Shown: positions 1 to 44,798 of the stretch, piece after piece | How positions within the stretch are numbered: the first letter of the stretch is position 1 | How the letters are laid out: each line of letters starts with the position of its first letter | Origin: Bacteroidales bacterium | Lineage (GTDB): Bacteria > Bacteroidota > Bacteroidia > Bacteroidales > UBA7960 | Assembly (NCBI GenBank): GCA_007130125.1 | Contig: SLSZ01000135.1 | Location: 1-44,798 of the forward strand | Direction: 5' to 3' | Length of the DNA: 44,798 nt | Notes under the pieces: model-generated | The model's database searches: none | The model's input: only the letters and a program-made list of their open reading frames with translations | What the model was told of the DNA's origin: nothing | Translations under genes and position numbers: made by a program

Positions 1-432
1 AATGATTTCAAATGGCAATGTAAAGGTATTTACGGGCAGAATCTTACAGAGCATCTTTTACTTGGAGGTTATGCAGTAAGAACAAAAGATCCGGAAAATG
101 GCATAGAAACATACACGCCAACAAACCATGCTTTTTTTTGGGGAAATGTAGTTTATGGCAAGAATATCAGGTTCGGTTTCTTTGGAGGTTATGCAAAAAA
201 TTTAGGAACTTCTCATAATAATACAGGAGTATACTTTTCAAGGGGTGAAAACATTGATTACCTCTACCGTATTGCTCCCTCTGTTTCTTTTGTTTCAAAT
301 ACAGTAAAAATTTCAACAGAACTTGAATATACTGTTGCTGCATATGGGGAGCCGGATATTAGTGGCAAAATAAAAAACAGTGAGGAAGTAATTAACATTA
401 GGGGGCTTTTAACAATATTTTACTTTTTTTAA
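1..432 (+). CDS. 3' part of an outer-membrane beta-barrel protein (DcaP/porin-like hypothetical), truncated by the window edge
   Basis: Frame 1 is open from base 1 to TAA at 430-432 (NDFKWQCKGIYGQNLTEHLLLGGY...IRGLLTIFYFF*). It has alternating amphipathic strands and a C-terminal YxF OMP signature. Not in the supplied ORF track. Confidence 0.75.
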   Translation, partial: NDFKWQCKGIYGQNLTEHLLLGGYAVRTKDPENGIETYTPTNHAFFWGNVVYGKNIRFGFFGGYAKNLGTSHNNTGVYFSRGENIDYLYRIAPSVSFVSNTVKISTELEYTVAAYGEPDISGKIKNSEEVINIRGLLTIFYFF

Positions 433-539
433 GAGTTTTATTTCTGATTCTTGACTAAAACAATCAGTTGAAGTTTTTTTGCTAAAAAGAAGCAGATATT
501 ATTTTCAGGTTTGCCCAACTGGTATAAAACACTTGAAGT

Positions 540-577
540 GTGTTCATATTCGAACACTGCTGTTCAGATGTGAACAG
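540..577. promoter_or_regulatory. Two tandem palindromic sites (TGTTC-N6-GAACA), probable enhancer-binding-protein (NtrC-family) sites
   Basis: GTGTTCatattcGAACAC at 540-557 and CTGTTCAgatgTGAACAG at 560-577, 20 bp apart, about 90 bp upstream of a -24/-12-like motif. Confidence 0.6.
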
Positions 578-663
578 AAAAAATCTATTTTTGATTACCA
601 AACATTAACACATAAATCTAGTCAACATGTTTAGTTTTCTGACATTTAGGTTTCTGTGGTTTA

Positions 664-678
664 TGGTATATAAATTGT
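664..678 (+). promoter_or_regulatory. Putative sigma54 (-24/-12) promoter
   Basis: TGGTATataaaTTGT, with GG(665-666) and GT(677-678) spaced as in the TGGCAC-N5-TTGC consensus, and upstream palindromes. Confidence 0.5.
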
Positions 679-1006
679 CGAATTATTTGCTAATTTATGC
701 ATTTTCTAATAAGTTTTGTTCTTAAAATAGTTTTTTTGTTGATTTAAGTATAATTGATTCCGAAATTTGTAAAAGTTATTAAAAATTTCTGATATTTGCG
801 AAGTTTTAATTCACCAAAAGATTATAATATAACAAGCAAGCGATTAAGTAAAGTTTTTAAATATTTCATCAACATAATATAAGAGATATTGAAAATAGTT
901 TAATAATAGTAAATATTGCCAGGATTTTTGACCATCATGGAAATATAATCTGGCATAAAATTAATATTACAGACAAATTGTATTGTCTCAGAACCATATT
1001 TTTAAT

Positions 1007-3709
1007 ATGAAAAGAGTTTTTGTTTTATTCGCAGGATTTTTCTTATCTTCTTTTTTTCCTTTTCAGCAGGCCTATTCGACCCAGGCAGGTCAGGTTATTG
1101 ATGATAAACTTACAATTGATCAAGTTGTAAAAATAATTGATGAAGAACATTCTTATAATGTTTTTTATCAGCCACAATGGTTTGATGATATTGAGTTTAG
1201 TACCACAATAACTGAATATTCTCTTCCTAATCTCCTTGAATCAATTGCCGTTGAGGCCGGATTAGATTTTGTTATTATTGATGAGGCTGTAATTTTTATT
1301 CCCACAGAGCAACAAATTGATGAAAGGCTCGCATATGATGAGGATATTTTTGTTATAGGTGATCCAAATCAATACGGCAGATTTTCAAGGGCTACTATTT
1401 CAGGCACGGTTATGGATGCTTCAACTGGCGAAACTTTGATCGGTGCTGTTATACTTGAGCCGGAAAGTAATACCGGTGTAACAACCGATGTAGATGGTGA
1501 GTTTGAGTTAGAGTTGCCTGTTGGACAGCACCGGTTAAATATATCTTATACCGGATATGAAGATAGAACTCAGGATGTAAGGCTTATAAGCGACGGAAAT
1601 GTTGACTTTGAGTTGTTTAGTGAAATTACTGTGTTAGATGAAGTTACTATTGTTGCACGGCGGGCAGAGGATAATGTATTGAGAACACAAATGAGTTTTG
1701 TGTCAATGGATTCAAAAACATTGCGTGAATTACCTTCTAGTTTTGGAGAACAAGACATTGTGAGAAGTATGACATTGTTACCGGGAATACAATCGGTCGG
1801 TGAATTTGGTACCGGGTTTAATGTCAGGGGAGGCAGTGCAGACCAAAACCTCATATTAGTGGAAAATGTACCGTTGTTTAACTCTTCGCATTTGTTTGGA
1901 TTGATATCACTTATTAATCCTGACATGGTTTCCAATGTCACTTTAATGAAAGCAGGTATCCCTGCTAAATATGGAGAAAGGGCTTCGTCTGTTATGGATA
2001 TTCGTCTTAATAGTGAATTAGATAGAGAAGAACCATCTGTCAGTGGTGGCTTGGGCCTTATTAATAGCCGCTTATTGTTTGAAACTCCAATTGTGAAAGA
2101 TAAAGCAACTTTTGCTTTTGGTGCAAGATCATCATATTCCGATTGGTTATTGCAACAAATACCGAATGAAGATCTTATGAACAGCTCGGCACGGTTTCAC
2201 GACTTTACCGCTCTTACTAATATTGCAATAGACCTTGATAATTATCTTACTGTTTTTGGATACTATAGTTATGATAAGTTTGGCTTCCTTGGAGAAAATA
2301 ATTTTGAATACAGCAATGCGTTAGCATCTCTTAGATGGAATCGTATTATCGGACGAACCCTATCAAGCACAATGACTTTAGGATGGAGTAATTACAATTA
2401 CCAGGTTAAGGAAGAGCCTGTTTTAAATCAATATGTGCATTCAAAAATGAAATCGGATATTGATTATAAAACCTTAAAGTATGTGTTTTCTTATCATCCA
2501 CACCACAACCATTCGGTAGAATTTGGTATTAATGCTATCAGGTATGGTATATCGCCGGGAGATCTTTACCCTGTGGGAGATATTTCGACCATTGAAAGAA
2601 AAACACTTGATAGTGAACAAGCTCTTGAGCTTTCAGCTTTTGTTAGTGATGATATCCTGATAGGTGCCAAAATGAGCCTCGAAGTTGGACTGAGATTTAC
2701 ACAGTACCTTCAACTTGGACCCGCATCAGTAGATATATATGAAGAGGATAAGCCAATGCATGAAGACAATGTTGCAGAAACAACTTCTTATGGTAGCAAT
2801 GAAATAGTATCTAGTTATAATGGACTGGAACCAAGGTTAGGTTTTAGGTATAAAACCGGTGAATCCAGCTCTGTGAAATTGAGCTATAACAGAATTAATC
2901 AATATATAAACCTTATTTCGAATACTTCGGTTATGTCCCCTACCGACCTGTGGAAGCTTAGTGATAAACATATAAAACCTTTAACCAGTGATCAGTATGC
3001 TTTGGGATATTTTAATAATTTCAGCAATAATACTATTGAAACTTCTGTTGAGGTTTATTACAGGGATTTTAAAAACTCCATTGAATATAAAAGCGGAGCT
3101 GAAATAGTAATGAATGATCGCCTTGAAACCGATGTTATTAATGCTAAAGGTTATGGATATGGACTAGAGCTGTTTATAAGAAAAAATGCGGGACGCTTAA
3201 CAGGATGGACAAGCTATACATACTCAAGATCAATGAGAAGATCACAGGAAGAATTTTTGGAAAATCAGATAAACCAAAACAATTTTTTCCCTTCAAATTA
3301 TGACAGACCTCACAACATGGTTGTGAATATGAATTACGATATTTCAAGAAGGTGGCGTTTTGGAGCCGTCTTTACATATAGTACAGGAAGGCCTGTGACA
3401 TTACCAGAACATATCTACCCATACGGTAATGATTATCTGGTTTATTATTCTGACAGGAACAAATACCGTTTGCCTGACTATCACAGATTAGACCTGTCGC
3501 TCACTTTAGGCGAAAATCTTAGAACGGACAGGCGAGGTAAAGGAACATGGACAATTTCTGTAATGAATGTTTATGGACGAAAAAATCCATACTCGGTCTT
3601 TTATAAGCGAGAAGCCAGTAGCGTGGATGAACCAAGGTCGTTTAATCTTTATCAGCTATATATAATCGGTAGACCTTTGCCTACTATTACTTATAATTAT
3701 AGGTTTTAG
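1007..3709 (+). CDS. TonB-dependent receptor with carboxypeptidase-regulatory-like N-domain
   Basis: Signal peptide from ATG 1007 (ORF track starts at TTG 983); ISGTVMDASTGETLIGA domain; plug motif LPGIQSVGE..GFNVRGGSADQNLIL; C-terminal YNYRF. Confidence 0.9.
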   Translation: MKRVFVLFAGFFLSSFFPFQQAYSTQAGQVIDDKLTIDQVVKIIDEEHSYNVFYQPQWFDDIEFSTTITEYSLPNLLESIAVEAGLDFVIIDEAVIFIPTEQQIDERLAYDEDIFVIGDPNQYGRFSRATISGTVMDASTGETLIGAVILEPESNTGVTTDVDGEFELELPVGQHRLNISYTGYEDRTQDVRLISDGNVDFELFSEITVLDEVTIVARRAEDNVLRTQMSFVSMDSKTLRELPSSFGEQDIVRSMTLLPGIQSVGEFGTGFNVRGGSADQNLILVENVPLFNSSHLFGLISLINPDMVSNVTLMKAGIPAKYGERASSVMDIRLNSELDREEPSVSGGLGLINSRLLFETPIVKDKATFAFGARSSYSDWLLQQIPNEDLMNSSARFHDFTALTNIAIDLDNYLTVFGYYSYDKFGFLGENNFEYSNALASLRWNRIIGRTLSSTMTLGWSNYNYQVKEEPVLNQYVHSKMKSDIDYKTLKYVFSYHPHHNHSVEFGINAIRYGISPGDLYPVGDISTIERKTLDSEQALELSAFVSDDILIGAKMSLEVGLRFTQYLQLGPASVDIYEEDKPMHEDNVAETTSYGSNEIVSSYNGLEPRLGFRYKTGESSSVKLSYNRINQYINLISNTSVMSPTDLWKLSDKHIKPLTSDQYALGYFNNFSNNTIETSVEVYYRDFKNSIEYKSGAEIVMNDRLETDVINAKGYGYGLELFIRKNAGRLTGWTSYTYSRSMRRSQEEFLENQINQNNFFPSNYDRPHNMVVNMNYDISRRWRFGAVFTYSTGRPVTLPEHIYPYGNDYLVYYSDRNKYRLPDYHRLDLSLTLGENLRTDRRGKGTWTISVMNVYGRKNPYSVFYKREASSVDEPRSFNLYQLYIIGRPLPTITYNYRF

Positions 3710-3714
3710 ATAAT

Positions 3715-4839
3715 ATGGATAATTTTAAAATGAAAAAAAACCATAATATGAGATCAAGCATATTATTATTTATTGTTGCATCGGTTATTCTTTATGGGTG
3801 CATTGAAGTTTATGAGCCGGAAATTTCTGCTGATAATCAGCATTTTGTAGTAGAGGGGCTGCTTACAGATGAAGCAGGTCCGCATATTGTAAGACTATCA
3901 AGATCCAATACTTTCGGTGAAGAGATACGGCAAAATTATGTAGGACGTGCCAACGTACGTATAATTGACTCACAAAACAATGCCGTTGATCTGCGGGAAA
4001 TAAGATCCGGGTATTATGAAACACCCGAAGATTTTTCCGGAACAATCGGAGAAACTTATACTCTGCATATTGAAACAGTCGAAGGAGTTGTATATGAATC
4101 TGAGCCGCAGGAAATGGTTAAGCCCGTTAGCATTGATTCATTATATGGTGAATTTGGCCAGCAAACATTTTCTTTTGAATCGCCTGCTTCAGGCGATATA
4201 TACCAAAGAAGGGTGGAGGGAGTTAATATGTATTTTGACGTTTCTCGCGATGATGAGCAAATCCCAAAGTTTAGGTTTAATACGGTTTTAATGCTACAAT
4301 ACGAATGGGCGGTTGCCGTTGGGGGGGCTCCTATATATGATCTTTGCTGGGTAAAAAGAAGAATAGTAGATTTCTTGGAAGCTGATATTCCGCAAAATCT
4401 TAGCAAACCTGATATACGGCGCAACCGGATAGCATTTTTACCAATATCCGGAAGAAATATGAGATATATGGGCTTTCCCCAATATGGCAGGGACGACAGT
4501 ACAGCAATTTCCTATACACACCCCAGGATCGTTATCAAATCAATATATACCTTAAATGAAGAAGCTTATGAATTTCATTATGATAGAAATATGCAGCTAA
4601 GTGATGAGGGCAGCTTTTTTGATCCGATTTCACCACAGCTCTCTGGCAATATTTATAATGTGGATGATGAAAATGAAATAGTCTTTGGTTTCTTTGAAGT
4701 GTCGCCTGTGACAAAATCCACTATAAATGTGAGAATTGATGAAAATCAAAATATTATACAAATTGATACCCTCGATTGTTTGGAATACGTGCCAAATTCC
4801 GGATGTTTGACAGCCGAATTCCCGGAATGGTGGATTTAA
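3715..4839 (+). CDS. DUF4249-family lipoprotein
   Basis: Lipobox LYGC (start may be ATG 3748); VVEGLLT..P..VRLSRS; C-terminal GNIYNVDDENEIVFGFFEV; directly downstream of the TBDR. Confidence 0.8.
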   Translation: MDNFKMKKNHNMRSSILLFIVASVILYGCIEVYEPEISADNQHFVVEGLLTDEAGPHIVRLSRSNTFGEEIRQNYVGRANVRIIDSQNNAVDLREIRSGYYETPEDFSGTIGETYTLHIETVEGVVYESEPQEMVKPVSIDSLYGEFGQQTFSFESPASGDIYQRRVEGVNMYFDVSRDDEQIPKFRFNTVLMLQYEWAVAVGGAPIYDLCWVKRRIVDFLEADIPQNLSKPDIRRNRIAFLPISGRNMRYMGFPQYGRDDSTAISYTHPRIVIKSIYTLNEEAYEFHYDRNMQLSDEGSFFDPISPQLSGNIYNVDDENEIVFGFFEVSPVTKSTINVRIDENQNIIQIDTLDCLEYVPNSGCLTAEFPEWWI

Positions 4840-4857
4840 CTATTAAATAATTGAATT

Positions 4858-7206
4858 ATGAGATTGCCTTTGAATGTTATTGTTATATCTGTTTTCCTTT
4901 TTATATGCGGAAACGAATGTTTATACGCAGAAGGAATGCATAAAGAGTTTTCTTTTACTGAAAATACATACATCCATACCGACCGTGATATCTATGTGGC
5001 CGGGGAAAACATGTATTATAAAGTATATCTTTTAAATAATAATAATAATAATGAGCCCGGCTTGAAAAGCGGGTTTATGTATATAGCATTAAGAAGTGAA
5101 AATGAGGTTGTCGAACGGGTAATTATGGAAATTGATCAAAAGTCCTATTCAGGTGGTTCAATCTACCTTGATGATACCTTGTCAACCGGCTATTATGAAC
5201 TTGTTGCGTATACGAACTGGATGAAAAATGCCGGGGAAGAGTATTATTTTAGAAAGCCTGTGCTTATAGTTAACCGGTTTGATCAACAACCGGAAAGCAT
5301 TCTTGCAGATATTAGCTTGCAGGAAGACCCGAAAGTAGAATTTATACCCGAAAGCAATAGTTTTGTTGAGGGACTGGATAATAAATTATTGATAAAAACA
5401 AAGGGAATTTTTGATTCTGACATGCGTGATGTTTTGATTTTAAATCAGGACAATGATACTATTACACAAACCACACTTAATGCTCATGGCTTTTCCACAT
5501 TTTCTTTAGTGCCTGATACAGCAACCAGCTATTTTGCTTCAATTGAAGGCATAGATGACTTGTTTCAGCTTCCAGAAGCACGAAGATTTGGTTCTGTTTT
5601 AAAAGTCGCTCAAAAGCAGAATGTTTTAAATATTGAAATTCTGGTAACTGAAGAGAGTCCTAAAATAGATTGGCTAAGAATAAATCACCAGGGTAATACT
5701 GTTTATGAAGAAAGAATTTATGAAAAACCCTTTGCTACCAGTATTAATACTGATCAAAAGAATATTCCTGAAGGACTTTTATCAATAGAAATTGGAGCAG
5801 GTGGATGGGGGAAAATAGCTGAAAGACTTTGGTTTAATACTCACTATGAAAAGGCAGGAGTGTCTGTAAAAACTGCCGCCGGGCAATATGGTAAAAGAGA
5901 AAGAATAGATCTAGATATAAACGGCTTTGACTTAGATGACGAATTTGCAACTCTCTCAGTTTCTGTGATAAAAAGGCATGCAAAAGAGAAACACAGTGTC
6001 GGGCTTGATGGATATCTGAGAGCATATGAACTAATGAAGCCGTTTGGATTAAACCTGCATGAAGCAACTGCTTTCTACGGTAAAATGAGCATTGAGAAGT
6101 TGAATGATTATCTAATAAAAAACCCTGAAACAGATAATAAAAACAATCCAGAAAGGCATAACTTCAATAGCATGTACTACATGGAAACAGACGAGCTGAT
6201 ATTGTCCGGAAGGGTTGTGGATAATACCACAAAAACCCCGGTTGAAGGTGCCAGGGTAATTCTTAACACTCCTGATTCGGTTATAAATCTATTGTATTCA
6301 AACTCCAATGAAGAAGGGTTGTTTCATTTTGTTCTTACTGATTTTTACCATGATAAGGAACTTTACTTTTTTTTGGATCCTAAATCCATTGATGAGAATG
6401 CTCAAATAGAACTCATAGATAAATTTACATTCGAGTCAATTTATAAACCGGAGCATTTTGCATCAGTAAGGCACAAGATAGACTTTATTAAAACTAGCCA
6501 GGATATTGTCAGGGTTAATAAAGCTTATGGGATTAATCATCTGGAAGAGAAAAACGCTGAAAAAACACACAGAGCTCATCCGCCTGTATTATTTTCAAAG
6601 GCAAATAACACGATTTATACAGAAAATTATGCACCCCTCGACAGTTTGCTTGAGATTACCCGGGAGCTTATACATCCATGGAGAGTAAGATATCGTAACC
6701 AGCAATATGTTTCAAGTATAGTTTGTGCGTCTTCTGGGAATCGATTGCAAGAGGAGCCTATATATTTTCTCGACGGAATCATTTTGACCGATATTAGCAA
6801 ACTGACACATTTAAATTCACAAACAATTGAAAAAATTCAGGTGCACAACTTCCAATGGGTTCATGGCGAGATTCTTTTTCCTGGAATAATTGGTGTTTTT
6901 TCAAAAACTCACGAGTATCTTGAAGCATTTGCTGATCGCACCAGATCAACTATGTTTAAAGAAACCCTGCGTGATCCGGTTAAACATAATCCTCCTGAAT
7001 ATAATCAAAATACTCTAGAGAAGAAACATGAACCGGATTTACGACAATTGTTGTTTTGGGATGCTGAGGTTATTATAGAAAAGGGAGAAAAAGAAACAAT
7101 TAGCTTCTTTTCCGGCGACCTGGGCGGTGAGTTTATTATTTCTGTACAAGGAGTTACTTCAGAAGGGACTCCGGTTAACATTAGTAAACCTATTATAATT
7201 AATTAG
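4858..7206 (+). CDS. Secreted hypothetical protein with macroglobulin (MG2)-like N-terminus and plug-like C-terminal region
   Basis: Signal peptide; YIHTDRDIYVAGE (MG2-like); EPIYFLDG (plug-like); C-terminal PDLRQLLFW...GDLGGEFIISVQG. Confidence 0.65.
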   Translation: MRLPLNVIVISVFLFICGNECLYAEGMHKEFSFTENTYIHTDRDIYVAGENMYYKVYLLNNNNNNEPGLKSGFMYIALRSENEVVERVIMEIDQKSYSGGSIYLDDTLSTGYYELVAYTNWMKNAGEEYYFRKPVLIVNRFDQQPESILADISLQEDPKVEFIPESNSFVEGLDNKLLIKTKGIFDSDMRDVLILNQDNDTITQTTLNAHGFSTFSLVPDTATSYFASIEGIDDLFQLPEARRFGSVLKVAQKQNVLNIEILVTEESPKIDWLRINHQGNTVYEERIYEKPFATSINTDQKNIPEGLLSIEIGAGGWGKIAERLWFNTHYEKAGVSVKTAAGQYGKRERIDLDINGFDLDDEFATLSVSVIKRHAKEKHSVGLDGYLRAYELMKPFGLNLHEATAFYGKMSIEKLNDYLIKNPETDNKNNPERHNFNSMYYMETDELILSGRVVDNTTKTPVEGARVILNTPDSVINLLYSNSNEEGLFHFVLTDFYHDKELYFFLDPKSIDENAQIELIDKFTFESIYKPEHFASVRHKIDFIKTSQDIVRVNKAYGINHLEEKNAEKTHRAHPPVLFSKANNTIYTENYAPLDSLLEITRELIHPWRVRYRNQQYVSSIVCASSGNRLQEEPIYFLDGIILTDISKLTHLNSQTIEKIQVHNFQWVHGEILFPGIIGVFSKTHEYLEAFADRTRSTMFKETLRDPVKHNPPEYNQNTLEKKHEPDLRQLLFWDAEVIIEKGEKETISFFSGDLGGEFIISVQGVTSEGTPVNISKPIIIN
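5035..5052 (+). repeat. In-frame (AAT)6 microsatellite encoding poly-Asn
   Basis: aat x6 read directly from the sequence. Confidence 0.8.
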
Positions 7207-7213
7207 TTTTATC

Positions 7214-7945
7214 ATGAAAAAACGTTTTGATATATTTTTGCTAAGTCTGTCATTTATATTAGTTGTTTGTCCTGCAGAGCTATCGGCACAGTTTGATAAA
7301 GATGATATTACATTGAAACGAGAACCAAAATTGTCCGGTGAAGTGTACTCTTTTACTATGCAGGCAGAGGGTAGCTATTATTTGAATAGGAATTGGAGTG
7401 ATGGCGATGTTTTGTTGGCAACAGGTGAAAAAGTTAAAAATGAACTTTTTAAATATAATGGTTTCCTGGATGAATTAGTTTGGTTGAACGCCAAAACTTA
7501 TCAACCTGTAAAAGTAGATAAAGAGATGGTTGAAGAATTTACTCTATATCTTCCCGGCGAAAGAAGGCCTTTTGTTTTTCAAAACATTACTATTGACATC
7601 GCTTTAAGCGCTGAAACTAAAAATATTTTTGCACACAGTTTATATGAAGGGGAAATTTCCCTTGTAGCACATCGTCGTATTATAAGAACCGGACAATCTT
7701 TAAGAAGTGGAGAAGGTACGTTGTATGCTGTAGCCAGGCTTAAACCCGAACCGGTTTTTTATATTGTAATGCCTGATAACAAAGCTTTTGAAGTTAGAAG
7801 GTTCAGTAGAAGGTCTTTATATCGAATATTTCCCGATCACCGGAGAGAATTAAGATCTGCTTTTCGTGATAGAGGATTAAGAATTCGTTCTGAAAATGAC
7901 CTGATACAAGCCGTTGATGTGGTTGATCAAGTTCTGTTTCAATAA
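7214..7945 (+). CDS. Conserved secreted hypothetical protein, fourth gene of the TBDR operon
   Basis: Signal peptide; GSYYL..W..G.V...G and KYNGFLDELV; 7-bp gap from the upstream gene. Confidence 0.75.
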   Translation: MKKRFDIFLLSLSFILVVCPAELSAQFDKDDITLKREPKLSGEVYSFTMQAEGSYYLNRNWSDGDVLLATGEKVKNELFKYNGFLDELVWLNAKTYQPVKVDKEMVEEFTLYLPGERRPFVFQNITIDIALSAETKNIFAHSLYEGEISLVAHRRIIRTGQSLRSGEGTLYAVARLKPEPVFYIVMPDNKAFEVRRFSRRSLYRIFPDHRRELRSAFRDRGLRIRSENDLIQAVDVVDQVLFQ

Positions 7946-8187
7946 TAGAAAGCCAAAACGGTTTGCTTACTATTATCCTTATTTAATCCATTTTATTATT
8001 ATTATGTATTTTTGTGTATAGAGCTGTTCATTGTTTATGATATTTCGGCTTTTGCTATACAATAGCTCTTCTTAATTACAAATGCCTGCGGTAAATGTAT
8101 TAGTTACTTCAAGATATTTTTACCTGCGGTTGATTTTTTAATCTCAAAAAAAACTATAACCAAATATTTAATCAAACCACGATAAAC

Positions 8188-9333
8188 ATGAAAAGGATTG
8201 CTATTTCTTCAATTTTACTACTAGCTTTAATTAATATCATTGGGCAAAACGCTGCTGAAAAATTGCGCTTGAGGGATTATGGAATTAATATAGGGGTTTT
8301 GGAAACCGGCCATTATAATTCAATTACCGATGTAAAAGGTGTAAAAGCAGGTCATGTAACCTTATATGAGGGCGACAGTGTTCGCACCGGCGTTACTGCT
8401 GTTTTGCCTCATGCTGAAAATCTTTTTCAATACAAAGTCCCTGCCGCTATTTATCTTGCCAACGGTTTTGGAAAGCTTACCGGGTACAGCCAGGTGGAAG
8501 AACTTGGGAATATTGAAACACCAATAATTTTGACAAATACATTGAGTGTTCCGGTAGCGGCAGATGCTTTAATCAGCCATGCTTTATCTTTACCGGGCAA
8601 CGAAGATGTGAGGAGCGTTAATCCTGTTGTTGGTGAGACCAACGATGGGTGGCTGAATGATATTCGCGGAAGACATGTTGAGGAGCATCATGTGCTTGGT
8701 GCAATAAAAAATGCCGGAGGTGGCAAGGTTGCAGAAGGCAATGTGGGTGCCGGTACAGGAACTATCAGCTTTGGGTTTAAAGGCGGCATTGGCACATCTT
8801 CCCGGGTTACACCCGCGGCGCATGGCGGATATACTGTTGGAGTGCTTGTTCAGTCAAACTTTGGCGGTGTATTAGAGATAAATGGCGCTCCCGTGGGTCA
8901 GGAACTGGAAAAGTTTATCTTTAGCACGGATATTCTTGATAGTGCTGACGGTTCTTGCATGATTATTGTTGCTACAGACGCCCCACTATGCGCAAGGAAT
9001 CTTAAAAGACTAGCCAAAAGGGCAATGCTGGGACTGGGAAAAACCGGAGGGATTTCATCTAATGGAAGTGGAGATTATGTTATTGCATTTTCTGTTGCAG
9101 AAGATAATCTTATCGAATATCAGCACGAGTCAAAATATTATGATGCAAAAGTCTTAAGAAATGAAAATACCTCCGCACTGTTTTTGGCAGTAAATGAAGC
9201 CACCGAAGAAGCTATAATTAATTCTCTTTTTGCTGCGGAAACTATGACAGGCAGAAACAATCATAAAATTGAAGCATTACCCGTTAAAAAGGTATTGGAG
9301 ATACTTGAAAAGTATAATAAAATAAAAAATTGA
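8188..9333 (+). CDS. dmpA: DmpA-like L-aminopeptidase/D-esterase (peptidase S58/P1 family)
   Basis: NSITDVKGVKAGH, EGNVGAGTG, KGGIGTSSR, autoprocessing G-S site DGSCMIIVATDAP, NGSGD; signal peptide. Confidence 0.88.
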   Translation: MKRIAISSILLLALINIIGQNAAEKLRLRDYGINIGVLETGHYNSITDVKGVKAGHVTLYEGDSVRTGVTAVLPHAENLFQYKVPAAIYLANGFGKLTGYSQVEELGNIETPIILTNTLSVPVAADALISHALSLPGNEDVRSVNPVVGETNDGWLNDIRGRHVEEHHVLGAIKNAGGGKVAEGNVGAGTGTISFGFKGGIGTSSRVTPAAHGGYTVGVLVQSNFGGVLEINGAPVGQELEKFIFSTDILDSADGSCMIIVATDAPLCARNLKRLAKRAMLGLGKTGGISSNGSGDYVIAFSVAEDNLIEYQHESKYYDAKVLRNENTSALFLAVNEATEEAIINSLFAAETMTGRNNHKIEALPVKKVLEILEKYNKIKN

Positions 9334-9384
9334 AAATATTAATACCTTATTAACTTATTAGTCTGTTTATAAAATAATTCAGCT

Positions 9385-9392
9385 TATTTTTG
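9385..9392 (+). promoter_or_regulatory. Bacteroidota primary-sigma -7 element (TAnnTTTG)
   Basis: TATTTTTG about 30 bp before ATG 9423. Similar elements lie at 8007-8014, 18670-18677 and 43998-44005. Confidence 0.5.
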
Positions 9393-9422
9393 CAAAATAA
9401 TAAAACAAAAATCTCCCACCTA

Positions 9423-11000
9423 ATGGCAATACAAGAAAAAATAAAAGATAAAAGCACAGAGCATAAAGTAATTCTTCGTAATCTGACCAAAGAGGATTAT
9501 GATACGCTGATAAAATCAATGGATGAGGCTTATGGGGCAATTGATGCTGAAGTTTGGCAAAAGCGGGAGATAAACAGGCTTTTAAAGTTGTTTCCCGAAG
9601 GACAGATATGTATAGAGATAGATAATCAAGTGATAGCCGTTGCTTTATCAATTATTGTTAATTACAAAAAATTTGGTGATAATCATACTTATGCTAAGAT
9701 CACCGGAAATGAGACATTTAATACTCATGATCCTGATGGCGATGTTTTATATGGGATTGATGTTTTTGTTCATCCCGAATACCAGGGTATGCGTTTGGGT
9801 CGTCGACTGTATGATGCCCGCAAGGAATTATGCGAAAATCTTAATCTTAAAAGTATTGTTGCCGGCGGAAGAATACCTGGATATAAGGATTATGCTGATT
9901 CCCTGACGCCAAAACAGTATATCGAGAAAGTAAAAATGAAAGAGATACTTGACCCTATTCTTTCATTCCAGCTTTCCAATGACTTCCACGTTAAGAAGAT
10001 TTTAAGGAACTATCTGCCTTACGATAATGAGTCGAAGACTTATGCTACATTATTGGAGTGGAATAATATATATTATGAAGAAAAAGAAGAGCTTATCGGT
10101 GGGAGGCAGGCCGTGGTGAGGATTGGATTGGCACAATGGCAGATGCGCAGTGTTTCTTCTTTCGAGGCGCTGCTTGAGCAAGTGGAGTTTTTTGTTGACT
10201 CTGTCAGCTCATACCAGTCCGACTTTTTGTTATTGCCTGAGTATTTTAATGCACCTCTGATGGCTGAATTTAATCACCTATCAGAAGCCGAAGCATTGCG
10301 GGGATTAGCCGAATACACCGAACCATTGAGAGAAAAGTTCGTAGAGTTTGCTATTTCATACAACATAAATATAATACTTGGCAGTTTGCCAATTTGTGAA
10401 GAAGATAAGCTGTATAATGTTTCTTATTTATGCAGGCGTGATGGCACATGGGATAATCAATATAAAATTCATCCTACACCTGATGAGGTTTCCAGCTTTG
10501 GTATGCGTGGAGGGAACGCTTTAAAGGTTTTTGAAACCGATGCCGGAAAAATAGGAATACTTATCTGCTATGATGTTGAATTTCCGGAACTTTCCAGAAT
10601 ATTAGCCGATAATGGCATGGATATACTTTTTGTGCCGTTCCTTACAGATACCCAAAATGGGTTCAACAGGGTGAGAATTTGTTCTCAAGCCAGGGCAATA
10701 GAAAATGAATGTTATGTGGTAATAGCCGGATCGGTTGGAAACCTGCCCAGGGTTAAAAATATGCGTATTCAGTTTGCACAGTCAGCAGTTTTTTCACCTT
10801 CAGATTTTGCTTTTCCTAATAATGCAATTGTTGCTGAAACCACACCAAACACTGAAATGACACTGCTGGCTGATGTTGACCTTGACTTACTTAAAGAATT
10901 GCATAATATGGGAAGTGTAAGAAACCTTAAAGACCGACGCACTGACCTGTATTCACTTAAATGGAAAAAGAGCCAGGCATTGGCAAAAAACAATAAATAA
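9423..11000 (+). CDS. Bifunctional GNAT acetyltransferase / carbon-nitrogen hydrolase
   Basis: GNAT motif A VHPEYQGMRLGRRL; nitrilase triad LLPEY, YKIHPT, ICYDVEFPE. ATG 9423 is preferred because TTG 9390 lies inside the -7 element. Confidence 0.9.
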   Translation: MAIQEKIKDKSTEHKVILRNLTKEDYDTLIKSMDEAYGAIDAEVWQKREINRLLKLFPEGQICIEIDNQVIAVALSIIVNYKKFGDNHTYAKITGNETFNTHDPDGDVLYGIDVFVHPEYQGMRLGRRLYDARKELCENLNLKSIVAGGRIPGYKDYADSLTPKQYIEKVKMKEILDPILSFQLSNDFHVKKILRNYLPYDNESKTYATLLEWNNIYYEEKEELIGGRQAVVRIGLAQWQMRSVSSFEALLEQVEFFVDSVSSYQSDFLLLPEYFNAPLMAEFNHLSEAEALRGLAEYTEPLREKFVEFAISYNINIILGSLPICEEDKLYNVSYLCRRDGTWDNQYKIHPTPDEVSSFGMRGGNALKVFETDAGKIGILICYDVEFPELSRILADNGMDILFVPFLTDTQNGFNRVRICSQARAIENECYVVIAGSVGNLPRVKNMRIQFAQSAVFSPSDFAFPNNAIVAETTPNTEMTLLADVDLDLLKELHNMGSVRNLKDRRTDLYSLKWKKSQALAKNNK

Positions 11001-11016
11001 TTTTTAAGTTTTCTGT

Positions 11017-11859
11017 ATGCAAAATATAAAATTCCCGGCAATAGTCATGCTGCTTTCTCTCATTTGTTTGAATACATTGTCTGCCTTTGAACCCAACCAG
11101 AAGGACCTGTTGGATAATGAAAAGGTTAAAATTCGTAATATATACTATAAAGTTGACCAGGGTGTTTCAGCAGGCAGATTGCTGGATCAGAAAATGTCAA
11201 ACCTTCATTATACCGGATTCGGTGGTGTATTGAATTTTGGTAGAAGGGCAGTGACACCAAACTACATCGCCGAGTGGAACTTTCTAAGAGTAAATTTTAA
11301 TTATTTGAACCCGGGGCATGGTGCAACAGATGTTTATCAACCTACAGTGGGGTTAAGGTATTTGCACTTACGCAATTTGAACGAACTGGGAGTATTTCAG
11401 GTTCATGCCGGGTTGCAGGCCAACTTATTTGCAGATGTTCGTATTGCATCCAGGCTGGGAAATTCATTTTTGTATGCTGATATTATAAGCGAAGTAAGGC
11501 CCCAGGCTAAGTTTTCCACAAGCTTTCATCTGCTGCGACAGTGGAATTTTGATTTTTCTATTGCTGTTTCATTGATAGGTGTTGGCTATAGATTCCCTGA
11601 ATATGGTACCAGCTTTATGTTGTCTGAAGATGGCGGAGCTGCTTTTAGTTTTAGTGAAGTGCATATTCTGAAACCCTCAAATTTTGGCCATTTTACCACA
11701 GGCATATTTTTGAGTGAATCTTTTGGAGATGTACTAAATCCAAACCGGTTCAGAATAGGTTATGTATGGGATTACTACTCAATGAAAGGGAATCATGAAT
11801 TAAATGTTAATAATGCTGTACATCAACTGGTTTTGGAATTTTACTTTAAAGTAAACTGA
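11017..11859 (+). CDS. Outer-membrane beta-barrel hypothetical protein (DUF3316-like)
   Basis: Signal peptide; LLDQKMSNLHYTG; amphipathic strands; adjacent to an S41 peptidase. Confidence 0.6.
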   Translation: MQNIKFPAIVMLLSLICLNTLSAFEPNQKDLLDNEKVKIRNIYYKVDQGVSAGRLLDQKMSNLHYTGFGGVLNFGRRAVTPNYIAEWNFLRVNFNYLNPGHGATDVYQPTVGLRYLHLRNLNELGVFQVHAGLQANLFADVRIASRLGNSFLYADIISEVRPQAKFSTSFHLLRQWNFDFSIAVSLIGVGYRFPEYGTSFMLSEDGGAAFSFSEVHILKPSNFGHFTTGIFLSESFGDVLNPNRFRIGYVWDYYSMKGNHELNVNNAVHQLVLEFYFKVN

Positions 11860-11902
11860 TTATATGAAATGACAAAACATTAAAAAAATTAAAGTCTGTC
11901 AT

Positions 11903-12937
11903 ATGCCAACAGGAAACTATTTTAGGATTAAAACAAAAAACATTATTGCAATTATAGTCATATTGATTTTTGTTTGTTCATGTGAAAAAATATTCATGGA
12001 GCCTGATGCAAAATCCGATCCGGAAAGTATATTCGAAGAGATATGGACCTTTGCTGACCGTCATTATTCGTTTTTTGAATATAAGGATGTTGACTGGGAT
12101 GAAGTTTATCTAAGATACAGGCCTGAAGTTCACCAAGATATGGGTGATATTGAATTGTTTGATCTTTGTGCAGACATGCTATATGAACTTAAAGATGGCC
12201 ATGTTAACCTTTTGAGCTCATTCGACCGTTCAAGGAACTGGGAGTGGTATTTAAACAGCCCGGAGAACTTTTATTATTCAATAATAGAAAGGCATTATTT
12301 TGATGGCAGACAAAGATATATCGGTCCATTGCAGTATTTAAACATGGGTGACATTGTTTATGTTTACTATGGAAGTTTTGCAAATACAATCAGCAAAAGT
12401 GATTTGGATATTTTAATTTCCAATCTTAAAGGTAAAAAGGGATTAATATTTGATGTCAGGAATAACGGTGGTGGTGATCCTGAAAATGCCAGAAAACTGG
12501 CAGGTCGTTTTACCAACTCCACCAGTTATGCCGGTGATAACTGGATAAAAACCGGCCCGGGTCATGATGATTTTCGTACGCAGAGGGTGAATATTGAACC
12601 CTACGATGGCGAGCGATATACAGGTAAAGTTGTATTGCTTACAAATCGCAAGAGTTATAGTGCAACAACTTATTTTGCTCAATATATGAGGGCTTTAAAC
12701 AATGTCACACTGGTAGGTGATACTACGGGTGGCGGCGGCGGGTTGCCTGCATTCAGGGATTTGCCCAACGGCTGGCTTCTCAGGGTTTCCAGCTCACGCT
12801 TCTATGCTCATGACGGGTTAAATATTGAAAGTGGAATACCGCCCGATATTCAAATTGATATTAATGAAGAAGAAGCATTCGCTCACGGTGTTGATTCTAT
12901 TATCGAAAAAGCTATTGAGGTTATTATGGAGGAATAG
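11903..12937 (+). CDS. S41 family peptidase (lipoprotein, tricorn C1 domain)
   Basis: Lipobox VCSC; LKDGHVNL; FDVRNNGGG; SYSATT; GDTTGGGGG; GIPPDI. Confidence 0.9.
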   Translation: MPTGNYFRIKTKNIIAIIVILIFVCSCEKIFMEPDAKSDPESIFEEIWTFADRHYSFFEYKDVDWDEVYLRYRPEVHQDMGDIELFDLCADMLYELKDGHVNLLSSFDRSRNWEWYLNSPENFYYSIIERHYFDGRQRYIGPLQYLNMGDIVYVYYGSFANTISKSDLDILISNLKGKKGLIFDVRNNGGGDPENARKLAGRFTNSTSYAGDNWIKTGPGHDDFRTQRVNIEPYDGERYTGKVVLLTNRKSYSATTYFAQYMRALNNVTLVGDTTGGGGGLPAFRDLPNGWLLRVSSSRFYAHDGLNIESGIPPDIQIDINEEEAFAHGVDSIIEKAIEVIMEE

Positions 12938-12956
12938 CCTTTATTAAATTTAAATA

Positions 12957-12995
12957 AAAAAGAGGGCAGTAGTATTTATATTGCCCTCTTTTTTT
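12957..12995. terminator. Bidirectional intrinsic terminator
   Basis: AAAAAGAGGGCA...TGCCCTCTTTTTTT hairpin with A/T tails between convergent genes. Confidence 0.85.
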
Positions 12996-13023
12996 AATAA
13001 ACCTGTTCTAGAATAGTGTTAAT

Positions 13024-14724
13024 TTATTCAGATTCAACATCCATTGTTTCTTCTTCTCTTCTTGCATCGTCAACACTATCCAACACATAAGTGTCTTCAG
13101 AAAGTTCATCAGCTTTCTCTTCCTGTTCAATGACTTGCTGTGTTGCAGGTTTGTCATTGCCTTCCTCATAATATATAGGGCCTTCAATACCTAATGGTAT
13201 TCCAAGCCATACCCACAATATAAACTTAGGTATCCTTGCTATCATAAAGGCTATGGCATACGGTATCATCATTGAGATGAGCGTACCAATACCTGCTGTC
13301 TTGTCATACTTTTGAACAAACACTATTACCAGTGGGAAGTATGGCAACAGGGGTGTGAGAATGTTTGAATAAGAGTCACCTATACGGTATGCAGCCTGTG
13401 TTAGCTCAGGTGAATAACCCATAAGCATTAGCATCGGCACAAAAATAGGCGCGAGTAATGCCCACTTTGCTGAAGCACTTCCCATAATTAGGTTAACAAA
13501 TGAAGAGACAATAATGAATGCTATCAGCAAGGGTATTCCCGTAAAGCCAATTGCCGTGAGGCCTTCAGAGCCTTTCACGGCAAGTATACTTCCCAGGTTG
13601 GACCAGTTGAAATAAGCTACAAATTGCGCTGCAACAAATGCTATTACAATATATAAACCCATTGTTGACATCGACTTTGCAGTCATCTCAGATACATCTT
13701 TATCACTTTTGATAGTTTTAGCAATAAGGCCGTAAACCAAACCTGCTATAAAGAATATTATAAGCATTATTGGTACAATAGAGTCGTAAAACGGCCTGAA
13801 ACTATTTTTGCCTAAGTTTTCATCAAAAGCCCCACGTAATAGTCCATCAGAAGGAACTACGGCAATAGCAACGAGAATAAGGACAAATACTATTGATGCA
13901 ACTGACCATTTCAGAGCTTTACGCTCCAATGGAGTAATTTCATTTGATGCTTCATCTGCAAGTGATTTTCCTTCCGGCCTGTAATCACCAAGTCGTGGCA
14001 CAACGATTTTTTCAGTAACCCATGTTCCGGCAATACCAACCAGCGGCACGGCAGCGGCCATTACAAAATAGTTTGAAAGCGGGTTAACCGTGTAATCGGG
14101 GTTAATAATGTTTGATGCAGGTTCAGTAAAAGCAGCCAGCATAGGATCTAAGCCTGTAGGCAGCACATTGGCACCAAAGCCTCCCGAAACACCCGCAAAC
14201 GCAGCAGCAATTCCGGCAACAGGGTGCCTCCCCATACCCAAAAACAGAGTTGCTCCTATTGGAATCAGTATAACATAGCCGGCATCTACAGCTACAGAGC
14301 TAAGCATACCGCCAACAACTATTGAAAAAGTAACCAACTGTTTTGGTACTTTAGATATAAAGAGCTTAAGTGCAACGTTTATCATTCCGGTATGTTCTGC
14401 AACTCCAATACCAAGCATTACAACCAGCACCAGCCCAAGGGGCGGGAATGTTGCAAAAACCTCTACCATCTCAGTGAAAACCCGCTGAAGGCCATCTTTG
14501 GTGAGCAGGTTCTCAACTACAATATATTCTGCAGAAACACCTGTGTCGCCACCTGTGCCGGGCCTTAACACACTTACTCCGCTGAATATCCATGATAACA
14601 ATAACACAACTCCCATCAAAATAGCAAACAAAGTTACAGGCTGCGGTAACTTATTGCCGATAACCTCTATCTTGTCCAGTATTTTCTTAAAAGTACCATT
14701 ACTTTTTGTTTTATCGTTCGTCAT
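13024..14724 (-). CDS. abgT: AbgT family transporter
   Basis: IEVIGNKLPQPVTLF, FPPLGLVLVVMLGIGVAE, GRHPVAG, GSASAKW, AYRIGDS; extra acidic C-terminal tail. Confidence 0.9.
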   Translation of the reverse strand: MTNDKTKSNGTFKKILDKIEVIGNKLPQPVTLFAILMGVVLLLSWIFSGVSVLRPGTGGDTGVSAEYIVVENLLTKDGLQRVFTEMVEVFATFPPLGLVLVVMLGIGVAEHTGMINVALKLFISKVPKQLVTFSIVVGGMLSSVAVDAGYVILIPIGATLFLGMGRHPVAGIAAAFAGVSGGFGANVLPTGLDPMLAAFTEPASNIINPDYTVNPLSNYFVMAAAVPLVGIAGTWVTEKIVVPRLGDYRPEGKSLADEASNEITPLERKALKWSVASIVFVLILVAIAVVPSDGLLRGAFDENLGKNSFRPFYDSIVPIMLIIFFIAGLVYGLIAKTIKSDKDVSEMTAKSMSTMGLYIVIAFVAAQFVAYFNWSNLGSILAVKGSEGLTAIGFTGIPLLIAFIIVSSFVNLIMGSASAKWALLAPIFVPMLMLMGYSPELTQAAYRIGDSYSNILTPLLPYFPLVIVFVQKYDKTAGIGTLISMMIPYAIAFMIARIPKFILWVWLGIPLGIEGPIYYEEGNDKPATQQVIEQEEKADELSEDTYVLDSVDDARREEETMDVESE

Positions 14725-15082
14725 AAGAATACTATTTTACAGTTATTTATTTTTATTAAACTTGAAAATTCATTTTTATGAAAAAGATCATAAAGCCCAA
14801 AATAAATGGCTTTTTAAATAATATTGGAAATCTTGGTTATTTTTATAAAAACCTAATAAAAAGTCAAAGGGTTTTAAAATAATTCGCCAAAAATAAGTTT
14901 AATAACCTATACTGCAAAAAAAAATTATCACAATTACAGAATTTAACATAGATAAAGTGTTCGCCGGCATGTTGTTTTCCTTTATTGTAAGCTTTTTCAA
15001 GGAGGTTAAAGCCAAATAAATATTTTTGAAATAAAAGGGTGCAATATTGATTTTGTGGTTGATGTGAGGATAAAATTTCCCG

Positions 15083-17155
15083 TCATCTTATAATATGGAC
15101 TACACCATGCATGCTACGTTCAACACCCAAACGTTCGTAAGTGAGCACATAATAATATACTCCATCCGGGGCACCGTTACCATCCCACCAGTTATCGTAA
15201 TAATCGGAATGTTCGAACACCTTTTTTCCCCACCTGTTGTAGATGATTATATGTGCCCTGTCGTAGTGTTCAAGGTTGATAATTTCAAAGTAGTCATTTA
15301 TTCCATCAAAGTTTGGAGTAAAAACATTTGGTATTTCGAGTTCGCAGTTCTGCTCTGTAATTTCTTTTTCTATATATGCTGTACACCCAATAATTGTATC
15401 AGTGATTGCAACAGTATACATTCCTGTTTCTTTTGCCATTATGGTATCATGTGTTCTGTTGGGTTGAATGATGTCGTTTATCTCCCATTGGTAAATCCAG
15501 TTGTAATCGTCGTCATTTACCGGATGAACGGTAAGCAGGGTAGAATCACCTTCGCAAAACGGCAACTCCAGCTCTGATATAATTTCTGCGTTTGGAATTG
15601 GCAAAATATTCACAGTTACTATGGTATCATAGGTGCAATTAAAATTGTCAGTCACTTCAAATTTAAATTCATATTCACCCTCTTCATCTTTTGAAGCCAG
15701 GGCAGGGTTTCCTTCCAAAGGATTTCCGTTATCGTACCATGTTTGACTAACTATTTCGGGTGTAAAAATAAGCGAATCGGGGTATATATCATTATTGAAC
15801 AACAGGCTCCAACCCGACATGTAGCCATTTTCCCCGGGGGTGTTGTCGGTAACGGTAAGTGTCCAGGCGCCATTTAGCGGGCATCCGCCAAGGTTATCCG
15901 GTGATTCATAAAAAGTATATGAGCCTTCAGGAAGATAGGTGGCCGGATAAAAGTTTCCAAATTGGTCATAATATTCATGGCTTTCCGGTGTTGTTTCACT
16001 CATTAGTCCGTATTCTGCTATTTCGGAAAGTGTGAAACAATACTCATACCCAACCCCGGGAGCATCAATATGGTCAACTGCTACCGGTTCTCCAAGGTTT
16101 GCAGGAGAATCTTCTTCGCTATCATAATCTTTTATAATTACATCGGATCCATCGGGACATTGCAGTTCAAATCTTAATTGCCTGTAATCTACGTGGTCAA
16201 TAATGAGGCAAATACGGCCAAAATCATCCCCACTTTCCAGGATAGCATCATCTTCAAATACATCAAAATTCAGACTTGATGTATAGGATTCGGTTGTGCC
16301 ATCAGGTATAGGCACAGTATCATGTACGGAGGTAGGAAAGCCTGTCCATGTAGTAGTATTTACAACACCTCCGAGAGTAAAAATTTCTTCGGCGCACACT
16401 GTGTCCAGACCCGGCTTAGTGCCTGCAAAATTTGGGATTGTGCCCACTTGTACGGTCTCATATACTTCTTTCTCACAATCATTAACCGGATCATATACGT
16501 TGATCCTGAATGGGTTTGCACCGGGATCATCAAATATATAATCAAGCGTTGGTCCTGTATGTGTCTGGCCATCATAAAACCACTCATATTGCAGTTGCGC
16601 AGGGTCGAAGTCAATATTATCAGACATATAATATCCTTCGGCAATGAGTGTAGTTGCTCCTGTACCGGGGCAAAGCTTCATTGTTTCAAAGTTGGTTGTT
16701 ACGTCAACTGTGAATAACTCACAAAGTGAATAGCATGCAATTTCAGCCCACCATCCATATCCGTGGTCAGAGGGAGAAGAAGTAAAACGAAAGTGAAGTG
16801 TGTCAGATGAAGGCCAAAGAACTTCACCGGTCAACTCATTTTCTGTGGCTTCAAATAAAAGGGGGGCATCATTGTTCTCACCATCATAAACATATAGATA
16901 ATCACCCGGCCCAAGGTCAAAAAAATCAAATTTCATGGAAAAGTAAGGCTTGTTCTCATCAGAACTATAAAATGTAACCGAGAAATCTTCTTCCGAACCA
17001 TATTGCGTGATAGTATCGCCGCCACTGTCAACAAATGCACCTGAACAAGCAGGTATCATTTGACCGTCGTGTAGATCGATAGGGTATGTAATTTGAGAAT
17101 ATGCTCCTCCGCAACTCAACAATAAAAGCAAAAACAGGGTAATAGAGCGTGTCAT
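15083..17155 (-). CDS. T9SS type-B (gliding-motility-associated C-terminal domain) secreted protein with CUB-like, PKD-like and P-domain-like modules
   Basis: C-terminal IPNVFTPNFDGINDYF..IYNRWG..WDG...DGVYYY; DYLYVYDG (CUB-like); NGAWTLTVTD (P-domain-like); signal peptide. Confidence 0.88.
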   Translation of the reverse strand: MTRSITLFLLLLLSCGGAYSQITYPIDLHDGQMIPACSGAFVDSGGDTITQYGSEEDFSVTFYSSDENKPYFSMKFDFFDLGPGDYLYVYDGENNDAPLLFEATENELTGEVLWPSSDTLHFRFTSSPSDHGYGWWAEIACYSLCELFTVDVTTNFETMKLCPGTGATTLIAEGYYMSDNIDFDPAQLQYEWFYDGQTHTGPTLDYIFDDPGANPFRINVYDPVNDCEKEVYETVQVGTIPNFAGTKPGLDTVCAEEIFTLGGVVNTTTWTGFPTSVHDTVPIPDGTTESYTSSLNFDVFEDDAILESGDDFGRICLIIDHVDYRQLRFELQCPDGSDVIIKDYDSEEDSPANLGEPVAVDHIDAPGVGYEYCFTLSEIAEYGLMSETTPESHEYYDQFGNFYPATYLPEGSYTFYESPDNLGGCPLNGAWTLTVTDNTPGENGYMSGWSLLFNNDIYPDSLIFTPEIVSQTWYDNGNPLEGNPALASKDEEGEYEFKFEVTDNFNCTYDTIVTVNILPIPNAEIISELELPFCEGDSTLLTVHPVNDDDYNWIYQWEINDIIQPNRTHDTIMAKETGMYTVAITDTIIGCTAYIEKEITEQNCELEIPNVFTPNFDGINDYFEIINLEHYDRAHIIIYNRWGKKVFEHSDYYDNWWDGNGAPDGVYYYVLTYERLGVERSMHGVVHIIR

Positions 17156-17297
17156 ACAGGTTTTAGTTCAAATTAATTAGTCATATAACTAAAAATACGT
17201 TAAAAGTTAAGGTTTATTTTGTCAAATAAGAAAAAAGCACAATAATAAAAGTTCAAAATATCAGCCTAAAATAGCTAATCACATAAATATAAACTTG

Positions 17298-17615
17298 TTA
17301 AAGTTTTAATGACTTCTTTAGATTTTCATTTATTAATAACATATCATTTTTATCCACAGATCCAAGTTTGCCTATTACAAGGTCTTTATCAATAGTAGCA
17401 AATTTGTTTAATCTTATTAGTGAAGTTTTTTTAAGTCCATTATTATTAGAAGGTTGAATAATAACATCATAGTCGGTTTGCCACTTTAGTTGAGTGGTTA
17501 TAAAAGAAACGGTTATATCATTTTCAGCACTGATTAAGATTAACGCCGGCCTGTTTCTATTGCCTAAAAGATCTGTAAATGGAAAGGGAATTAATACAAT
17601 GTCTCCTTTTTTCAT
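17298..17615 (-). CDS. PemK/MazF-family toxin (type II toxin-antitoxin system)
   Basis: MKKGDIVLIPFPFTD...RPALIL...ITT...GLKKTSLIRLNK. Confidence 0.88.
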   Translation of the reverse strand: MKKGDIVLIPFPFTDLLGNRNRPALILISAENDITVSFITTQLKWQTDYDVIIQPSNNNGLKKTSLIRLNKFATIDKDLVIGKLGSVDKNDMLLINENLKKSLKL

Positions 17616-17839
17616 CTATACCTTTCTTTAACATCATTTACAGTATATATATCTTCTTCCTCATTAAGGTAATCAAAGGTTTTTGACTCATAAGATAGCT
17701 TTTGCATACCTTCTTGAATAATTTTATCATCTATTTTACTTAAAAGAAATTCAGCAAAGTTGTTAACTTCTTCGATTTTTTTATCGGGCAATTGCATGAT
17801 TTTGCTAATCGTACTTTTTATTAAAACTTCTCTGTTCAT
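17612..17839 (-). CDS. Putative antitoxin (DUF2281-like)
   Basis: 75 aa; LPDKKIEEVNNFAEFL; acidic tail FDYLNEEEDIY; overlaps the toxin start by 4 bp. Confidence 0.75.
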   Translation of the reverse strand: MNREVLIKSTISKIMQLPDKKIEEVNNFAEFLLSKIDDKIIQEGMQKLSYESKTFDYLNEEEDIYTVNDVKERYR

Positions 17840-17874
17840 AATTATCTTTTTATCAAAAATACAAAAATAACATA

Positions 17875-18450
17875 TTACTTCAAACTCCGTCCAATCTGAT
17901 ATGCATCACCTACCTTTTTGCCTATTTTCCGGTACTCCCTGGCTCCGCCTATGTATATCAAGGGATTCATAGCTTCAATATCGAAAGAGCCATACTTGCC
18001 GGAGTCCTTTAATTTGTCGGTATCCATGTATACTTCTAATATTTCCCCTATAAAATGGTTTGTAGTACCTACTATTGAAGAATCAACAAGTTTACATTCA
18101 AAGTTCAGAGGGCACTCTTTGATAATAGGAGAGGGGATGTACTTTGATTCTATTTTGGTAAATCCGGTTTTTTCGAATTTATCAACTTCTTTTCCTGATG
18201 TTATGCCACAAAAATCGGCTTCAACCATTTTGTCGACACTGGCAATATTAACTGTGAAATTTTTGTTTTTTAATATCTCATTTCCCGAATACCCTTTGGT
18301 TCCAATAGAAACACCAAGTGTTGGCGGCGAACTGGTAAGCAAAGTTACCCAGGCAATGGTTACAATGTTTGCCTTTTCCATAGTTCCTGTCACTACCAGG
18401 CTGGTGGGCATGGGGAATAATATTTTTTGTGGTCCGAATGAGGTTTTCAT
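17875..18450 (-). CDS. Flavin reductase family protein (flavoredoxin-like)
   Basis: LFPMPTSLV, NIVTIAW, CGITSG..DKF, PIIKECPLNFECK, HFIGEI. Confidence 0.88.
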   Translation of the reverse strand: MKTSFGPQKILFPMPTSLVVTGTMEKANIVTIAWVTLLTSSPPTLGVSIGTKGYSGNEILKNKNFTVNIASVDKMVEADFCGITSGKEVDKFEKTGFTKIESKYIPSPIIKECPLNFECKLVDSSIVGTTNHFIGEILEVYMDTDKLKDSGKYGSFDIEAMNPLIYIGGAREYRKIGKKVGDAYQIGRSLK

Positions 18451-18758
18451 AGTAAATGCTTTTTTTGGTTACACATAAGTTAACAAAGCGAAAGTTACAA
18501 AATATTTGACTTATTTGAAAAAGTCAGTTAGAAATATAATATAAAGGTGAAGGCGATTTTATTATTGTGCATATATCAGGCGTTTATTAACTTTACTACA
18601 ACACTTAACTACTCTTAAGTTTGAAAATGATATTACATAACAATACAAAAATAATTCAACAATTAAGCATATTTTTGCACTAAGGCTTAATTTTTGATAA
18701 ACAGATAATAAAAATTTTCCCGGGCATTAATTAAATTATAGTTGATATTCAATTTAAC

Positions 18759-21251
18759 ATGATAAGGCTGAGGTATAATTTCATTTTCATTTTTCTGATT
18801 TTTTTATTCTCTTTTGACTTGCAAGCCCAGGTTACAAGGATTAGGGGGACTGTTACAGATTCTCATACTCAAGAACCGCTGCCTTTTGTAAATATTTCTT
18901 TAAAGAATACCGGTGTAGGAACAATAACCGACAAGGATGGTAATTTTTTTATCGAAACCCGTATTGAAGCCGATACGATAGTGGTTTCTTTTGTGGGTTA
19001 TAAAAAGCAAAAAAAAGCCATACAAAAATATCATTACCAGGAAATAAAGTTCGAACTCGAGCCTGACATGTATTACCTTGCAGAGGTTGTAATAAAACCT
19101 GGTGAAAACCCTGCTCATCCTATATTCAGAAATATTTTAGACAACAAGCACTTACACAATCCCGAAAGATTTGATACCTACAATTATGAAATTTATAACA
19201 AAATAGAAATAGGGGTTGATAATGTTGATGATAGACTGAAAAACAATCCGTTGCTGAGAGATTTTAGGTTCATTTTTGATTATGTTGATACATCGGCGAT
19301 TACAGGTAAGGTTTTCCTGCCCTTTTTAATAACCGAAAGCTTGTCGGATTACTATTACCGCCGTTCGCCCCGGCTTGAACGTGAAATAATAAAAGCAGCA
19401 AGCACATCAGGGATAGAAAATATCAGCGTTTCGGAACTTACAGGTCAGAGCTATCAAAAGATTAACATCTATGAAAATTTTGTAAGGGTTTTTGAACCGG
19501 GTTTTGTAAGCCCGATATCAGATTACGGACTGTTTTATTACAACTACCACCTTCTTGACAGTGGATATGTTGATAATAAGTATTGCTATCATATTTCATT
19601 TGTACCAAGAAGGCGACAAGACAGGACTTTCAGTGGTGATTTTTGGGTTAATGACACAACATTTGCAATCAAAAAAATCACAATGCGCCTGGCCGAAGAT
19701 GTTAATTTTAACTTCATAAACGATTTTGTTGCTGAGTTTGAGTATGCTCAGTTGGAAGATTCATCATGGTTTATGAAGCAGGAGCGGCTGTTTTTTGATT
19801 TTAACCTCGAACAACAACTGACAGGTTTTTATGTCAATAAAACTGCTCAATATGACAACATAGTTGTTAATGAACCAATACCGGAAGATGTTTTGAAGCT
19901 TCGTGACAAGATAGTAATAGACTCTGATGCAATAAAAAAGGACCGGGAGTTTTGGGATGAAAACCGCCCTTTACCACTTACCACCCAGGATGAGAATATT
20001 TATAAGATGGTTGACTCGGTTCAGGCAGTGCCGATATATCAGACTTATGAAAAGCTAGTAAGTATGTTTGTGATGGATCACTATGAGATTGGGTTGTTTG
20101 AGATAGGTCCATATTTCCGGATATTTAGTTTTAATGAAATTGAAGGCAACCGCTTGCGTCTAGGAGGTCGTACAAGCAACAATTTTAGCACCGATCTTAT
20201 GATCAGCGGATATGGAGCTTATGGAGAAAAAGACAGAAGGTTTAAATATGGAGGCGGTATTTTGTATTTGTTTGATAACAACCCAAGGTTTGCAGTGTTT
20301 GCCGATTACAAAAATGATATAGAACAACTTGGCCAAAGCCAATTGGCATTAACTGATGATAACCTCTTCAAGTCGTTGCTTCAGCGTAATCCAAACTACC
20401 AACTTACAATGGTACAAGAGGCTAATGTTGGTGTTGAAAAAGAATGGTTTCAGGGCTTTAACAGTATATTGACTTTTACTCACCGGCGTATAGAGCCTAA
20501 TGAATATGTGCCATTCAGAAAAACTCTTACAGGAGTGGATAATATCATAGATGAAGAGGATTCTCAAACAACAGAAATGGGTGATCTTAAGACTACGGAA
20601 ATATCTTTGAATCTAAGGCTAACGAGAGAAGAGAAAATTCTCAGGGGAGAGTTTGAGAGAATGAGTTTGGGAACAACAAAGCCGGTGTTGAACCTATATT
20701 TCACTGTGGGATTACAGGATATTTTTAAAAGTCAGTTTGATTATGCCAAAGCGAGTTTTAACCTGGAACACAGAGTTCCGGTAAGCCCTTTCGGGTATTT
20801 CAGGTATATAGTTGATGGAGGATGGATATTTGGATCGGTGCCGTATCCACTATTGGAATTACATCCGGGGAATGAAACTTACATATTTTACAGGCACGCT
20901 TTCAACATGATGAACTATTATGAGTTTGCCAGCGATAAGTATTTGAGTGTTTACCTGGCGCACCATTTCCAGGGCTTTTTCCTAAACCGTATACCACTTG
21001 TGCGCCGGCTTCAGCTACGTGAAGTAGTATCGGTAAAGGGTTTGATAGGCAGTCTCGATGATTCACACCGGCAGGTGATGGATTTTCCTGATGGGCTGCA
21101 TAGCCTTACAAAACCATATATTGAAGTGAGTGCCGGTATTGAGAATATATTTAAAGTGATAAGACTGGATGCTGTGTGGAGATTAAGTTACCTGGACCAT
21201 GAAAATATCGAGAGCTTTGGGCTGAGAACAACTGTACAATTTACGTTTTGA
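18759..21251 (+). CDS. DUF5686 / carboxypeptidase-like regulatory domain outer-membrane protein
   Basis: IRGTVTDSHTQEPLPFVNI; ENPAHPI; FVSPIS; FNEIEGNRLRLGGRT; C-terminal QFTF. Confidence 0.85.
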   Translation: MIRLRYNFIFIFLIFLFSFDLQAQVTRIRGTVTDSHTQEPLPFVNISLKNTGVGTITDKDGNFFIETRIEADTIVVSFVGYKKQKKAIQKYHYQEIKFELEPDMYYLAEVVIKPGENPAHPIFRNILDNKHLHNPERFDTYNYEIYNKIEIGVDNVDDRLKNNPLLRDFRFIFDYVDTSAITGKVFLPFLITESLSDYYYRRSPRLEREIIKAASTSGIENISVSELTGQSYQKINIYENFVRVFEPGFVSPISDYGLFYYNYHLLDSGYVDNKYCYHISFVPRRRQDRTFSGDFWVNDTTFAIKKITMRLAEDVNFNFINDFVAEFEYAQLEDSSWFMKQERLFFDFNLEQQLTGFYVNKTAQYDNIVVNEPIPEDVLKLRDKIVIDSDAIKKDREFWDENRPLPLTTQDENIYKMVDSVQAVPIYQTYEKLVSMFVMDHYEIGLFEIGPYFRIFSFNEIEGNRLRLGGRTSNNFSTDLMISGYGAYGEKDRRFKYGGGILYLFDNNPRFAVFADYKNDIEQLGQSQLALTDDNLFKSLLQRNPNYQLTMVQEANVGVEKEWFQGFNSILTFTHRRIEPNEYVPFRKTLTGVDNIIDEEDSQTTEMGDLKTTEISLNLRLTREEKILRGEFERMSLGTTKPVLNLYFTVGLQDIFKSQFDYAKASFNLEHRVPVSPFGYFRYIVDGGWIFGSVPYPLLELHPGNETYIFYRHAFNMMNYYEFASDKYLSVYLAHHFQGFFLNRIPLVRRLQLREVVSVKGLIGSLDDSHRQVMDFPDGLHSLTKPYIEVSAGIENIFKVIRLDAVWRLSYLDHENIESFGLRTTVQFTF

Positions 21252-21274
21252 TTTTATAGGGTTGTGTTTATATA

Positions 21275-21399
21275 TTTATAGGCTTATAGGTTGATAGTGA
21301 TGAGGCGTATTTAGTCGTGTAGTCGTTGATTTGATAGAGTCATAGGCAACTGATTACCGATTACTGACTACTCGTCACCCGTCACTCGTCACCCGTTAC
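21275..21399. repeat. Degenerate 8-mer and 7-mer tandem repeats
   Basis: TTTATAGG CTTATAGG TTGATAGT; TTTAGTCG TGTAGTCG; then ACTGATT ACCGATT ACTGACT ACTCGTC ACCCGTC ACTCGTC ACCCGTT (21349-21397). Confidence 0.85.
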
Positions 21400-21434
21400 G
21401 ATATTGATAGAAATCAGTACTTTAAATAAATTTT

Positions 21435-22349
21435 ATGCAGATGAAGCGAATACTAATCATATACTACACCCAATCCGGCCAATTGAAACAAATTTCCGAC
21501 TCTGTGGCCGGGCCATTGATGTCGGAAAATGACATTGTCGTGGATTACTATCGTATTAAGCCGGTAGAAGATTACCCTTTCCCGTGGCCATCGGATGAGT
21601 TTTTTGACTGTATGCCCGAGTCGGTGGAGAAGGTGCCCGTAGAACTTGATTTGTCAGATTTTCCTGCAAACAATAATTATGACCTTGTAATATTGTCTTA
21701 CCAGGTTTGGTACCTTTCGCCGGCAATTCCTGTCACTTCGTTTTTAAAGAGTGATGTTGCCAAAGAGTTCCTTAACGGGAAAAAAGTTGTCACACTGCTG
21801 GGTGTGCGAAACATGTGGGTAGTGGCACAGGAGTACGTTAAAGAAAAGCTTATACAAAATCATGCAAAGGTGGTAGGTAATATTGTATTATCAGATAAGT
21901 CGCATAACCTGGTATCAGTCTTGACAATTATAAAGTGGCTTATGGGAGGTAATAAGGGGCCTTACAGTTTTCTTCCCGAGGCCGGTGTATCTGAAAAAGA
22001 CATCAGAAATGCTGCAGTTTTTGCCCGGCCAATAAAGCAAGCTCTAAAAAACAATGATTACGGCAGTTTACAAAAAGAGCTGGTAGCTTTGGACGGTGTT
22101 AGAGTTAAGTACCATCTGATGCAAATGGAGAAAAATGCTTTCAGGATATTCAGGATATGGGCAAAGCTAATCCGCAAAAAAGGCGAAGCAAAAAACAAAA
22201 AACGGCTGGTACGCGTAAGGTTATTTAAGTATTACCTGTTGTTTGTGATCTTTGTATTGTCACCTGTAGCGTCGTTGGTGTTTCATGTTAAAAGGTTTGT
22301 GATGTTTAAGAGGGCGAAGAAGCAACTAAATTATTATATGGGATATTAG
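21435..22349 (+). CDS. darA: Dialkylresorcinol condensing enzyme DarA
   Basis: ILIIYYTQSGQL flavodoxin-like start, YPFPW, YQVWYLSP, RNMW, AGVS; context of darB and an aryl-polyene cluster. Confidence 0.85.
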   Translation: MQMKRILIIYYTQSGQLKQISDSVAGPLMSENDIVVDYYRIKPVEDYPFPWPSDEFFDCMPESVEKVPVELDLSDFPANNNYDLVILSYQVWYLSPAIPVTSFLKSDVAKEFLNGKKVVTLLGVRNMWVVAQEYVKEKLIQNHAKVVGNIVLSDKSHNLVSVLTIIKWLMGGNKGPYSFLPEAGVSEKDIRNAAVFARPIKQALKNNDYGSLQKELVALDGVRVKYHLMQMEKNAFRIFRIWAKLIRKKGEAKNKKRLVRVRLFKYYLLFVIFVLSPVASLVFHVKRFVMFKRAKKQLNYYMGY

Positions 22350-22429
22350 GATTAACCAGGATTATGAATTAAAATAAATCATACTTACAGCATAAAATCA
22401 AATATTCTTTCAGTTAAACAGGTGTTGTT

Positions 22430-23308
22430 TTATGGCACCGGATGTCCCTGTGATTCTTCTAGAATCCTGTACCATTGTTCAACACTCATTTTAACTTTTA
22501 AGGCCTCCATGGCCGATTTTATTCTTTCGGTTTTCATAGTTCCGATTATCGGGTAAACCTGTGAAGGATGTTTAAGTAACCAGGCAAGTGCAATTGCATC
22601 AACATTAAAACCTCCCAGCTCATCACCTATTTTTGTCAACATTTCACGTACCCTGACTGTTTGTTCATCCTTATCTATGAATAATCTTCCACCTGCCAGG
22701 GGAGACCAGGCTAATGGCATTATTTGTTTCTGTATGCATTGATCTAAAGTTCCGTCAAAAAGTGGTTGAGGATGCAAAGCTGAAAATTCAATTTGATTTG
22801 TCACTAATGGGGTGTTCATACAAGCCCTCATCATGTTAACCTGGGATGTTGTAAAGTTCGAAACACCAAAGTTTAACACCTTACCATCTTTTTTTAATTG
22901 TTGAAATGTGTTATCAATCTCATATGGGTCAATTAACTGATCCGGCCTGTGTATAAGTAGAATATCCAAGTAGTCAGTGCCAAGATCAGTAAGTGTTTGG
23001 TTAACTGATTCAATGATGTGTTTGTTTGTAGTATTATAAGATTTGATTTTCGGGTTTGCGTTGGGCTTGCTTTTAAGTACAATGCCTGCCTTGCTGATTA
23101 TTTTGAACTTTTTTCGTAATGTTTTGTCGGTTTTAAATGCTCTGCCCAGCCACTTTTGGCTGTTATAATTGCCGTATATATCAGCCTCATCAAGAGTATT
23201 TATACCAGCGTCAAAGGCTGTGTTGAGTATTTGGGTAATTTCTGCGGCCGGAATATCTTGAATTCGTAAAAAGCCTAGCACTACCCTTGAAATATCAGTT
23301 TTAAACAT
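22430..23308 (-). CDS. Aldo/keto reductase (YdhF/YcsN-like)
   Basis: DEADIYG, ISKAG, LIHRPD, FGVSNF, NQIEFS, AWSPLAGG, PIIGT. Confidence 0.9.
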   Translation of the reverse strand: MFKTDISRVVLGFLRIQDIPAAEITQILNTAFDAGINTLDEADIYGNYNSQKWLGRAFKTDKTLRKKFKIISKAGIVLKSKPNANPKIKSYNTTNKHIIESVNQTLTDLGTDYLDILLIHRPDQLIDPYEIDNTFQQLKKDGKVLNFGVSNFTTSQVNMMRACMNTPLVTNQIEFSALHPQPLFDGTLDQCIQKQIMPLAWSPLAGGRLFIDKDEQTVRVREMLTKIGDELGGFNVDAIALAWLLKHPSQVYPIIGTMKTERIKSAMEALKVKMSVEQWYRILEESQGHPVP

Positions 23309-23465
23309 GCTTGTAAATTTTTTTCTCTAAAGTAGTTGATTTTTTTAAAAAATAGACATATTTTCTTCTGTTTATCAGCGAGCTTCAACTTATGATTGCA
23401 CAATTCAAATTATTTCTTTTTCTTTGCATTTTTTAAATAATACTTTTTATTCTACTAACCGAAAG

Positions 23466-24617
23466 ATGTCAGACATAAATAACAGAGCAGTTTATATTAC
23501 CCGGTTATCAAAATTTTTGCCGAATGATCCTGTAATGAATGATGAGATGGAGGATTTTATAGGTCAGATCAAGGGACAGAAATCACGTTCAAAAAGTATT
23601 ATACTTAGAAGCAATGGCATAAAAAGCCGGTATTATGCACTTGACAAAAACGGTAAGTCAACCCACACAAACTATGAGCTTACTTATGAGGCTATAAAAG
23701 GTTTGATTGGTAACGGTTTTACTTTAAAAGATATTGATTTGTTATCATGTGGCACTACATCGCCCGATCAGATGCTTCCTTCACATGCCTCAATGGTACA
23801 GGGCAAATTGGGTTGCAATTCTATAGAAGTAATTTCACCTGCCGGCTCGTGCAATTCCGGTATGCTGGCATTGAAATACGGTTATCTCTCGGTATTGGCT
23901 GGCATGTCAAAAAATGCGGTATGTTCAGGATCAGAAAAGATATCCACCTGGATACAATCCAAAAATTTCGGCGAAGAGGCCGAACGGCTTGAACAGCTTG
24001 GTAAAAACCCATATCTCGCTTTTGAGAAAGAGTTCCTGAGATGGATGCTTTCTGATGGAGCTGCTGCGGTGCTGTTGCAGAAAGAACCAAACCTGGATGA
24101 GTTATCTCTTAAGATAGACTGGATTGAGATCAAATCGTATGCTAATGAAGCAGATACCTGCATGTGTGCCGGTGCGGTGCAAAAAGAAAACGGTGAATTG
24201 ATACCATGGCGTGATCTTTCCCAGCAAGAGCAAATGAATAGTTCGGTGTTTACCTTAAGGCAGGATACACGGATCCTTGAAAAAAACATTACAAGGTTCG
24301 GGGCAAAATTTTTGGTTGAAGTATCTGAAAAACATAGTTTCAATCCCTCAGAGACAGACTATTTTTTGCCACACATGTCATCAGAGTTCTTTCGTAAGAT
24401 AATACAGAAAGATTCGCTGGATCATGGAGTAGAAATACCCGAAGAAAAGTGGTTCACCAATCTTCATAAAGTTGGTAATGTCGGCTCTGCCTCTGCCTTC
24501 CTTATGCTTGAAGAGCTTTATAATAGCGGAAAATTAAAAGCCGGTGAAAAGATCCTAATCATGGTACCCGAAAGTGCCAGGTTTTCATATGCATATATGC
24601 ATTTAACTGTTGTGTAA
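23466..24617 (+). CDS. darB: DarB/StlD-family beta-ketoacyl-ACP synthase III
   Basis: Catalytic triad AGSC, LPHMSS, VGNVGSAS; FEKEFLRWMLSDGA; MVPESARF. ATG 23466 is preferred over TTG 23424. Confidence 0.88.
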   Translation: MSDINNRAVYITRLSKFLPNDPVMNDEMEDFIGQIKGQKSRSKSIILRSNGIKSRYYALDKNGKSTHTNYELTYEAIKGLIGNGFTLKDIDLLSCGTTSPDQMLPSHASMVQGKLGCNSIEVISPAGSCNSGMLALKYGYLSVLAGMSKNAVCSGSEKISTWIQSKNFGEEAERLEQLGKNPYLAFEKEFLRWMLSDGAAAVLLQKEPNLDELSLKIDWIEIKSYANEADTCMCAGAVQKENGELIPWRDLSQQEQMNSSVFTLRQDTRILEKNITRFGAKFLVEVSEKHSFNPSETDYFLPHMSSEFFRKIIQKDSLDHGVEIPEEKWFTNLHKVGNVGSASAFLMLEELYNSGKLKAGEKILIMVPESARFSYAYMHLTVV

Positions 24618-24619
24618 TT

Positions 24620-25021
24620 ATGAAAAAGAAAGAGGTTCCTCAAGACGATGCCAACTTGCTTGAAGGCAAAACCCGTGAACTGCAATATGCAGTTGATGAA
24701 AAAGGAAACTATACTATTGTAAAAAGTGTTGGATGGGAACCGAAAAATATTGTGCTGCAACAAACCTGGGAGGAGATAAACGAAAAACTGGAGCAGGTGA
24801 GAGAACAGGTGAAAGCCGGCAAATATAGTCCGCTGTATTATCACATGAAAAAACACCTTTTAACCAAAAGGATGTTGGCAAAATATGCCGGAATTAGTGT
24901 TTTTAAAGTGTGGTTTCATCTGAAGCCGAAAAGTTATGCGAAGCTCAGCAAAGAGAATATAGAAAAATATAAAAAAGCTCTGAATTTGAAGCCGGAGGAG
25001 GATTTGGGGAATGTTGATTAG
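24620..25021 (+). CDS. Conserved hypothetical protein of dar/flexirubin clusters
   Basis: MKKKEVPQD..YAVDE.G.Y...S.GW..K, SPLYYHM, HTH-like C-terminus; follows darB by 2 bp. Confidence 0.75.
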   Translation: MKKKEVPQDDANLLEGKTRELQYAVDEKGNYTIVKSVGWEPKNIVLQQTWEEINEKLEQVREQVKAGKYSPLYYHMKKHLLTKRMLAKYAGISVFKVWFHLKPKSYAKLSKENIEKYKKALNLKPEEDLGNVD

Positions 25022-25026
25022 ATAAT

Positions 25027-25061
25027 GGGCATAGGGCATGGGGCATAAAGCATAGGGCAAT
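25027..25061. repeat. Heptamer tandem repeat (GGGCATA)x5, degenerate
   Basis: GGGCATA GGGCATG GGGCATA AAGCATA GGGCAAT, followed by GAGA-rich and TTTGGGATTT-type low-complexity repeats to about 25165. Confidence 0.85.
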
Positions 25062-25211
25062 TAGCGCTGAGTACGGAGAGGGAGAGAACTGAGAGTGTGA
25101 GAGATTAAAGTTTGGTTTTTGGGATTTTGAATTTATTTTGAACTTGGGATTTTATTTTGGGATTTTCTTTTGGTTGCTTTTTGCTTATATTAAATTGAGG
25201 TTCTTACAGAA

Positions 25212-26228
25212 ATGAAGATAGATTACCAACATAAAATGGCAGCTCATTGCGAGAACGGTGCCATAATGAGCCTTTTAAACCACCATGGCATTAAGCTAAG
25301 TGAAGCTATGATCTTTGGTATAGGTTCGGGAATATATTTTTCTCATATACCAATTATTAAGCTTAACGGATTGCCTTTGACTTCATTCAGGCCATGGCCG
25401 GGAGCGATTTTTAAAAGGGCTTCAAAAGCATTGGGCATTGATGTTGAAGTGAAAAAGTTTCGGAATCCTGAAAAGGCAATGGTTGCACTTGATGATAATC
25501 TTGAAAGGGGAATACCAACAGGCATGGTTGTTGGAGTGTTTTACCTGGATTATTTTCCGGCTCCTTACAGATTTCATTTTAATGCGCATAATATAATAGG
25601 CGTAGGCAAAGAGAACGGGAATTATATTATTAGCGATCCAATTATGGAGTCGTTTGAACATCTTTCTTATGATAGTTTGAAGAAAGTGCGTTTCGCACAG
25701 GGGCTGCAAGCACCAAGAGGAAAAATGTATTACATAAAAAACCTGCCAAATGAAATTAATATTAAGGTAGCAATTATAAAAGGCCTAAAGCGTACGGTAA
25801 GGGAGATGGTGATTCTTCCCGGGCCGGTTATAGGTGCAAGGGGAATAAAATACTTGTCAAAAAAAGTAAGAAAATACCCAAAAAGATATTCACCCAGGGA
25901 GGCATCAAAGCGGTTAGGTCAGATTGTTCGAATGCAGGAGGAGATTGGTACGGGAGGGGCAGGATTTAGATTTTTGTTTGCTGCTTTTCTGCAAGAAGCA
26001 TCTGAGATCCTTGAAAATAAAAGGCTGAATGAGCTGTCGGCCAGTATGACCGAAATTGGAGATATGTGGCGTGACTTTGCAGTACATGCCGGAAGGATCA
26101 TAAAAGAAAGAAATGAAGTTGAGACCTATGATAGTATAGCGAATTTGTTGCTGGATATTTCAGCAAAGGAAAATATAGTATATAAGGAGCTGGCAAAAGT
26201 GGTGAAAGAGGAGAGTTTGAAGGCGTAG
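25212..26228 (+). CDS. BtrH N-terminal domain / DUF4872 protein (papain-like Cys hydrolase/transferase)
   Basis: AHCENG, SEAMIFGIGSG, FHFNAHN, EEIGTGGAGFR. Confidence 0.82.
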   Translation: MKIDYQHKMAAHCENGAIMSLLNHHGIKLSEAMIFGIGSGIYFSHIPIIKLNGLPLTSFRPWPGAIFKRASKALGIDVEVKKFRNPEKAMVALDDNLERGIPTGMVVGVFYLDYFPAPYRFHFNAHNIIGVGKENGNYIISDPIMESFEHLSYDSLKKVRFAQGLQAPRGKMYYIKNLPNEINIKVAIIKGLKRTVREMVILPGPVIGARGIKYLSKKVRKYPKRYSPREASKRLGQIVRMQEEIGTGGAGFRFLFAAFLQEASEILENKRLNELSASMTEIGDMWRDFAVHAGRIIKERNEVETYDSIANLLLDISAKENIVYKELAKVVKEESLKA

Positions 26229-26259
26229 GATTGTGAGCACTGAGAGGTAATTGGTCAGA

Positions 26260-26324
26260 GGTAATCAGTAATCGGCAACCATCAACTCAACGACTAAACA
26301 ACTCAACCTATCAATCAATCAACC
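26260..26324. repeat. Degenerate 7-mer/8-mer tandem repeats, inverted relative to 21275-21372
   Basis: GGTAATC AGTAATC GGCAACC, then TCAAC/TAAAC-based octamers. Confidence 0.75.
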
Positions 26325-26351
26325 AAAAAAACGTTGGTAATAAATAAATTT

Positions 26352-27107
26352 ATGGAAAATAACGTTTTAATAGAGATCAACAATTTAAGTAAAACTTATC
26401 TTAAAGGCAGGGACCCTGCGCTTGATAAGCTTAATCTTGATATTTACAACGGGGAGATCTTTGGTTTGCTGGGTCCGAATGGAGCAGGAAAAACAACTAC
26501 AATTTCAATATTGTGTAATTTGATCAAGTCCACCGAAGGTAGTTGCAGTATAAAAGGCTTTGACGTTCACAAAGAATTTAGGTTTGTAAAACCTTTCATT
26601 GGAGTAGTTTCACAGGATATTGCTTTATACCAGCTGCTAACGCCATATGAAAACCTTGTATATTTTGGCAGCATGTTTGACCTGCCAAAAAAAGAATTAA
26701 AGGAAAGAATTGATTACTTCCTTGAGAAAATGGGGCTATACAAGGTAAAAAATGAAAAGATTAAGCATTTTTCGGGAGGTATGAAGCGCCGGGTAAACCT
26801 TATTGCCGGCATTTTGCATGATCCCAGGCTTGTATTTCTTGATGAACCTACAGTAGGAATAGATGTGCAATCAAGAATGGTTATACTTGACTATTTGAAT
26901 GAGCTCAATAAGGAGGGAGTTACTTTGCTGTACTCATCACATATGCTGGATGAGGCAGAAAAACTTTGTACGAGGATTGCAATAATTGATTATGGTAAAC
27001 TGCTGACTGTCGGAACACCGGAAGAACTTATAACTGAATACAACAGCAATTGCAAAAACCTTGAAGATGTGTTCCTGCATCTGACCGGAAGACATGTGAG
27101 GGATTAA
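26352..27107 (+). CDS. ABC transporter ATP-binding protein
   Basis: Walker A GPNGAGKTT, signature FSGGM, Walker B VFLDEP, H-loop SSH. Confidence 0.92.
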   Translation: MENNVLIEINNLSKTYLKGRDPALDKLNLDIYNGEIFGLLGPNGAGKTTTISILCNLIKSTEGSCSIKGFDVHKEFRFVKPFIGVVSQDIALYQLLTPYENLVYFGSMFDLPKKELKERIDYFLEKMGLYKVKNEKIKHFSGGMKRRVNLIAGILHDPRLVFLDEPTVGIDVQSRMVILDYLNELNKEGVTLLYSSHMLDEAEKLCTRIAIIDYGKLLTVGTPEELITEYNSNCKNLEDVFLHLTGRHVRD

Positions 27108-27185
27108 TTTTTTTGAAATTTTGATTTGCATATTCAACATATATATCATTTTTAGATTTTTTAACAGTGGAGCGTAATTAATAAA

Positions 27186-28460
27186 ATGAGAAAACTTCTT
27201 GCATCAATACAAAAAGAGTATCGTATACTGATTCGCGATTTTGAGGGTCTGGCGCTTATGTTTGTCATGCCCCTGGTTTTAGTGTTTGTAATTACCATTC
27301 TGCAGGAAAAGACATACCAGACCATCAATGAAACCAGGGTACCTGTTGTATTGATCGACAATGATATGGACTCTGTTGGAACAGCATTCACGCATGGAGT
27401 AAAGAGCAACGGCTTTTTTGAGGTTACAGTTATTCAGAATGCTGATTCGGCGGAAATGGCAAAAGCTCGTGATGATGTTGCAAGTGGTAAATATCAAATG
27501 GGGATTATAGTTCCTGAAGGTACTACTAAATCAATCAGAAACCGGGTAGTTGCATTAGTGCAGGAGCAGGTGCCGGCTATGATGAATGTGGATACTACAG
27601 GTTTGAAAAAGTCCGTTCAGGTTGACTTGTTCTTTGATCCTATTACTAAAGACTCTTTCAGAAGTATTATCAAAAGCAACTTAAGGGAATTCAGCTCAAA
27701 GATAGAAACGCGTATTGTGTTTATTACTTATAGCAGAATAATAGATGCTATGATGAATCAATCAACATATTTGCAATATCCTGAAGAGGCGGTTATAGAG
27801 TTTGATGAAAGTTATATTTGCGAGTTTGGGCAGCAGGATGCTCCCAGCTCAGTTCAGCATAACGTACCTGCATGGACATTGTTTGCAATGTTTTTTATTT
27901 GTATACCTTTGGCCGGAAATATTATAAAAGAGCGTTATGACGGTTGCCTTGACAGGCTCAAAACCATGCCTGTTTCCTATTTGACGGTAACATTCAGTAA
28001 GCTTCTGATGTTTCTCGTAGTTACTATGATGCAGGCAGCAGTTATAGTAATGGTCGGCATTTGGGTTATTCCGCTGGCAGATGTTCAACCACTGCAGTTG
28101 GGAAGCAATATTGCAGGTTTTGTTTTTATGACAGTCTCTGCCGGTCTGGCTGCTACCGGCTATGGTATAATGATCGGTACAATTGCAAAATCATATATGC
28201 AGGCATCAACATTCGGTGCTGTTTCAACAGTGATATTGGCTGCTTTGGGAGGTGTATGGATCCCATTATACGTTATGAGCCCGGCAATGAGGCAAATCAG
28301 CCAACTATCCCCTATGAACTGGGGTATACAGGGATATTATGAGTATTTCCTGAGAGATGCTGCATTTGTAAATATTTTTCCATATGCATTCAAACTTCTA
28401 TTGTTTTTTGTTGTTTGCCTTTTAGTTGCATATTTTTATAAAAAGTATCAAAAAGTATAG
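27186..28460 (+). CDS. ABC-2 type exporter permease
   Basis: KEYRILIRD..LMFVMP, large periplasmic loop, QHNVPAWTLFAMFF, GGVWIP, SPMNWG. Confidence 0.9.
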   Translation: MRKLLASIQKEYRILIRDFEGLALMFVMPLVLVFVITILQEKTYQTINETRVPVVLIDNDMDSVGTAFTHGVKSNGFFEVTVIQNADSAEMAKARDDVASGKYQMGIIVPEGTTKSIRNRVVALVQEQVPAMMNVDTTGLKKSVQVDLFFDPITKDSFRSIIKSNLREFSSKIETRIVFITYSRIIDAMMNQSTYLQYPEEAVIEFDESYICEFGQQDAPSSVQHNVPAWTLFAMFFICIPLAGNIIKERYDGCLDRLKTMPVSYLTVTFSKLLMFLVVTMMQAAVIVMVGIWVIPLADVQPLQLGSNIAGFVFMTVSAGLAATGYGIMIGTIAKSYMQASTFGAVSTVILAALGGVWIPLYVMSPAMRQISQLSPMNWGIQGYYEYFLRDAAFVNIFPYAFKLLLFFVVCLLVAYFYKKYQKV

Positions 28461-28462
28461 AT

Positions 28463-28891
28463 TTGACAAAAAAAAAACAACTTATTAACAGAACAGAGAT
28501 TGTAGTCAGGTTCAGCGAAGTTGACTCGATGGGAATTGTTTGGCATGGCCATTATATAAAATTCTTTGAAGACGGAAGGGAAGCTTTCGGCAAGGAACAT
28601 AATATCGGGTATTTGGATATTTATGATAAAGGGTATTTAGCGCCTGTAGTAAAAGTCAATTGCGACTTTAAGCGGTATGTTAAATATGGTGATGCAATTA
28701 TTGTTGAGACTGAGTTCATAAATACAAAAGCAGCTAAAATTGTTTTTAAATTCAAGATCTTTAACAAAAGAAACGACGAGTTAGTTGCCGAGGGAGAAAG
28801 CATACAGGTGTTTACAATGCCTAATGGAGAGCTGGTGCTTACTAATCCCCCGTTTTTTGAAGCATGGAAAAAGGAAAAAGGATTTGTGTGA
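28463..28891 (+). CDS. Acyl-CoA thioesterase (hotdog fold, 4HBT-like)
   Basis: VRFSEVDSMGIVWHGHYIKFFEDGRE. Confidence 0.9.
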   Translation: MTKKKQLINRTEIVVRFSEVDSMGIVWHGHYIKFFEDGREAFGKEHNIGYLDIYDKGYLAPVVKVNCDFKRYVKYGDAIIVETEFINTKAAKIVFKFKIFNKRNDELVAEGESIQVFTMPNGELVLTNPPFFEAWKKEKGFV

Positions 28892-30015
28892 TGAGCAAAA
28901 GAGTAGACATAGTATCAGATCATTTGATTTCTGCTTTGGGTAGCGGTTCAGAAGAAAATTTCAACAAACTGCTGAATAATCGGACAGGCATTACTATGCA
29001 TAATAACGGCAAGTATTCCGATAACATGTTGCCTTTAGGCTCAATTAACGATGAGTGGCTTTCTCAATGGGCTTATAATAATGAACTACCTGAAGGTTTC
29101 ACACGATTTGAAAAGCTTTCTATCTTGTCAATCTCTGAAGCTTTAAAAGACACTTCAATTGATATTTCTTCAGAAGACACGTTGCTGGTTCTTTCGACTA
29201 CAAAGGGAAATGTTGATTTGATAGAGTATCCTGAAATGCATAACAAGCTTGATCTGTGGTATTCGGCCCATCAGATCGCCGGTTATTTTAAAGCCAAAAA
29301 CCGCCCGAGGCTTATATCCAATGCTTGTATTTCAGGTGTTGTAGCTCTTATGTATGCCCAATGGCAGCTTAAGGAAGGCAGATATAAACACGCTGTTGTT
29401 GTGGGTGCTGATACGTTATCAAAGTTTGTTGTCAGCGGTTTTGAATCTTTCATGTCACTTAGCTCTGAAATATGTAAGCCCTTTGATAAAAACCGCGATG
29501 GTTTGACAATTGGCGAAGCAGCAGCAACCATGGTATTAAGTACCCAGGAAAAAGGGAAAGTAAGTATAGTTAAAGGAGCAACGGCAAATGATGCTAATCA
29601 TATAAGTGGTCCGTCGCGCACAGGCGAAGGACTTTTCCAGGCTATAAAACATACACTCGATAATGAAGACATTCAAATAGACTTCATTTCAGCTCACGGC
29701 ACAGCAACACCCTACAATGACGATATGGAGTCGATAGCAATTACCAGAAGCGGATTGAACAATGTGCCCGTAAACGGATTTAAAGGTTATGTCGGGCATA
29801 CCCTCGGTGCTGCCGGAATAGTGGAGGTAATTTACTCATTGTGGTCAATGTATCACAATAAGATAATAAAGACTTTTGGATATAATGAGTTTGGTGTTGT
29901 TGAAAAAGTTAATATAATAGATAGAAATATCACAAAAGAACTGAATAATGTTTTAAAAACCGCATCCGGCTTTGGAGGATGCAATTCAGCCTTATTACTC
30001 AAGAAAAATGGATAA
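28891..30015 (+). CDS. Beta-ketoacyl-ACP synthase (active KS)
   Basis: SNACISG, SAHGTAT, KGYVGHTLGAAG, SGFGG; ATG 28891 overlaps the thioesterase stop. Confidence 0.88.
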   Translation: MSKRVDIVSDHLISALGSGSEENFNKLLNNRTGITMHNNGKYSDNMLPLGSINDEWLSQWAYNNELPEGFTRFEKLSILSISEALKDTSIDISSEDTLLVLSTTKGNVDLIEYPEMHNKLDLWYSAHQIAGYFKAKNRPRLISNACISGVVALMYAQWQLKEGRYKHAVVVGADTLSKFVVSGFESFMSLSSEICKPFDKNRDGLTIGEAAATMVLSTQEKGKVSIVKGATANDANHISGPSRTGEGLFQAIKHTLDNEDIQIDFISAHGTATPYNDDMESIAITRSGLNNVPVNGFKGYVGHTLGAAGIVEVIYSLWSMYHNKIIKTFGYNEFGVVEKVNIIDRNITKELNNVLKTASGFGGCNSALLLKKNG

Positions 30016-30616
30016 TTGGAGTATTATAAACAGTGTGGAAATAAACAATGGCAAAGTGTTTGCCAATGGCCGGCTTGTACATGACACTGAAAATGATTTT
30101 ACACTAGCTTCAAAAGAGCTGTACAAAAAATATAGTAAAGCTTATATCAAGTTTTTTAAGATGGATGCCCTTTCGAAGCTTGGCTTTCTCACAGCCGAAA
30201 TACTTTTGAAGGATTTTAACCTTGAAAACATTGACATGAATGAAATAGCACTGGTTGTTGGAAATTCTAATGCAACAAAGGATACGGATTTGAAGTATTT
30301 GCAAACAATGAGGGAGCAACCAAGCCCGGCCGTATTTGTCTACACACTGCCTAATATTTTGGTTGGGGAAATATGTATCCGGCATGGGTTCAAAGGACAA
30401 AATGTTTTTTATATTAGTGGGAAATTTGATGAGGAAGAGTTGTATGAAAACATTGAATTGCTTATAAATAACAGCACTACTGATTATGTGATAGGCGGAT
30501 GGGTTGACTTTATAAACCCAAATGATTATAAATCCATACTTTACTTAATTGGTAAAGATTCAAAAAGTAGTAAATTTGCAATAAATAATTTAAAACGGTT
30601 AAATAATATTAAATGA
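30008..30616 (+). CDS. Short KS-like chain-length-factor partner
   Basis: KFFKMDALSKLGFL, PSPAVFVYTLPNI..GEICIRH; no catalytic triad. Confidence 0.78.
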   Translation: MDNWSIINSVEINNGKVFANGRLVHDTENDFTLASKELYKKYSKAYIKFFKMDALSKLGFLTAEILLKDFNLENIDMNEIALVVGNSNATKDTDLKYLQTMREQPSPAVFVYTLPNILVGEICIRHGFKGQNVFYISGKFDEEELYENIELLINNSTTDYVIGGWVDFINPNDYKSILYLIGKDSKSSKFAINNLKRLNNIK

Positions 30617-30692
30617 TAAATTTGGAGTTTATTAAGCTAATTGGTAAAACCAAATATTTTATTACTGTAATTTTCAAATAAAACCAATAATA

Positions 30693-30947
30693 ATGGACAG
30701 CTTGATCAGGCAATTAAAAGAACAAATAATTGATCATTTGAATCTTGAGGGACTCAGCCCGGATGATATAAACGAGAAGGAACCACTTTTTGGTGAGGGT
30801 TTGGGGTTAGATTCTATAGATGCACTTGAGTTAACTCTCTTGCTCGAGAGAGGATATGGCATCAAACTTGAAAACCCACAAGAAGGCAAGAAGATCTTTC
30901 AATCAGTTGAAACAATGGCGGAGTATATTCAGCATAACAAAAAATAA
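30693..30947 (+). CDS. Acyl carrier protein
   Basis: PLFGEGLGLDSIDALEL phosphopantetheine motif; 84 aa, acidic. Confidence 0.92.
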   Translation: MDSLIRQLKEQIIDHLNLEGLSPDDINEKEPLFGEGLGLDSIDALELTLLLERGYGIKLENPQEGKKIFQSVETMAEYIQHNKK

Positions 30948-30967
30948 CCCCGAAAATTCATCATCTA

Positions 30968-32152
30968 ATGGGAAATCGCGTGTTTGTTACTGGAATGGGA
31001 ATTATATCAGCAATTGGTAATAATTTAGAAGAAAACTACAACTCATTGCTGAATAAGGAGCATGGTATCAGTAAACTGGATATTCTTGAAACTGTGCATA
31101 AGGATGAAATTGTTTGCGGGGAAATTAAGTTAACTAACGAGGAGTTACTCCAAAGGCTTAAATTACCTGAAAATACAACTTACCCACGGACTACGATATT
31201 GGCTATACATGCTGCCAAAGAAGCATATAATGATGCCGGCCTGGCAAATGGCGATACAGCAAAAACCGGTGTGATACTTGGAACCACCGTTGGCGGAATG
31301 GATAAAAGTGAAAGATATTACAGGCACCCGGAAGAAAATACCGATTTTATTAATACTCATAATTGTGGGTATACAACTGAAAAAGTTGCCGACTCTCTTA
31401 ACCTACAGGATTTTGTTACAACCCTTAGCACTGCATGCAGTAGTGGAGCTAATGCTATTATGCTTGGAGCAAGGCTTATAAAAAACGGGATTGTTGACCG
31501 TGCTATTGTCGGTGGTACCGACTCTCTGTCGAGGTTTACAATAAATGGCTTTAAAACGCTTTTCCTGCTGGATCCAAATCCTTGTTCTCCTTTTGATAAG
31601 GACCGCAAAGGGCTTAACCTGGGTGAAGGGGCCGGCATTTTGGTTCTTGAGAGTGAAAAGCTGTGCAATGAAAAGAAGAAGTACTGCGAGATTAGTGGAT
31701 ATGCTAATAATAATGATGCTTATCATCAAACCGCGACTTCATCCGAAGCAAAAGGACCATTCCTGTCAATGAAAAATGCAATCGAAGTTGGTAAACTTAA
31801 AGCTAAAGATATAGACTATATCAATGTGCATGGAACGGGTACTGATAATAACGATTTTACTGAAGGGATCGCTATGGAAAAATTGTTTGGAGAACATGTT
31901 CCGCCTTTCAGTTCTACAAAATCTTATACCGGCCATACCCTGGGGGCAGCAGGCGCCCTGGAAGCCATATATTCAATACTTTCCATTGAATATAATGTGA
32001 TTTTTCCAAACCTTAATTTTAAACAACGAATATCTGAACTATCGATCTCGCCGGCAACTGTTGTGATTGATAATGCGGGTATTAAGAATGTAATGTCAAA
32101 CTCATTTGGCTTTGGCGGAAACGAAACCACGTTAATTTTTTCAAAGGAATAA
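30968..32152 (+). CDS. Beta-ketoacyl-ACP synthase (FabF-like, active KS)
   Basis: STACSSG, NVHGTGT, KSYTGHTLGAAG, NSFGFGG. Confidence 0.9.
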   Translation: MGNRVFVTGMGIISAIGNNLEENYNSLLNKEHGISKLDILETVHKDEIVCGEIKLTNEELLQRLKLPENTTYPRTTILAIHAAKEAYNDAGLANGDTAKTGVILGTTVGGMDKSERYYRHPEENTDFINTHNCGYTTEKVADSLNLQDFVTTLSTACSSGANAIMLGARLIKNGIVDRAIVGGTDSLSRFTINGFKTLFLLDPNPCSPFDKDRKGLNLGEGAGILVLESEKLCNEKKKYCEISGYANNNDAYHQTATSSEAKGPFLSMKNAIEVGKLKAKDIDYINVHGTGTDNNDFTEGIAMEKLFGEHVPPFSSTKSYTGHTLGAAGALEAIYSILSIEYNVIFPNLNFKQRISELSISPATVVIDNAGIKNVMSNSFGFGGNETTLIFSKE

Positions 32153-32154
32153 AT

Positions 32155-33213
32155 ATGGCTATTTATATAAACGGAGCACAGGCAATTTCACCACAAAATA
32201 CTTTTTTAAGTCCTGAAATACCAAAGGACCTTATAAAGTATGATGGTATGATGCAAAATGTTTTGCCTGACTTCAAAAACTATTTCAATCCTATTGAAAT
32301 GCGGCGAATGAGCAGGATAATTAAATGTAGCTCTGCTGCTGCCGCAGAGTGTATTAATGAAGCTGAGATTGACACACTCAATGCCATTGCCGTTGGTACA
32401 GGCTTGGGATGCCTTGAAGATACCGAGAAGTTCCTTAATAAAATGATCGATACTAACGAAGGTATGCTTACTCCAACTACATTCATACAATCAACACACA
32501 ATACACTCGCCGGAAAAATTGCCATAGATTATAAGTGTACCGGAGCAAATTTTACATATGCACACAAAACGATCTCCTTTGAGTCTGCCTTGCTTGAAGC
32601 TATATTGTTAATAAAAGAAGGTAATAAAAATATTCTGGTAGGCGGTGTTGATGAAATAACTCCTGAGAATTACAATCTGAGGAAACACATTGATCATTGG
32701 AAAGAGGAACCCTACAATAACTTAGATGTATGTAACTCCAACACCCCGGGCACTGTGGCCGGCGAGGGGGCTGCGTATTTTATGATTTCGGCGGACAAAA
32801 CAAAAAACACTTATGCCGAAATTAAAATGGTGGAACTTTATCACAGATCCAATGGCATTTCGGCATTATCTAAAAACTTGAATAACAGATTGCAAGATGC
32901 CGGTTTGTCATTTGATGATATTGATCTGGTTTTATTTGGATATAACGGCGACAGTATCAGTGATACTTACTATCACCAGGTAAAAGATATGATATTTGAT
33001 AACCATGTTCATGGTTATTATAAGCATTACTGCGGGGAATATGATACATCCGCCTCTTTTGGTGTGTGGATGGCAACAAGGATCATCAAGCAAAACGATG
33101 TTCCGGAAAATGTTATTCTGGGAAAAAGAAAAAAAGATAAAATAAATAATGTTTTGTTGTATAACCAGGAAAACAACAAAAACCACTCTTTTATAGTTTT
33201 ATCCGCATGTTGA
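32155..33213 (+). CDS. Beta-ketoacyl synthase chain length factor
   Basis: RRMSRIIK, GTGLGCLEDT, FIQSTHN, GEGA; catalytic Cys/His motifs absent. Confidence 0.85.
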   Translation: MAIYINGAQAISPQNTFLSPEIPKDLIKYDGMMQNVLPDFKNYFNPIEMRRMSRIIKCSSAAAAECINEAEIDTLNAIAVGTGLGCLEDTEKFLNKMIDTNEGMLTPTTFIQSTHNTLAGKIAIDYKCTGANFTYAHKTISFESALLEAILLIKEGNKNILVGGVDEITPENYNLRKHIDHWKEEPYNNLDVCNSNTPGTVAGEGAAYFMISADKTKNTYAEIKMVELYHRSNGISALSKNLNNRLQDAGLSFDDIDLVLFGYNGDSISDTYYHQVKDMIFDNHVHGYYKHYCGEYDTSASFGVWMATRIIKQNDVPENVILGKRKKDKINNVLLYNQENNKNHSFIVLSAC

Positions 33214-33974
33214 CTTATCGTCATATTAGAATAGCCTTTATTTTAATATCCTGTATGTTGATTGCCGGGAATTTTATGTCATATATCCCAATTGCTTGCT
33301 TTTTCATTACACTGGCATTGTTTTTGTCAATATTATTTATCGGTTCTGCTTTTATCTGTAGCCAGTTTTATACTAAAGTTATTTGCCGTGACATAAGGGC
33401 ACGTAACAAAAATGTTTTCATAACATTTGATGATAGCCCTGATAAAACAGAAACACCTTTGGTCCTTGAAGTATTAAAAAAACACGATATAAAAGCAACT
33501 TTTTTTATAATTGGGGAAAAGGCTGAAGAGAATATTGAATTGGTTAAAGAAATTGCCGGGCAAGGGCATGTTTTAGGTAATCATTCATACAGCCATAAAA
33601 ATTATTTTCCCTTAAGAAGTACTAAAAAAATAATTAAAGAAATTAAAAAAACAGACAATTTAATAAATAGTGTCAGGCTATCCGAAAGAATTGTTTTCAG
33701 GCCGCCATTCGGGGTAACCAACCCCTCAATAGCAAAAGCAATAAAAAGGCTTAAAGTTTATACAATAGGATGGAGTCTTAAATCGTTTGATACCGTGACT
33801 AAAAAGAGAGAAAGGGTGCTGAAAAGATTGATAAACAGAACGAGGCCAGGCGATATCGTTCTTTTGCATGATCCGGTCAAAAATATTCATATTGTTTTGG
33901 ATAAGTACATTGAGTTTTTAAAAAAAAATAATTATAACTTTGAAACAGTAGATAAATTGCTGAGTAACGAGTGA
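33207..33974 (+). CDS. Polysaccharide deacetylase (NodB/CE4) with N-terminal TM segments
   Basis: ITFDDSP, GNHSYSH, FRPPFG, IVLLHD. Confidence 0.88.
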   Translation: MLTYRHIRIAFILISCMLIAGNFMSYIPIACFFITLALFLSILFIGSAFICSQFYTKVICRDIRARNKNVFITFDDSPDKTETPLVLEVLKKHDIKATFFIIGEKAEENIELVKEIAGQGHVLGNHSYSHKNYFPLRSTKKIIKEIKKTDNLINSVRLSERIVFRPPFGVTNPSIAKAIKRLKVYTIGWSLKSFDTVTKKRERVLKRLINRTRPGDIVLLHDPVKNIHIVLDKYIEFLKKNNYNFETVDKLLSNE

Positions 33975-34037
33975 CGAGAAATAATTGCTAAATTCCCGCA
34001 CTAGTTACAAGCTAACAACCACTTAACAAACCGATCT

Positions 34038-34664
34038 ATGAAGACATTTTTTGCATTATTAATTTGCTTCCTGTATGTTACTGCTTATAGCCAGTCTGAT
34101 TTCAGACCGGTAAGTGATATCGAGACTGTCGGCAGTAAACTTGACAACATGGCTAAAAGCCTTAATACAATACAAAGTGATTTTCACCAGGAAAAGTATA
34201 TGGACTTCCTGGATGTTACTCTTGAATCCAAAGGAAAGTTCTGGTTTCAGAAAGAAAACTCGCTTCGCTGGCAATATACCGAGCCATACAATTATATTGT
34301 AATAGTTAATGATGGCGTTGTGCAAATAAGTGATGACGGCAGAAATCAGGAATTTCAGGTTAAAGGTAATAAGATATTTGAGCAGGTTAATAATATAATT
34401 GTTGCTTCCATGAGTGGTGATGTAATTGATAATGATGATTTTGATGTTAAGCTATTTGAAAACGATGAGTACTTCCTTGTTAAGCTAAAACCTTTAAAAA
34501 AGGATATTTCTAAGGTTATTCATGAAATGGAAATGTATTTTGATAAATCATCATTGCATATCTCCAAAATAATAATGAACGAGCCTAACAACGACTATAC
34601 TTTGATAAGATATACAAACCGGAAAATCAATGAGCCGATTCCCTCGTCAGTTTTTAGCCTTTAG
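34038..34664 (+). CDS. LolA-like outer-membrane lipoprotein carrier protein
   Basis: Signal peptide; SDFHQEK, SKGKFWF, LRWQYTEPY. Confidence 0.85.
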   Translation: MKTFFALLICFLYVTAYSQSDFRPVSDIETVGSKLDNMAKSLNTIQSDFHQEKYMDFLDVTLESKGKFWFQKENSLRWQYTEPYNYIVIVNDGVVQISDDGRNQEFQVKGNKIFEQVNNIIVASMSGDVIDNDDFDVKLFENDEYFLVKLKPLKKDISKVIHEMEMYFDKSSLHISKIIMNEPNNDYTLIRYTNRKINEPIPSSVFSL

Positions 34665-35250
34665 TATCATTTCTTTTTTGCTTTTCTCTTGCCAAACACA
34701 TAAACTTATTTGGGAAGAAGAACAACCCGGCCCTGGTATATCTGCACCACTGCAATTAGAGAAAGGCGACAGGGCTATGTACAAAGCAAACTTAGAAGTG
34801 TTCAGGAACAATCTAAGCGGTGTGTTTGTTATTCTAAACGCTGACAGCCTCTATAAAGTTGGATTTGTCTCTGAAATGGGAGTGAAGTTTTTTGACATGA
34901 AAATAGATGAGGATGGCTATGAAGTTGTTTACTGTATGGAGGCAATTAACAGAAAACCCTTGTTGAACAGTATTGCAAGAAGTTTGCAATACATCCTCGA
35001 AGACCCGGGAAAACATGATGGAAGCTTTTATGCTACAAAAAGCAATGATACAATTTATAAGCTTGCAGACAATGATGGCTGGAAACGAAAATATTTTGTT
35101 GAAAGCGGCAGGGTTAAAAGAATTGAAGCAAAGAAGCTGATACGCAACAGAGTTTTTCTCAATGCCGGCTATAATAATAAAAACCAACCTGAAAATATTA
35201 TATTTTTGCAAAGAGGGATAAGGATGAGAATAGAAATGAATAAACTTTAA
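34630..35250 (+). CDS. Hypothetical lipoprotein (possible LolB-like partner)
   Basis: Lipobox LFSC; LSGVFVI, SEMGVKFFD; overlaps the lolA-like gene. Confidence 0.7.
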   Translation: MSRFPRQFLAFSIISFLLFSCQTHKLIWEEEQPGPGISAPLQLEKGDRAMYKANLEVFRNNLSGVFVILNADSLYKVGFVSEMGVKFFDMKIDEDGYEVVYCMEAINRKPLLNSIARSLQYILEDPGKHDGSFYATKSNDTIYKLADNDGWKRKYFVESGRVKRIEAKKLIRNRVFLNAGYNNKNQPENIIFLQRGIRMRIEMNKL

Positions 35251-35255
35251 AAAGA

Positions 35256-35290
35256 AGCTGACAGTTGACAACAGGCAGTTGGCAAATTGC
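35256..35290. repeat. Heptamer tandem repeat (AGTTGRC)x5, degenerate
   Basis: AGCTGAC AGTTGAC AACAGGC AGTTGGC AAATTGC. Confidence 0.7.
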
Positions 35291-35309
35291 TGTAATATAT
35301 TAAATACAA

Positions 35310-35684
35310 ATGTTGAAAAGTGATTTTTATAAAATATTAAATAAAGAGCATACTGAAGGAGAGATTGTTTATAAAATAAAATTAAACCCGTCTCATCCGG
35401 TTTACGTGGGACATTTCCCTGATGTACCTGTAACTCCTGGTGTATGCCAGGTTGCTATTGTAAAAGAATGTCTTGAAGATGCCCTGAATAAGACGTTGTT
35501 TTTGAAAAACTCAAAAGATATTAAGTTTGCCGGACTGAACAACCCCGTGGAGAAGGATGAGTTAATAATAAAAATATCTTATGGCTTGCTGGAAGACGGT
35601 TTATATAAAATCAACGCAACAATAATTGATGACCAGGAAAATACGGTTTTAAAATTGAGAGGTGAATTTGGTGACCAGTTATAA
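35310..35684 (+). CDS. FabZ/ApeI-like 3-hydroxyacyl-ACP dehydratase
   Basis: HPVYVGHFPDVPVTPGVCQ. Confidence 0.88.
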   Translation: MLKSDFYKILNKEHTEGEIVYKIKLNPSHPVYVGHFPDVPVTPGVCQVAIVKECLEDALNKTLFLKNSKDIKFAGLNNPVEKDELIIKISYGLLEDGLYKINATIIDDQENTVLKLRGEFGDQL

Positions 35685-36834
35685 ACTTCAACAAAAATTT
35701 GATTCTCTTAAGTGTTGTGTCATTATACCTACCTATAATAATGAATCAACATTGCCGGGTGTAATAAAAGGTGTTTTGAAATTTACATCCAATGTAATTG
35801 TTGTAAATGATGGTTCCACGGATTCAACTAATGAAATAGTTTCAGGATTTCCCCAGGTAACCTATGTTTCTCATAATAAGAACAGGGGTAAAGGTATAGC
35901 TTTGCGTACAGGGTTTTCTGAAGCTATTAAAATGGGATATGATTATGCTATTACCATTGATTCTGACGGACAACATATGCCCGGAGATATTCCGAAATTT
36001 ATTGATGCCCTGGAGAAAAACCCTGGTGCTTTGATTGTAGGAGCACGTAATATGGATCAAAAAAGCGTACCTGCAAAAAGTTCTTTCGGGCATAAGTTCA
36101 GCAACTTCTGGTATTACGTGGAAACCGGAATAAAACTCCCTGATACTCAAACAGGTTACAGGCTCTACCCCGTAAAGAAACTCAGCAATATGCGCTTTTA
36201 TACCGAAAAATTTGAGTTTGAGATAGAGGTGCTTGTCAGGGCAACATGGAAGGGTGTGCCGGTTAATTATGTACCTGTGGATGTATATTATGCACCGAAA
36301 AACGAACGTGTATCTCACTTCAGGCCTGTCAGGGATTTTGCAAGAGTCTCACTGCTGAATACCTGGTTGGTTATTTTAGCTATTTTCTATTATCGCCCTC
36401 TTTTTGTATGGAGAGATATTAGAAAAAAAGGATTTGCTGAGGTTATTGGCAGAAATGAAAGCAACCACAAGCTGGCTGCTGCTATTGGTTTTGGCGTGAT
36501 GATGGGTATAGTGCCAATATGGGGCTACCAAACTGTAACAGCCTTGTTTCTGGCACATCTGCTAAGGTTGAACAAACTGATTGTGTTCTGGTCATGCAAC
36601 ATCAGCTTGCCACCAGTTATGCCTTTCATTTTGTATTTAAGCTTTAAAACAGGTGAACTTTTTGTCGCAAACCCTATTGTGCTTTCGTTTAACCCCGACT
36701 TATCAGTACAATCATTTACTATCGGGCTTAAACAGTACATTATTGGTGCTATCATATTTGCAATAGTTGCTGCCGCGGCAGCTTTTGTTATTTCTTTTTT
36801 ATTGCTTTCTTTGCGGAAGATTATAAAGAGATAA
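35662..36834 (+). CDS. Glycosyltransferase family 2 fused to a DUF2062 membrane domain
   Basis: VIIPTYN, NDGSTD, IDSDGQH, DTQTGYRLYP, SHFRP; C-terminal TM helices. Confidence 0.88.
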   Translation: MNLVTSYKLQQKFDSLKCCVIIPTYNNESTLPGVIKGVLKFTSNVIVVNDGSTDSTNEIVSGFPQVTYVSHNKNRGKGIALRTGFSEAIKMGYDYAITIDSDGQHMPGDIPKFIDALEKNPGALIVGARNMDQKSVPAKSSFGHKFSNFWYYVETGIKLPDTQTGYRLYPVKKLSNMRFYTEKFEFEIEVLVRATWKGVPVNYVPVDVYYAPKNERVSHFRPVRDFARVSLLNTWLVILAIFYYRPLFVWRDIRKKGFAEVIGRNESNHKLAAAIGFGVMMGIVPIWGYQTVTALFLAHLLRLNKLIVFWSCNISLPPVMPFILYLSFKTGELFVANPIVLSFNPDLSVQSFTIGLKQYIIGAIIFAIVAAAAAFVISFLLLSLRKIIKR

Positions 36835-36942
36835 ATAATTAATGATCAACGGAACATTTTCTTTATTTTAAAATTTGTACGAGGCTATAGATGGCAATAT
36901 CCCACATGTATTTTGTTTATGGCTTTTAAAATTTGGAAATTA

Positions 36943-39900
36943 ATGAGTAAGCTTTTTGTTGCAATATACACTTTCATTCGAAGGTTCAGAGTTATATTTC
37001 TTCTGGCAGTGATTGCTTTTGCTGTGTTTGCAACATTTAACATCAGGAATATTACATTATTCGATGATTTTAGTGCTGTTTTTCCCCAGAGTGACAAAAT
37101 TGAAATTTATAACGAAGTAATATCAAACTCGACAATCCTCGAACAGATAGTATTTAATGTTTACCAGAAGGATACCTTGCAGGAAGCTGATCCGGCACAA
37201 TTAACATCTGTTGCTGCTCAACTTGCCGACAGCATTGATTATTACCTTAAGCCTGATTATGTGAGGTCAATTACATCGGGTGTCGATGATCAACTATTCT
37301 TTGAAGCCTTTGAATTGTTTTATCAGTACCTGCCTTTTTATCTTGATAGTGCTGATTATCGAATGCTTGATAGTCTTATTACCTATGAAGGTATTGAAGC
37401 CAAGCTTGAAGAGAACCTGAGATCATTGATGTCACCAGTGTCAGTTGTTACACGTGATTTTTTACTACAGGATCCATTACATATTGTTTTGCCTAAGCTT
37501 GAAGTTTTGAAAGATGTCCAATTGGAGGAAGGGCTTGAGTTATACAATAACTACCTGGTTACTGAAGATAAACGTAATGCTTTATTCTTTGTGCTACCCC
37601 ATGATACGCACAGTACAGCGGAAAACGAATATTTTGTCAATGAGTTGGAAAGGATTACCGGCAATTTTGAAAAGACTTACCCTGACATAAAAATCAGCTT
37701 TTACGGTTCAGTGCCGGTTGCAATTGCCAATACCCGGCAGATAAAGGATGATATTAAGCTTACAGTGTCAATAGCCTTAGTACTGCTGGTTTTCTTAATG
37801 CTTTTCTTTTTCCAGCGGATTCAGAACATTTTGCTGATTTTTTTCCCTGCCGCTGTCGGAGGTGTTTTAGCATTGTTCTTTTTTGCTGTATTTAAACCTG
37901 AAATATCGGCTTTGTCACTTGCAATAGGTTCAGTGCTGCTGGGAATCACCATTGACTTTTCTTTACATTTCCTTACACACCATAAGCACTCCGGCTCATC
38001 AAAAAAGACACTTAAAGCTATATCCGAGCCTGTTTTAATGAGTGGTTTTACAACAACAACAGCTTTCTTATGCCTGTTATTTATTACATCACCGGCTTTG
38101 CAAGACCTTGGTATATTTGCATCAGTTGCCGTTATGGGGGCAGCATTAGGTGCGTTGGTTTTTTTGCCACATATGGTAAATGATAAAAAGGTGCCAGGTA
38201 AAAAGCTTTATCGCCACACTATAATTGAGAAAGCTGCTGCTTTTGAACTGCATGCAGTTAAACCCCTGGTAATTGCCATATTGCTTATATCTGCATTTTT
38301 GTTGTATTTTGCACAATATACAAGCTTTGAAGAAGATCTGGAAAAGTCGGGTTACCTTTCGGAAGAGCTGGCTGAAGCTGATGAAAGGTTGAAAAAGATC
38401 TCCGATATAACCGAAACGACAATATATGTCATAGCTGAAGGAGAAACACTGGATGAATGCCTCCAGCATAACAGGGAGATCGTTAATGAGCTGCAACACC
38501 TGCAAAGTGAAAGTGTTTTCGAATCTTATTATTCAGTATCACGAATTATTCCTTCAGAAAAATTACAACAAGAAAAAATTGAGAAGTGGAATGACTTTTG
38601 GACAGATGAGAAGATTAGTAAAGCTAAATCTATTATGCGTGAAGCAGGAGGAAAGCTTCATTTCAACGAAAAAGCCTACCGGGGATTTTTCCGGATGATA
38701 GAAAAGGATTATGAAATTTTACCGCCGCACACTATTGCTAAAAAGCTGGGGCTTATAACTGAGAACTTTATCATTCACACACCAAGCCGTGTGATGGTTG
38801 CAAATCTGATAAAAGCCGATACTGACGAAATATCGGATGCTATTAAAGAGCATCTGGCCAAAAAAGAAAATACTCTCGTATTTGATAAAAAATCATTAGC
38901 TGAAAGTCTTTTTGATATTCTTAAACATGATTTCAACAGATTTATAGCGGCTTCTCTCGTAGTAGTTTTTTTGATTATACTGATATTTTTCGGCAGGATC
39001 GAACTGGCAATAATTACTTTCCTGCCGATGGCGCTAAGCTGGGGTTGGACTATCGGTATAATGGGCTTATTTGATATTAAGTTCAATATTTTTAATGTCG
39101 TTATTTCGGCATTTATTTTTGGGTTGGGGGTTGATTATTCAATATTTATTTCAAAAGGATTATTACAAAAGCATAAGTTTGGGGCTGACAATATCATTTC
39201 CTATAAAAGCTCAATATTATTGTCATGCCTCAGTACATTGATAGGGGTTGGTGTTTTGATATTTGCAAAACATCCTGCATTAAAATCAATAGCATTACTT
39301 TCTCTTATAGGTATAAGTTCCGTTGTGTTAATTGCATTTACATTACAACCGTTTTTGTTTGATAAAGCTTTTTATTATAAGGGTAAGCCACGTAAGAATC
39401 CGGTGAATCTTTATCAGTTTATGGTATCATCATTGGGTTTCTTTTCTTTTGGTGTAGTTGCCCTGTTTTTATCTGCATTAGTGCCGTTTTTTAAGGTATT
39501 CCCGGCAAAAAAAGTAAGGAAGAGGGCAGCTTATAAACGGCTGATATGCTCGGCTTGCAAGGTTATTATTTCAATTTCATGGTTTTATAGCCCCAAGAGA
39601 TCGTTCGAACTTGATAAAAGCACTTTTGACAAATCGTCAATTATAATATCCAACCACCAGTCTGTAATGGACTTGTTGTTATATCTGTCACTTTCGCCAA
39701 AAATAGTCATGCTTGTAAAAGATTGGGTCTGGAACAATTTTTATTTCGGGCGGGTTGTCAGATATGCCGGCTTTATCAATGTTGAAGAAGAATATAAAGA
39801 GACGTTACCTGCCCTGCAAAAAGCGCTTGATGATGGTAATTCAATACTGATTTTTCCCGAGGGTACAAGGACAAGAACGGGTAAGATCAGGAGATTTCAT

Positions 39901-40797
39901 AAAGGAGCTTTTTACTTTGCCGAACAGCTAAAAGCTGATATTACCGCAATACTTCTGCACGGTTATTATGAAGTGCTTCCGGCAGGTACTTTTATACTTG
40001 ATCCCTATCCTGTAAATGTTCGTCTGCTTGGAAGGTTTAGGTATGATGAGCTTGGAGACAATTACTCTGTGAGAGCAAAAGCAATGTGCAGGCTCTATCG
40101 TAAAGAATATAGAAAGTTGTTTGAAACGGAAAGGAGGACATTTTTCTACAAAACTGAACTCATTAACAAGTACAAGTTTAAAGGCCCTGTTATTGAATAT
40201 TATGTTAAAATAAAGCTTAGACTGGAAAATAATTACGAACTGTATGATGAAATTATACCGCGCAGCGCAAAAATCTTTGATGCCGGTTGTGGATATGGAA
40301 TGCTCACAAATATGCTGTCGCTCACAGGAAAGGATCGATATATCAAAGGAGTTGATTATGATAGAGAAAAAATAGAATTTGCTAAGAATACAGTATCTTT
40401 TGATCAGAAAAATATTGATTTTGAATGTGTTGATATTGCAGAATATGAGCCTGAATATTATGATGTTTTTATACTATTCGATGTGCTGCATTACATACCT
40501 GAAAGCTCGCAAAAAGCAGTTATTGAAAAATTTATTGCAAAGCTTAACCAGTCCGGCATGATCATTATTAGGGAAGGGAATAAAGACATCAAAAGCAAAC
40601 ATTTTATGACACGCGTCTCCGAGTTTTTCTCCACTGGTCTGGGATTTAACAAAGCAAAAGCCAAGCTTTCGTTTATTTCCGGTTCACTTTTGAAAAAAAT
40701 AGCAGATGAAAATAACATGTCTTTTGAGGTCATTGCATCCGAAAAAAGAACATCGAATCAGGTATTTGTTTTTAAAAAAAATAATCAAAAAAATTGA
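36943..40797 (+). CDS. Trifunctional MMPL/RND exporter - PlsC acyltransferase - class I SAM methyltransferase
   Basis: Two TM repeats with GITIDF and GLGVDY; NHQSVMD and FPEGTR (PlsC); DAGCGYG (SAM binding). ATG 36943 preferred. Confidence 0.88.
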   Translation: MSKLFVAIYTFIRRFRVIFLLAVIAFAVFATFNIRNITLFDDFSAVFPQSDKIEIYNEVISNSTILEQIVFNVYQKDTLQEADPAQLTSVAAQLADSIDYYLKPDYVRSITSGVDDQLFFEAFELFYQYLPFYLDSADYRMLDSLITYEGIEAKLEENLRSLMSPVSVVTRDFLLQDPLHIVLPKLEVLKDVQLEEGLELYNNYLVTEDKRNALFFVLPHDTHSTAENEYFVNELERITGNFEKTYPDIKISFYGSVPVAIANTRQIKDDIKLTVSIALVLLVFLMLFFFQRIQNILLIFFPAAVGGVLALFFFAVFKPEISALSLAIGSVLLGITIDFSLHFLTHHKHSGSSKKTLKAISEPVLMSGFTTTTAFLCLLFITSPALQDLGIFASVAVMGAALGALVFLPHMVNDKKVPGKKLYRHTIIEKAAAFELHAVKPLVIAILLISAFLLYFAQYTSFEEDLEKSGYLSEELAEADERLKKISDITETTIYVIAEGETLDECLQHNREIVNELQHLQSESVFESYYSVSRIIPSEKLQQEKIEKWNDFWTDEKISKAKSIMREAGGKLHFNEKAYRGFFRMIEKDYEILPPHTIAKKLGLITENFIIHTPSRVMVANLIKADTDEISDAIKEHLAKKENTLVFDKKSLAESLFDILKHDFNRFIAASLVVVFLIILIFFGRIELAIITFLPMALSWGWTIGIMGLFDIKFNIFNVVISAFIFGLGVDYSIFISKGLLQKHKFGADNIISYKSSILLSCLSTLIGVGVLIFAKHPALKSIALLSLIGISSVVLIAFTLQPFLFDKAFYYKGKPRKNPVNLYQFMVSSLGFFSFGVVALFLSALVPFFKVFPAKKVRKRAAYKRLICSACKVIISISWFYSPKRSFELDKSTFDKSSIIISNHQSVMDLLLYLSLSPKIVMLVKDWVWNNFYFGRVVRYAGFINVEEEYKETLPALQKALDDGNSILIFPEGTRTRTGKIRRFHKGAFYFAEQLKADITAILLHGYYEVLPAGTFILDPYPVNVRLLGRFRYDELGDNYSVRAKAMCRLYRKEYRKLFETERRTFFYKTELINKYKFKGPVIEYYVKIKLRLENNYELYDEIIPRSAKIFDAGCGYGMLTNMLSLTGKDRYIKGVDYDREKIEFAKNTVSFDQKNIDFECVDIAEYEPEYYDVFILFDVLHYIPESSQKAVIEKFIAKLNQSGMIIIREGNKDIKSKHFMTRVSEFFSTGLGFNKAKAKLSFISGSLLKKIADENNMSFEVIASEKRTSNQVFVFKKNNQKN

Positions 40798-40841
40798 AAA
40801 TACACTTGTGTTAAGTTGCCTGTTTTTAATCAGTACAATAC

Positions 40842-42338
40842 ATGAAAAAATATGACATAGTAGTTATCGGTGCAGGCCTGGGAGGTTTGATCACATCAAC
40901 TATTCTTTCTCGTGAAGGCTATTCTGTGTGCGTTTTAGAAAAAGGCGTGCAGATCGGTGGAGCAATCCAGTCTTTTTCACGTGATAATGTTACTTTCGAT
41001 GTTGGTGCGCATTATGTAGGAGGGCTTGAACAAGGGCAAAACCTTAACCAAATATTGCGTTTCCTAAATGTTAAGGATAAGCTGAAACTCAAAAAGCTTG
41101 ACGTTGATGCCTATGATAAAATAACTTTTCTGGATCAAAATAAAGAATACCCACATTCACAGGGATTTGAAAATTTTAAAGAAAACCTTTTGGAATTTTT
41201 CCCTGCAGAAAAAAAAGCTGTTGACAAATATATTGAAACGGTAATAAACCTTGTTAATGATTTTCCTCTATTTAAGTTGAGTGAAGGAGAATACTCATTG
41301 TTTTCTTCAAAACATCAAAATATATCGGTGGGAAATTATTTGGATTCAATTACTGAAGATGAGAACTTAAAAAATGTTTTGGCAGGAAACAATTTGCTGT
41401 ATGCAGGGGAGCAATATTCTACTCAATTATCTGTACAAGGACTGATTCACTATTCTTATCTTGAAAGTGCTTACCGCTTTGTAGGAGGAACATCAAAGCT
41501 TGCTCATGCCCTGGCTGACGAAATAACTGCGAATGGCGGTGAGATACTTGTTAAGTCGGAAGTAAAAAGGTTTGAATTAGAAAATGGCAAGATTGATAGT
41601 GTTGTTGTCAATGAAGGGGAAAAGGTGTTAGGTAAACATTTCATTTCGAACATGCACCCAACGCGTACCTTTGAAATGATTGATGAACAGGAGGTAAGAA
41701 AATCATATTACAGGCGAATTGTTAATCTTGAAAACACAATATCGGTGTTTTCTGTTTATGGCATTTTAAAACCTAATAGCTTTCCATTTCTGAACTCAAA
41801 TCATTACATCTTTAGAGAAAATAATGTTTGGGGTGTTGATAATTATGATAAACAGCAATGGCCTAGCATGAGCATGTTCCTTACGCAGCCTGTTCCCGGA
41901 AATGATAGATACGCAAAGGGGTTCACTGCTTTAGCCTATATGAAGTTTGATGAAGTTATGAAATGGAAAAATACTGTAGTCGGTAGTCGTGGTGATGATT
42001 ATTATGAGTTTAAAAAATTAAAGGCCCAGAAAGTATTGGATCTGGTTGAAAAAAAGTTTCCCGGTTTACGTGACTCTATAAGCAATGTATACAGCTCCTC
42101 ACCCTTGACATACCGTGATTATACAGGCACTGTTGATGGTTCTCTCTACGGAGTTGTCAGGAATGTTGATAGTCACATGGAAAACCTTGTGCTTCCTGAT
42201 ACTAAGATCCCAAATCTTTTGTTTACAGGACAAAATACTACCATGCATGGTGTTATTGGTGTGGCAATAGGTTCATTGCTCGTATGCTCCAAGTTTTTAG
42301 GAATGAAGTACCTGGTGGATAATATTAATAAAGCCTGA
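40842..42338 (+). CDS. Phytoene-dehydrogenase-like NAD(P)/FAD oxidoreductase
   Basis: VIGAGLGG dinucleotide-binding motif, FDVGAHY, SPLTYRDY, FTGQN..HG. Confidence 0.88.
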   Translation: MKKYDIVVIGAGLGGLITSTILSREGYSVCVLEKGVQIGGAIQSFSRDNVTFDVGAHYVGGLEQGQNLNQILRFLNVKDKLKLKKLDVDAYDKITFLDQNKEYPHSQGFENFKENLLEFFPAEKKAVDKYIETVINLVNDFPLFKLSEGEYSLFSSKHQNISVGNYLDSITEDENLKNVLAGNNLLYAGEQYSTQLSVQGLIHYSYLESAYRFVGGTSKLAHALADEITANGGEILVKSEVKRFELENGKIDSVVVNEGEKVLGKHFISNMHPTRTFEMIDEQEVRKSYYRRIVNLENTISVFSVYGILKPNSFPFLNSNHYIFRENNVWGVDNYDKQQWPSMSMFLTQPVPGNDRYAKGFTALAYMKFDEVMKWKNTVVGSRGDDYYEFKKLKAQKVLDLVEKKFPGLRDSISNVYSSSPLTYRDYTGTVDGSLYGVVRNVDSHMENLVLPDTKIPNLLFTGQNTTMHGVIGVAIGSLLVCSKFLGMKYLVDNINKA

Positions 42339-42391
42339 GGTTTTCTTCAAATATCTCTATATTGATTTTGATAAATAATTTTAAAAATTCT

Positions 42392-42419
42392 TGTCACAAA
42401 AATCCTGTTAAAAACGACT
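42392..42419 (+). promoter_or_regulatory. Putative autoregulatory ECF-sigma promoter
   Basis: TGTCAC-N17-CGACT about 20 bp upstream of the probable TTG start (42440) of the ECF sigma. Confidence 0.45.
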
Positions 42420-42439
42420 GTATAATAAAAGCATCTGTT

Positions 42440-43120
42440 TTGGGAAAATTCGAAGATATATACAACGAAAACTATAATACCATGCTTGGTGTTGCGCGCA
42501 AAATGATAGGCAATGGTTATGATGCCGGCGATATAATACACGATGTTTTTATTGATTTCTTCGAAAAATGTGATGAGAGGACAACAGTTGTGAAATATCC
42601 TAAAAGCTGGTTATATCGTGTTACTTTGAACAAGTGTGTTGATAGGTTAAGAAAAAGTAAAAACCATAAAGATATCGAGGATGTTCATGGTAAAACAGAC
42701 GAGAATGACCAGACGGAAATTTCAGAGAAAAAGGCTATTGTCAGCCTGGCACTGTCAAAACTAAAAACAAATGAAAGAGAATTGGCAGTTCTGTATAGTG
42801 AGGGGTTATCTTATAAAGAAATTGCCGGAATTGCCGGCATAAAACTTTCTTCAGTGGGAAAAATGCTGTCGCGCACATTAAAAAAAATTGAGCAGGTACT
42901 ATGCCTTTCGCAAAACCCCTGGGAAGAAGACATCCTCCTATTGTTGCAAATGTTGGTGACGAACTTGTTGTGGCTATTCCTGAAACAGGGGAAATACTCA
43001 TCTATGACCTGGATGGAAAACTTCTGTCAAAACAGAACATTGACTGGGCAAAAGATTATGTTTCAGTGGAGGAACAGAAAGAGATTCAGCGCAATGCTAT
43101 TGAGAGGTACCGTAATATAA
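42440..43120 (+). CDS. ECF-type RNA polymerase sigma-70 factor, natural stop apparently lost (about 75-aa read-through tail)
   Basis: Region 2 DIIHDVF..KSWLYRVTLNKCVD; region 4 LYSEGLSYKEIA..SVGKMLSRTLKK ending near 42895. The tail overlaps the next ORF by 220 bp. Confidence 0.75.
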   Translation: MGKFEDIYNENYNTMLGVARKMIGNGYDAGDIIHDVFIDFFEKCDERTTVVKYPKSWLYRVTLNKCVDRLRKSKNHKDIEDVHGKTDENDQTEISEKKAIVSLALSKLKTNERELAVLYSEGLSYKEIAGIAGIKLSSVGKMLSRTLKKIEQVLCLSQNPWEEDILLLLQMLVTNLLWLFLKQGKYSSMTWMENFCQNRTLTGQKIMFQWRNRKRFSAMLLRGTVI

Positions 43121-43506
43121 AGGAACCGCGTTTTGTGGAATGGGCATCCCCGGAAGAAAACCGTGCCGCACGTGATTATCTTGTGCGGGAGATGGAAAAA
43201 GACCTTGAAAAAATAAGCAAGCCAATACGTATGCCGTTTTTTTCAACCCTTATCCAAGACTCCGATGACAACCTGCTGTTTTTTGAGTTTCCAAAAGAAG
43301 AAGGAGCTAATAAGTTCAATGTATGGGTTTACCAGGATGGCGGGCAATTTGTAGCACAAAGCAGCTTCCATGTTGAAGGGTATGAGCTTGAAATTAAAAA
43401 CTCTAAAATGGCGTTTCATGATGGGTATTTGTATGCGCTGGTAAAGAAAAAAGGAGCTGAAGGCGTACCGCTAAGGGTAATGAGGTTTGAACTTAAAGGA
43501 CAATAA
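42901..43506 (+). pseudogene. C-terminal fragment of a larger (probably secreted, beta-propeller-like) protein
   Basis: Protein-like composition, but it begins abruptly at the end of sigma region 4. There is an in-frame TGA at 42889, and no signal peptide or leader. Confidence 0.55.
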
Positions 43507-43554
43507 TGCCGGGATGTTAGAATATCTAAAATAAAACTCATCAGACTTTTCTTT

Positions 43555-43980
43555 AGGTGCAGAGCAACGTGACATAAAATCATCTTTTAATATCACGGTG
43601 CTCTGCACCTTTTGTTTAGCGAAGGTTGCATATTTGGCTGCAAATATCACGGTGCTCTGCACCTTTTATTTAGTAGGGAGAGCATTTTTGGCTACTTACA
43701 AATATTACGGTGCTCTGCACCTATTAGTTAACGGCGGCTGCATCTTTAGCTACAAATGTTGCTATGCTATGCACCTTTTAGTTAATGGCAGCTGCATCTT
43801 TGGCTGCAAATACTTGGTGTTCTGCATCTCTTATTTAGCCACGTATGGTCATTCAGCGAACGTTTTTACTCCTATCGTTATTAAAATTGTAACAAACCTT
43901 TCTTAGGTGCAGCGCACCGGCTATATTTATAACATTGAATGTTAATAAAGACTATCTAAGGTGCAGCGCACCGTGACATA
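43555..43980. repeat. Left array of REP-like 22-nt hairpin repeats (8 copies)
   Basis: Consensus AATRTYRCGGTGCTCTGCACCT. Minus copy at 43555; plus copies at 43589, 43643, 43701, 43755, 43809; minus copies at 43905, 43959. Confidence 0.9.
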
Positions 43981-44035
43981 AGTCATAGCATTTTATTTAT
44001 ATTTGCATAGTTATTAACCCAAAAAACCTTTAACC

Positions 44036-44494
44036 ATGGCAAACACCTACACACAATTTTACGCTCATCTTATATTTTCTCCAAAAAACAGACAAGCCTT
44101 AATTAAAAAGGCCTGGAAAGACGATTTAGAGAAATATATTACAGGAATAGTTCAACAAAATGGCCATAAATTGCTTTCTATAGGCAGCATGCCTGACCAT
44201 ATTCACATCTTTATTGGATATAATGTAAATCAGCTAATTCCAGAGTTAGTTGAGAAAATAAAAACATCAAGTAATGCCTGGATAAAGAATAATAATCTTT
44301 CAAAGAGCAAATTTGAATGGCAGCGTGGCTATGGTGCTTTTTCGCATTCAAGATCCAATATAGACAGTGTAGTTAAATATGTTTTGAATCAGGAGCAGCA
44401 TCACAAGAAAATGACTTTCAAAGAAGAATATTTAGAAATTCTTAAAAAGAATGATGTTGATTATGAAGATAGATACCTTTTTGAATTTTTTTGA
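44036..44494 (+). CDS. tnpA: Y1 HUH tyrosine transposase (IS200/IS605 TnpA-like; probable REP-associated RAYT)
   Basis: PDHIHIF HUH motif, IKTSS, WQRGYGAFS, catalytic YVLNQ; no tnpB nearby; flanked by hairpin repeats. Confidence 0.9.
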   Translation: MANTYTQFYAHLIFSPKNRQALIKKAWKDDLEKYITGIVQQNGHKLLSIGSMPDHIHIFIGYNVNQLIPELVEKIKTSSNAWIKNNNLSKSKFEWQRGYGAFSHSRSNIDSVVKYVLNQEQHHKKMTFKEEYLEILKKNDVDYEDRYLFEFF

Positions 44495-44530
44495 GGTCAT
44501 AGGGGTTTTTATTAATATAATTGTACTAAA

Positions 44531-44660
44531 AATGTTGCGGTGCTCTGCACCTATTAATTAGCTACGGCTGCATGTTTGGCTACATATGTTGCGGTGCTCT
44601 GCACCTATTACTTAGAGGAGGCTGCATATTTGGCTGCAAATGTTACGGTGCTCTGCACCT
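44531..44660 (+). repeat. Right array of REP-like hairpin repeats (3 copies, 54-bp period)
   Basis: WATGTTRCGGTGCTCTGCACCT at 44531, 44585 and 44639. Confidence 0.9.
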
Positions 44661-44701
44661 TTTTTTTGATTTTTTACAGGGTTTTGATTTTTATATTTGG
44701 G

Positions 44702-44743
44702 ATTTACCCTGTTAAATGTAATTTTGTATTTAACAGGGTGAAT
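44702..44743. repeat. 16-bp-arm inverted repeat (small palindromic element)
   Basis: ATTTACCCTGTTAAAT-N10-ATTTAACAGGGTGAAT, followed by TTTGAAC-type heptamers at 44744-44771. Confidence 0.7.
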
Positions 44744-44798
44744 TTTGAACTTTGAAGTCTGAACTTTGGATTTTTAATTACTTATTTAGCCCCATGTA

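Follow-up and report, generated by a model that had tools for sequence, protein, structure and literature searches.

An IS200-type Y1 transposase gene amid arrays of its own hairpin in a Bacteroidales genome, and its relatives in Bacteroidota

The window analyzed here is a whole contig (SLSZ01000135.1; 44,798 nucleotides) of a Bacteroidales bacterium (assembly GCA_007130125.1), which ends 304 nt past the stop codon of a small HUH transposase gene (hereinafter tnpA) and 138 nt past the last of the hairpin repeats that surround this gene. The locus raises the question of what kind of system the gene and the hairpins constitute. The sequence-only reading took them for a REP/RAYT-like system, in which a domesticated single-stranded DNA nuclease is accompanied by its own REP family; the other obvious candidate is an insertion sequence of the IS200/IS605 type.

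All 11 copies of the reported 22-nt unit built on GGTGC-N3-GCACC, 8 to the left of tnpA and 3 to the right, were located (Table 1). The sequence GGTGCNNNGCACC, i.e., the perfect hairpin, occurs 8 times in the window compared to 0.01 occurrences expected, and none of 100 shuffled sequences reaches 8. The two units directly upstream of tnpA are indeed inverted relative to the three downstream units and, in addition, the leftmost copy is inverted as well; together with the segment 43586-43610 it forms an inverted dimer (25-nt arms, 6 nt apart, 88% complementary) for which a DNA fold of -22.2 kcal/mol is predicted over 43555-43610 (z -9.1). The 5' foot of the units is ATRTYRC and contains no GTAG or GT[AG]G tetranucleotide, in agreement with the reported lack of a GTAG foot. 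The parts between the hairpins of the tandem arrays are also homologous to each other (72-86% matches), and for this reason a CRISPR-like reading of the locus (a 22-nt repeat with a 32-nt "spacer") was rejected. An Rfam search of the locus identifies nothing at the gathering score, only sub-threshold miRNA-like matches on the inverted repeats. T-rich tails after the hairpins yield 12 terminator-like sites compared to 1.0 expected, but because these tails are not conserved in the alignment of the family, a general terminator reading was dropped. Upstream of the gene lies TATATTTG, which we take to be a Bacteroidota-type -7 box (consensus TAnnTTTG). Among 90 family loci, only 20 have a strict -7 motif in the 80 nt that precede the gene, compared to 2 when the opposite strand is read, and a sigma-70 promoter scan of the locus gives 5 sites, with 4.6 expected.

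Table 1. Coordinates of the tnpA gene and of the hairpin units around it in the window
Feature	Position	Strand	Remarks
Leftmost hairpin unit, degenerate stem (GGTGC/GCAAC)	43555..43579	-	1 mismatch to the 21-nt pattern; left arm of the inverted dimer
Distal upstream tandem array, 54-nt period, 4.7 units	43589..43843	+	same orientation as the downstream array
Perfect hairpins of the distal upstream array	43597, 43651, 43709	+	units start at 43590, 43644, 43702
Degenerate units of the distal upstream array	43756, 43812	+	
Proximal upstream hairpin unit, inverted, perfect	43904..43919	-	copy at 43905; GGTGC-AGC-GCACC on the + strand
Proximal upstream hairpin unit nearest tnpA, inverted, perfect, copy at 43959	43958..43981	-	
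TATATTTG, candidate Bacteroidota-type -7 promoter box	43998..44005	+	direct reading; 31 nt before the ATG
tnpA, Y1 HUH transposase, IS200 lineage, subclass 1.2 signature	44036..44494	+	152 aa, intact ORF
Downstream tandem array, 54-nt period, 2.5 units	44526..44660	+	units at 44532, 44586, 44640
Perfect hairpins of the downstream array	44539, 44593, 44647	+	

The gene is intact, as reported, and its product matches the Pfam family Y1_Tnp (PF01797) with an E-value of 2e-26 (92.9 bits; cut-off 23). The HIH and YxxNQ motifs recognized earlier are parts of DHIH (H55/H57) and YVLNQEQHH (Y115), which are accompanied by EWQ; the residues H55, H57, W95, Q96, Y115, Q119, H122 and H123 are invariant in 50 of 50 sequences of the family. 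The protein passes the NCBIfam equivalog model for IS200/IS605 transposases (transpos_IS200, NF033573; 65.9 bits, cut-off 55). A RAYT identity was rejected given that the RAYT equivalog (REP_Tyr_transpos, NF047646) gives 22.5 bits with a cut-off of 80, that YVLNQ is found instead of the YIxxNP motif of class 2 (RAYT), and that the units lack the GT[AG]G foot. The best solved relatives are the TnpA proteins of ISDra2 and IS608. A Foldseek search started with the AlphaFold model (pLDDT 93.8) identifies ISDra2, IS608 and IS200 TnpA as the top matches (E-values of 1.6e-9 to 1e-7); the E. coli RAYT structure 4er8 ranks 30th in this search and is not among the sequence matches at E-values up to 1. 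A homodimer model is predicted with a score of 0.71 compared to 0.00 for the best control (at least 96% of the contacts agree between runs; pLDDT 90); among proteins of solved structure, 20 of 30 pairs and 1 of 23 single chains attain the score mark used, and because the IS608 and ISDra2 dimers have already been solved, this result may mirror likeness to known structures. Thus, as judged by sequence and fold, the tnpA protein is IS200-type by descent and not a RAYT. The source genome (91.9% complete) yielded no match to the TnpB domain PF07282, which agrees with the earlier observation that tnpB is missing and is also the situation in IS200 itself.

Within the IS200 lineage, the protein shows the signature of subclass 1.2 of TnpA_Y1, for which Quentin et al. 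(2018, BMC Genomics 19:475, PMC6006769), in the passages that deal with this subclass, give the motifs DH[IV]H, WQ and Y---Q--HH, a length of about 148 aa, a specific C-terminal tail, a mean of 1.7 copies with 36% identity, and Bacteroidetes or Cyanobacteria as hosts. Compared with that description, the window protein has DHIH, EWQ and Y115-x3-Q-x2-HH, 152 aa, a conserved C-terminal tail and a host from Bacteroidota, and the source genome likewise contains low-copy, divergent genes (6 copies, 35-52% identical). The same passages assign to the subclass "REP: no", with no associated REP or terminal secondary structure; the loci analyzed here differ from this published picture in that most of them carry cognate hairpins in a fixed orientation, as detailed below.

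The tnpA gene of the window type is present in one copy in the source genome, rather than in many identical copies with two ends each, and the other five Y1 genes show identities of 35-52%; the copy on contig C212 has a TAA stop. All 6 divergent Y1 paralog loci of the genome possess hairpins of their own, with at least three same-stem copies on both sides, a configuration found at only 1 of 1500 random positions, although this control consists mostly of coding DNA and is unmatched to intergenic sequence. The hairpin of the window is nearly confined to its locus: 8 of the 9 exact hairpins of the genome lie there, as do 10 of the 18 matches to the 21-nt pattern with up to 3 mismatches (the reversed-pattern control gives 3 matches), and outside the locus there is one solo (+)(+)(-) cluster of three units, on contig C218. 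Thus, in this genome the repeat does not form a dispersed family of the REP type, contrary to what had been proposed, and with only three units outside the locus there is no sign of current spread; these counts come from a metagenome-assembled genome in 261 contigs, where repeats may be under-assembled and copies hidden.

The search for relatives, which was started with the single tnpA protein and therefore covers closer relatives only (54-83% identity), produced 80 loci from other genomes, almost all with titles from Bacteroidota. At least three copies of one hairpin are present within 900 nt at 69 of these loci, and at least two hairpins at 79 (fewer than three perfect ones at 11); 53 of the 80 relatives share the GGTGC stem of the window. 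Among 25 loci in the source genome and its relatives, 18 have at least three same-stem hairpins and three have none, one of the three being a pseudogene. Taken together with the paralog loci, this recurrence indicates that the association between gene and hairpins is not due to chance, and the proposed layout, tnpA surrounded by several cognate hairpins that are inverted about it, holds well beyond the window. Across 105 loci, 107 (-) and 7 (+) units are found within 160 nt upstream of the gene, versus 113 (+) and 9 (-) units within 160 nt downstream, and the flank side of the units faces the gene on both sides. The typical unit of the family consists of a 5' flank with the consensus AATATT-N-C, a 5-bp G+C-rich stem, a loop of 3-4 nt and a 3' T. 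A search with a pattern of the flanks only gives 624 matches, of which 223 are complementary at 5 of 5 stem positions and represent 16 different stems. For the three middle pairs of the stem, both partners are changed in 18-22 of the 68 units in the alignment; the 100% pairing in this aligned set is by construction because only perfect hairpins were chosen for it. When mapped on the protein tree, the stem type changes 30 times, compared to the minimum possible of 22 and to 41-43 changes in the ten shuffles listed. Thus, the stems covary and follow the protein clades, and the same stem and flank are conserved across orders while the spacers diverge.

The arrays of the family have a period of about 51-54 nt, sometimes of 25 nt, and include up to 15-17 units. 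Tandem arrays with periods of 25-54 nt could arise free of any enzyme, by slippage or unequal crossing-over.

It is improbable, in our assessment, that the hairpin arrays are not enzyme substrates but products of replication slippage or recombination that function, if at all, as terminators, insulators or binding sites in the control of tnpA, while the neighboring transposase is inactive or decaying. The regular 54-nt periodicity with homologous inter-hairpin parts would fit such an origin, and so would the terminator-like T8 that follows the last downstream hairpin, the unstable array length described below for sister species, and the results obtained with Logan contigs from 4 metagenome runs, where no excision joint was found at the locus (such contigs cannot show rare variants). 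Slippage, however, explains neither the rule of orientation about the gene, nor the preservation of stem and flank next to diverged spacers, nor the compensatory changes that track the protein clades, nor the dispersed gene-less copies in Niabella hirudinis (see below), and the invariance of the catalytic residues is at odds with a decaying enzyme.

Comparisons between genomes reveal both moved and stable copies. No ortholog of the window tnpA was found in 4 same-genus genomes, and proteins 77-83% identical to it occur in other families and orders. In the 83%-identical relative (locus L044), positions 1425-1956 align with 43957-44491 of the window, so that the homology at the DNA level begins at the unit nearest tnpA. 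The 4 same-genus genomes likewise gave no match to the upstream neighbor of the window locus, a gene for a 201-aa protein; in the genomes G010, G007, G009 and G026 this gene is present but has different downstream neighbors, and the one in G010 has only a weak best match in the source genome (28% identity). The paralog on contig C218 shares with its counterpart in another genome (G001:C275) only an element of 733 nt, with unrelated flanks, and the orthologous site in G001 is occupied by a solo hairpin pair without the gene. Similarly, two copies in one metagenome-assembled genome are 88% identical over about 745 nt and have unrelated flanks. By contrast with such moved copies, the paralog on contig C233 has a syntenic counterpart in a same-genus genome, with 92% identity over the element and 81-83% over the flanks; in the source genome its array exceeds that of the counterpart by about 550 nt. 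The arrangement of the window locus is the same in Logan contigs of metagenome runs from 2012, 2019 and 2022, although no single piece covers the stretch in full. A member of the family is present in only 26 of the 41 relatives, and among these members pseudogenes and fragments (in-frame stops, partial matches) are frequent.

The minimal (-)(-)gene(+)(+) unit thus differs in position between genomes, yet peel-and-paste on one strand does not explain its relocation because the proximal hairpins lie on opposite strands.

In Niabella hirudinis, the 15-nt core occurs in 68 exact copies on 22 contigs (0 in the reversed-pattern control), and only 4 of these are located at its tnpA, the other 64 lying away from that locus. 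The dispersed copies belong to a gene-less repeat of about 0.3 kb with a (-)(-)(+)(+) hairpin quartet and terminal inverted repeats; the Y1 enzyme is a candidate for the mover of this repeat and so, given the terminal inverted repeats, is another transposase.

Such mobility invites the view that the window contains an ordinary autonomous IS200 whose ends have been duplicated by chance, the hairpins being the recognition structures of the left and right ends in standard peel-and-paste transposition. The affinity to IS200/IS605 in sequence and fold, the patchy distribution, the discrete units of 733-745 nt at unrelated sites and the presence of (+) units on both sides of the gene (43590-43830 and 44532-44660), which are potential same-strand ends, are all compatible with this view. 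In IS608, however, both end hairpins are on the same strand, unlike the proximal hairpins of the present family with their inversion about the gene, and an ordinary IS200 would also not account for arrays of up to 15-17 units, for solo units and gene-less derivatives, or for a paralog that is syntenic between species and better conserved than its flanks. Moreover, there is one copy per type and the six paralogs are divergent, whereas typical IS200 elements, according to Table 1 of PMC6006769, are present in 4.8 copies on average, with 99.4% identity within a genome. This explanation is, accordingly, an unlikely one. Domestication of tnpA for a role in the host cell, with the gene fixed in place and inherited vertically and the hairpins acting, for example, in termination, RNA stability or the structuring of the genome (functions suggested for RAYT and REP), is less likely still: the single copy with a promoter-like box of its own, the inverted flanking hairpins that should block one-strand excision, the unchanged locus in the metagenome runs, the T-rich tails and the C233 element, whose conservation relative to its flanks suggests purifying selection, would favor it, but the domestication advanced in the sequence-only reading conflicts with the lack of an ortholog in same-genus genomes, the close relatives in other families and orders, the incomplete distribution among relatives, the frequent pseudogenes (including the C212 copy), the elements at non-orthologous sites, the unconserved tails, and the number of hairpins outside the locus, too small to structure anything in the source genome.

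The preferred interpretation, and probably the correct one, is that the locus represents a low-copy element of the IS200 lineage in which the enzyme processes its cognate hairpins and multiplies them locally, and that the family of such elements is widespread in Bacteroidota. These would be compact elements organized around a subclass 1.2 Y1 HUH transposase, each clade of enzymes having its own short hairpin. By analogy with IS608, ISDra2 and RAYT, the enzyme, probably as a dimer, would bind the hairpin and its flank in single-stranded DNA, cut, and rejoin nearby. Three consequences could follow. First, hairpin units would be locally amplified and lost, giving rise to arrays, with the enzyme rather than slippage as the presumed maker. 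Second, the gene-plus-hairpin unit of about 0.73 kb would on rare occasions relocate. Third, gene-less derivatives bearing hairpins may spread in some genomes. In the source genome, the system seems to stay almost in place: there is a single gene with 11 units at its locus, and elsewhere one solo three-unit cluster. Such a system would be REPtron-like in function and IS200-type in descent.

RAYT loci, as characterized in the relevant sections of PMC8266576 and PMC6006769, contain multiple palindromic units of their own, inverted about the gene, i.e., the REPtron layout. A single-copy Y1 gene flanked by at least two cognate palindromes in inverted orientation is precisely what is found here, so that this part of the REP/RAYT-like assignment stands, whereas the part concerning the protein does not. 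Other similarities to the REPtrons described there (RAYT/TnpA_REP with REP/BIME, class 2; E. coli, S. maltophilia, Marinomonas MWYL1) are the co-occurrence of several divergent genes in one genome, a separate repeat family being associated with each gene, and, in the case of the Marinomonas REPtron Mb, 5-bp perfect stems concentrated near the gene (PMC8266576, PMC6006769). The differences are that the protein belongs to another Y1 class (Y..NQ versus Y...NP of RAYT), that the family has no GTAG or CGTC tag and instead has the AATATT-N-C flank, and that the units form head-to-tail tandem arrays with almost no genome-wide dispersal in the source genome. High copy number, intergenic location and genome-wide distribution, which characterize REP families, are not observed in the source genome but are observed in N. 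hirudinis. With IS200/IS605, the family shares the HUH motif and single catalytic tyrosine, the closest sequences and folds, a putative dimer, small hairpins near both ends and a size of about 0.7 kb; unlike IS200/IS605, the window element is not multicopy, some copies of the family are syntenic between species, and the hairpins occur 2-17 times in inverted orientation about the gene instead of one per end on one strand. The inverted dimer at the left end of the locus, the solo C218 cluster and the gene-less N. hirudinis repeat resemble REPINs and MITE-like derivatives, but the source genome contains no amplified population of these.

A more far-reaching version of this interpretation, which is tentative and in our view rather doubtful, holds that subclass 1.2 is a second lineage of the REPtron type that arose separately from RAYTs within the IS200 class and spread through Bacteroidota, its clades diverging together with a substrate of about 25 nt. 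This substrate would comprise the palindromic AATATT flank and a stem with an unvarying outer G-C pair and an unvarying C-G pair next to the loop, and the three free middle base pairs might then constitute a readable specificity code. Under this scenario, the symmetric, gene-facing orientation of the units would point to two-strand action, unlike the peel-and-paste of IS608, and arrays and solo pairs could serve as landing pads that the gene unit enters and leaves.

A literature search that covered the main texts of openly available articles found no description of hairpin arrays for subclass 1.2. The present observations tie this little-studied branch of IS200 to REP-like repeat systems and explain one kind of intergenic tandem repeat, along with contig breaks, in metagenome assemblies of Bacteroidota. 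HUH enzymes are already in use as sequence-specific tags that link to single-stranded DNA, and the family, with one flank and 16 different 5-bp stems that vary mainly at three base pairs, offers a test bed for the reading of hairpins by such enzymes. If the hairpins are substrates, REP-like systems would have arisen at least twice from IS200-type enzymes, and Bacteroidota would harbor a large, so far unrecognized family of such systems.

The right end of the window, which is the entire contig C249 of a 2.82 Mb assembly (261 contigs, 91.9% complete, 37% G+C), contains an intact ORF for a 152-aa protein, here TnpA (44036-44494, + strand), that matches Pfam Y1_Tnp with an E-value of 2e-26. The sequence TATATTTG at 43998-44005, 31 nt upstream of the tnpA ATG, resembles the -7 box of Bacteroidota, TAnnTTTG. 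The hairpin GGTGC-N3-GCACC occurs 8 times in the window compared with 0.01 expected; with degenerate copies included, the 22-nt unit built around it is present 8 times on the left and 3 times on the right of the gene, 11 in all, exactly the count of the sequence-only reading, whose observation at this locus is confirmed. The table lists the units with their orientation, (+) or (-), in the sense of the gene. The (+) units form tandem arrays with a 54-nt period, and a CRISPR-like reading of these arrays was rejected because the stretches between the hairpins are homologous from unit to unit. The leftmost (-) unit and the first (+) unit make up an inverted dimer with a DNA fold of -22.2 kcal/mol (z -9.1); the value for a single unit is -4.1 kcal/mol (z -3.5).

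Hairpin units at the window locus and heptamer tandem repeats in other family members
Feature	Position	Orientation	Remark
Hairpin unit	43555	(-)	leftmost copy
Hairpin units	43590, 43644, 43702, 43756, 43812	(+)	distal upstream of tnpA
Hairpin units	43905, 43959	(-)	between the distal (+) units and tnpA
Hairpin units	44532, 44586, 44640	(+)	downstream of tnpA
Heptamer tandem repeats	L004 (G000:C134) 2097-2176		family locus in the same genome
Heptamer tandem repeats	L007 1290-1350 and 2060-2160		

The 5' leader at 44010-44035 of the window, TTATTAACCCAAAA(A)ACCTT before the ATG, is kept between paralogs that are only 36-43% identical (other examples are G000:C168:11319 in the same genome and the leaders of loci L003 and L017) and may be a translational or regulatory element; its 13-mer CCCAAAAAACCTT occurs 4 times in the genome. 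Further upstream (42362-43506), an ECF sigma-70 ORF with regions 2 and 4 continues into a 201-aa ORF and reaches 252 aa. The 201-aa ORF aligns only with residues 226-427 of a 427-aa protein in relatives, and the 151-aa gene located upstream in the relatives has no match at 42362-43506. Either a 5'-truncated gene or a rearrangement, located at about 42900, accounts for this region.

By descent, the window TnpA is an IS200-class enzyme of subclass 1.2. It scores 65.9 bits with the NCBIfam IS200/IS605 equivalog (cut-off 55) and 22.5 bits with the model for REP-associated tyrosine transposases (cut-off 80). Among proteins of solved structure, those closest in sequence are ISDra2 TnpA (E 1.3e-7), Sulfolobus IS200-type proteins and IS608 TnpA (E 0.086), and the Escherichia coli RAYT is absent from these matches at E up to 1. 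A 50-sequence alignment gave an AlphaFold model (pLDDT 93.8) whose top fold matches are ISDra2, IS608 and IS200 TnpA (1.6e-9 to 1e-7); RAYT structure 4er8 comes at rank 30 (1.5e-5). The motifs DHIH, WQ and Y115-x3-Q-x2-HH, the size of 152 aa and a conserved C-terminal tail are those of the subclass 1.2 signature given by Quentin et al. 2018 (PMC6006769). A homodimer model scored 0.71 versus 0.00 for the best control, with pLDDT 90 and at least 96% of contacts shared between runs; of proteins with known structures, 20 of 30 pairs and 1 of 23 single chains attained this mark. Given that TnpA dimers have already been solved, this result shows likeness to them rather than proof of dimerization. 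The window system is excluded from the RAYTs by its score with the curated NCBIfam model, by its Y motif and by the missing GTAG tag.

The 91.9%-complete genome encodes six Y1 genes, with 35-52% identity to the window protein and the subclass 1.2 signature in all six; a search of this assembly for a TnpB domain found none. Around every Y1 gene lie several copies of a short G+C-rich hairpin that differs from locus to locus, and the paralog hairpins are spaced about 52-56 nt and inverted across the gene. When at least three perfect 5-bp hairpins sharing one stem core are required, on both sides and no more than 700 nt away, 6 of 6 Y1 loci pass versus 1 of 1500 random positions, the latter mostly coding DNA. 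Interrupted by an in-frame TAA stop and with divergent residues in its Y motif, the C212 paralog (G000:C212:1852-2292) is probably a pseudogene; it keeps its flanking hairpins. A genome-wide count of the window's repeat does not show a dispersed REP family: 8 of 9 exact window hairpins lie at the window locus, and a 21-nt pattern with up to 3 mismatches yields 18 matches, 10 of them at the locus, with 3 for the reversed-pattern control. The sole convincing copies elsewhere are a solo (+)(+)(-) cluster with no Y1 gene adjoining (C218:17155-17332), so that the repeat is almost confined to its own locus. The same contig also carries a different Y1 paralog, 16 kb away from this cluster.

The family is matched in 26 of 41 genomes (40 related ones and that of the window), with a patchy distribution and many fragments and in-frame stops; in 4 genomes of the same genus, there is no match to the window protein above 52% identity. 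A scan of one genome per species detected more than 539 related stretches, the best 80 of which (54-83% identity) come from many families of Bacteroidota, a Caldithrix and a Candidatus Edwardsbacteria MAG. Among these best 80, at least three same-stem hairpins within 900 nt are present in 69 and at least two in 79, at least three on both sides in 51, and the GGTGC stem of the window in 53; in a set of 25 loci, 18 have at least three same-stem hairpins and 3 have none. L099 is the same place as L007, and L076 and L109 (96.8% identical over 3.4 kb) are probably one locus. Most commonly, (-) units at about -80 and -28 precede the gene and (+) units at about +30 and +81 follow it, a layout often lengthened by arrays of up to 15-17 units with a period of about 51 nt or 25 nt. 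Counted in 105 loci up to 160 nt from the gene, with orientation assigned from the asymmetric C...T flanks of the units, upstream units are 107 (-) and 7 (+), and downstream units 113 (+) and 9 (-); therefore, the symmetry about the gene noticed in the window is a rule of the family. In L018 (G031:C26), fifteen ACCGC-N3-GCGGT hairpins surround a 40%-identical family member, eleven distal (period about 48.5 nt) and three inverted proximal ones upstream and one downstream, in the same orientation pattern as in the window. Hairpin modules of other family members include heptamer tandem repeats of the ACTCGTC/ACCCGTC and GATTGTA types (see the table).

The first downstream units of 68 loci are in register on flanks that had no role in their selection, with the consensus AATATT-N-C, stem, loop (most commonly GCT), second stem arm, T. 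The outer G-C pair is retained in 63 and the loop-closing C-G pair in 67 of these units, and each of the three middle pairs is changed on both sides in 18-22 of the 68, all of which pair perfectly by construction, having been selected as perfect hairpins. An unbiased check with a flanks-only pattern in the 105 loci gave 624 matches with a bimodal pairing distribution, 223 of them complementary at 5 of 5 stem positions and spanning 16 different stems. On a 92-row FastTree of the proteins, stem type requires 30 changes (minimum possible 22; ten listed shuffles 41-43). Because related sequences share labels anyway, this fit demonstrates clade specificity but does not formally test co-evolution. 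The tree omits nine fragments, pseudogenes or duplicates (L005, L009, L016, L021, L023, L097, L099, L103, L109) and four loci with in-frame stops (L054, L093, L100, L114).

Comparison of genomes reveals both persistence and relocation. The C233 paralog occupies the same place in a genome of the same genus (element 92% identical, flanks 81-83%), with an upstream array about 550 nt longer in the window's genome; the copy is stable, with array turnover, and seems to be subject to purifying selection. The C218 paralog shares with contig C275 of another genome (G001) only a 733-nt unit (81.5% identity) whose ends coincide with the outer hairpins, the flanks being unrelated; the G001 site orthologous to the downstream gene of C218 carries a solo cognate hairpin pair without the gene. 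One MAG contains two copies, 88% identical along about 745 nt, whose flanks are unrelated, and in L012 (G035:C225:2841-4016) two identical-scoring Y1 gene units, both with the same hairpins, follow each other in tandem at a distance of 723 nt. L007, with 63% identity, is the closest relative in the 40 related genomes; here a module of about 230 nt has one direct copy on each side of the gene and runs from a (+) unit to a (-)-like unit, a pattern that the window locus fits up to the contig end.

Dispersal of the 15-nt core CGGTGC-N3-GCACCT differs between the five other genomes in which it was counted (reversed-pattern control 0 in all). All 4 copies in G045 and all 14 in G043 lie within about 2 kb of one contig; one Y1-gene-containing cluster accounts for 15 of 18 copies in G044 and for 18 of 22 in Mangrovibacterium marinum (G041); Niabella hirudinis DSM 25812 (G042), with three Y1-domain matches, has 68 copies on 22 contigs, only 4 at the tnpA locus and 64 away. 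Among 20 sampled Niabella copies, 18 are near-identical over 105 nt, one is diverged and one is alike in its left part only. Eight longer copies (L144-L151) align over about 0.3 kb as a gene-less repeat with terminal inverted repeats and four hairpins, (-)(-)(+)(+), at 47-56-nt spacing, which looks like a gene-less derivative that proliferated.

Logan contigs from four soda-lake or salt-lake metagenome runs (2012, 2019, 2022) contain the locus in pieces of 472-1291 nt with 0-1 differences; no excision joint was found in them, although contigs cannot reveal rare variants. In three of the four runs, contigs matched to 43587-43981 carry a perfect (-) unit, 8 nt and a (+) unit at a depth of 13-20; this dimer is absent from the assembly and could represent either a strain variant of 43555-43610 or the right side of the locus, which the assembly lacks. 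Multi-copy sequence (depth 20-42 versus 13.6 at the locus) makes up the final 120 nt of the window (44680-44798); it has several different continuations in Logan contigs and probably caused the contig break, so that repeats may be under-assembled. This segment contains an inverted repeat (44702-44743) and a TGAAnTTTGAACTT tandem, and a similar piece lies at C168:17679-17790.

The reading we prefer, and consider fairly probable, is that the enzyme acts on its own hairpins in single-stranded DNA: it would recognize the hairpin with the 5' flank and then cut and rejoin near the recognized unit. Such activity would explain the co-variation of hairpin and protein and the fixed orientation, as well as growth and shrinkage of arrays, solo units and gene-less derivatives. 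The analogy is with the action of the IS608, ISDra2 and RAYT enzymes. It also draws on RAYT/REPtron systems as presented in PMC8266576. Classical one-strand excision of the minimal gene unit, which is what changes position between genomes, should fail because the proximal units are on opposite strands, and the mechanism leaves these position changes unexplained. The AATATT flank is palindromic, each strand reading the hairpin and AATATT facing the gene on both sides, which may be relevant to this puzzle. Slippage as the only origin of the arrays is unlikely, and so is an ordinary IS200, which copy number and end structure do not fit. True domestication of the enzyme, as proposed from the sequence alone, seems very unlikely.

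The hairpin repeats at subclass 1.2 loci contradict the table of PMC6006769, where this subclass is entered as lacking repeats, although the supplementary files of that paper may qualify the entry; literature searches found no description of such repeats for this subclass. Repeats with 5-bp stems that are concentrated at one locus have their nearest precedent in the Marinomonas REPtron Mb, a class 2 system (PMC8266576). The window system is like REPtrons in its architecture and, in this respect, is a REPtron.

Follow-up and report, generated by a model that had tools for sequence, protein, structure and literature searches.

Architecture of the locus

The window, that is, the whole 44,798-nt stretch analysed here, carries near its right end a small Y1/HUH endonuclease gene with copies of a short hairpin on both sides. 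The features are listed below.

43552..43579, − strand: M0, the outermost hairpin copy (hairpin 43556–43568, one stem mismatch; weak covariance-model match, E 4.7)
43586..43843, + strand: left array, L1–L5, five head-to-tail units of tag, hairpin and linker (TRF, covariance model, unit alignments)
43902..43979, − strand: M1 (43906–43918) and M2 (43960–43972), the gene-proximal upstream hairpins (covariance-model matches)
44036..44494, + strand: Y1/HUH endonuclease gene, 152 aa (open reading frame; Pfam PF01797)
44522..44667, + strand: right array, R1–R3, three head-to-tail units with hairpins at 44539, 44593 and 44647 (TRF, covariance model)

The region contains 11 hairpin copies with a 5-bp stem and a 3-nt loop (GGTGC-NNN-GCACC), and a CTACAAAT-type tag lies ahead of most of them. 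Hairpins in the array orientation start at 43597, 43651, 43709, 43763 and 43816 on the left and at 44539, 44593 and 44647 on the right; those at 43556, 43906 and 43960 are in the opposite orientation. The hairpin-to-hairpin steps are 54, 58, 54 and 53 bp in the left array and 54 and 54 bp in the right array. M1 and M2, oriented against the arrays, are also 54 bp apart, with a linker of 28 nt. The 54-bp periodicity claimed in an earlier, sequence-only reading was borne out by TRF on both sides of the gene (43589–43843, 4.7 copies, 72% matches; 44526–44660, 2.5 copies, 86% matches), and a higher-order period of 112 bp is also present. Of the left spacings given there as 54, 58, 54 and 54 bp, the first three stand; the fourth, taken between hairpins, is 53 bp, since the tag has lost 1 nt. 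The 58-bp unit had been read as having an 8-nt core (tagggaga), but MAFFT instead puts a 4-nt insertion at the tag (GGCTACTTACAAAT versus GGC----TGCAAAT).

A covariance model was built only from loci of other genomes (alignment A2, 103 sites from 80 loci, with seeds chosen as perfect hairpins with CTAYAAA). It gave nine matches with E ≤0.012 within 43589–44663, and the next match in the 44.8-kb window has an E value of 1.3. The left array scored 26.4, 35.5, 37.1 and 18.0 bits with L5 undetected, and the hairpins of L4 (43763) and L5 (43816) are degenerate. M1 and M2 were both matched on the − strand (43902–43936, 30.7 bits; 43956–43979, 18.3 bits). The hairpins of the right array are perfect and scored 33.9, 33.4 and 34.6 bits. 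This array begins 28 bp past the stop codon of the gene, and a T8 run follows its last hairpin. M0 and L1 form a 25-nt inverted pair with arms at 43555–43579 and 43586–43610 that are 88% complementary; as single-stranded DNA, 43546–43620 is predicted to fold with −22.2 kcal/mol (z −10.2). Boundary mapping on the left side showed that homology with seven related loci stops at 43494. The contig ends 138 bp past the last hairpin, which leaves the locus without a right flank.

The Y1/HUH enzyme

The 152-aa protein matches Pfam Y1_Tnp (PF01797) with an E value of 2e-26. It contains DHIH at residues 54–57 (HUH=H55-I56-H57), WQ at 95–96 and YVLNQEQHH at 115–123, with Y115 as the predicted catalytic tyrosine. 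The NCBIfam IS200 model NF033573 scored 65.9 bits, above its cut-off of 55, and the REP_Tyr_transpos model NF047646 scored 22.5 bits, below its cut-off of 80. The best solved relative is chain 2xm3_A (E 1.3e-7; labelled ‘transposase’), which we take to be ISDra2 TnpA; the HUH and Tyr residues are aligned. All six solved-structure matches are labelled ‘transposase’ or ‘putative transposase’ and are presumably IS200-type.

The host assembly (2.82 Mb, 261 contigs, 92% complete) has six copies of the Y1 gene that are 35–52% identical, one of them with an in-frame TAA. Of 81 related genes, 80 have the Y---Q--HH motif, as do five of the six paralogues of the host genome. The signature given for TnpA-Y1 subclass 1.2 is DH[IV]H, WQ and Y---Q--HH (PMC6006769, Quentin, Siguier, Chandler and Fichant 2018). 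Because DHIH, WQ and YVLNQEQHH fit this signature, the enzyme is, by its motifs, a subclass 1.2 Y1/HUH protein. The survey's text describes subclass 1.2 as proteins of approximately 148 aa with few divergent copies per genome (mean 36.2%) in Bacteroidetes and Cyanobacteria (PMC6006769). The present enzyme is like them in its motifs, its length of 152 aa, its six copies at 35–52% and its Bacteroidota host.

In a set of 40 related genomes, the best relative has 63% identity; within the same genus, the matches are only 42–50% identical. Proteins that are 76–83% identical occur in other Bacteroidota families, and the distribution is patchy. No tnpB was found among the window ORFs of at least 150 aa, on a contig that ends 304 bp after the gene.

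A tagged hairpin brackets the gene across relatives

We surveyed 80 related Bacteroidota loci, which together with the present locus make 81. The site is a CTACAAAT-type tag followed after 5–6 nt by a hairpin with a GC-rich 5-bp stem and a 3-nt loop; the tag starts 13–14 nt before the hairpin. A perfect 5-3-5 hairpin lies 13 or 14 nt from the first base of the tag for 207 of 451 CTAYAAA tags, versus 1 of 451 at a control offset. There are at least 20 different stems among the tag-anchored hairpins. At the level of sequence, this establishes the site model and the compensatory variation of the stem. The CTAC of the tag (the complement of GTAG), with its first base 13–14 nt before the stem, is invariant in A2, as it must be, since every seed had to carry CTAYAAA. 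The 25-bp arrays of relatives are the sole case in which CTAC abuts a stem. Many relatives have a − array beyond the right + array.

The tagged hairpin is found in 78 of the 81 loci. Among the 78 loci with a single gene match, the gene-proximal site is on the − strand upstream in 60 of 64 and on the + strand downstream in 59 of 62, so the sites form an inverted bracket round the gene. The present locus follows this bracket, with M1 and M2 (−) upstream and R1–R3 (+) downstream. The link between the repeats and the HUH enzyme, which had been proposed from this one locus, is supported by the architecture of the related loci.

The bracket also bears on an origin from an old IS200-like mobile element. 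The arrays would then be the amplified ends of an element whose gene and hairpins once moved together, and they would now be decaying and inactive. The protein is like those of IS608 and ISDra2 in being an IS200-family Y1 protein with the catalytic HUH and Tyr in common, and NCBIfam calls it an IS200/IS605 family transposase (65.9 bits versus a cut-off of 55). The patchy distribution (63% for the best of 40 related genomes, 42–50% in the same genus, 76–83% in other Bacteroidota families) and the degenerate L4 and L5 also fit. However, the gene is undamaged and encodes every catalytic motif, the hairpins of the right array are perfect, and the six genome copies, at 35–52% identity, are not the near-identical copies of an IS. 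The sites on the two sides of the gene are in inverted orientation and turn their tags towards it, whereas the end hairpins of IS200/IS605 elements lie on one strand, as is well established and also described in PMC8266576. Compared with IS608 and ISDra2, the enzyme also has a Y motif other than Y[IV]ENQ, and there is no tnpB among the window ORFs of at least 150 aa. We consider such an origin rather unlikely.

The linkers within the arrays are homologous

The six complete + linkers are 53–86% identical with a mean of 71% (shuffled 53±7%), and there is no variation in 20 of the 41 columns that make up linker and tag. Judged by their alignment, the linkers within the arrays are homologous, and the shared frame that had been described for them is real. 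The 43906–43960 linker is, as had also been seen, unrelated to the others (51% identity versus shuffled 53±7%) and still 28 nt long. Less remains of the hypervariable patch that was thought to lie between the hairpins. There is a weak signal here (9-column variable run, p=0.017; 5-column diversity sum, p=0.13), from six related units only, and single columns outside the patch are equally variable. In related arrays the patch is absent: the linker mismatch is roughly uniform at 0.05–0.33 per position (mostly 0.10–0.24), with a mean of approximately 0.05 for tag and hairpin. Neighbouring units of these arrays are 87% identical, linkers included (21 unit pairs, 13 loci).

The region shares with CRISPR arrays a regular period and a palindromic element that is conserved while the sequence between its copies varies more, and the sequence-only reading had called it CRISPR-like. 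In an adaptive array of this type, a conserved repeat would alternate with acquired spacers. Here, however, the ‘spacers’ resemble each other, nearly half of the linker and tag columns (20 of 41) do not vary, and adjacent units of related arrays are 87% identical. The conserved part is the putative enzyme site, and the 25-bp arrays of the same site in relatives have no spacer at all. A search of the 31 ORFs of the window for cas domains was negative. Cas1 was not found in the 92%-complete genome, by a search whose positive control was detected in 7 of 14 known genomes. These observations refute a CRISPR-like array, and we leave it practically no probability.

A structured repeat RNA, the other possibility raised earlier, gained no support either. 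The predicted folds of single 54-nt units are no more stable than those of their shuffles (z −0.69 to −0.74). As a second conserved helix in the linker, RNAalifold offered only pairing between the arms of neighbouring hairpins. Rfam in evalue mode returned seven matches in 43000–44798, all to microRNA families and with a best score of 29.3 bits versus a gathering score of 82 bits, which we attribute to chance; no Rfam family reached its threshold. There are 12 terminator-like sites versus 1.2±1.3 in shuffles, of which 11 are repeat hairpins, and the T8 run after the last hairpin lies directly downstream of the gene. Both would suit repeats that work mainly at the level of RNA or transcription, as a terminator/attenuator array or a processed small-RNA array. 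Against this, the stem is only 5 bp long, the unit folds and the RNAalifold result show no conserved linker structure, and the Rfam matches are all sub-threshold. The sites occur in both orientations round the gene, so a DNA site fits better than a transcript. We regard action mainly at the RNA level as improbable.

Duplication, decay and distribution of the units

The two-unit block at 43697–43811 in the left array is 83% identical to 44527–44641 in the right array. This similarity is evident from the alignment and points to block duplication or conversion. The polar, unit-by-unit addition that had been proposed is therefore unsupported. Polar decay was found in part. The two gene-proximal left copies are indeed the most degenerate (18.0 bits and undetected, versus 35–37 bits), but there is no significant general polarity: in related arrays of at least four units, the gene-proximal score is lower in 9 and higher in 5 of 14 (p≈0.10). 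Lower scores are seen at both edges of these arrays.

The hairpin is concentrated at this locus. Eight of the nine exact GGTGC-N3-GCACC sites of the assembly lie within the present 1.1 kb. A position-weight-matrix scan gave no further copy of the type scoring ≥18 outside the window, in an assembly that is 92% complete and from which some copies may be missing. There are 8–11 hairpin copies here and 1–3 at C218, the one further place in the genome where this hairpin is clustered. Counts in five larger genomes are also low (0–12 pattern matches). Since the hairpin is scarce outside the locus, it is not a classical REP population.

The number of units was the same wherever it was covered in contigs of three metagenome samples (2012, 2019 and 2022), from which rare variants are dropped by contig assembly; the contigs thus gave no sign of ongoing unit gain or loss. 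One divergent run of the four DNA runs compared, X5, has a contig that joins 43630 to 43901 via 35 other letters. Its shorter side is 35 letters long with a likeness below 95%, so that a different organism or locus may be its origin.

Two spacing classes

Same-orientation hairpins in the 81 loci are either 25–26 bp (52 pairs, 14 loci) or 46–58 bp (128 pairs, 53 loci) apart. The longer class has its mode at 51 bp; no pair falls at 59–70 bp and two fall at 31–45 bp. These two classes are family-wide, and they hold while the linkers are unrelated between loci. The unit length had been taken to be constrained, and in the 81 loci the constraint goes beyond what one tandem duplication would give. 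The period at C218 agrees, with a step that is also 54 bp. The host genome thus has a 54-bp step with three unrelated linkers (the + units, M1–M2 and C218). With different hairpins, periods of 48–56 bp are found at the paralogues and relatives L002, L003, L013, L018, L021, L023 and L024 (24 loci, L002–L025), and 5 of the 11 TRF arrays of period 46–58 in the host genome are found no more than 301 bp from three Y1 genes. At 17 loci with at least two unrelated linker classes, the spacings differ by a mean of 1.48 bp. An exact, lineage-specific ruler did not reach significance (1.48 bp within versus 2.00 bp between loci, p=0.06).

A 51-bp unit could have arisen as two 25-bp units of which every second one has decayed. 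The start of the linker has at least 6 of 10 matches to the tag consensus in 11 of 53 loci. The mean match is 3.98 versus 3.02, an excess due in part to the invariant T that follows the hairpin. The linkers gave no pseudo-hairpin signal (2.72 versus 2.85 pairs). Such a doubled origin applies to a minority of loci, evidence for it is absent in the window, and it is unproven in general.

The near-constant length of unrelated linkers, both at different loci and at M1–M2, is unexplained by slippage or unequal exchange alone. One explanation is that the enzyme builds the arrays with a length ruler: Y1 would cleave single strands at corresponding positions in adjacent sites and join the ends again, and whole units of approximately 25 or 51 nt would be excised and put back in beside an existing tag, giving growth unit by unit. 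The quantised spacing across the family, the 17 loci with closely matching unrelated linkers and the three unrelated linkers with a 54-bp step here are what such a ruler would produce, and the 4-nt insertion of the 58-bp unit sits at the tag (CTAC-TTAC). Y1 enzymes are described as cleaving and transferring strands at sites set by a tetranucleotide adjoining the hairpin (PMC8266576). However, unit numbers were unchanged in the 2012, 2019 and 2022 contigs, and the likeness of the left and right blocks and the decay at both edges fit ordinary tandem-array dynamics. The difference between within-locus and between-locus spacing is not significant, and by our estimate the spread of approximately 2 bp round 51 could come from rare indels off one ancestral spacing. 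We hold an enzymatic ruler to be unlikely, if worth keeping in mind. Still more speculative is the broader suggestion that the enzymes of this subclass 1.2 clade may themselves place their hairpin sites at a quantised distance, either 25–26 nt or roughly double, through cleavage and rejoining of single strands at the tag.

Comparison with known systems

The locus is like REPtrons (RAYT-REP-BIME) in having a Y1/HUH gene flanked by inverted small tagged palindromes (PMC2817692, Nunvar 2010; PMC8266576, Corneloup 2021) and in that enzyme and hairpin vary together between paralogues. The Marinomonas Ma and Mb REPtrons also concentrate REPs near the gene, as here. Unlike the REPtron enzymes, the present one is class 1 (IS200-like) and not class 2 TnpA_REP (22.5 bits versus a cut-off of 80). 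With a stem of 5 bp, the hairpin is tiny, and the GTAG-complement tag starts 13–14 nt before the stem with 5–6 nt between them, whereas the REPtron tag adjoins the stem. The copies mostly form direct head-to-tail arrays, a form described as rare for GTAG and CGTC REPs (PMC3733652), and there is almost no genome-wide dispersal.

Ordered tandem units of REP plus flank with a fixed period, beside the cognate RAYT gene, are described for the REP/REPIN clusters of Pseudomonas fluorescens SBW25 (PMC3116915, Bertels and Rainey 2011). The periods given there are 184 bp (112+72) or REPIN-sized units from inverted doublets. In contrast, single hairpins are repeated here at 25–26 or 46–58 bp, and the spacing class recurs across many genomes.

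In the table of the survey, subclass 1.2 has ‘no’ under REP, and its members are described as generally without typical IS200 terminal structures (PMC6006769). The tagged hairpin in 78 of 81 loci, the inverted bracket and the many tandem arrays are unlike this description, which in the survey characterises the members and does not serve to define the subclass by sequence. Our search of the openly accessible literature returned no account of hairpin arrays for subclass 1.2.

Proposed model

The region is, in all likelihood, a REPtron-like locus, in which a subclass 1.2 Y1/HUH gene is bracketed by inverted cognate DNA sites and the 54-bp repeats are tandem duplicates of a module. The module would comprise a site of approximately 27 nt and a linker of approximately 27 nt, amplified on both sides of the gene. 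IS200/IS605 enzymes recognise small hairpins formed by single-stranded DNA. On the model of IS608/ISDra2 and TnpA_REP, the present enzyme would bind the hairpin folded on a single strand, with the tag region serving to guide it or to determine cleavage. The arrays would grow and shrink mainly via duplication, deletion or conversion of whole modules between repeated sites, by slippage or unequal exchange, and nicks made by the enzyme may stimulate this exchange. Selection or homogenisation would keep the site while the linker drifts. We favour duplication because the + linkers are 71% identical versus 53±7% for shuffled ones, the left and right blocks are 83% identical and there is a 112-bp period. 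Against the REPtron-like reading, the enzyme scored below the cut-off of the REP-associated NCBIfam model (22.5 versus 80 bits), and the hairpin is not dispersed.

The analysis disposes of a misleading CRISPR lead and assigns the locus to the realm of REP/RAYT systems. An enzyme lineage listed without partner repeats in one phylogenomic survey (PMC6006769) now has REPtron-like repeats. The 81-locus survey adds three regularities, namely the tagged 5-bp hairpin with compensatory stem changes, the inverted bracket and two sharp spacing classes. If the spacing derives from the enzyme, the 152-aa protein would be a convenient model for studying the measurement and rearrangement of single-stranded DNA by HUH enzymes; if not, the locus would be an ordinary, locally amplified repeat cluster. 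An enzyme that lays sites at a quantised distance would be a natural generator of fixed-length tandem DNA units; next to IS transposition and REPIN spreading, IS200-type enzymes would then have a third life-style. The hairpin after the gene, with its T8 run, may double as the terminator of the gene.

A probable REPtron-like locus with a subclass 1.2 enzyme

The sequence features make it very probable that this locus is REPtron-like, with a subclass 1.2 IS200-like enzyme and cognate hairpin sites amplified locally. The window spans one entire contig (44,798 bp) from an assembly of 2.82 Mb in 261 contigs with 37% G+C. Tandem Repeats Finder (TRF) identified a period of 54 bp on both sides of the enzyme gene, as claimed in the sequence-only reading: 43589-43843 on the left (4.7 copies, 72% matches), where a 112-bp higher-order period is also present, and 44526-44660 on the right (2.5 copies, 86%). 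The conserved element is the hairpin GGTGC-NNN-GCACC.

Hairpin starts and the Y1 gene in the window
43597, 43651, 43709, 43763 (degenerate), 43816 (degenerate): left array, L1-L5, one orientation
44539, 44593, 44647: right array, R1-R3, same orientation as L1-L5
43556, 43906, 43960: M0, M1 and M2, opposite orientation
44036-44494: ORF of the Y1 gene between the arrays, 152-aa protein

The start-to-start steps are 54, 58, 54 and 53 on the left, 54 and 54 on the right, and 54 for the opposite-orientation pair. In the MAFFT alignment, the 4 nt that lengthen one unit to 58 bp fall at the tag (GGCTACTTACAAAT), a CTAYAAA-type word 5' of the hairpin, and not in the "core" to which they had been assigned. 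The M0-L1 inverted pair (43546-43620) folds as a strong hairpin (-22.2 kcal/mol, z -10.2) and resembles a REPIN-like doublet in form.

The 152-aa protein matches Pfam Y1_Tnp (E 2e-26). In NCBIfam it passes the model for IS200/IS605 transposases (65.9 bits, cut-off 55) and falls below the cut-off of the model for REP-associated tyrosine transposases (22.5 bits vs 80). Among solved structures, the best relative is chain 2xm3_A (E 1.3e-7); its label is "transposase", and we take it to be the ISDra2 enzyme. The HUH motif and the catalytic tyrosine are aligned. The motifs DHIH, WQ and YVLNQEQHH fit TnpA-Y1 subclass 1.2, which Quentin et al. 2018 (PMC6006769) describe as having few copies, in Bacteroidetes and Cyanobacteria. 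There are six Y1 genes of this type in the genome, with 35-52% identity, and Y---Q--HH is present in five of them. Several paralogues are bordered by their own, differing hairpin repeats (periods 52, 53, 56 and 84 bp). CGTCACC/CGTCACT-type heptamer repeats occur at window positions 21349-21396 (TRF periods 7 and 14), and longer runs lie beside the Y1 paralogue on contig C134 (locus L004, 1116-2176).

Site architecture in relatives

A scan of genome contigs gave 541 stretches that encode relatives, from which the best 80 loci (54-83% identity, almost all Bacteroidota) were used. An alignment of 103 sites, made from these 80 other loci alone, has the consensus CTACAAATATTnC-GGTGC-TCT-GCACC-T, with G or T as the first loop base in most rows. 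Its covariance model found nine matches in the window at E<=0.012 (43589-44663), nothing better than E 1.3 elsewhere in it, and 473 matches across the 80 loci. Since the seeds of this alignment were chosen as perfect hairpins, counting pairs on it is circular. In a non-circular test anchored on the tag, 207 of 451 CTAYAAA words have a perfect 5-3-5 hairpin whose start is 13 or 14 nt from the first base of the tag; at a control offset, one of the 451 does. The stems are of 20 or more distinct kinds; the hairpin structure is therefore conserved while its sequence changes.

In our own scan, which combined a position weight matrix with a score for pairing, a threshold of 10 gave 186 matches in the first 30 loci vs 2 in their shuffles. 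The scan yielded 468 sites, spread over 78 of the 81 loci. Where the gene was hit just once (78 loci), the gene-proximal site is '-' upstream in 60/64 and '+' downstream in 59/62, so the tags face the gene. Such an inverted bracket is a defining trait of RAYT/REPtron loci (PMC2817692). Farther from the gene, opposite-orientation arrays are common in relatives, and the ++++- gene +++ order of the window is typical. In five loci (L043, L066, L070, L072 and L096), the bare 25-bp site forms head-to-tail arrays of up to ~11 copies lacking a linker; the tag of one unit touches the following unit's stem, with GTAG immediately next to it.

Spacing

Neighbouring hairpins of like orientation form two sharp classes, a close one of 25-26 bp (52 pairs, 14 loci) and a wide one of 46-58 bp (128 pairs in 53 loci; the mode is 51, and 12 pairs have 54 bp). 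The ranges 31-45 bp and 59-70 bp contain two pairs and no pair, respectively. Linkers of the ~51-bp class measure 21-30 nt (23-26 nt in 40/53) and are unrelated between loci. Of 11 TRF arrays of period 46-58 in the genome, five have a Y1 gene no more than 301 bp away (three genes in all). The two recurrent classes, the unrelated linkers and the arrays near Y1 genes together show that the length regularity is real and family-wide, so the proposed constraint on unit length holds. In 17 loci with at least two unrelated linker classes, the mean spacing difference is 1.48 bp vs 2.00 between loci (p=0.06); rare indels from a single ancestral spacing could also explain a spread of the observed size. 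An origin of the ~51-bp unit from two 25-mers, one decayed, is visible in only 11/53 loci.

Linkers and array growth

Identity among the six complete plus-orientation linkers ranges from 53 to 86% (mean 71%), against a baseline of 53±7% for shuffled sequence. The M1-M2 linker is at the baseline against the others, which agrees with the earlier view that it is unrelated though the 54-bp step is kept. A CRISPR-like array was considered and rejected: the linkers are alike, the 31 ORFs of the window contain no cas domains, and no Cas1 was found in the genome. The locus is not CRISPR-like.

The proposed hypervariable patch between the hairpins is weak. Variable columns of the window do cluster among six related units (run of 9, p=0.017; 5-column diversity sum, p=0.13), but related arrays have no general patch. 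In 21 adjacent unit pairs from 13 such loci, units are 87% identical, and mismatches are spread more or less evenly along the linker (0.05-0.33 per position, mostly 0.10-0.24), against an average of ~0.05 for hairpin and tag.

Blocks 43697-43811 and 44527-44641 are 83% identical, which argues that whole two-unit blocks were copied or converted between sides. L4 and L5 are degenerate, as the proposed polar decay describes; in 16 related arrays of at least four units (12 loci), however, both edges score below the interior, and no gene-proximal vs gene-distal difference is significant. The shared block and this lack of significant polarity speak against unit-by-unit polar addition.

A structured repeat RNA found no backing either: the fold of a single unit is no better than that of shuffled sequence, and no Rfam family reached threshold. 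Terminator-like sites, including the repeat hairpins, number 12 vs 1.2±1.3 in shuffles; the last hairpin is followed by T8, and the repeat stems are just 5 bp.

Three metagenome samples supply contigs over parts of the arrays; these are gapless, with 0-1 differences.

Metagenome contigs over the arrays
43300-44486: 2019 contig
43443-43948 and 44353-44600: 2012 contigs
43683-44172: 2022 contig

Unit gain or loss was not seen: unit counts are the same wherever contigs cover, in contigs that lose rare variants and with a 2019 run that may be the assembly's source sample. An alternative junction in one divergent run is weakly supported. In contigs of metagenome runs X1 and X4, an M2-like copy is joined via 5-10 other letters to an inverted L1-/L2-like copy (window 43977-43981 to 43582-43643), a REPIN-like doublet. 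Summed depth is as high as 19.8, while the main contig has 13.6 in X1; this suggests extra doublet copies absent from the assembly, or from related organisms.

Dispersal and known systems

The hairpin is essentially local. Eight of nine exact copies in the assembly lie within the 1.1-kb repeat region of the window. The ninth lies in an intergenic mini-cluster (contig C218, 17159-17330), with no Y1 gene copy of matching type nearby; two same-orientation copies stand 54 bp apart there, matching the period in the window, with an unrelated linker and a degenerate, inverted third copy. No further copies of this hairpin type scoring at least 18 occur in the genome outside the window and this cluster, and five larger genomes of relatives have 0-12 pattern matches each. 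Classical REPs differ in dispersal, whereas the REPs of Marinomonas REPtrons also keep close to the gene (PMC8266576).

Tandem REP clusters of fixed period beside RAYT genes are already known in Pseudomonas (PMC3116915). The present locus differs from them in its enzyme lineage, the tiny tagged hairpin, two recurrent spacing classes and the head-to-tail order, which is reported to be uncommon among GTAG and CGTC REPs (PMC3733652). No published description of such hairpin arrays for subclass 1.2 was found in the openly accessible literature searched.

A second tagged hairpin family (CTACAAACAGG..ACTCC-TAC-GGAGT) has single copies at C148:27246, C20:2371, C205:20754 and C8:14822, near contig ends on two of these four contigs. 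C20 also carries a period-56 array (2070-2179), and the ACTCC-TAC-GGAGT stem recurs in locus L103 of another genome.

Neighbouring sequence

Near the contig end, a 16-nt inverted repeat (44702-44717/44728-44743, 94% complementary, arms 10 nt apart) precedes a tandem repeat of 7/14 bp (TGAATTT, 44739-44779), where metagenome contig depth climbs; this may be another repeat at which the assembly broke. Upstream of the arrays, an ECF-sigma-like ORF (42362-43120; Sigma70_r2 and r4_2) overlaps a 201-aa ORF (42901-43506) in a different frame. In relatives, the 201-aa part makes up the C-terminal half of a longer open frame of 423-449 aa. Between 42892 and 42898 the window lacks ~1.2 kb that locus L107 has (286-1497), as if a deletion had fused or truncated two genes. 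From 23424 to 42338 runs what looks like an ordinary cluster for the biosynthesis of a lipid or pigment; its genes are of the ketoacyl-synthase, ABC-2 transporter, LolA-like, glycosyltransferase, MMPL/acyltransferase/methyltransferase and amine-oxidase types.
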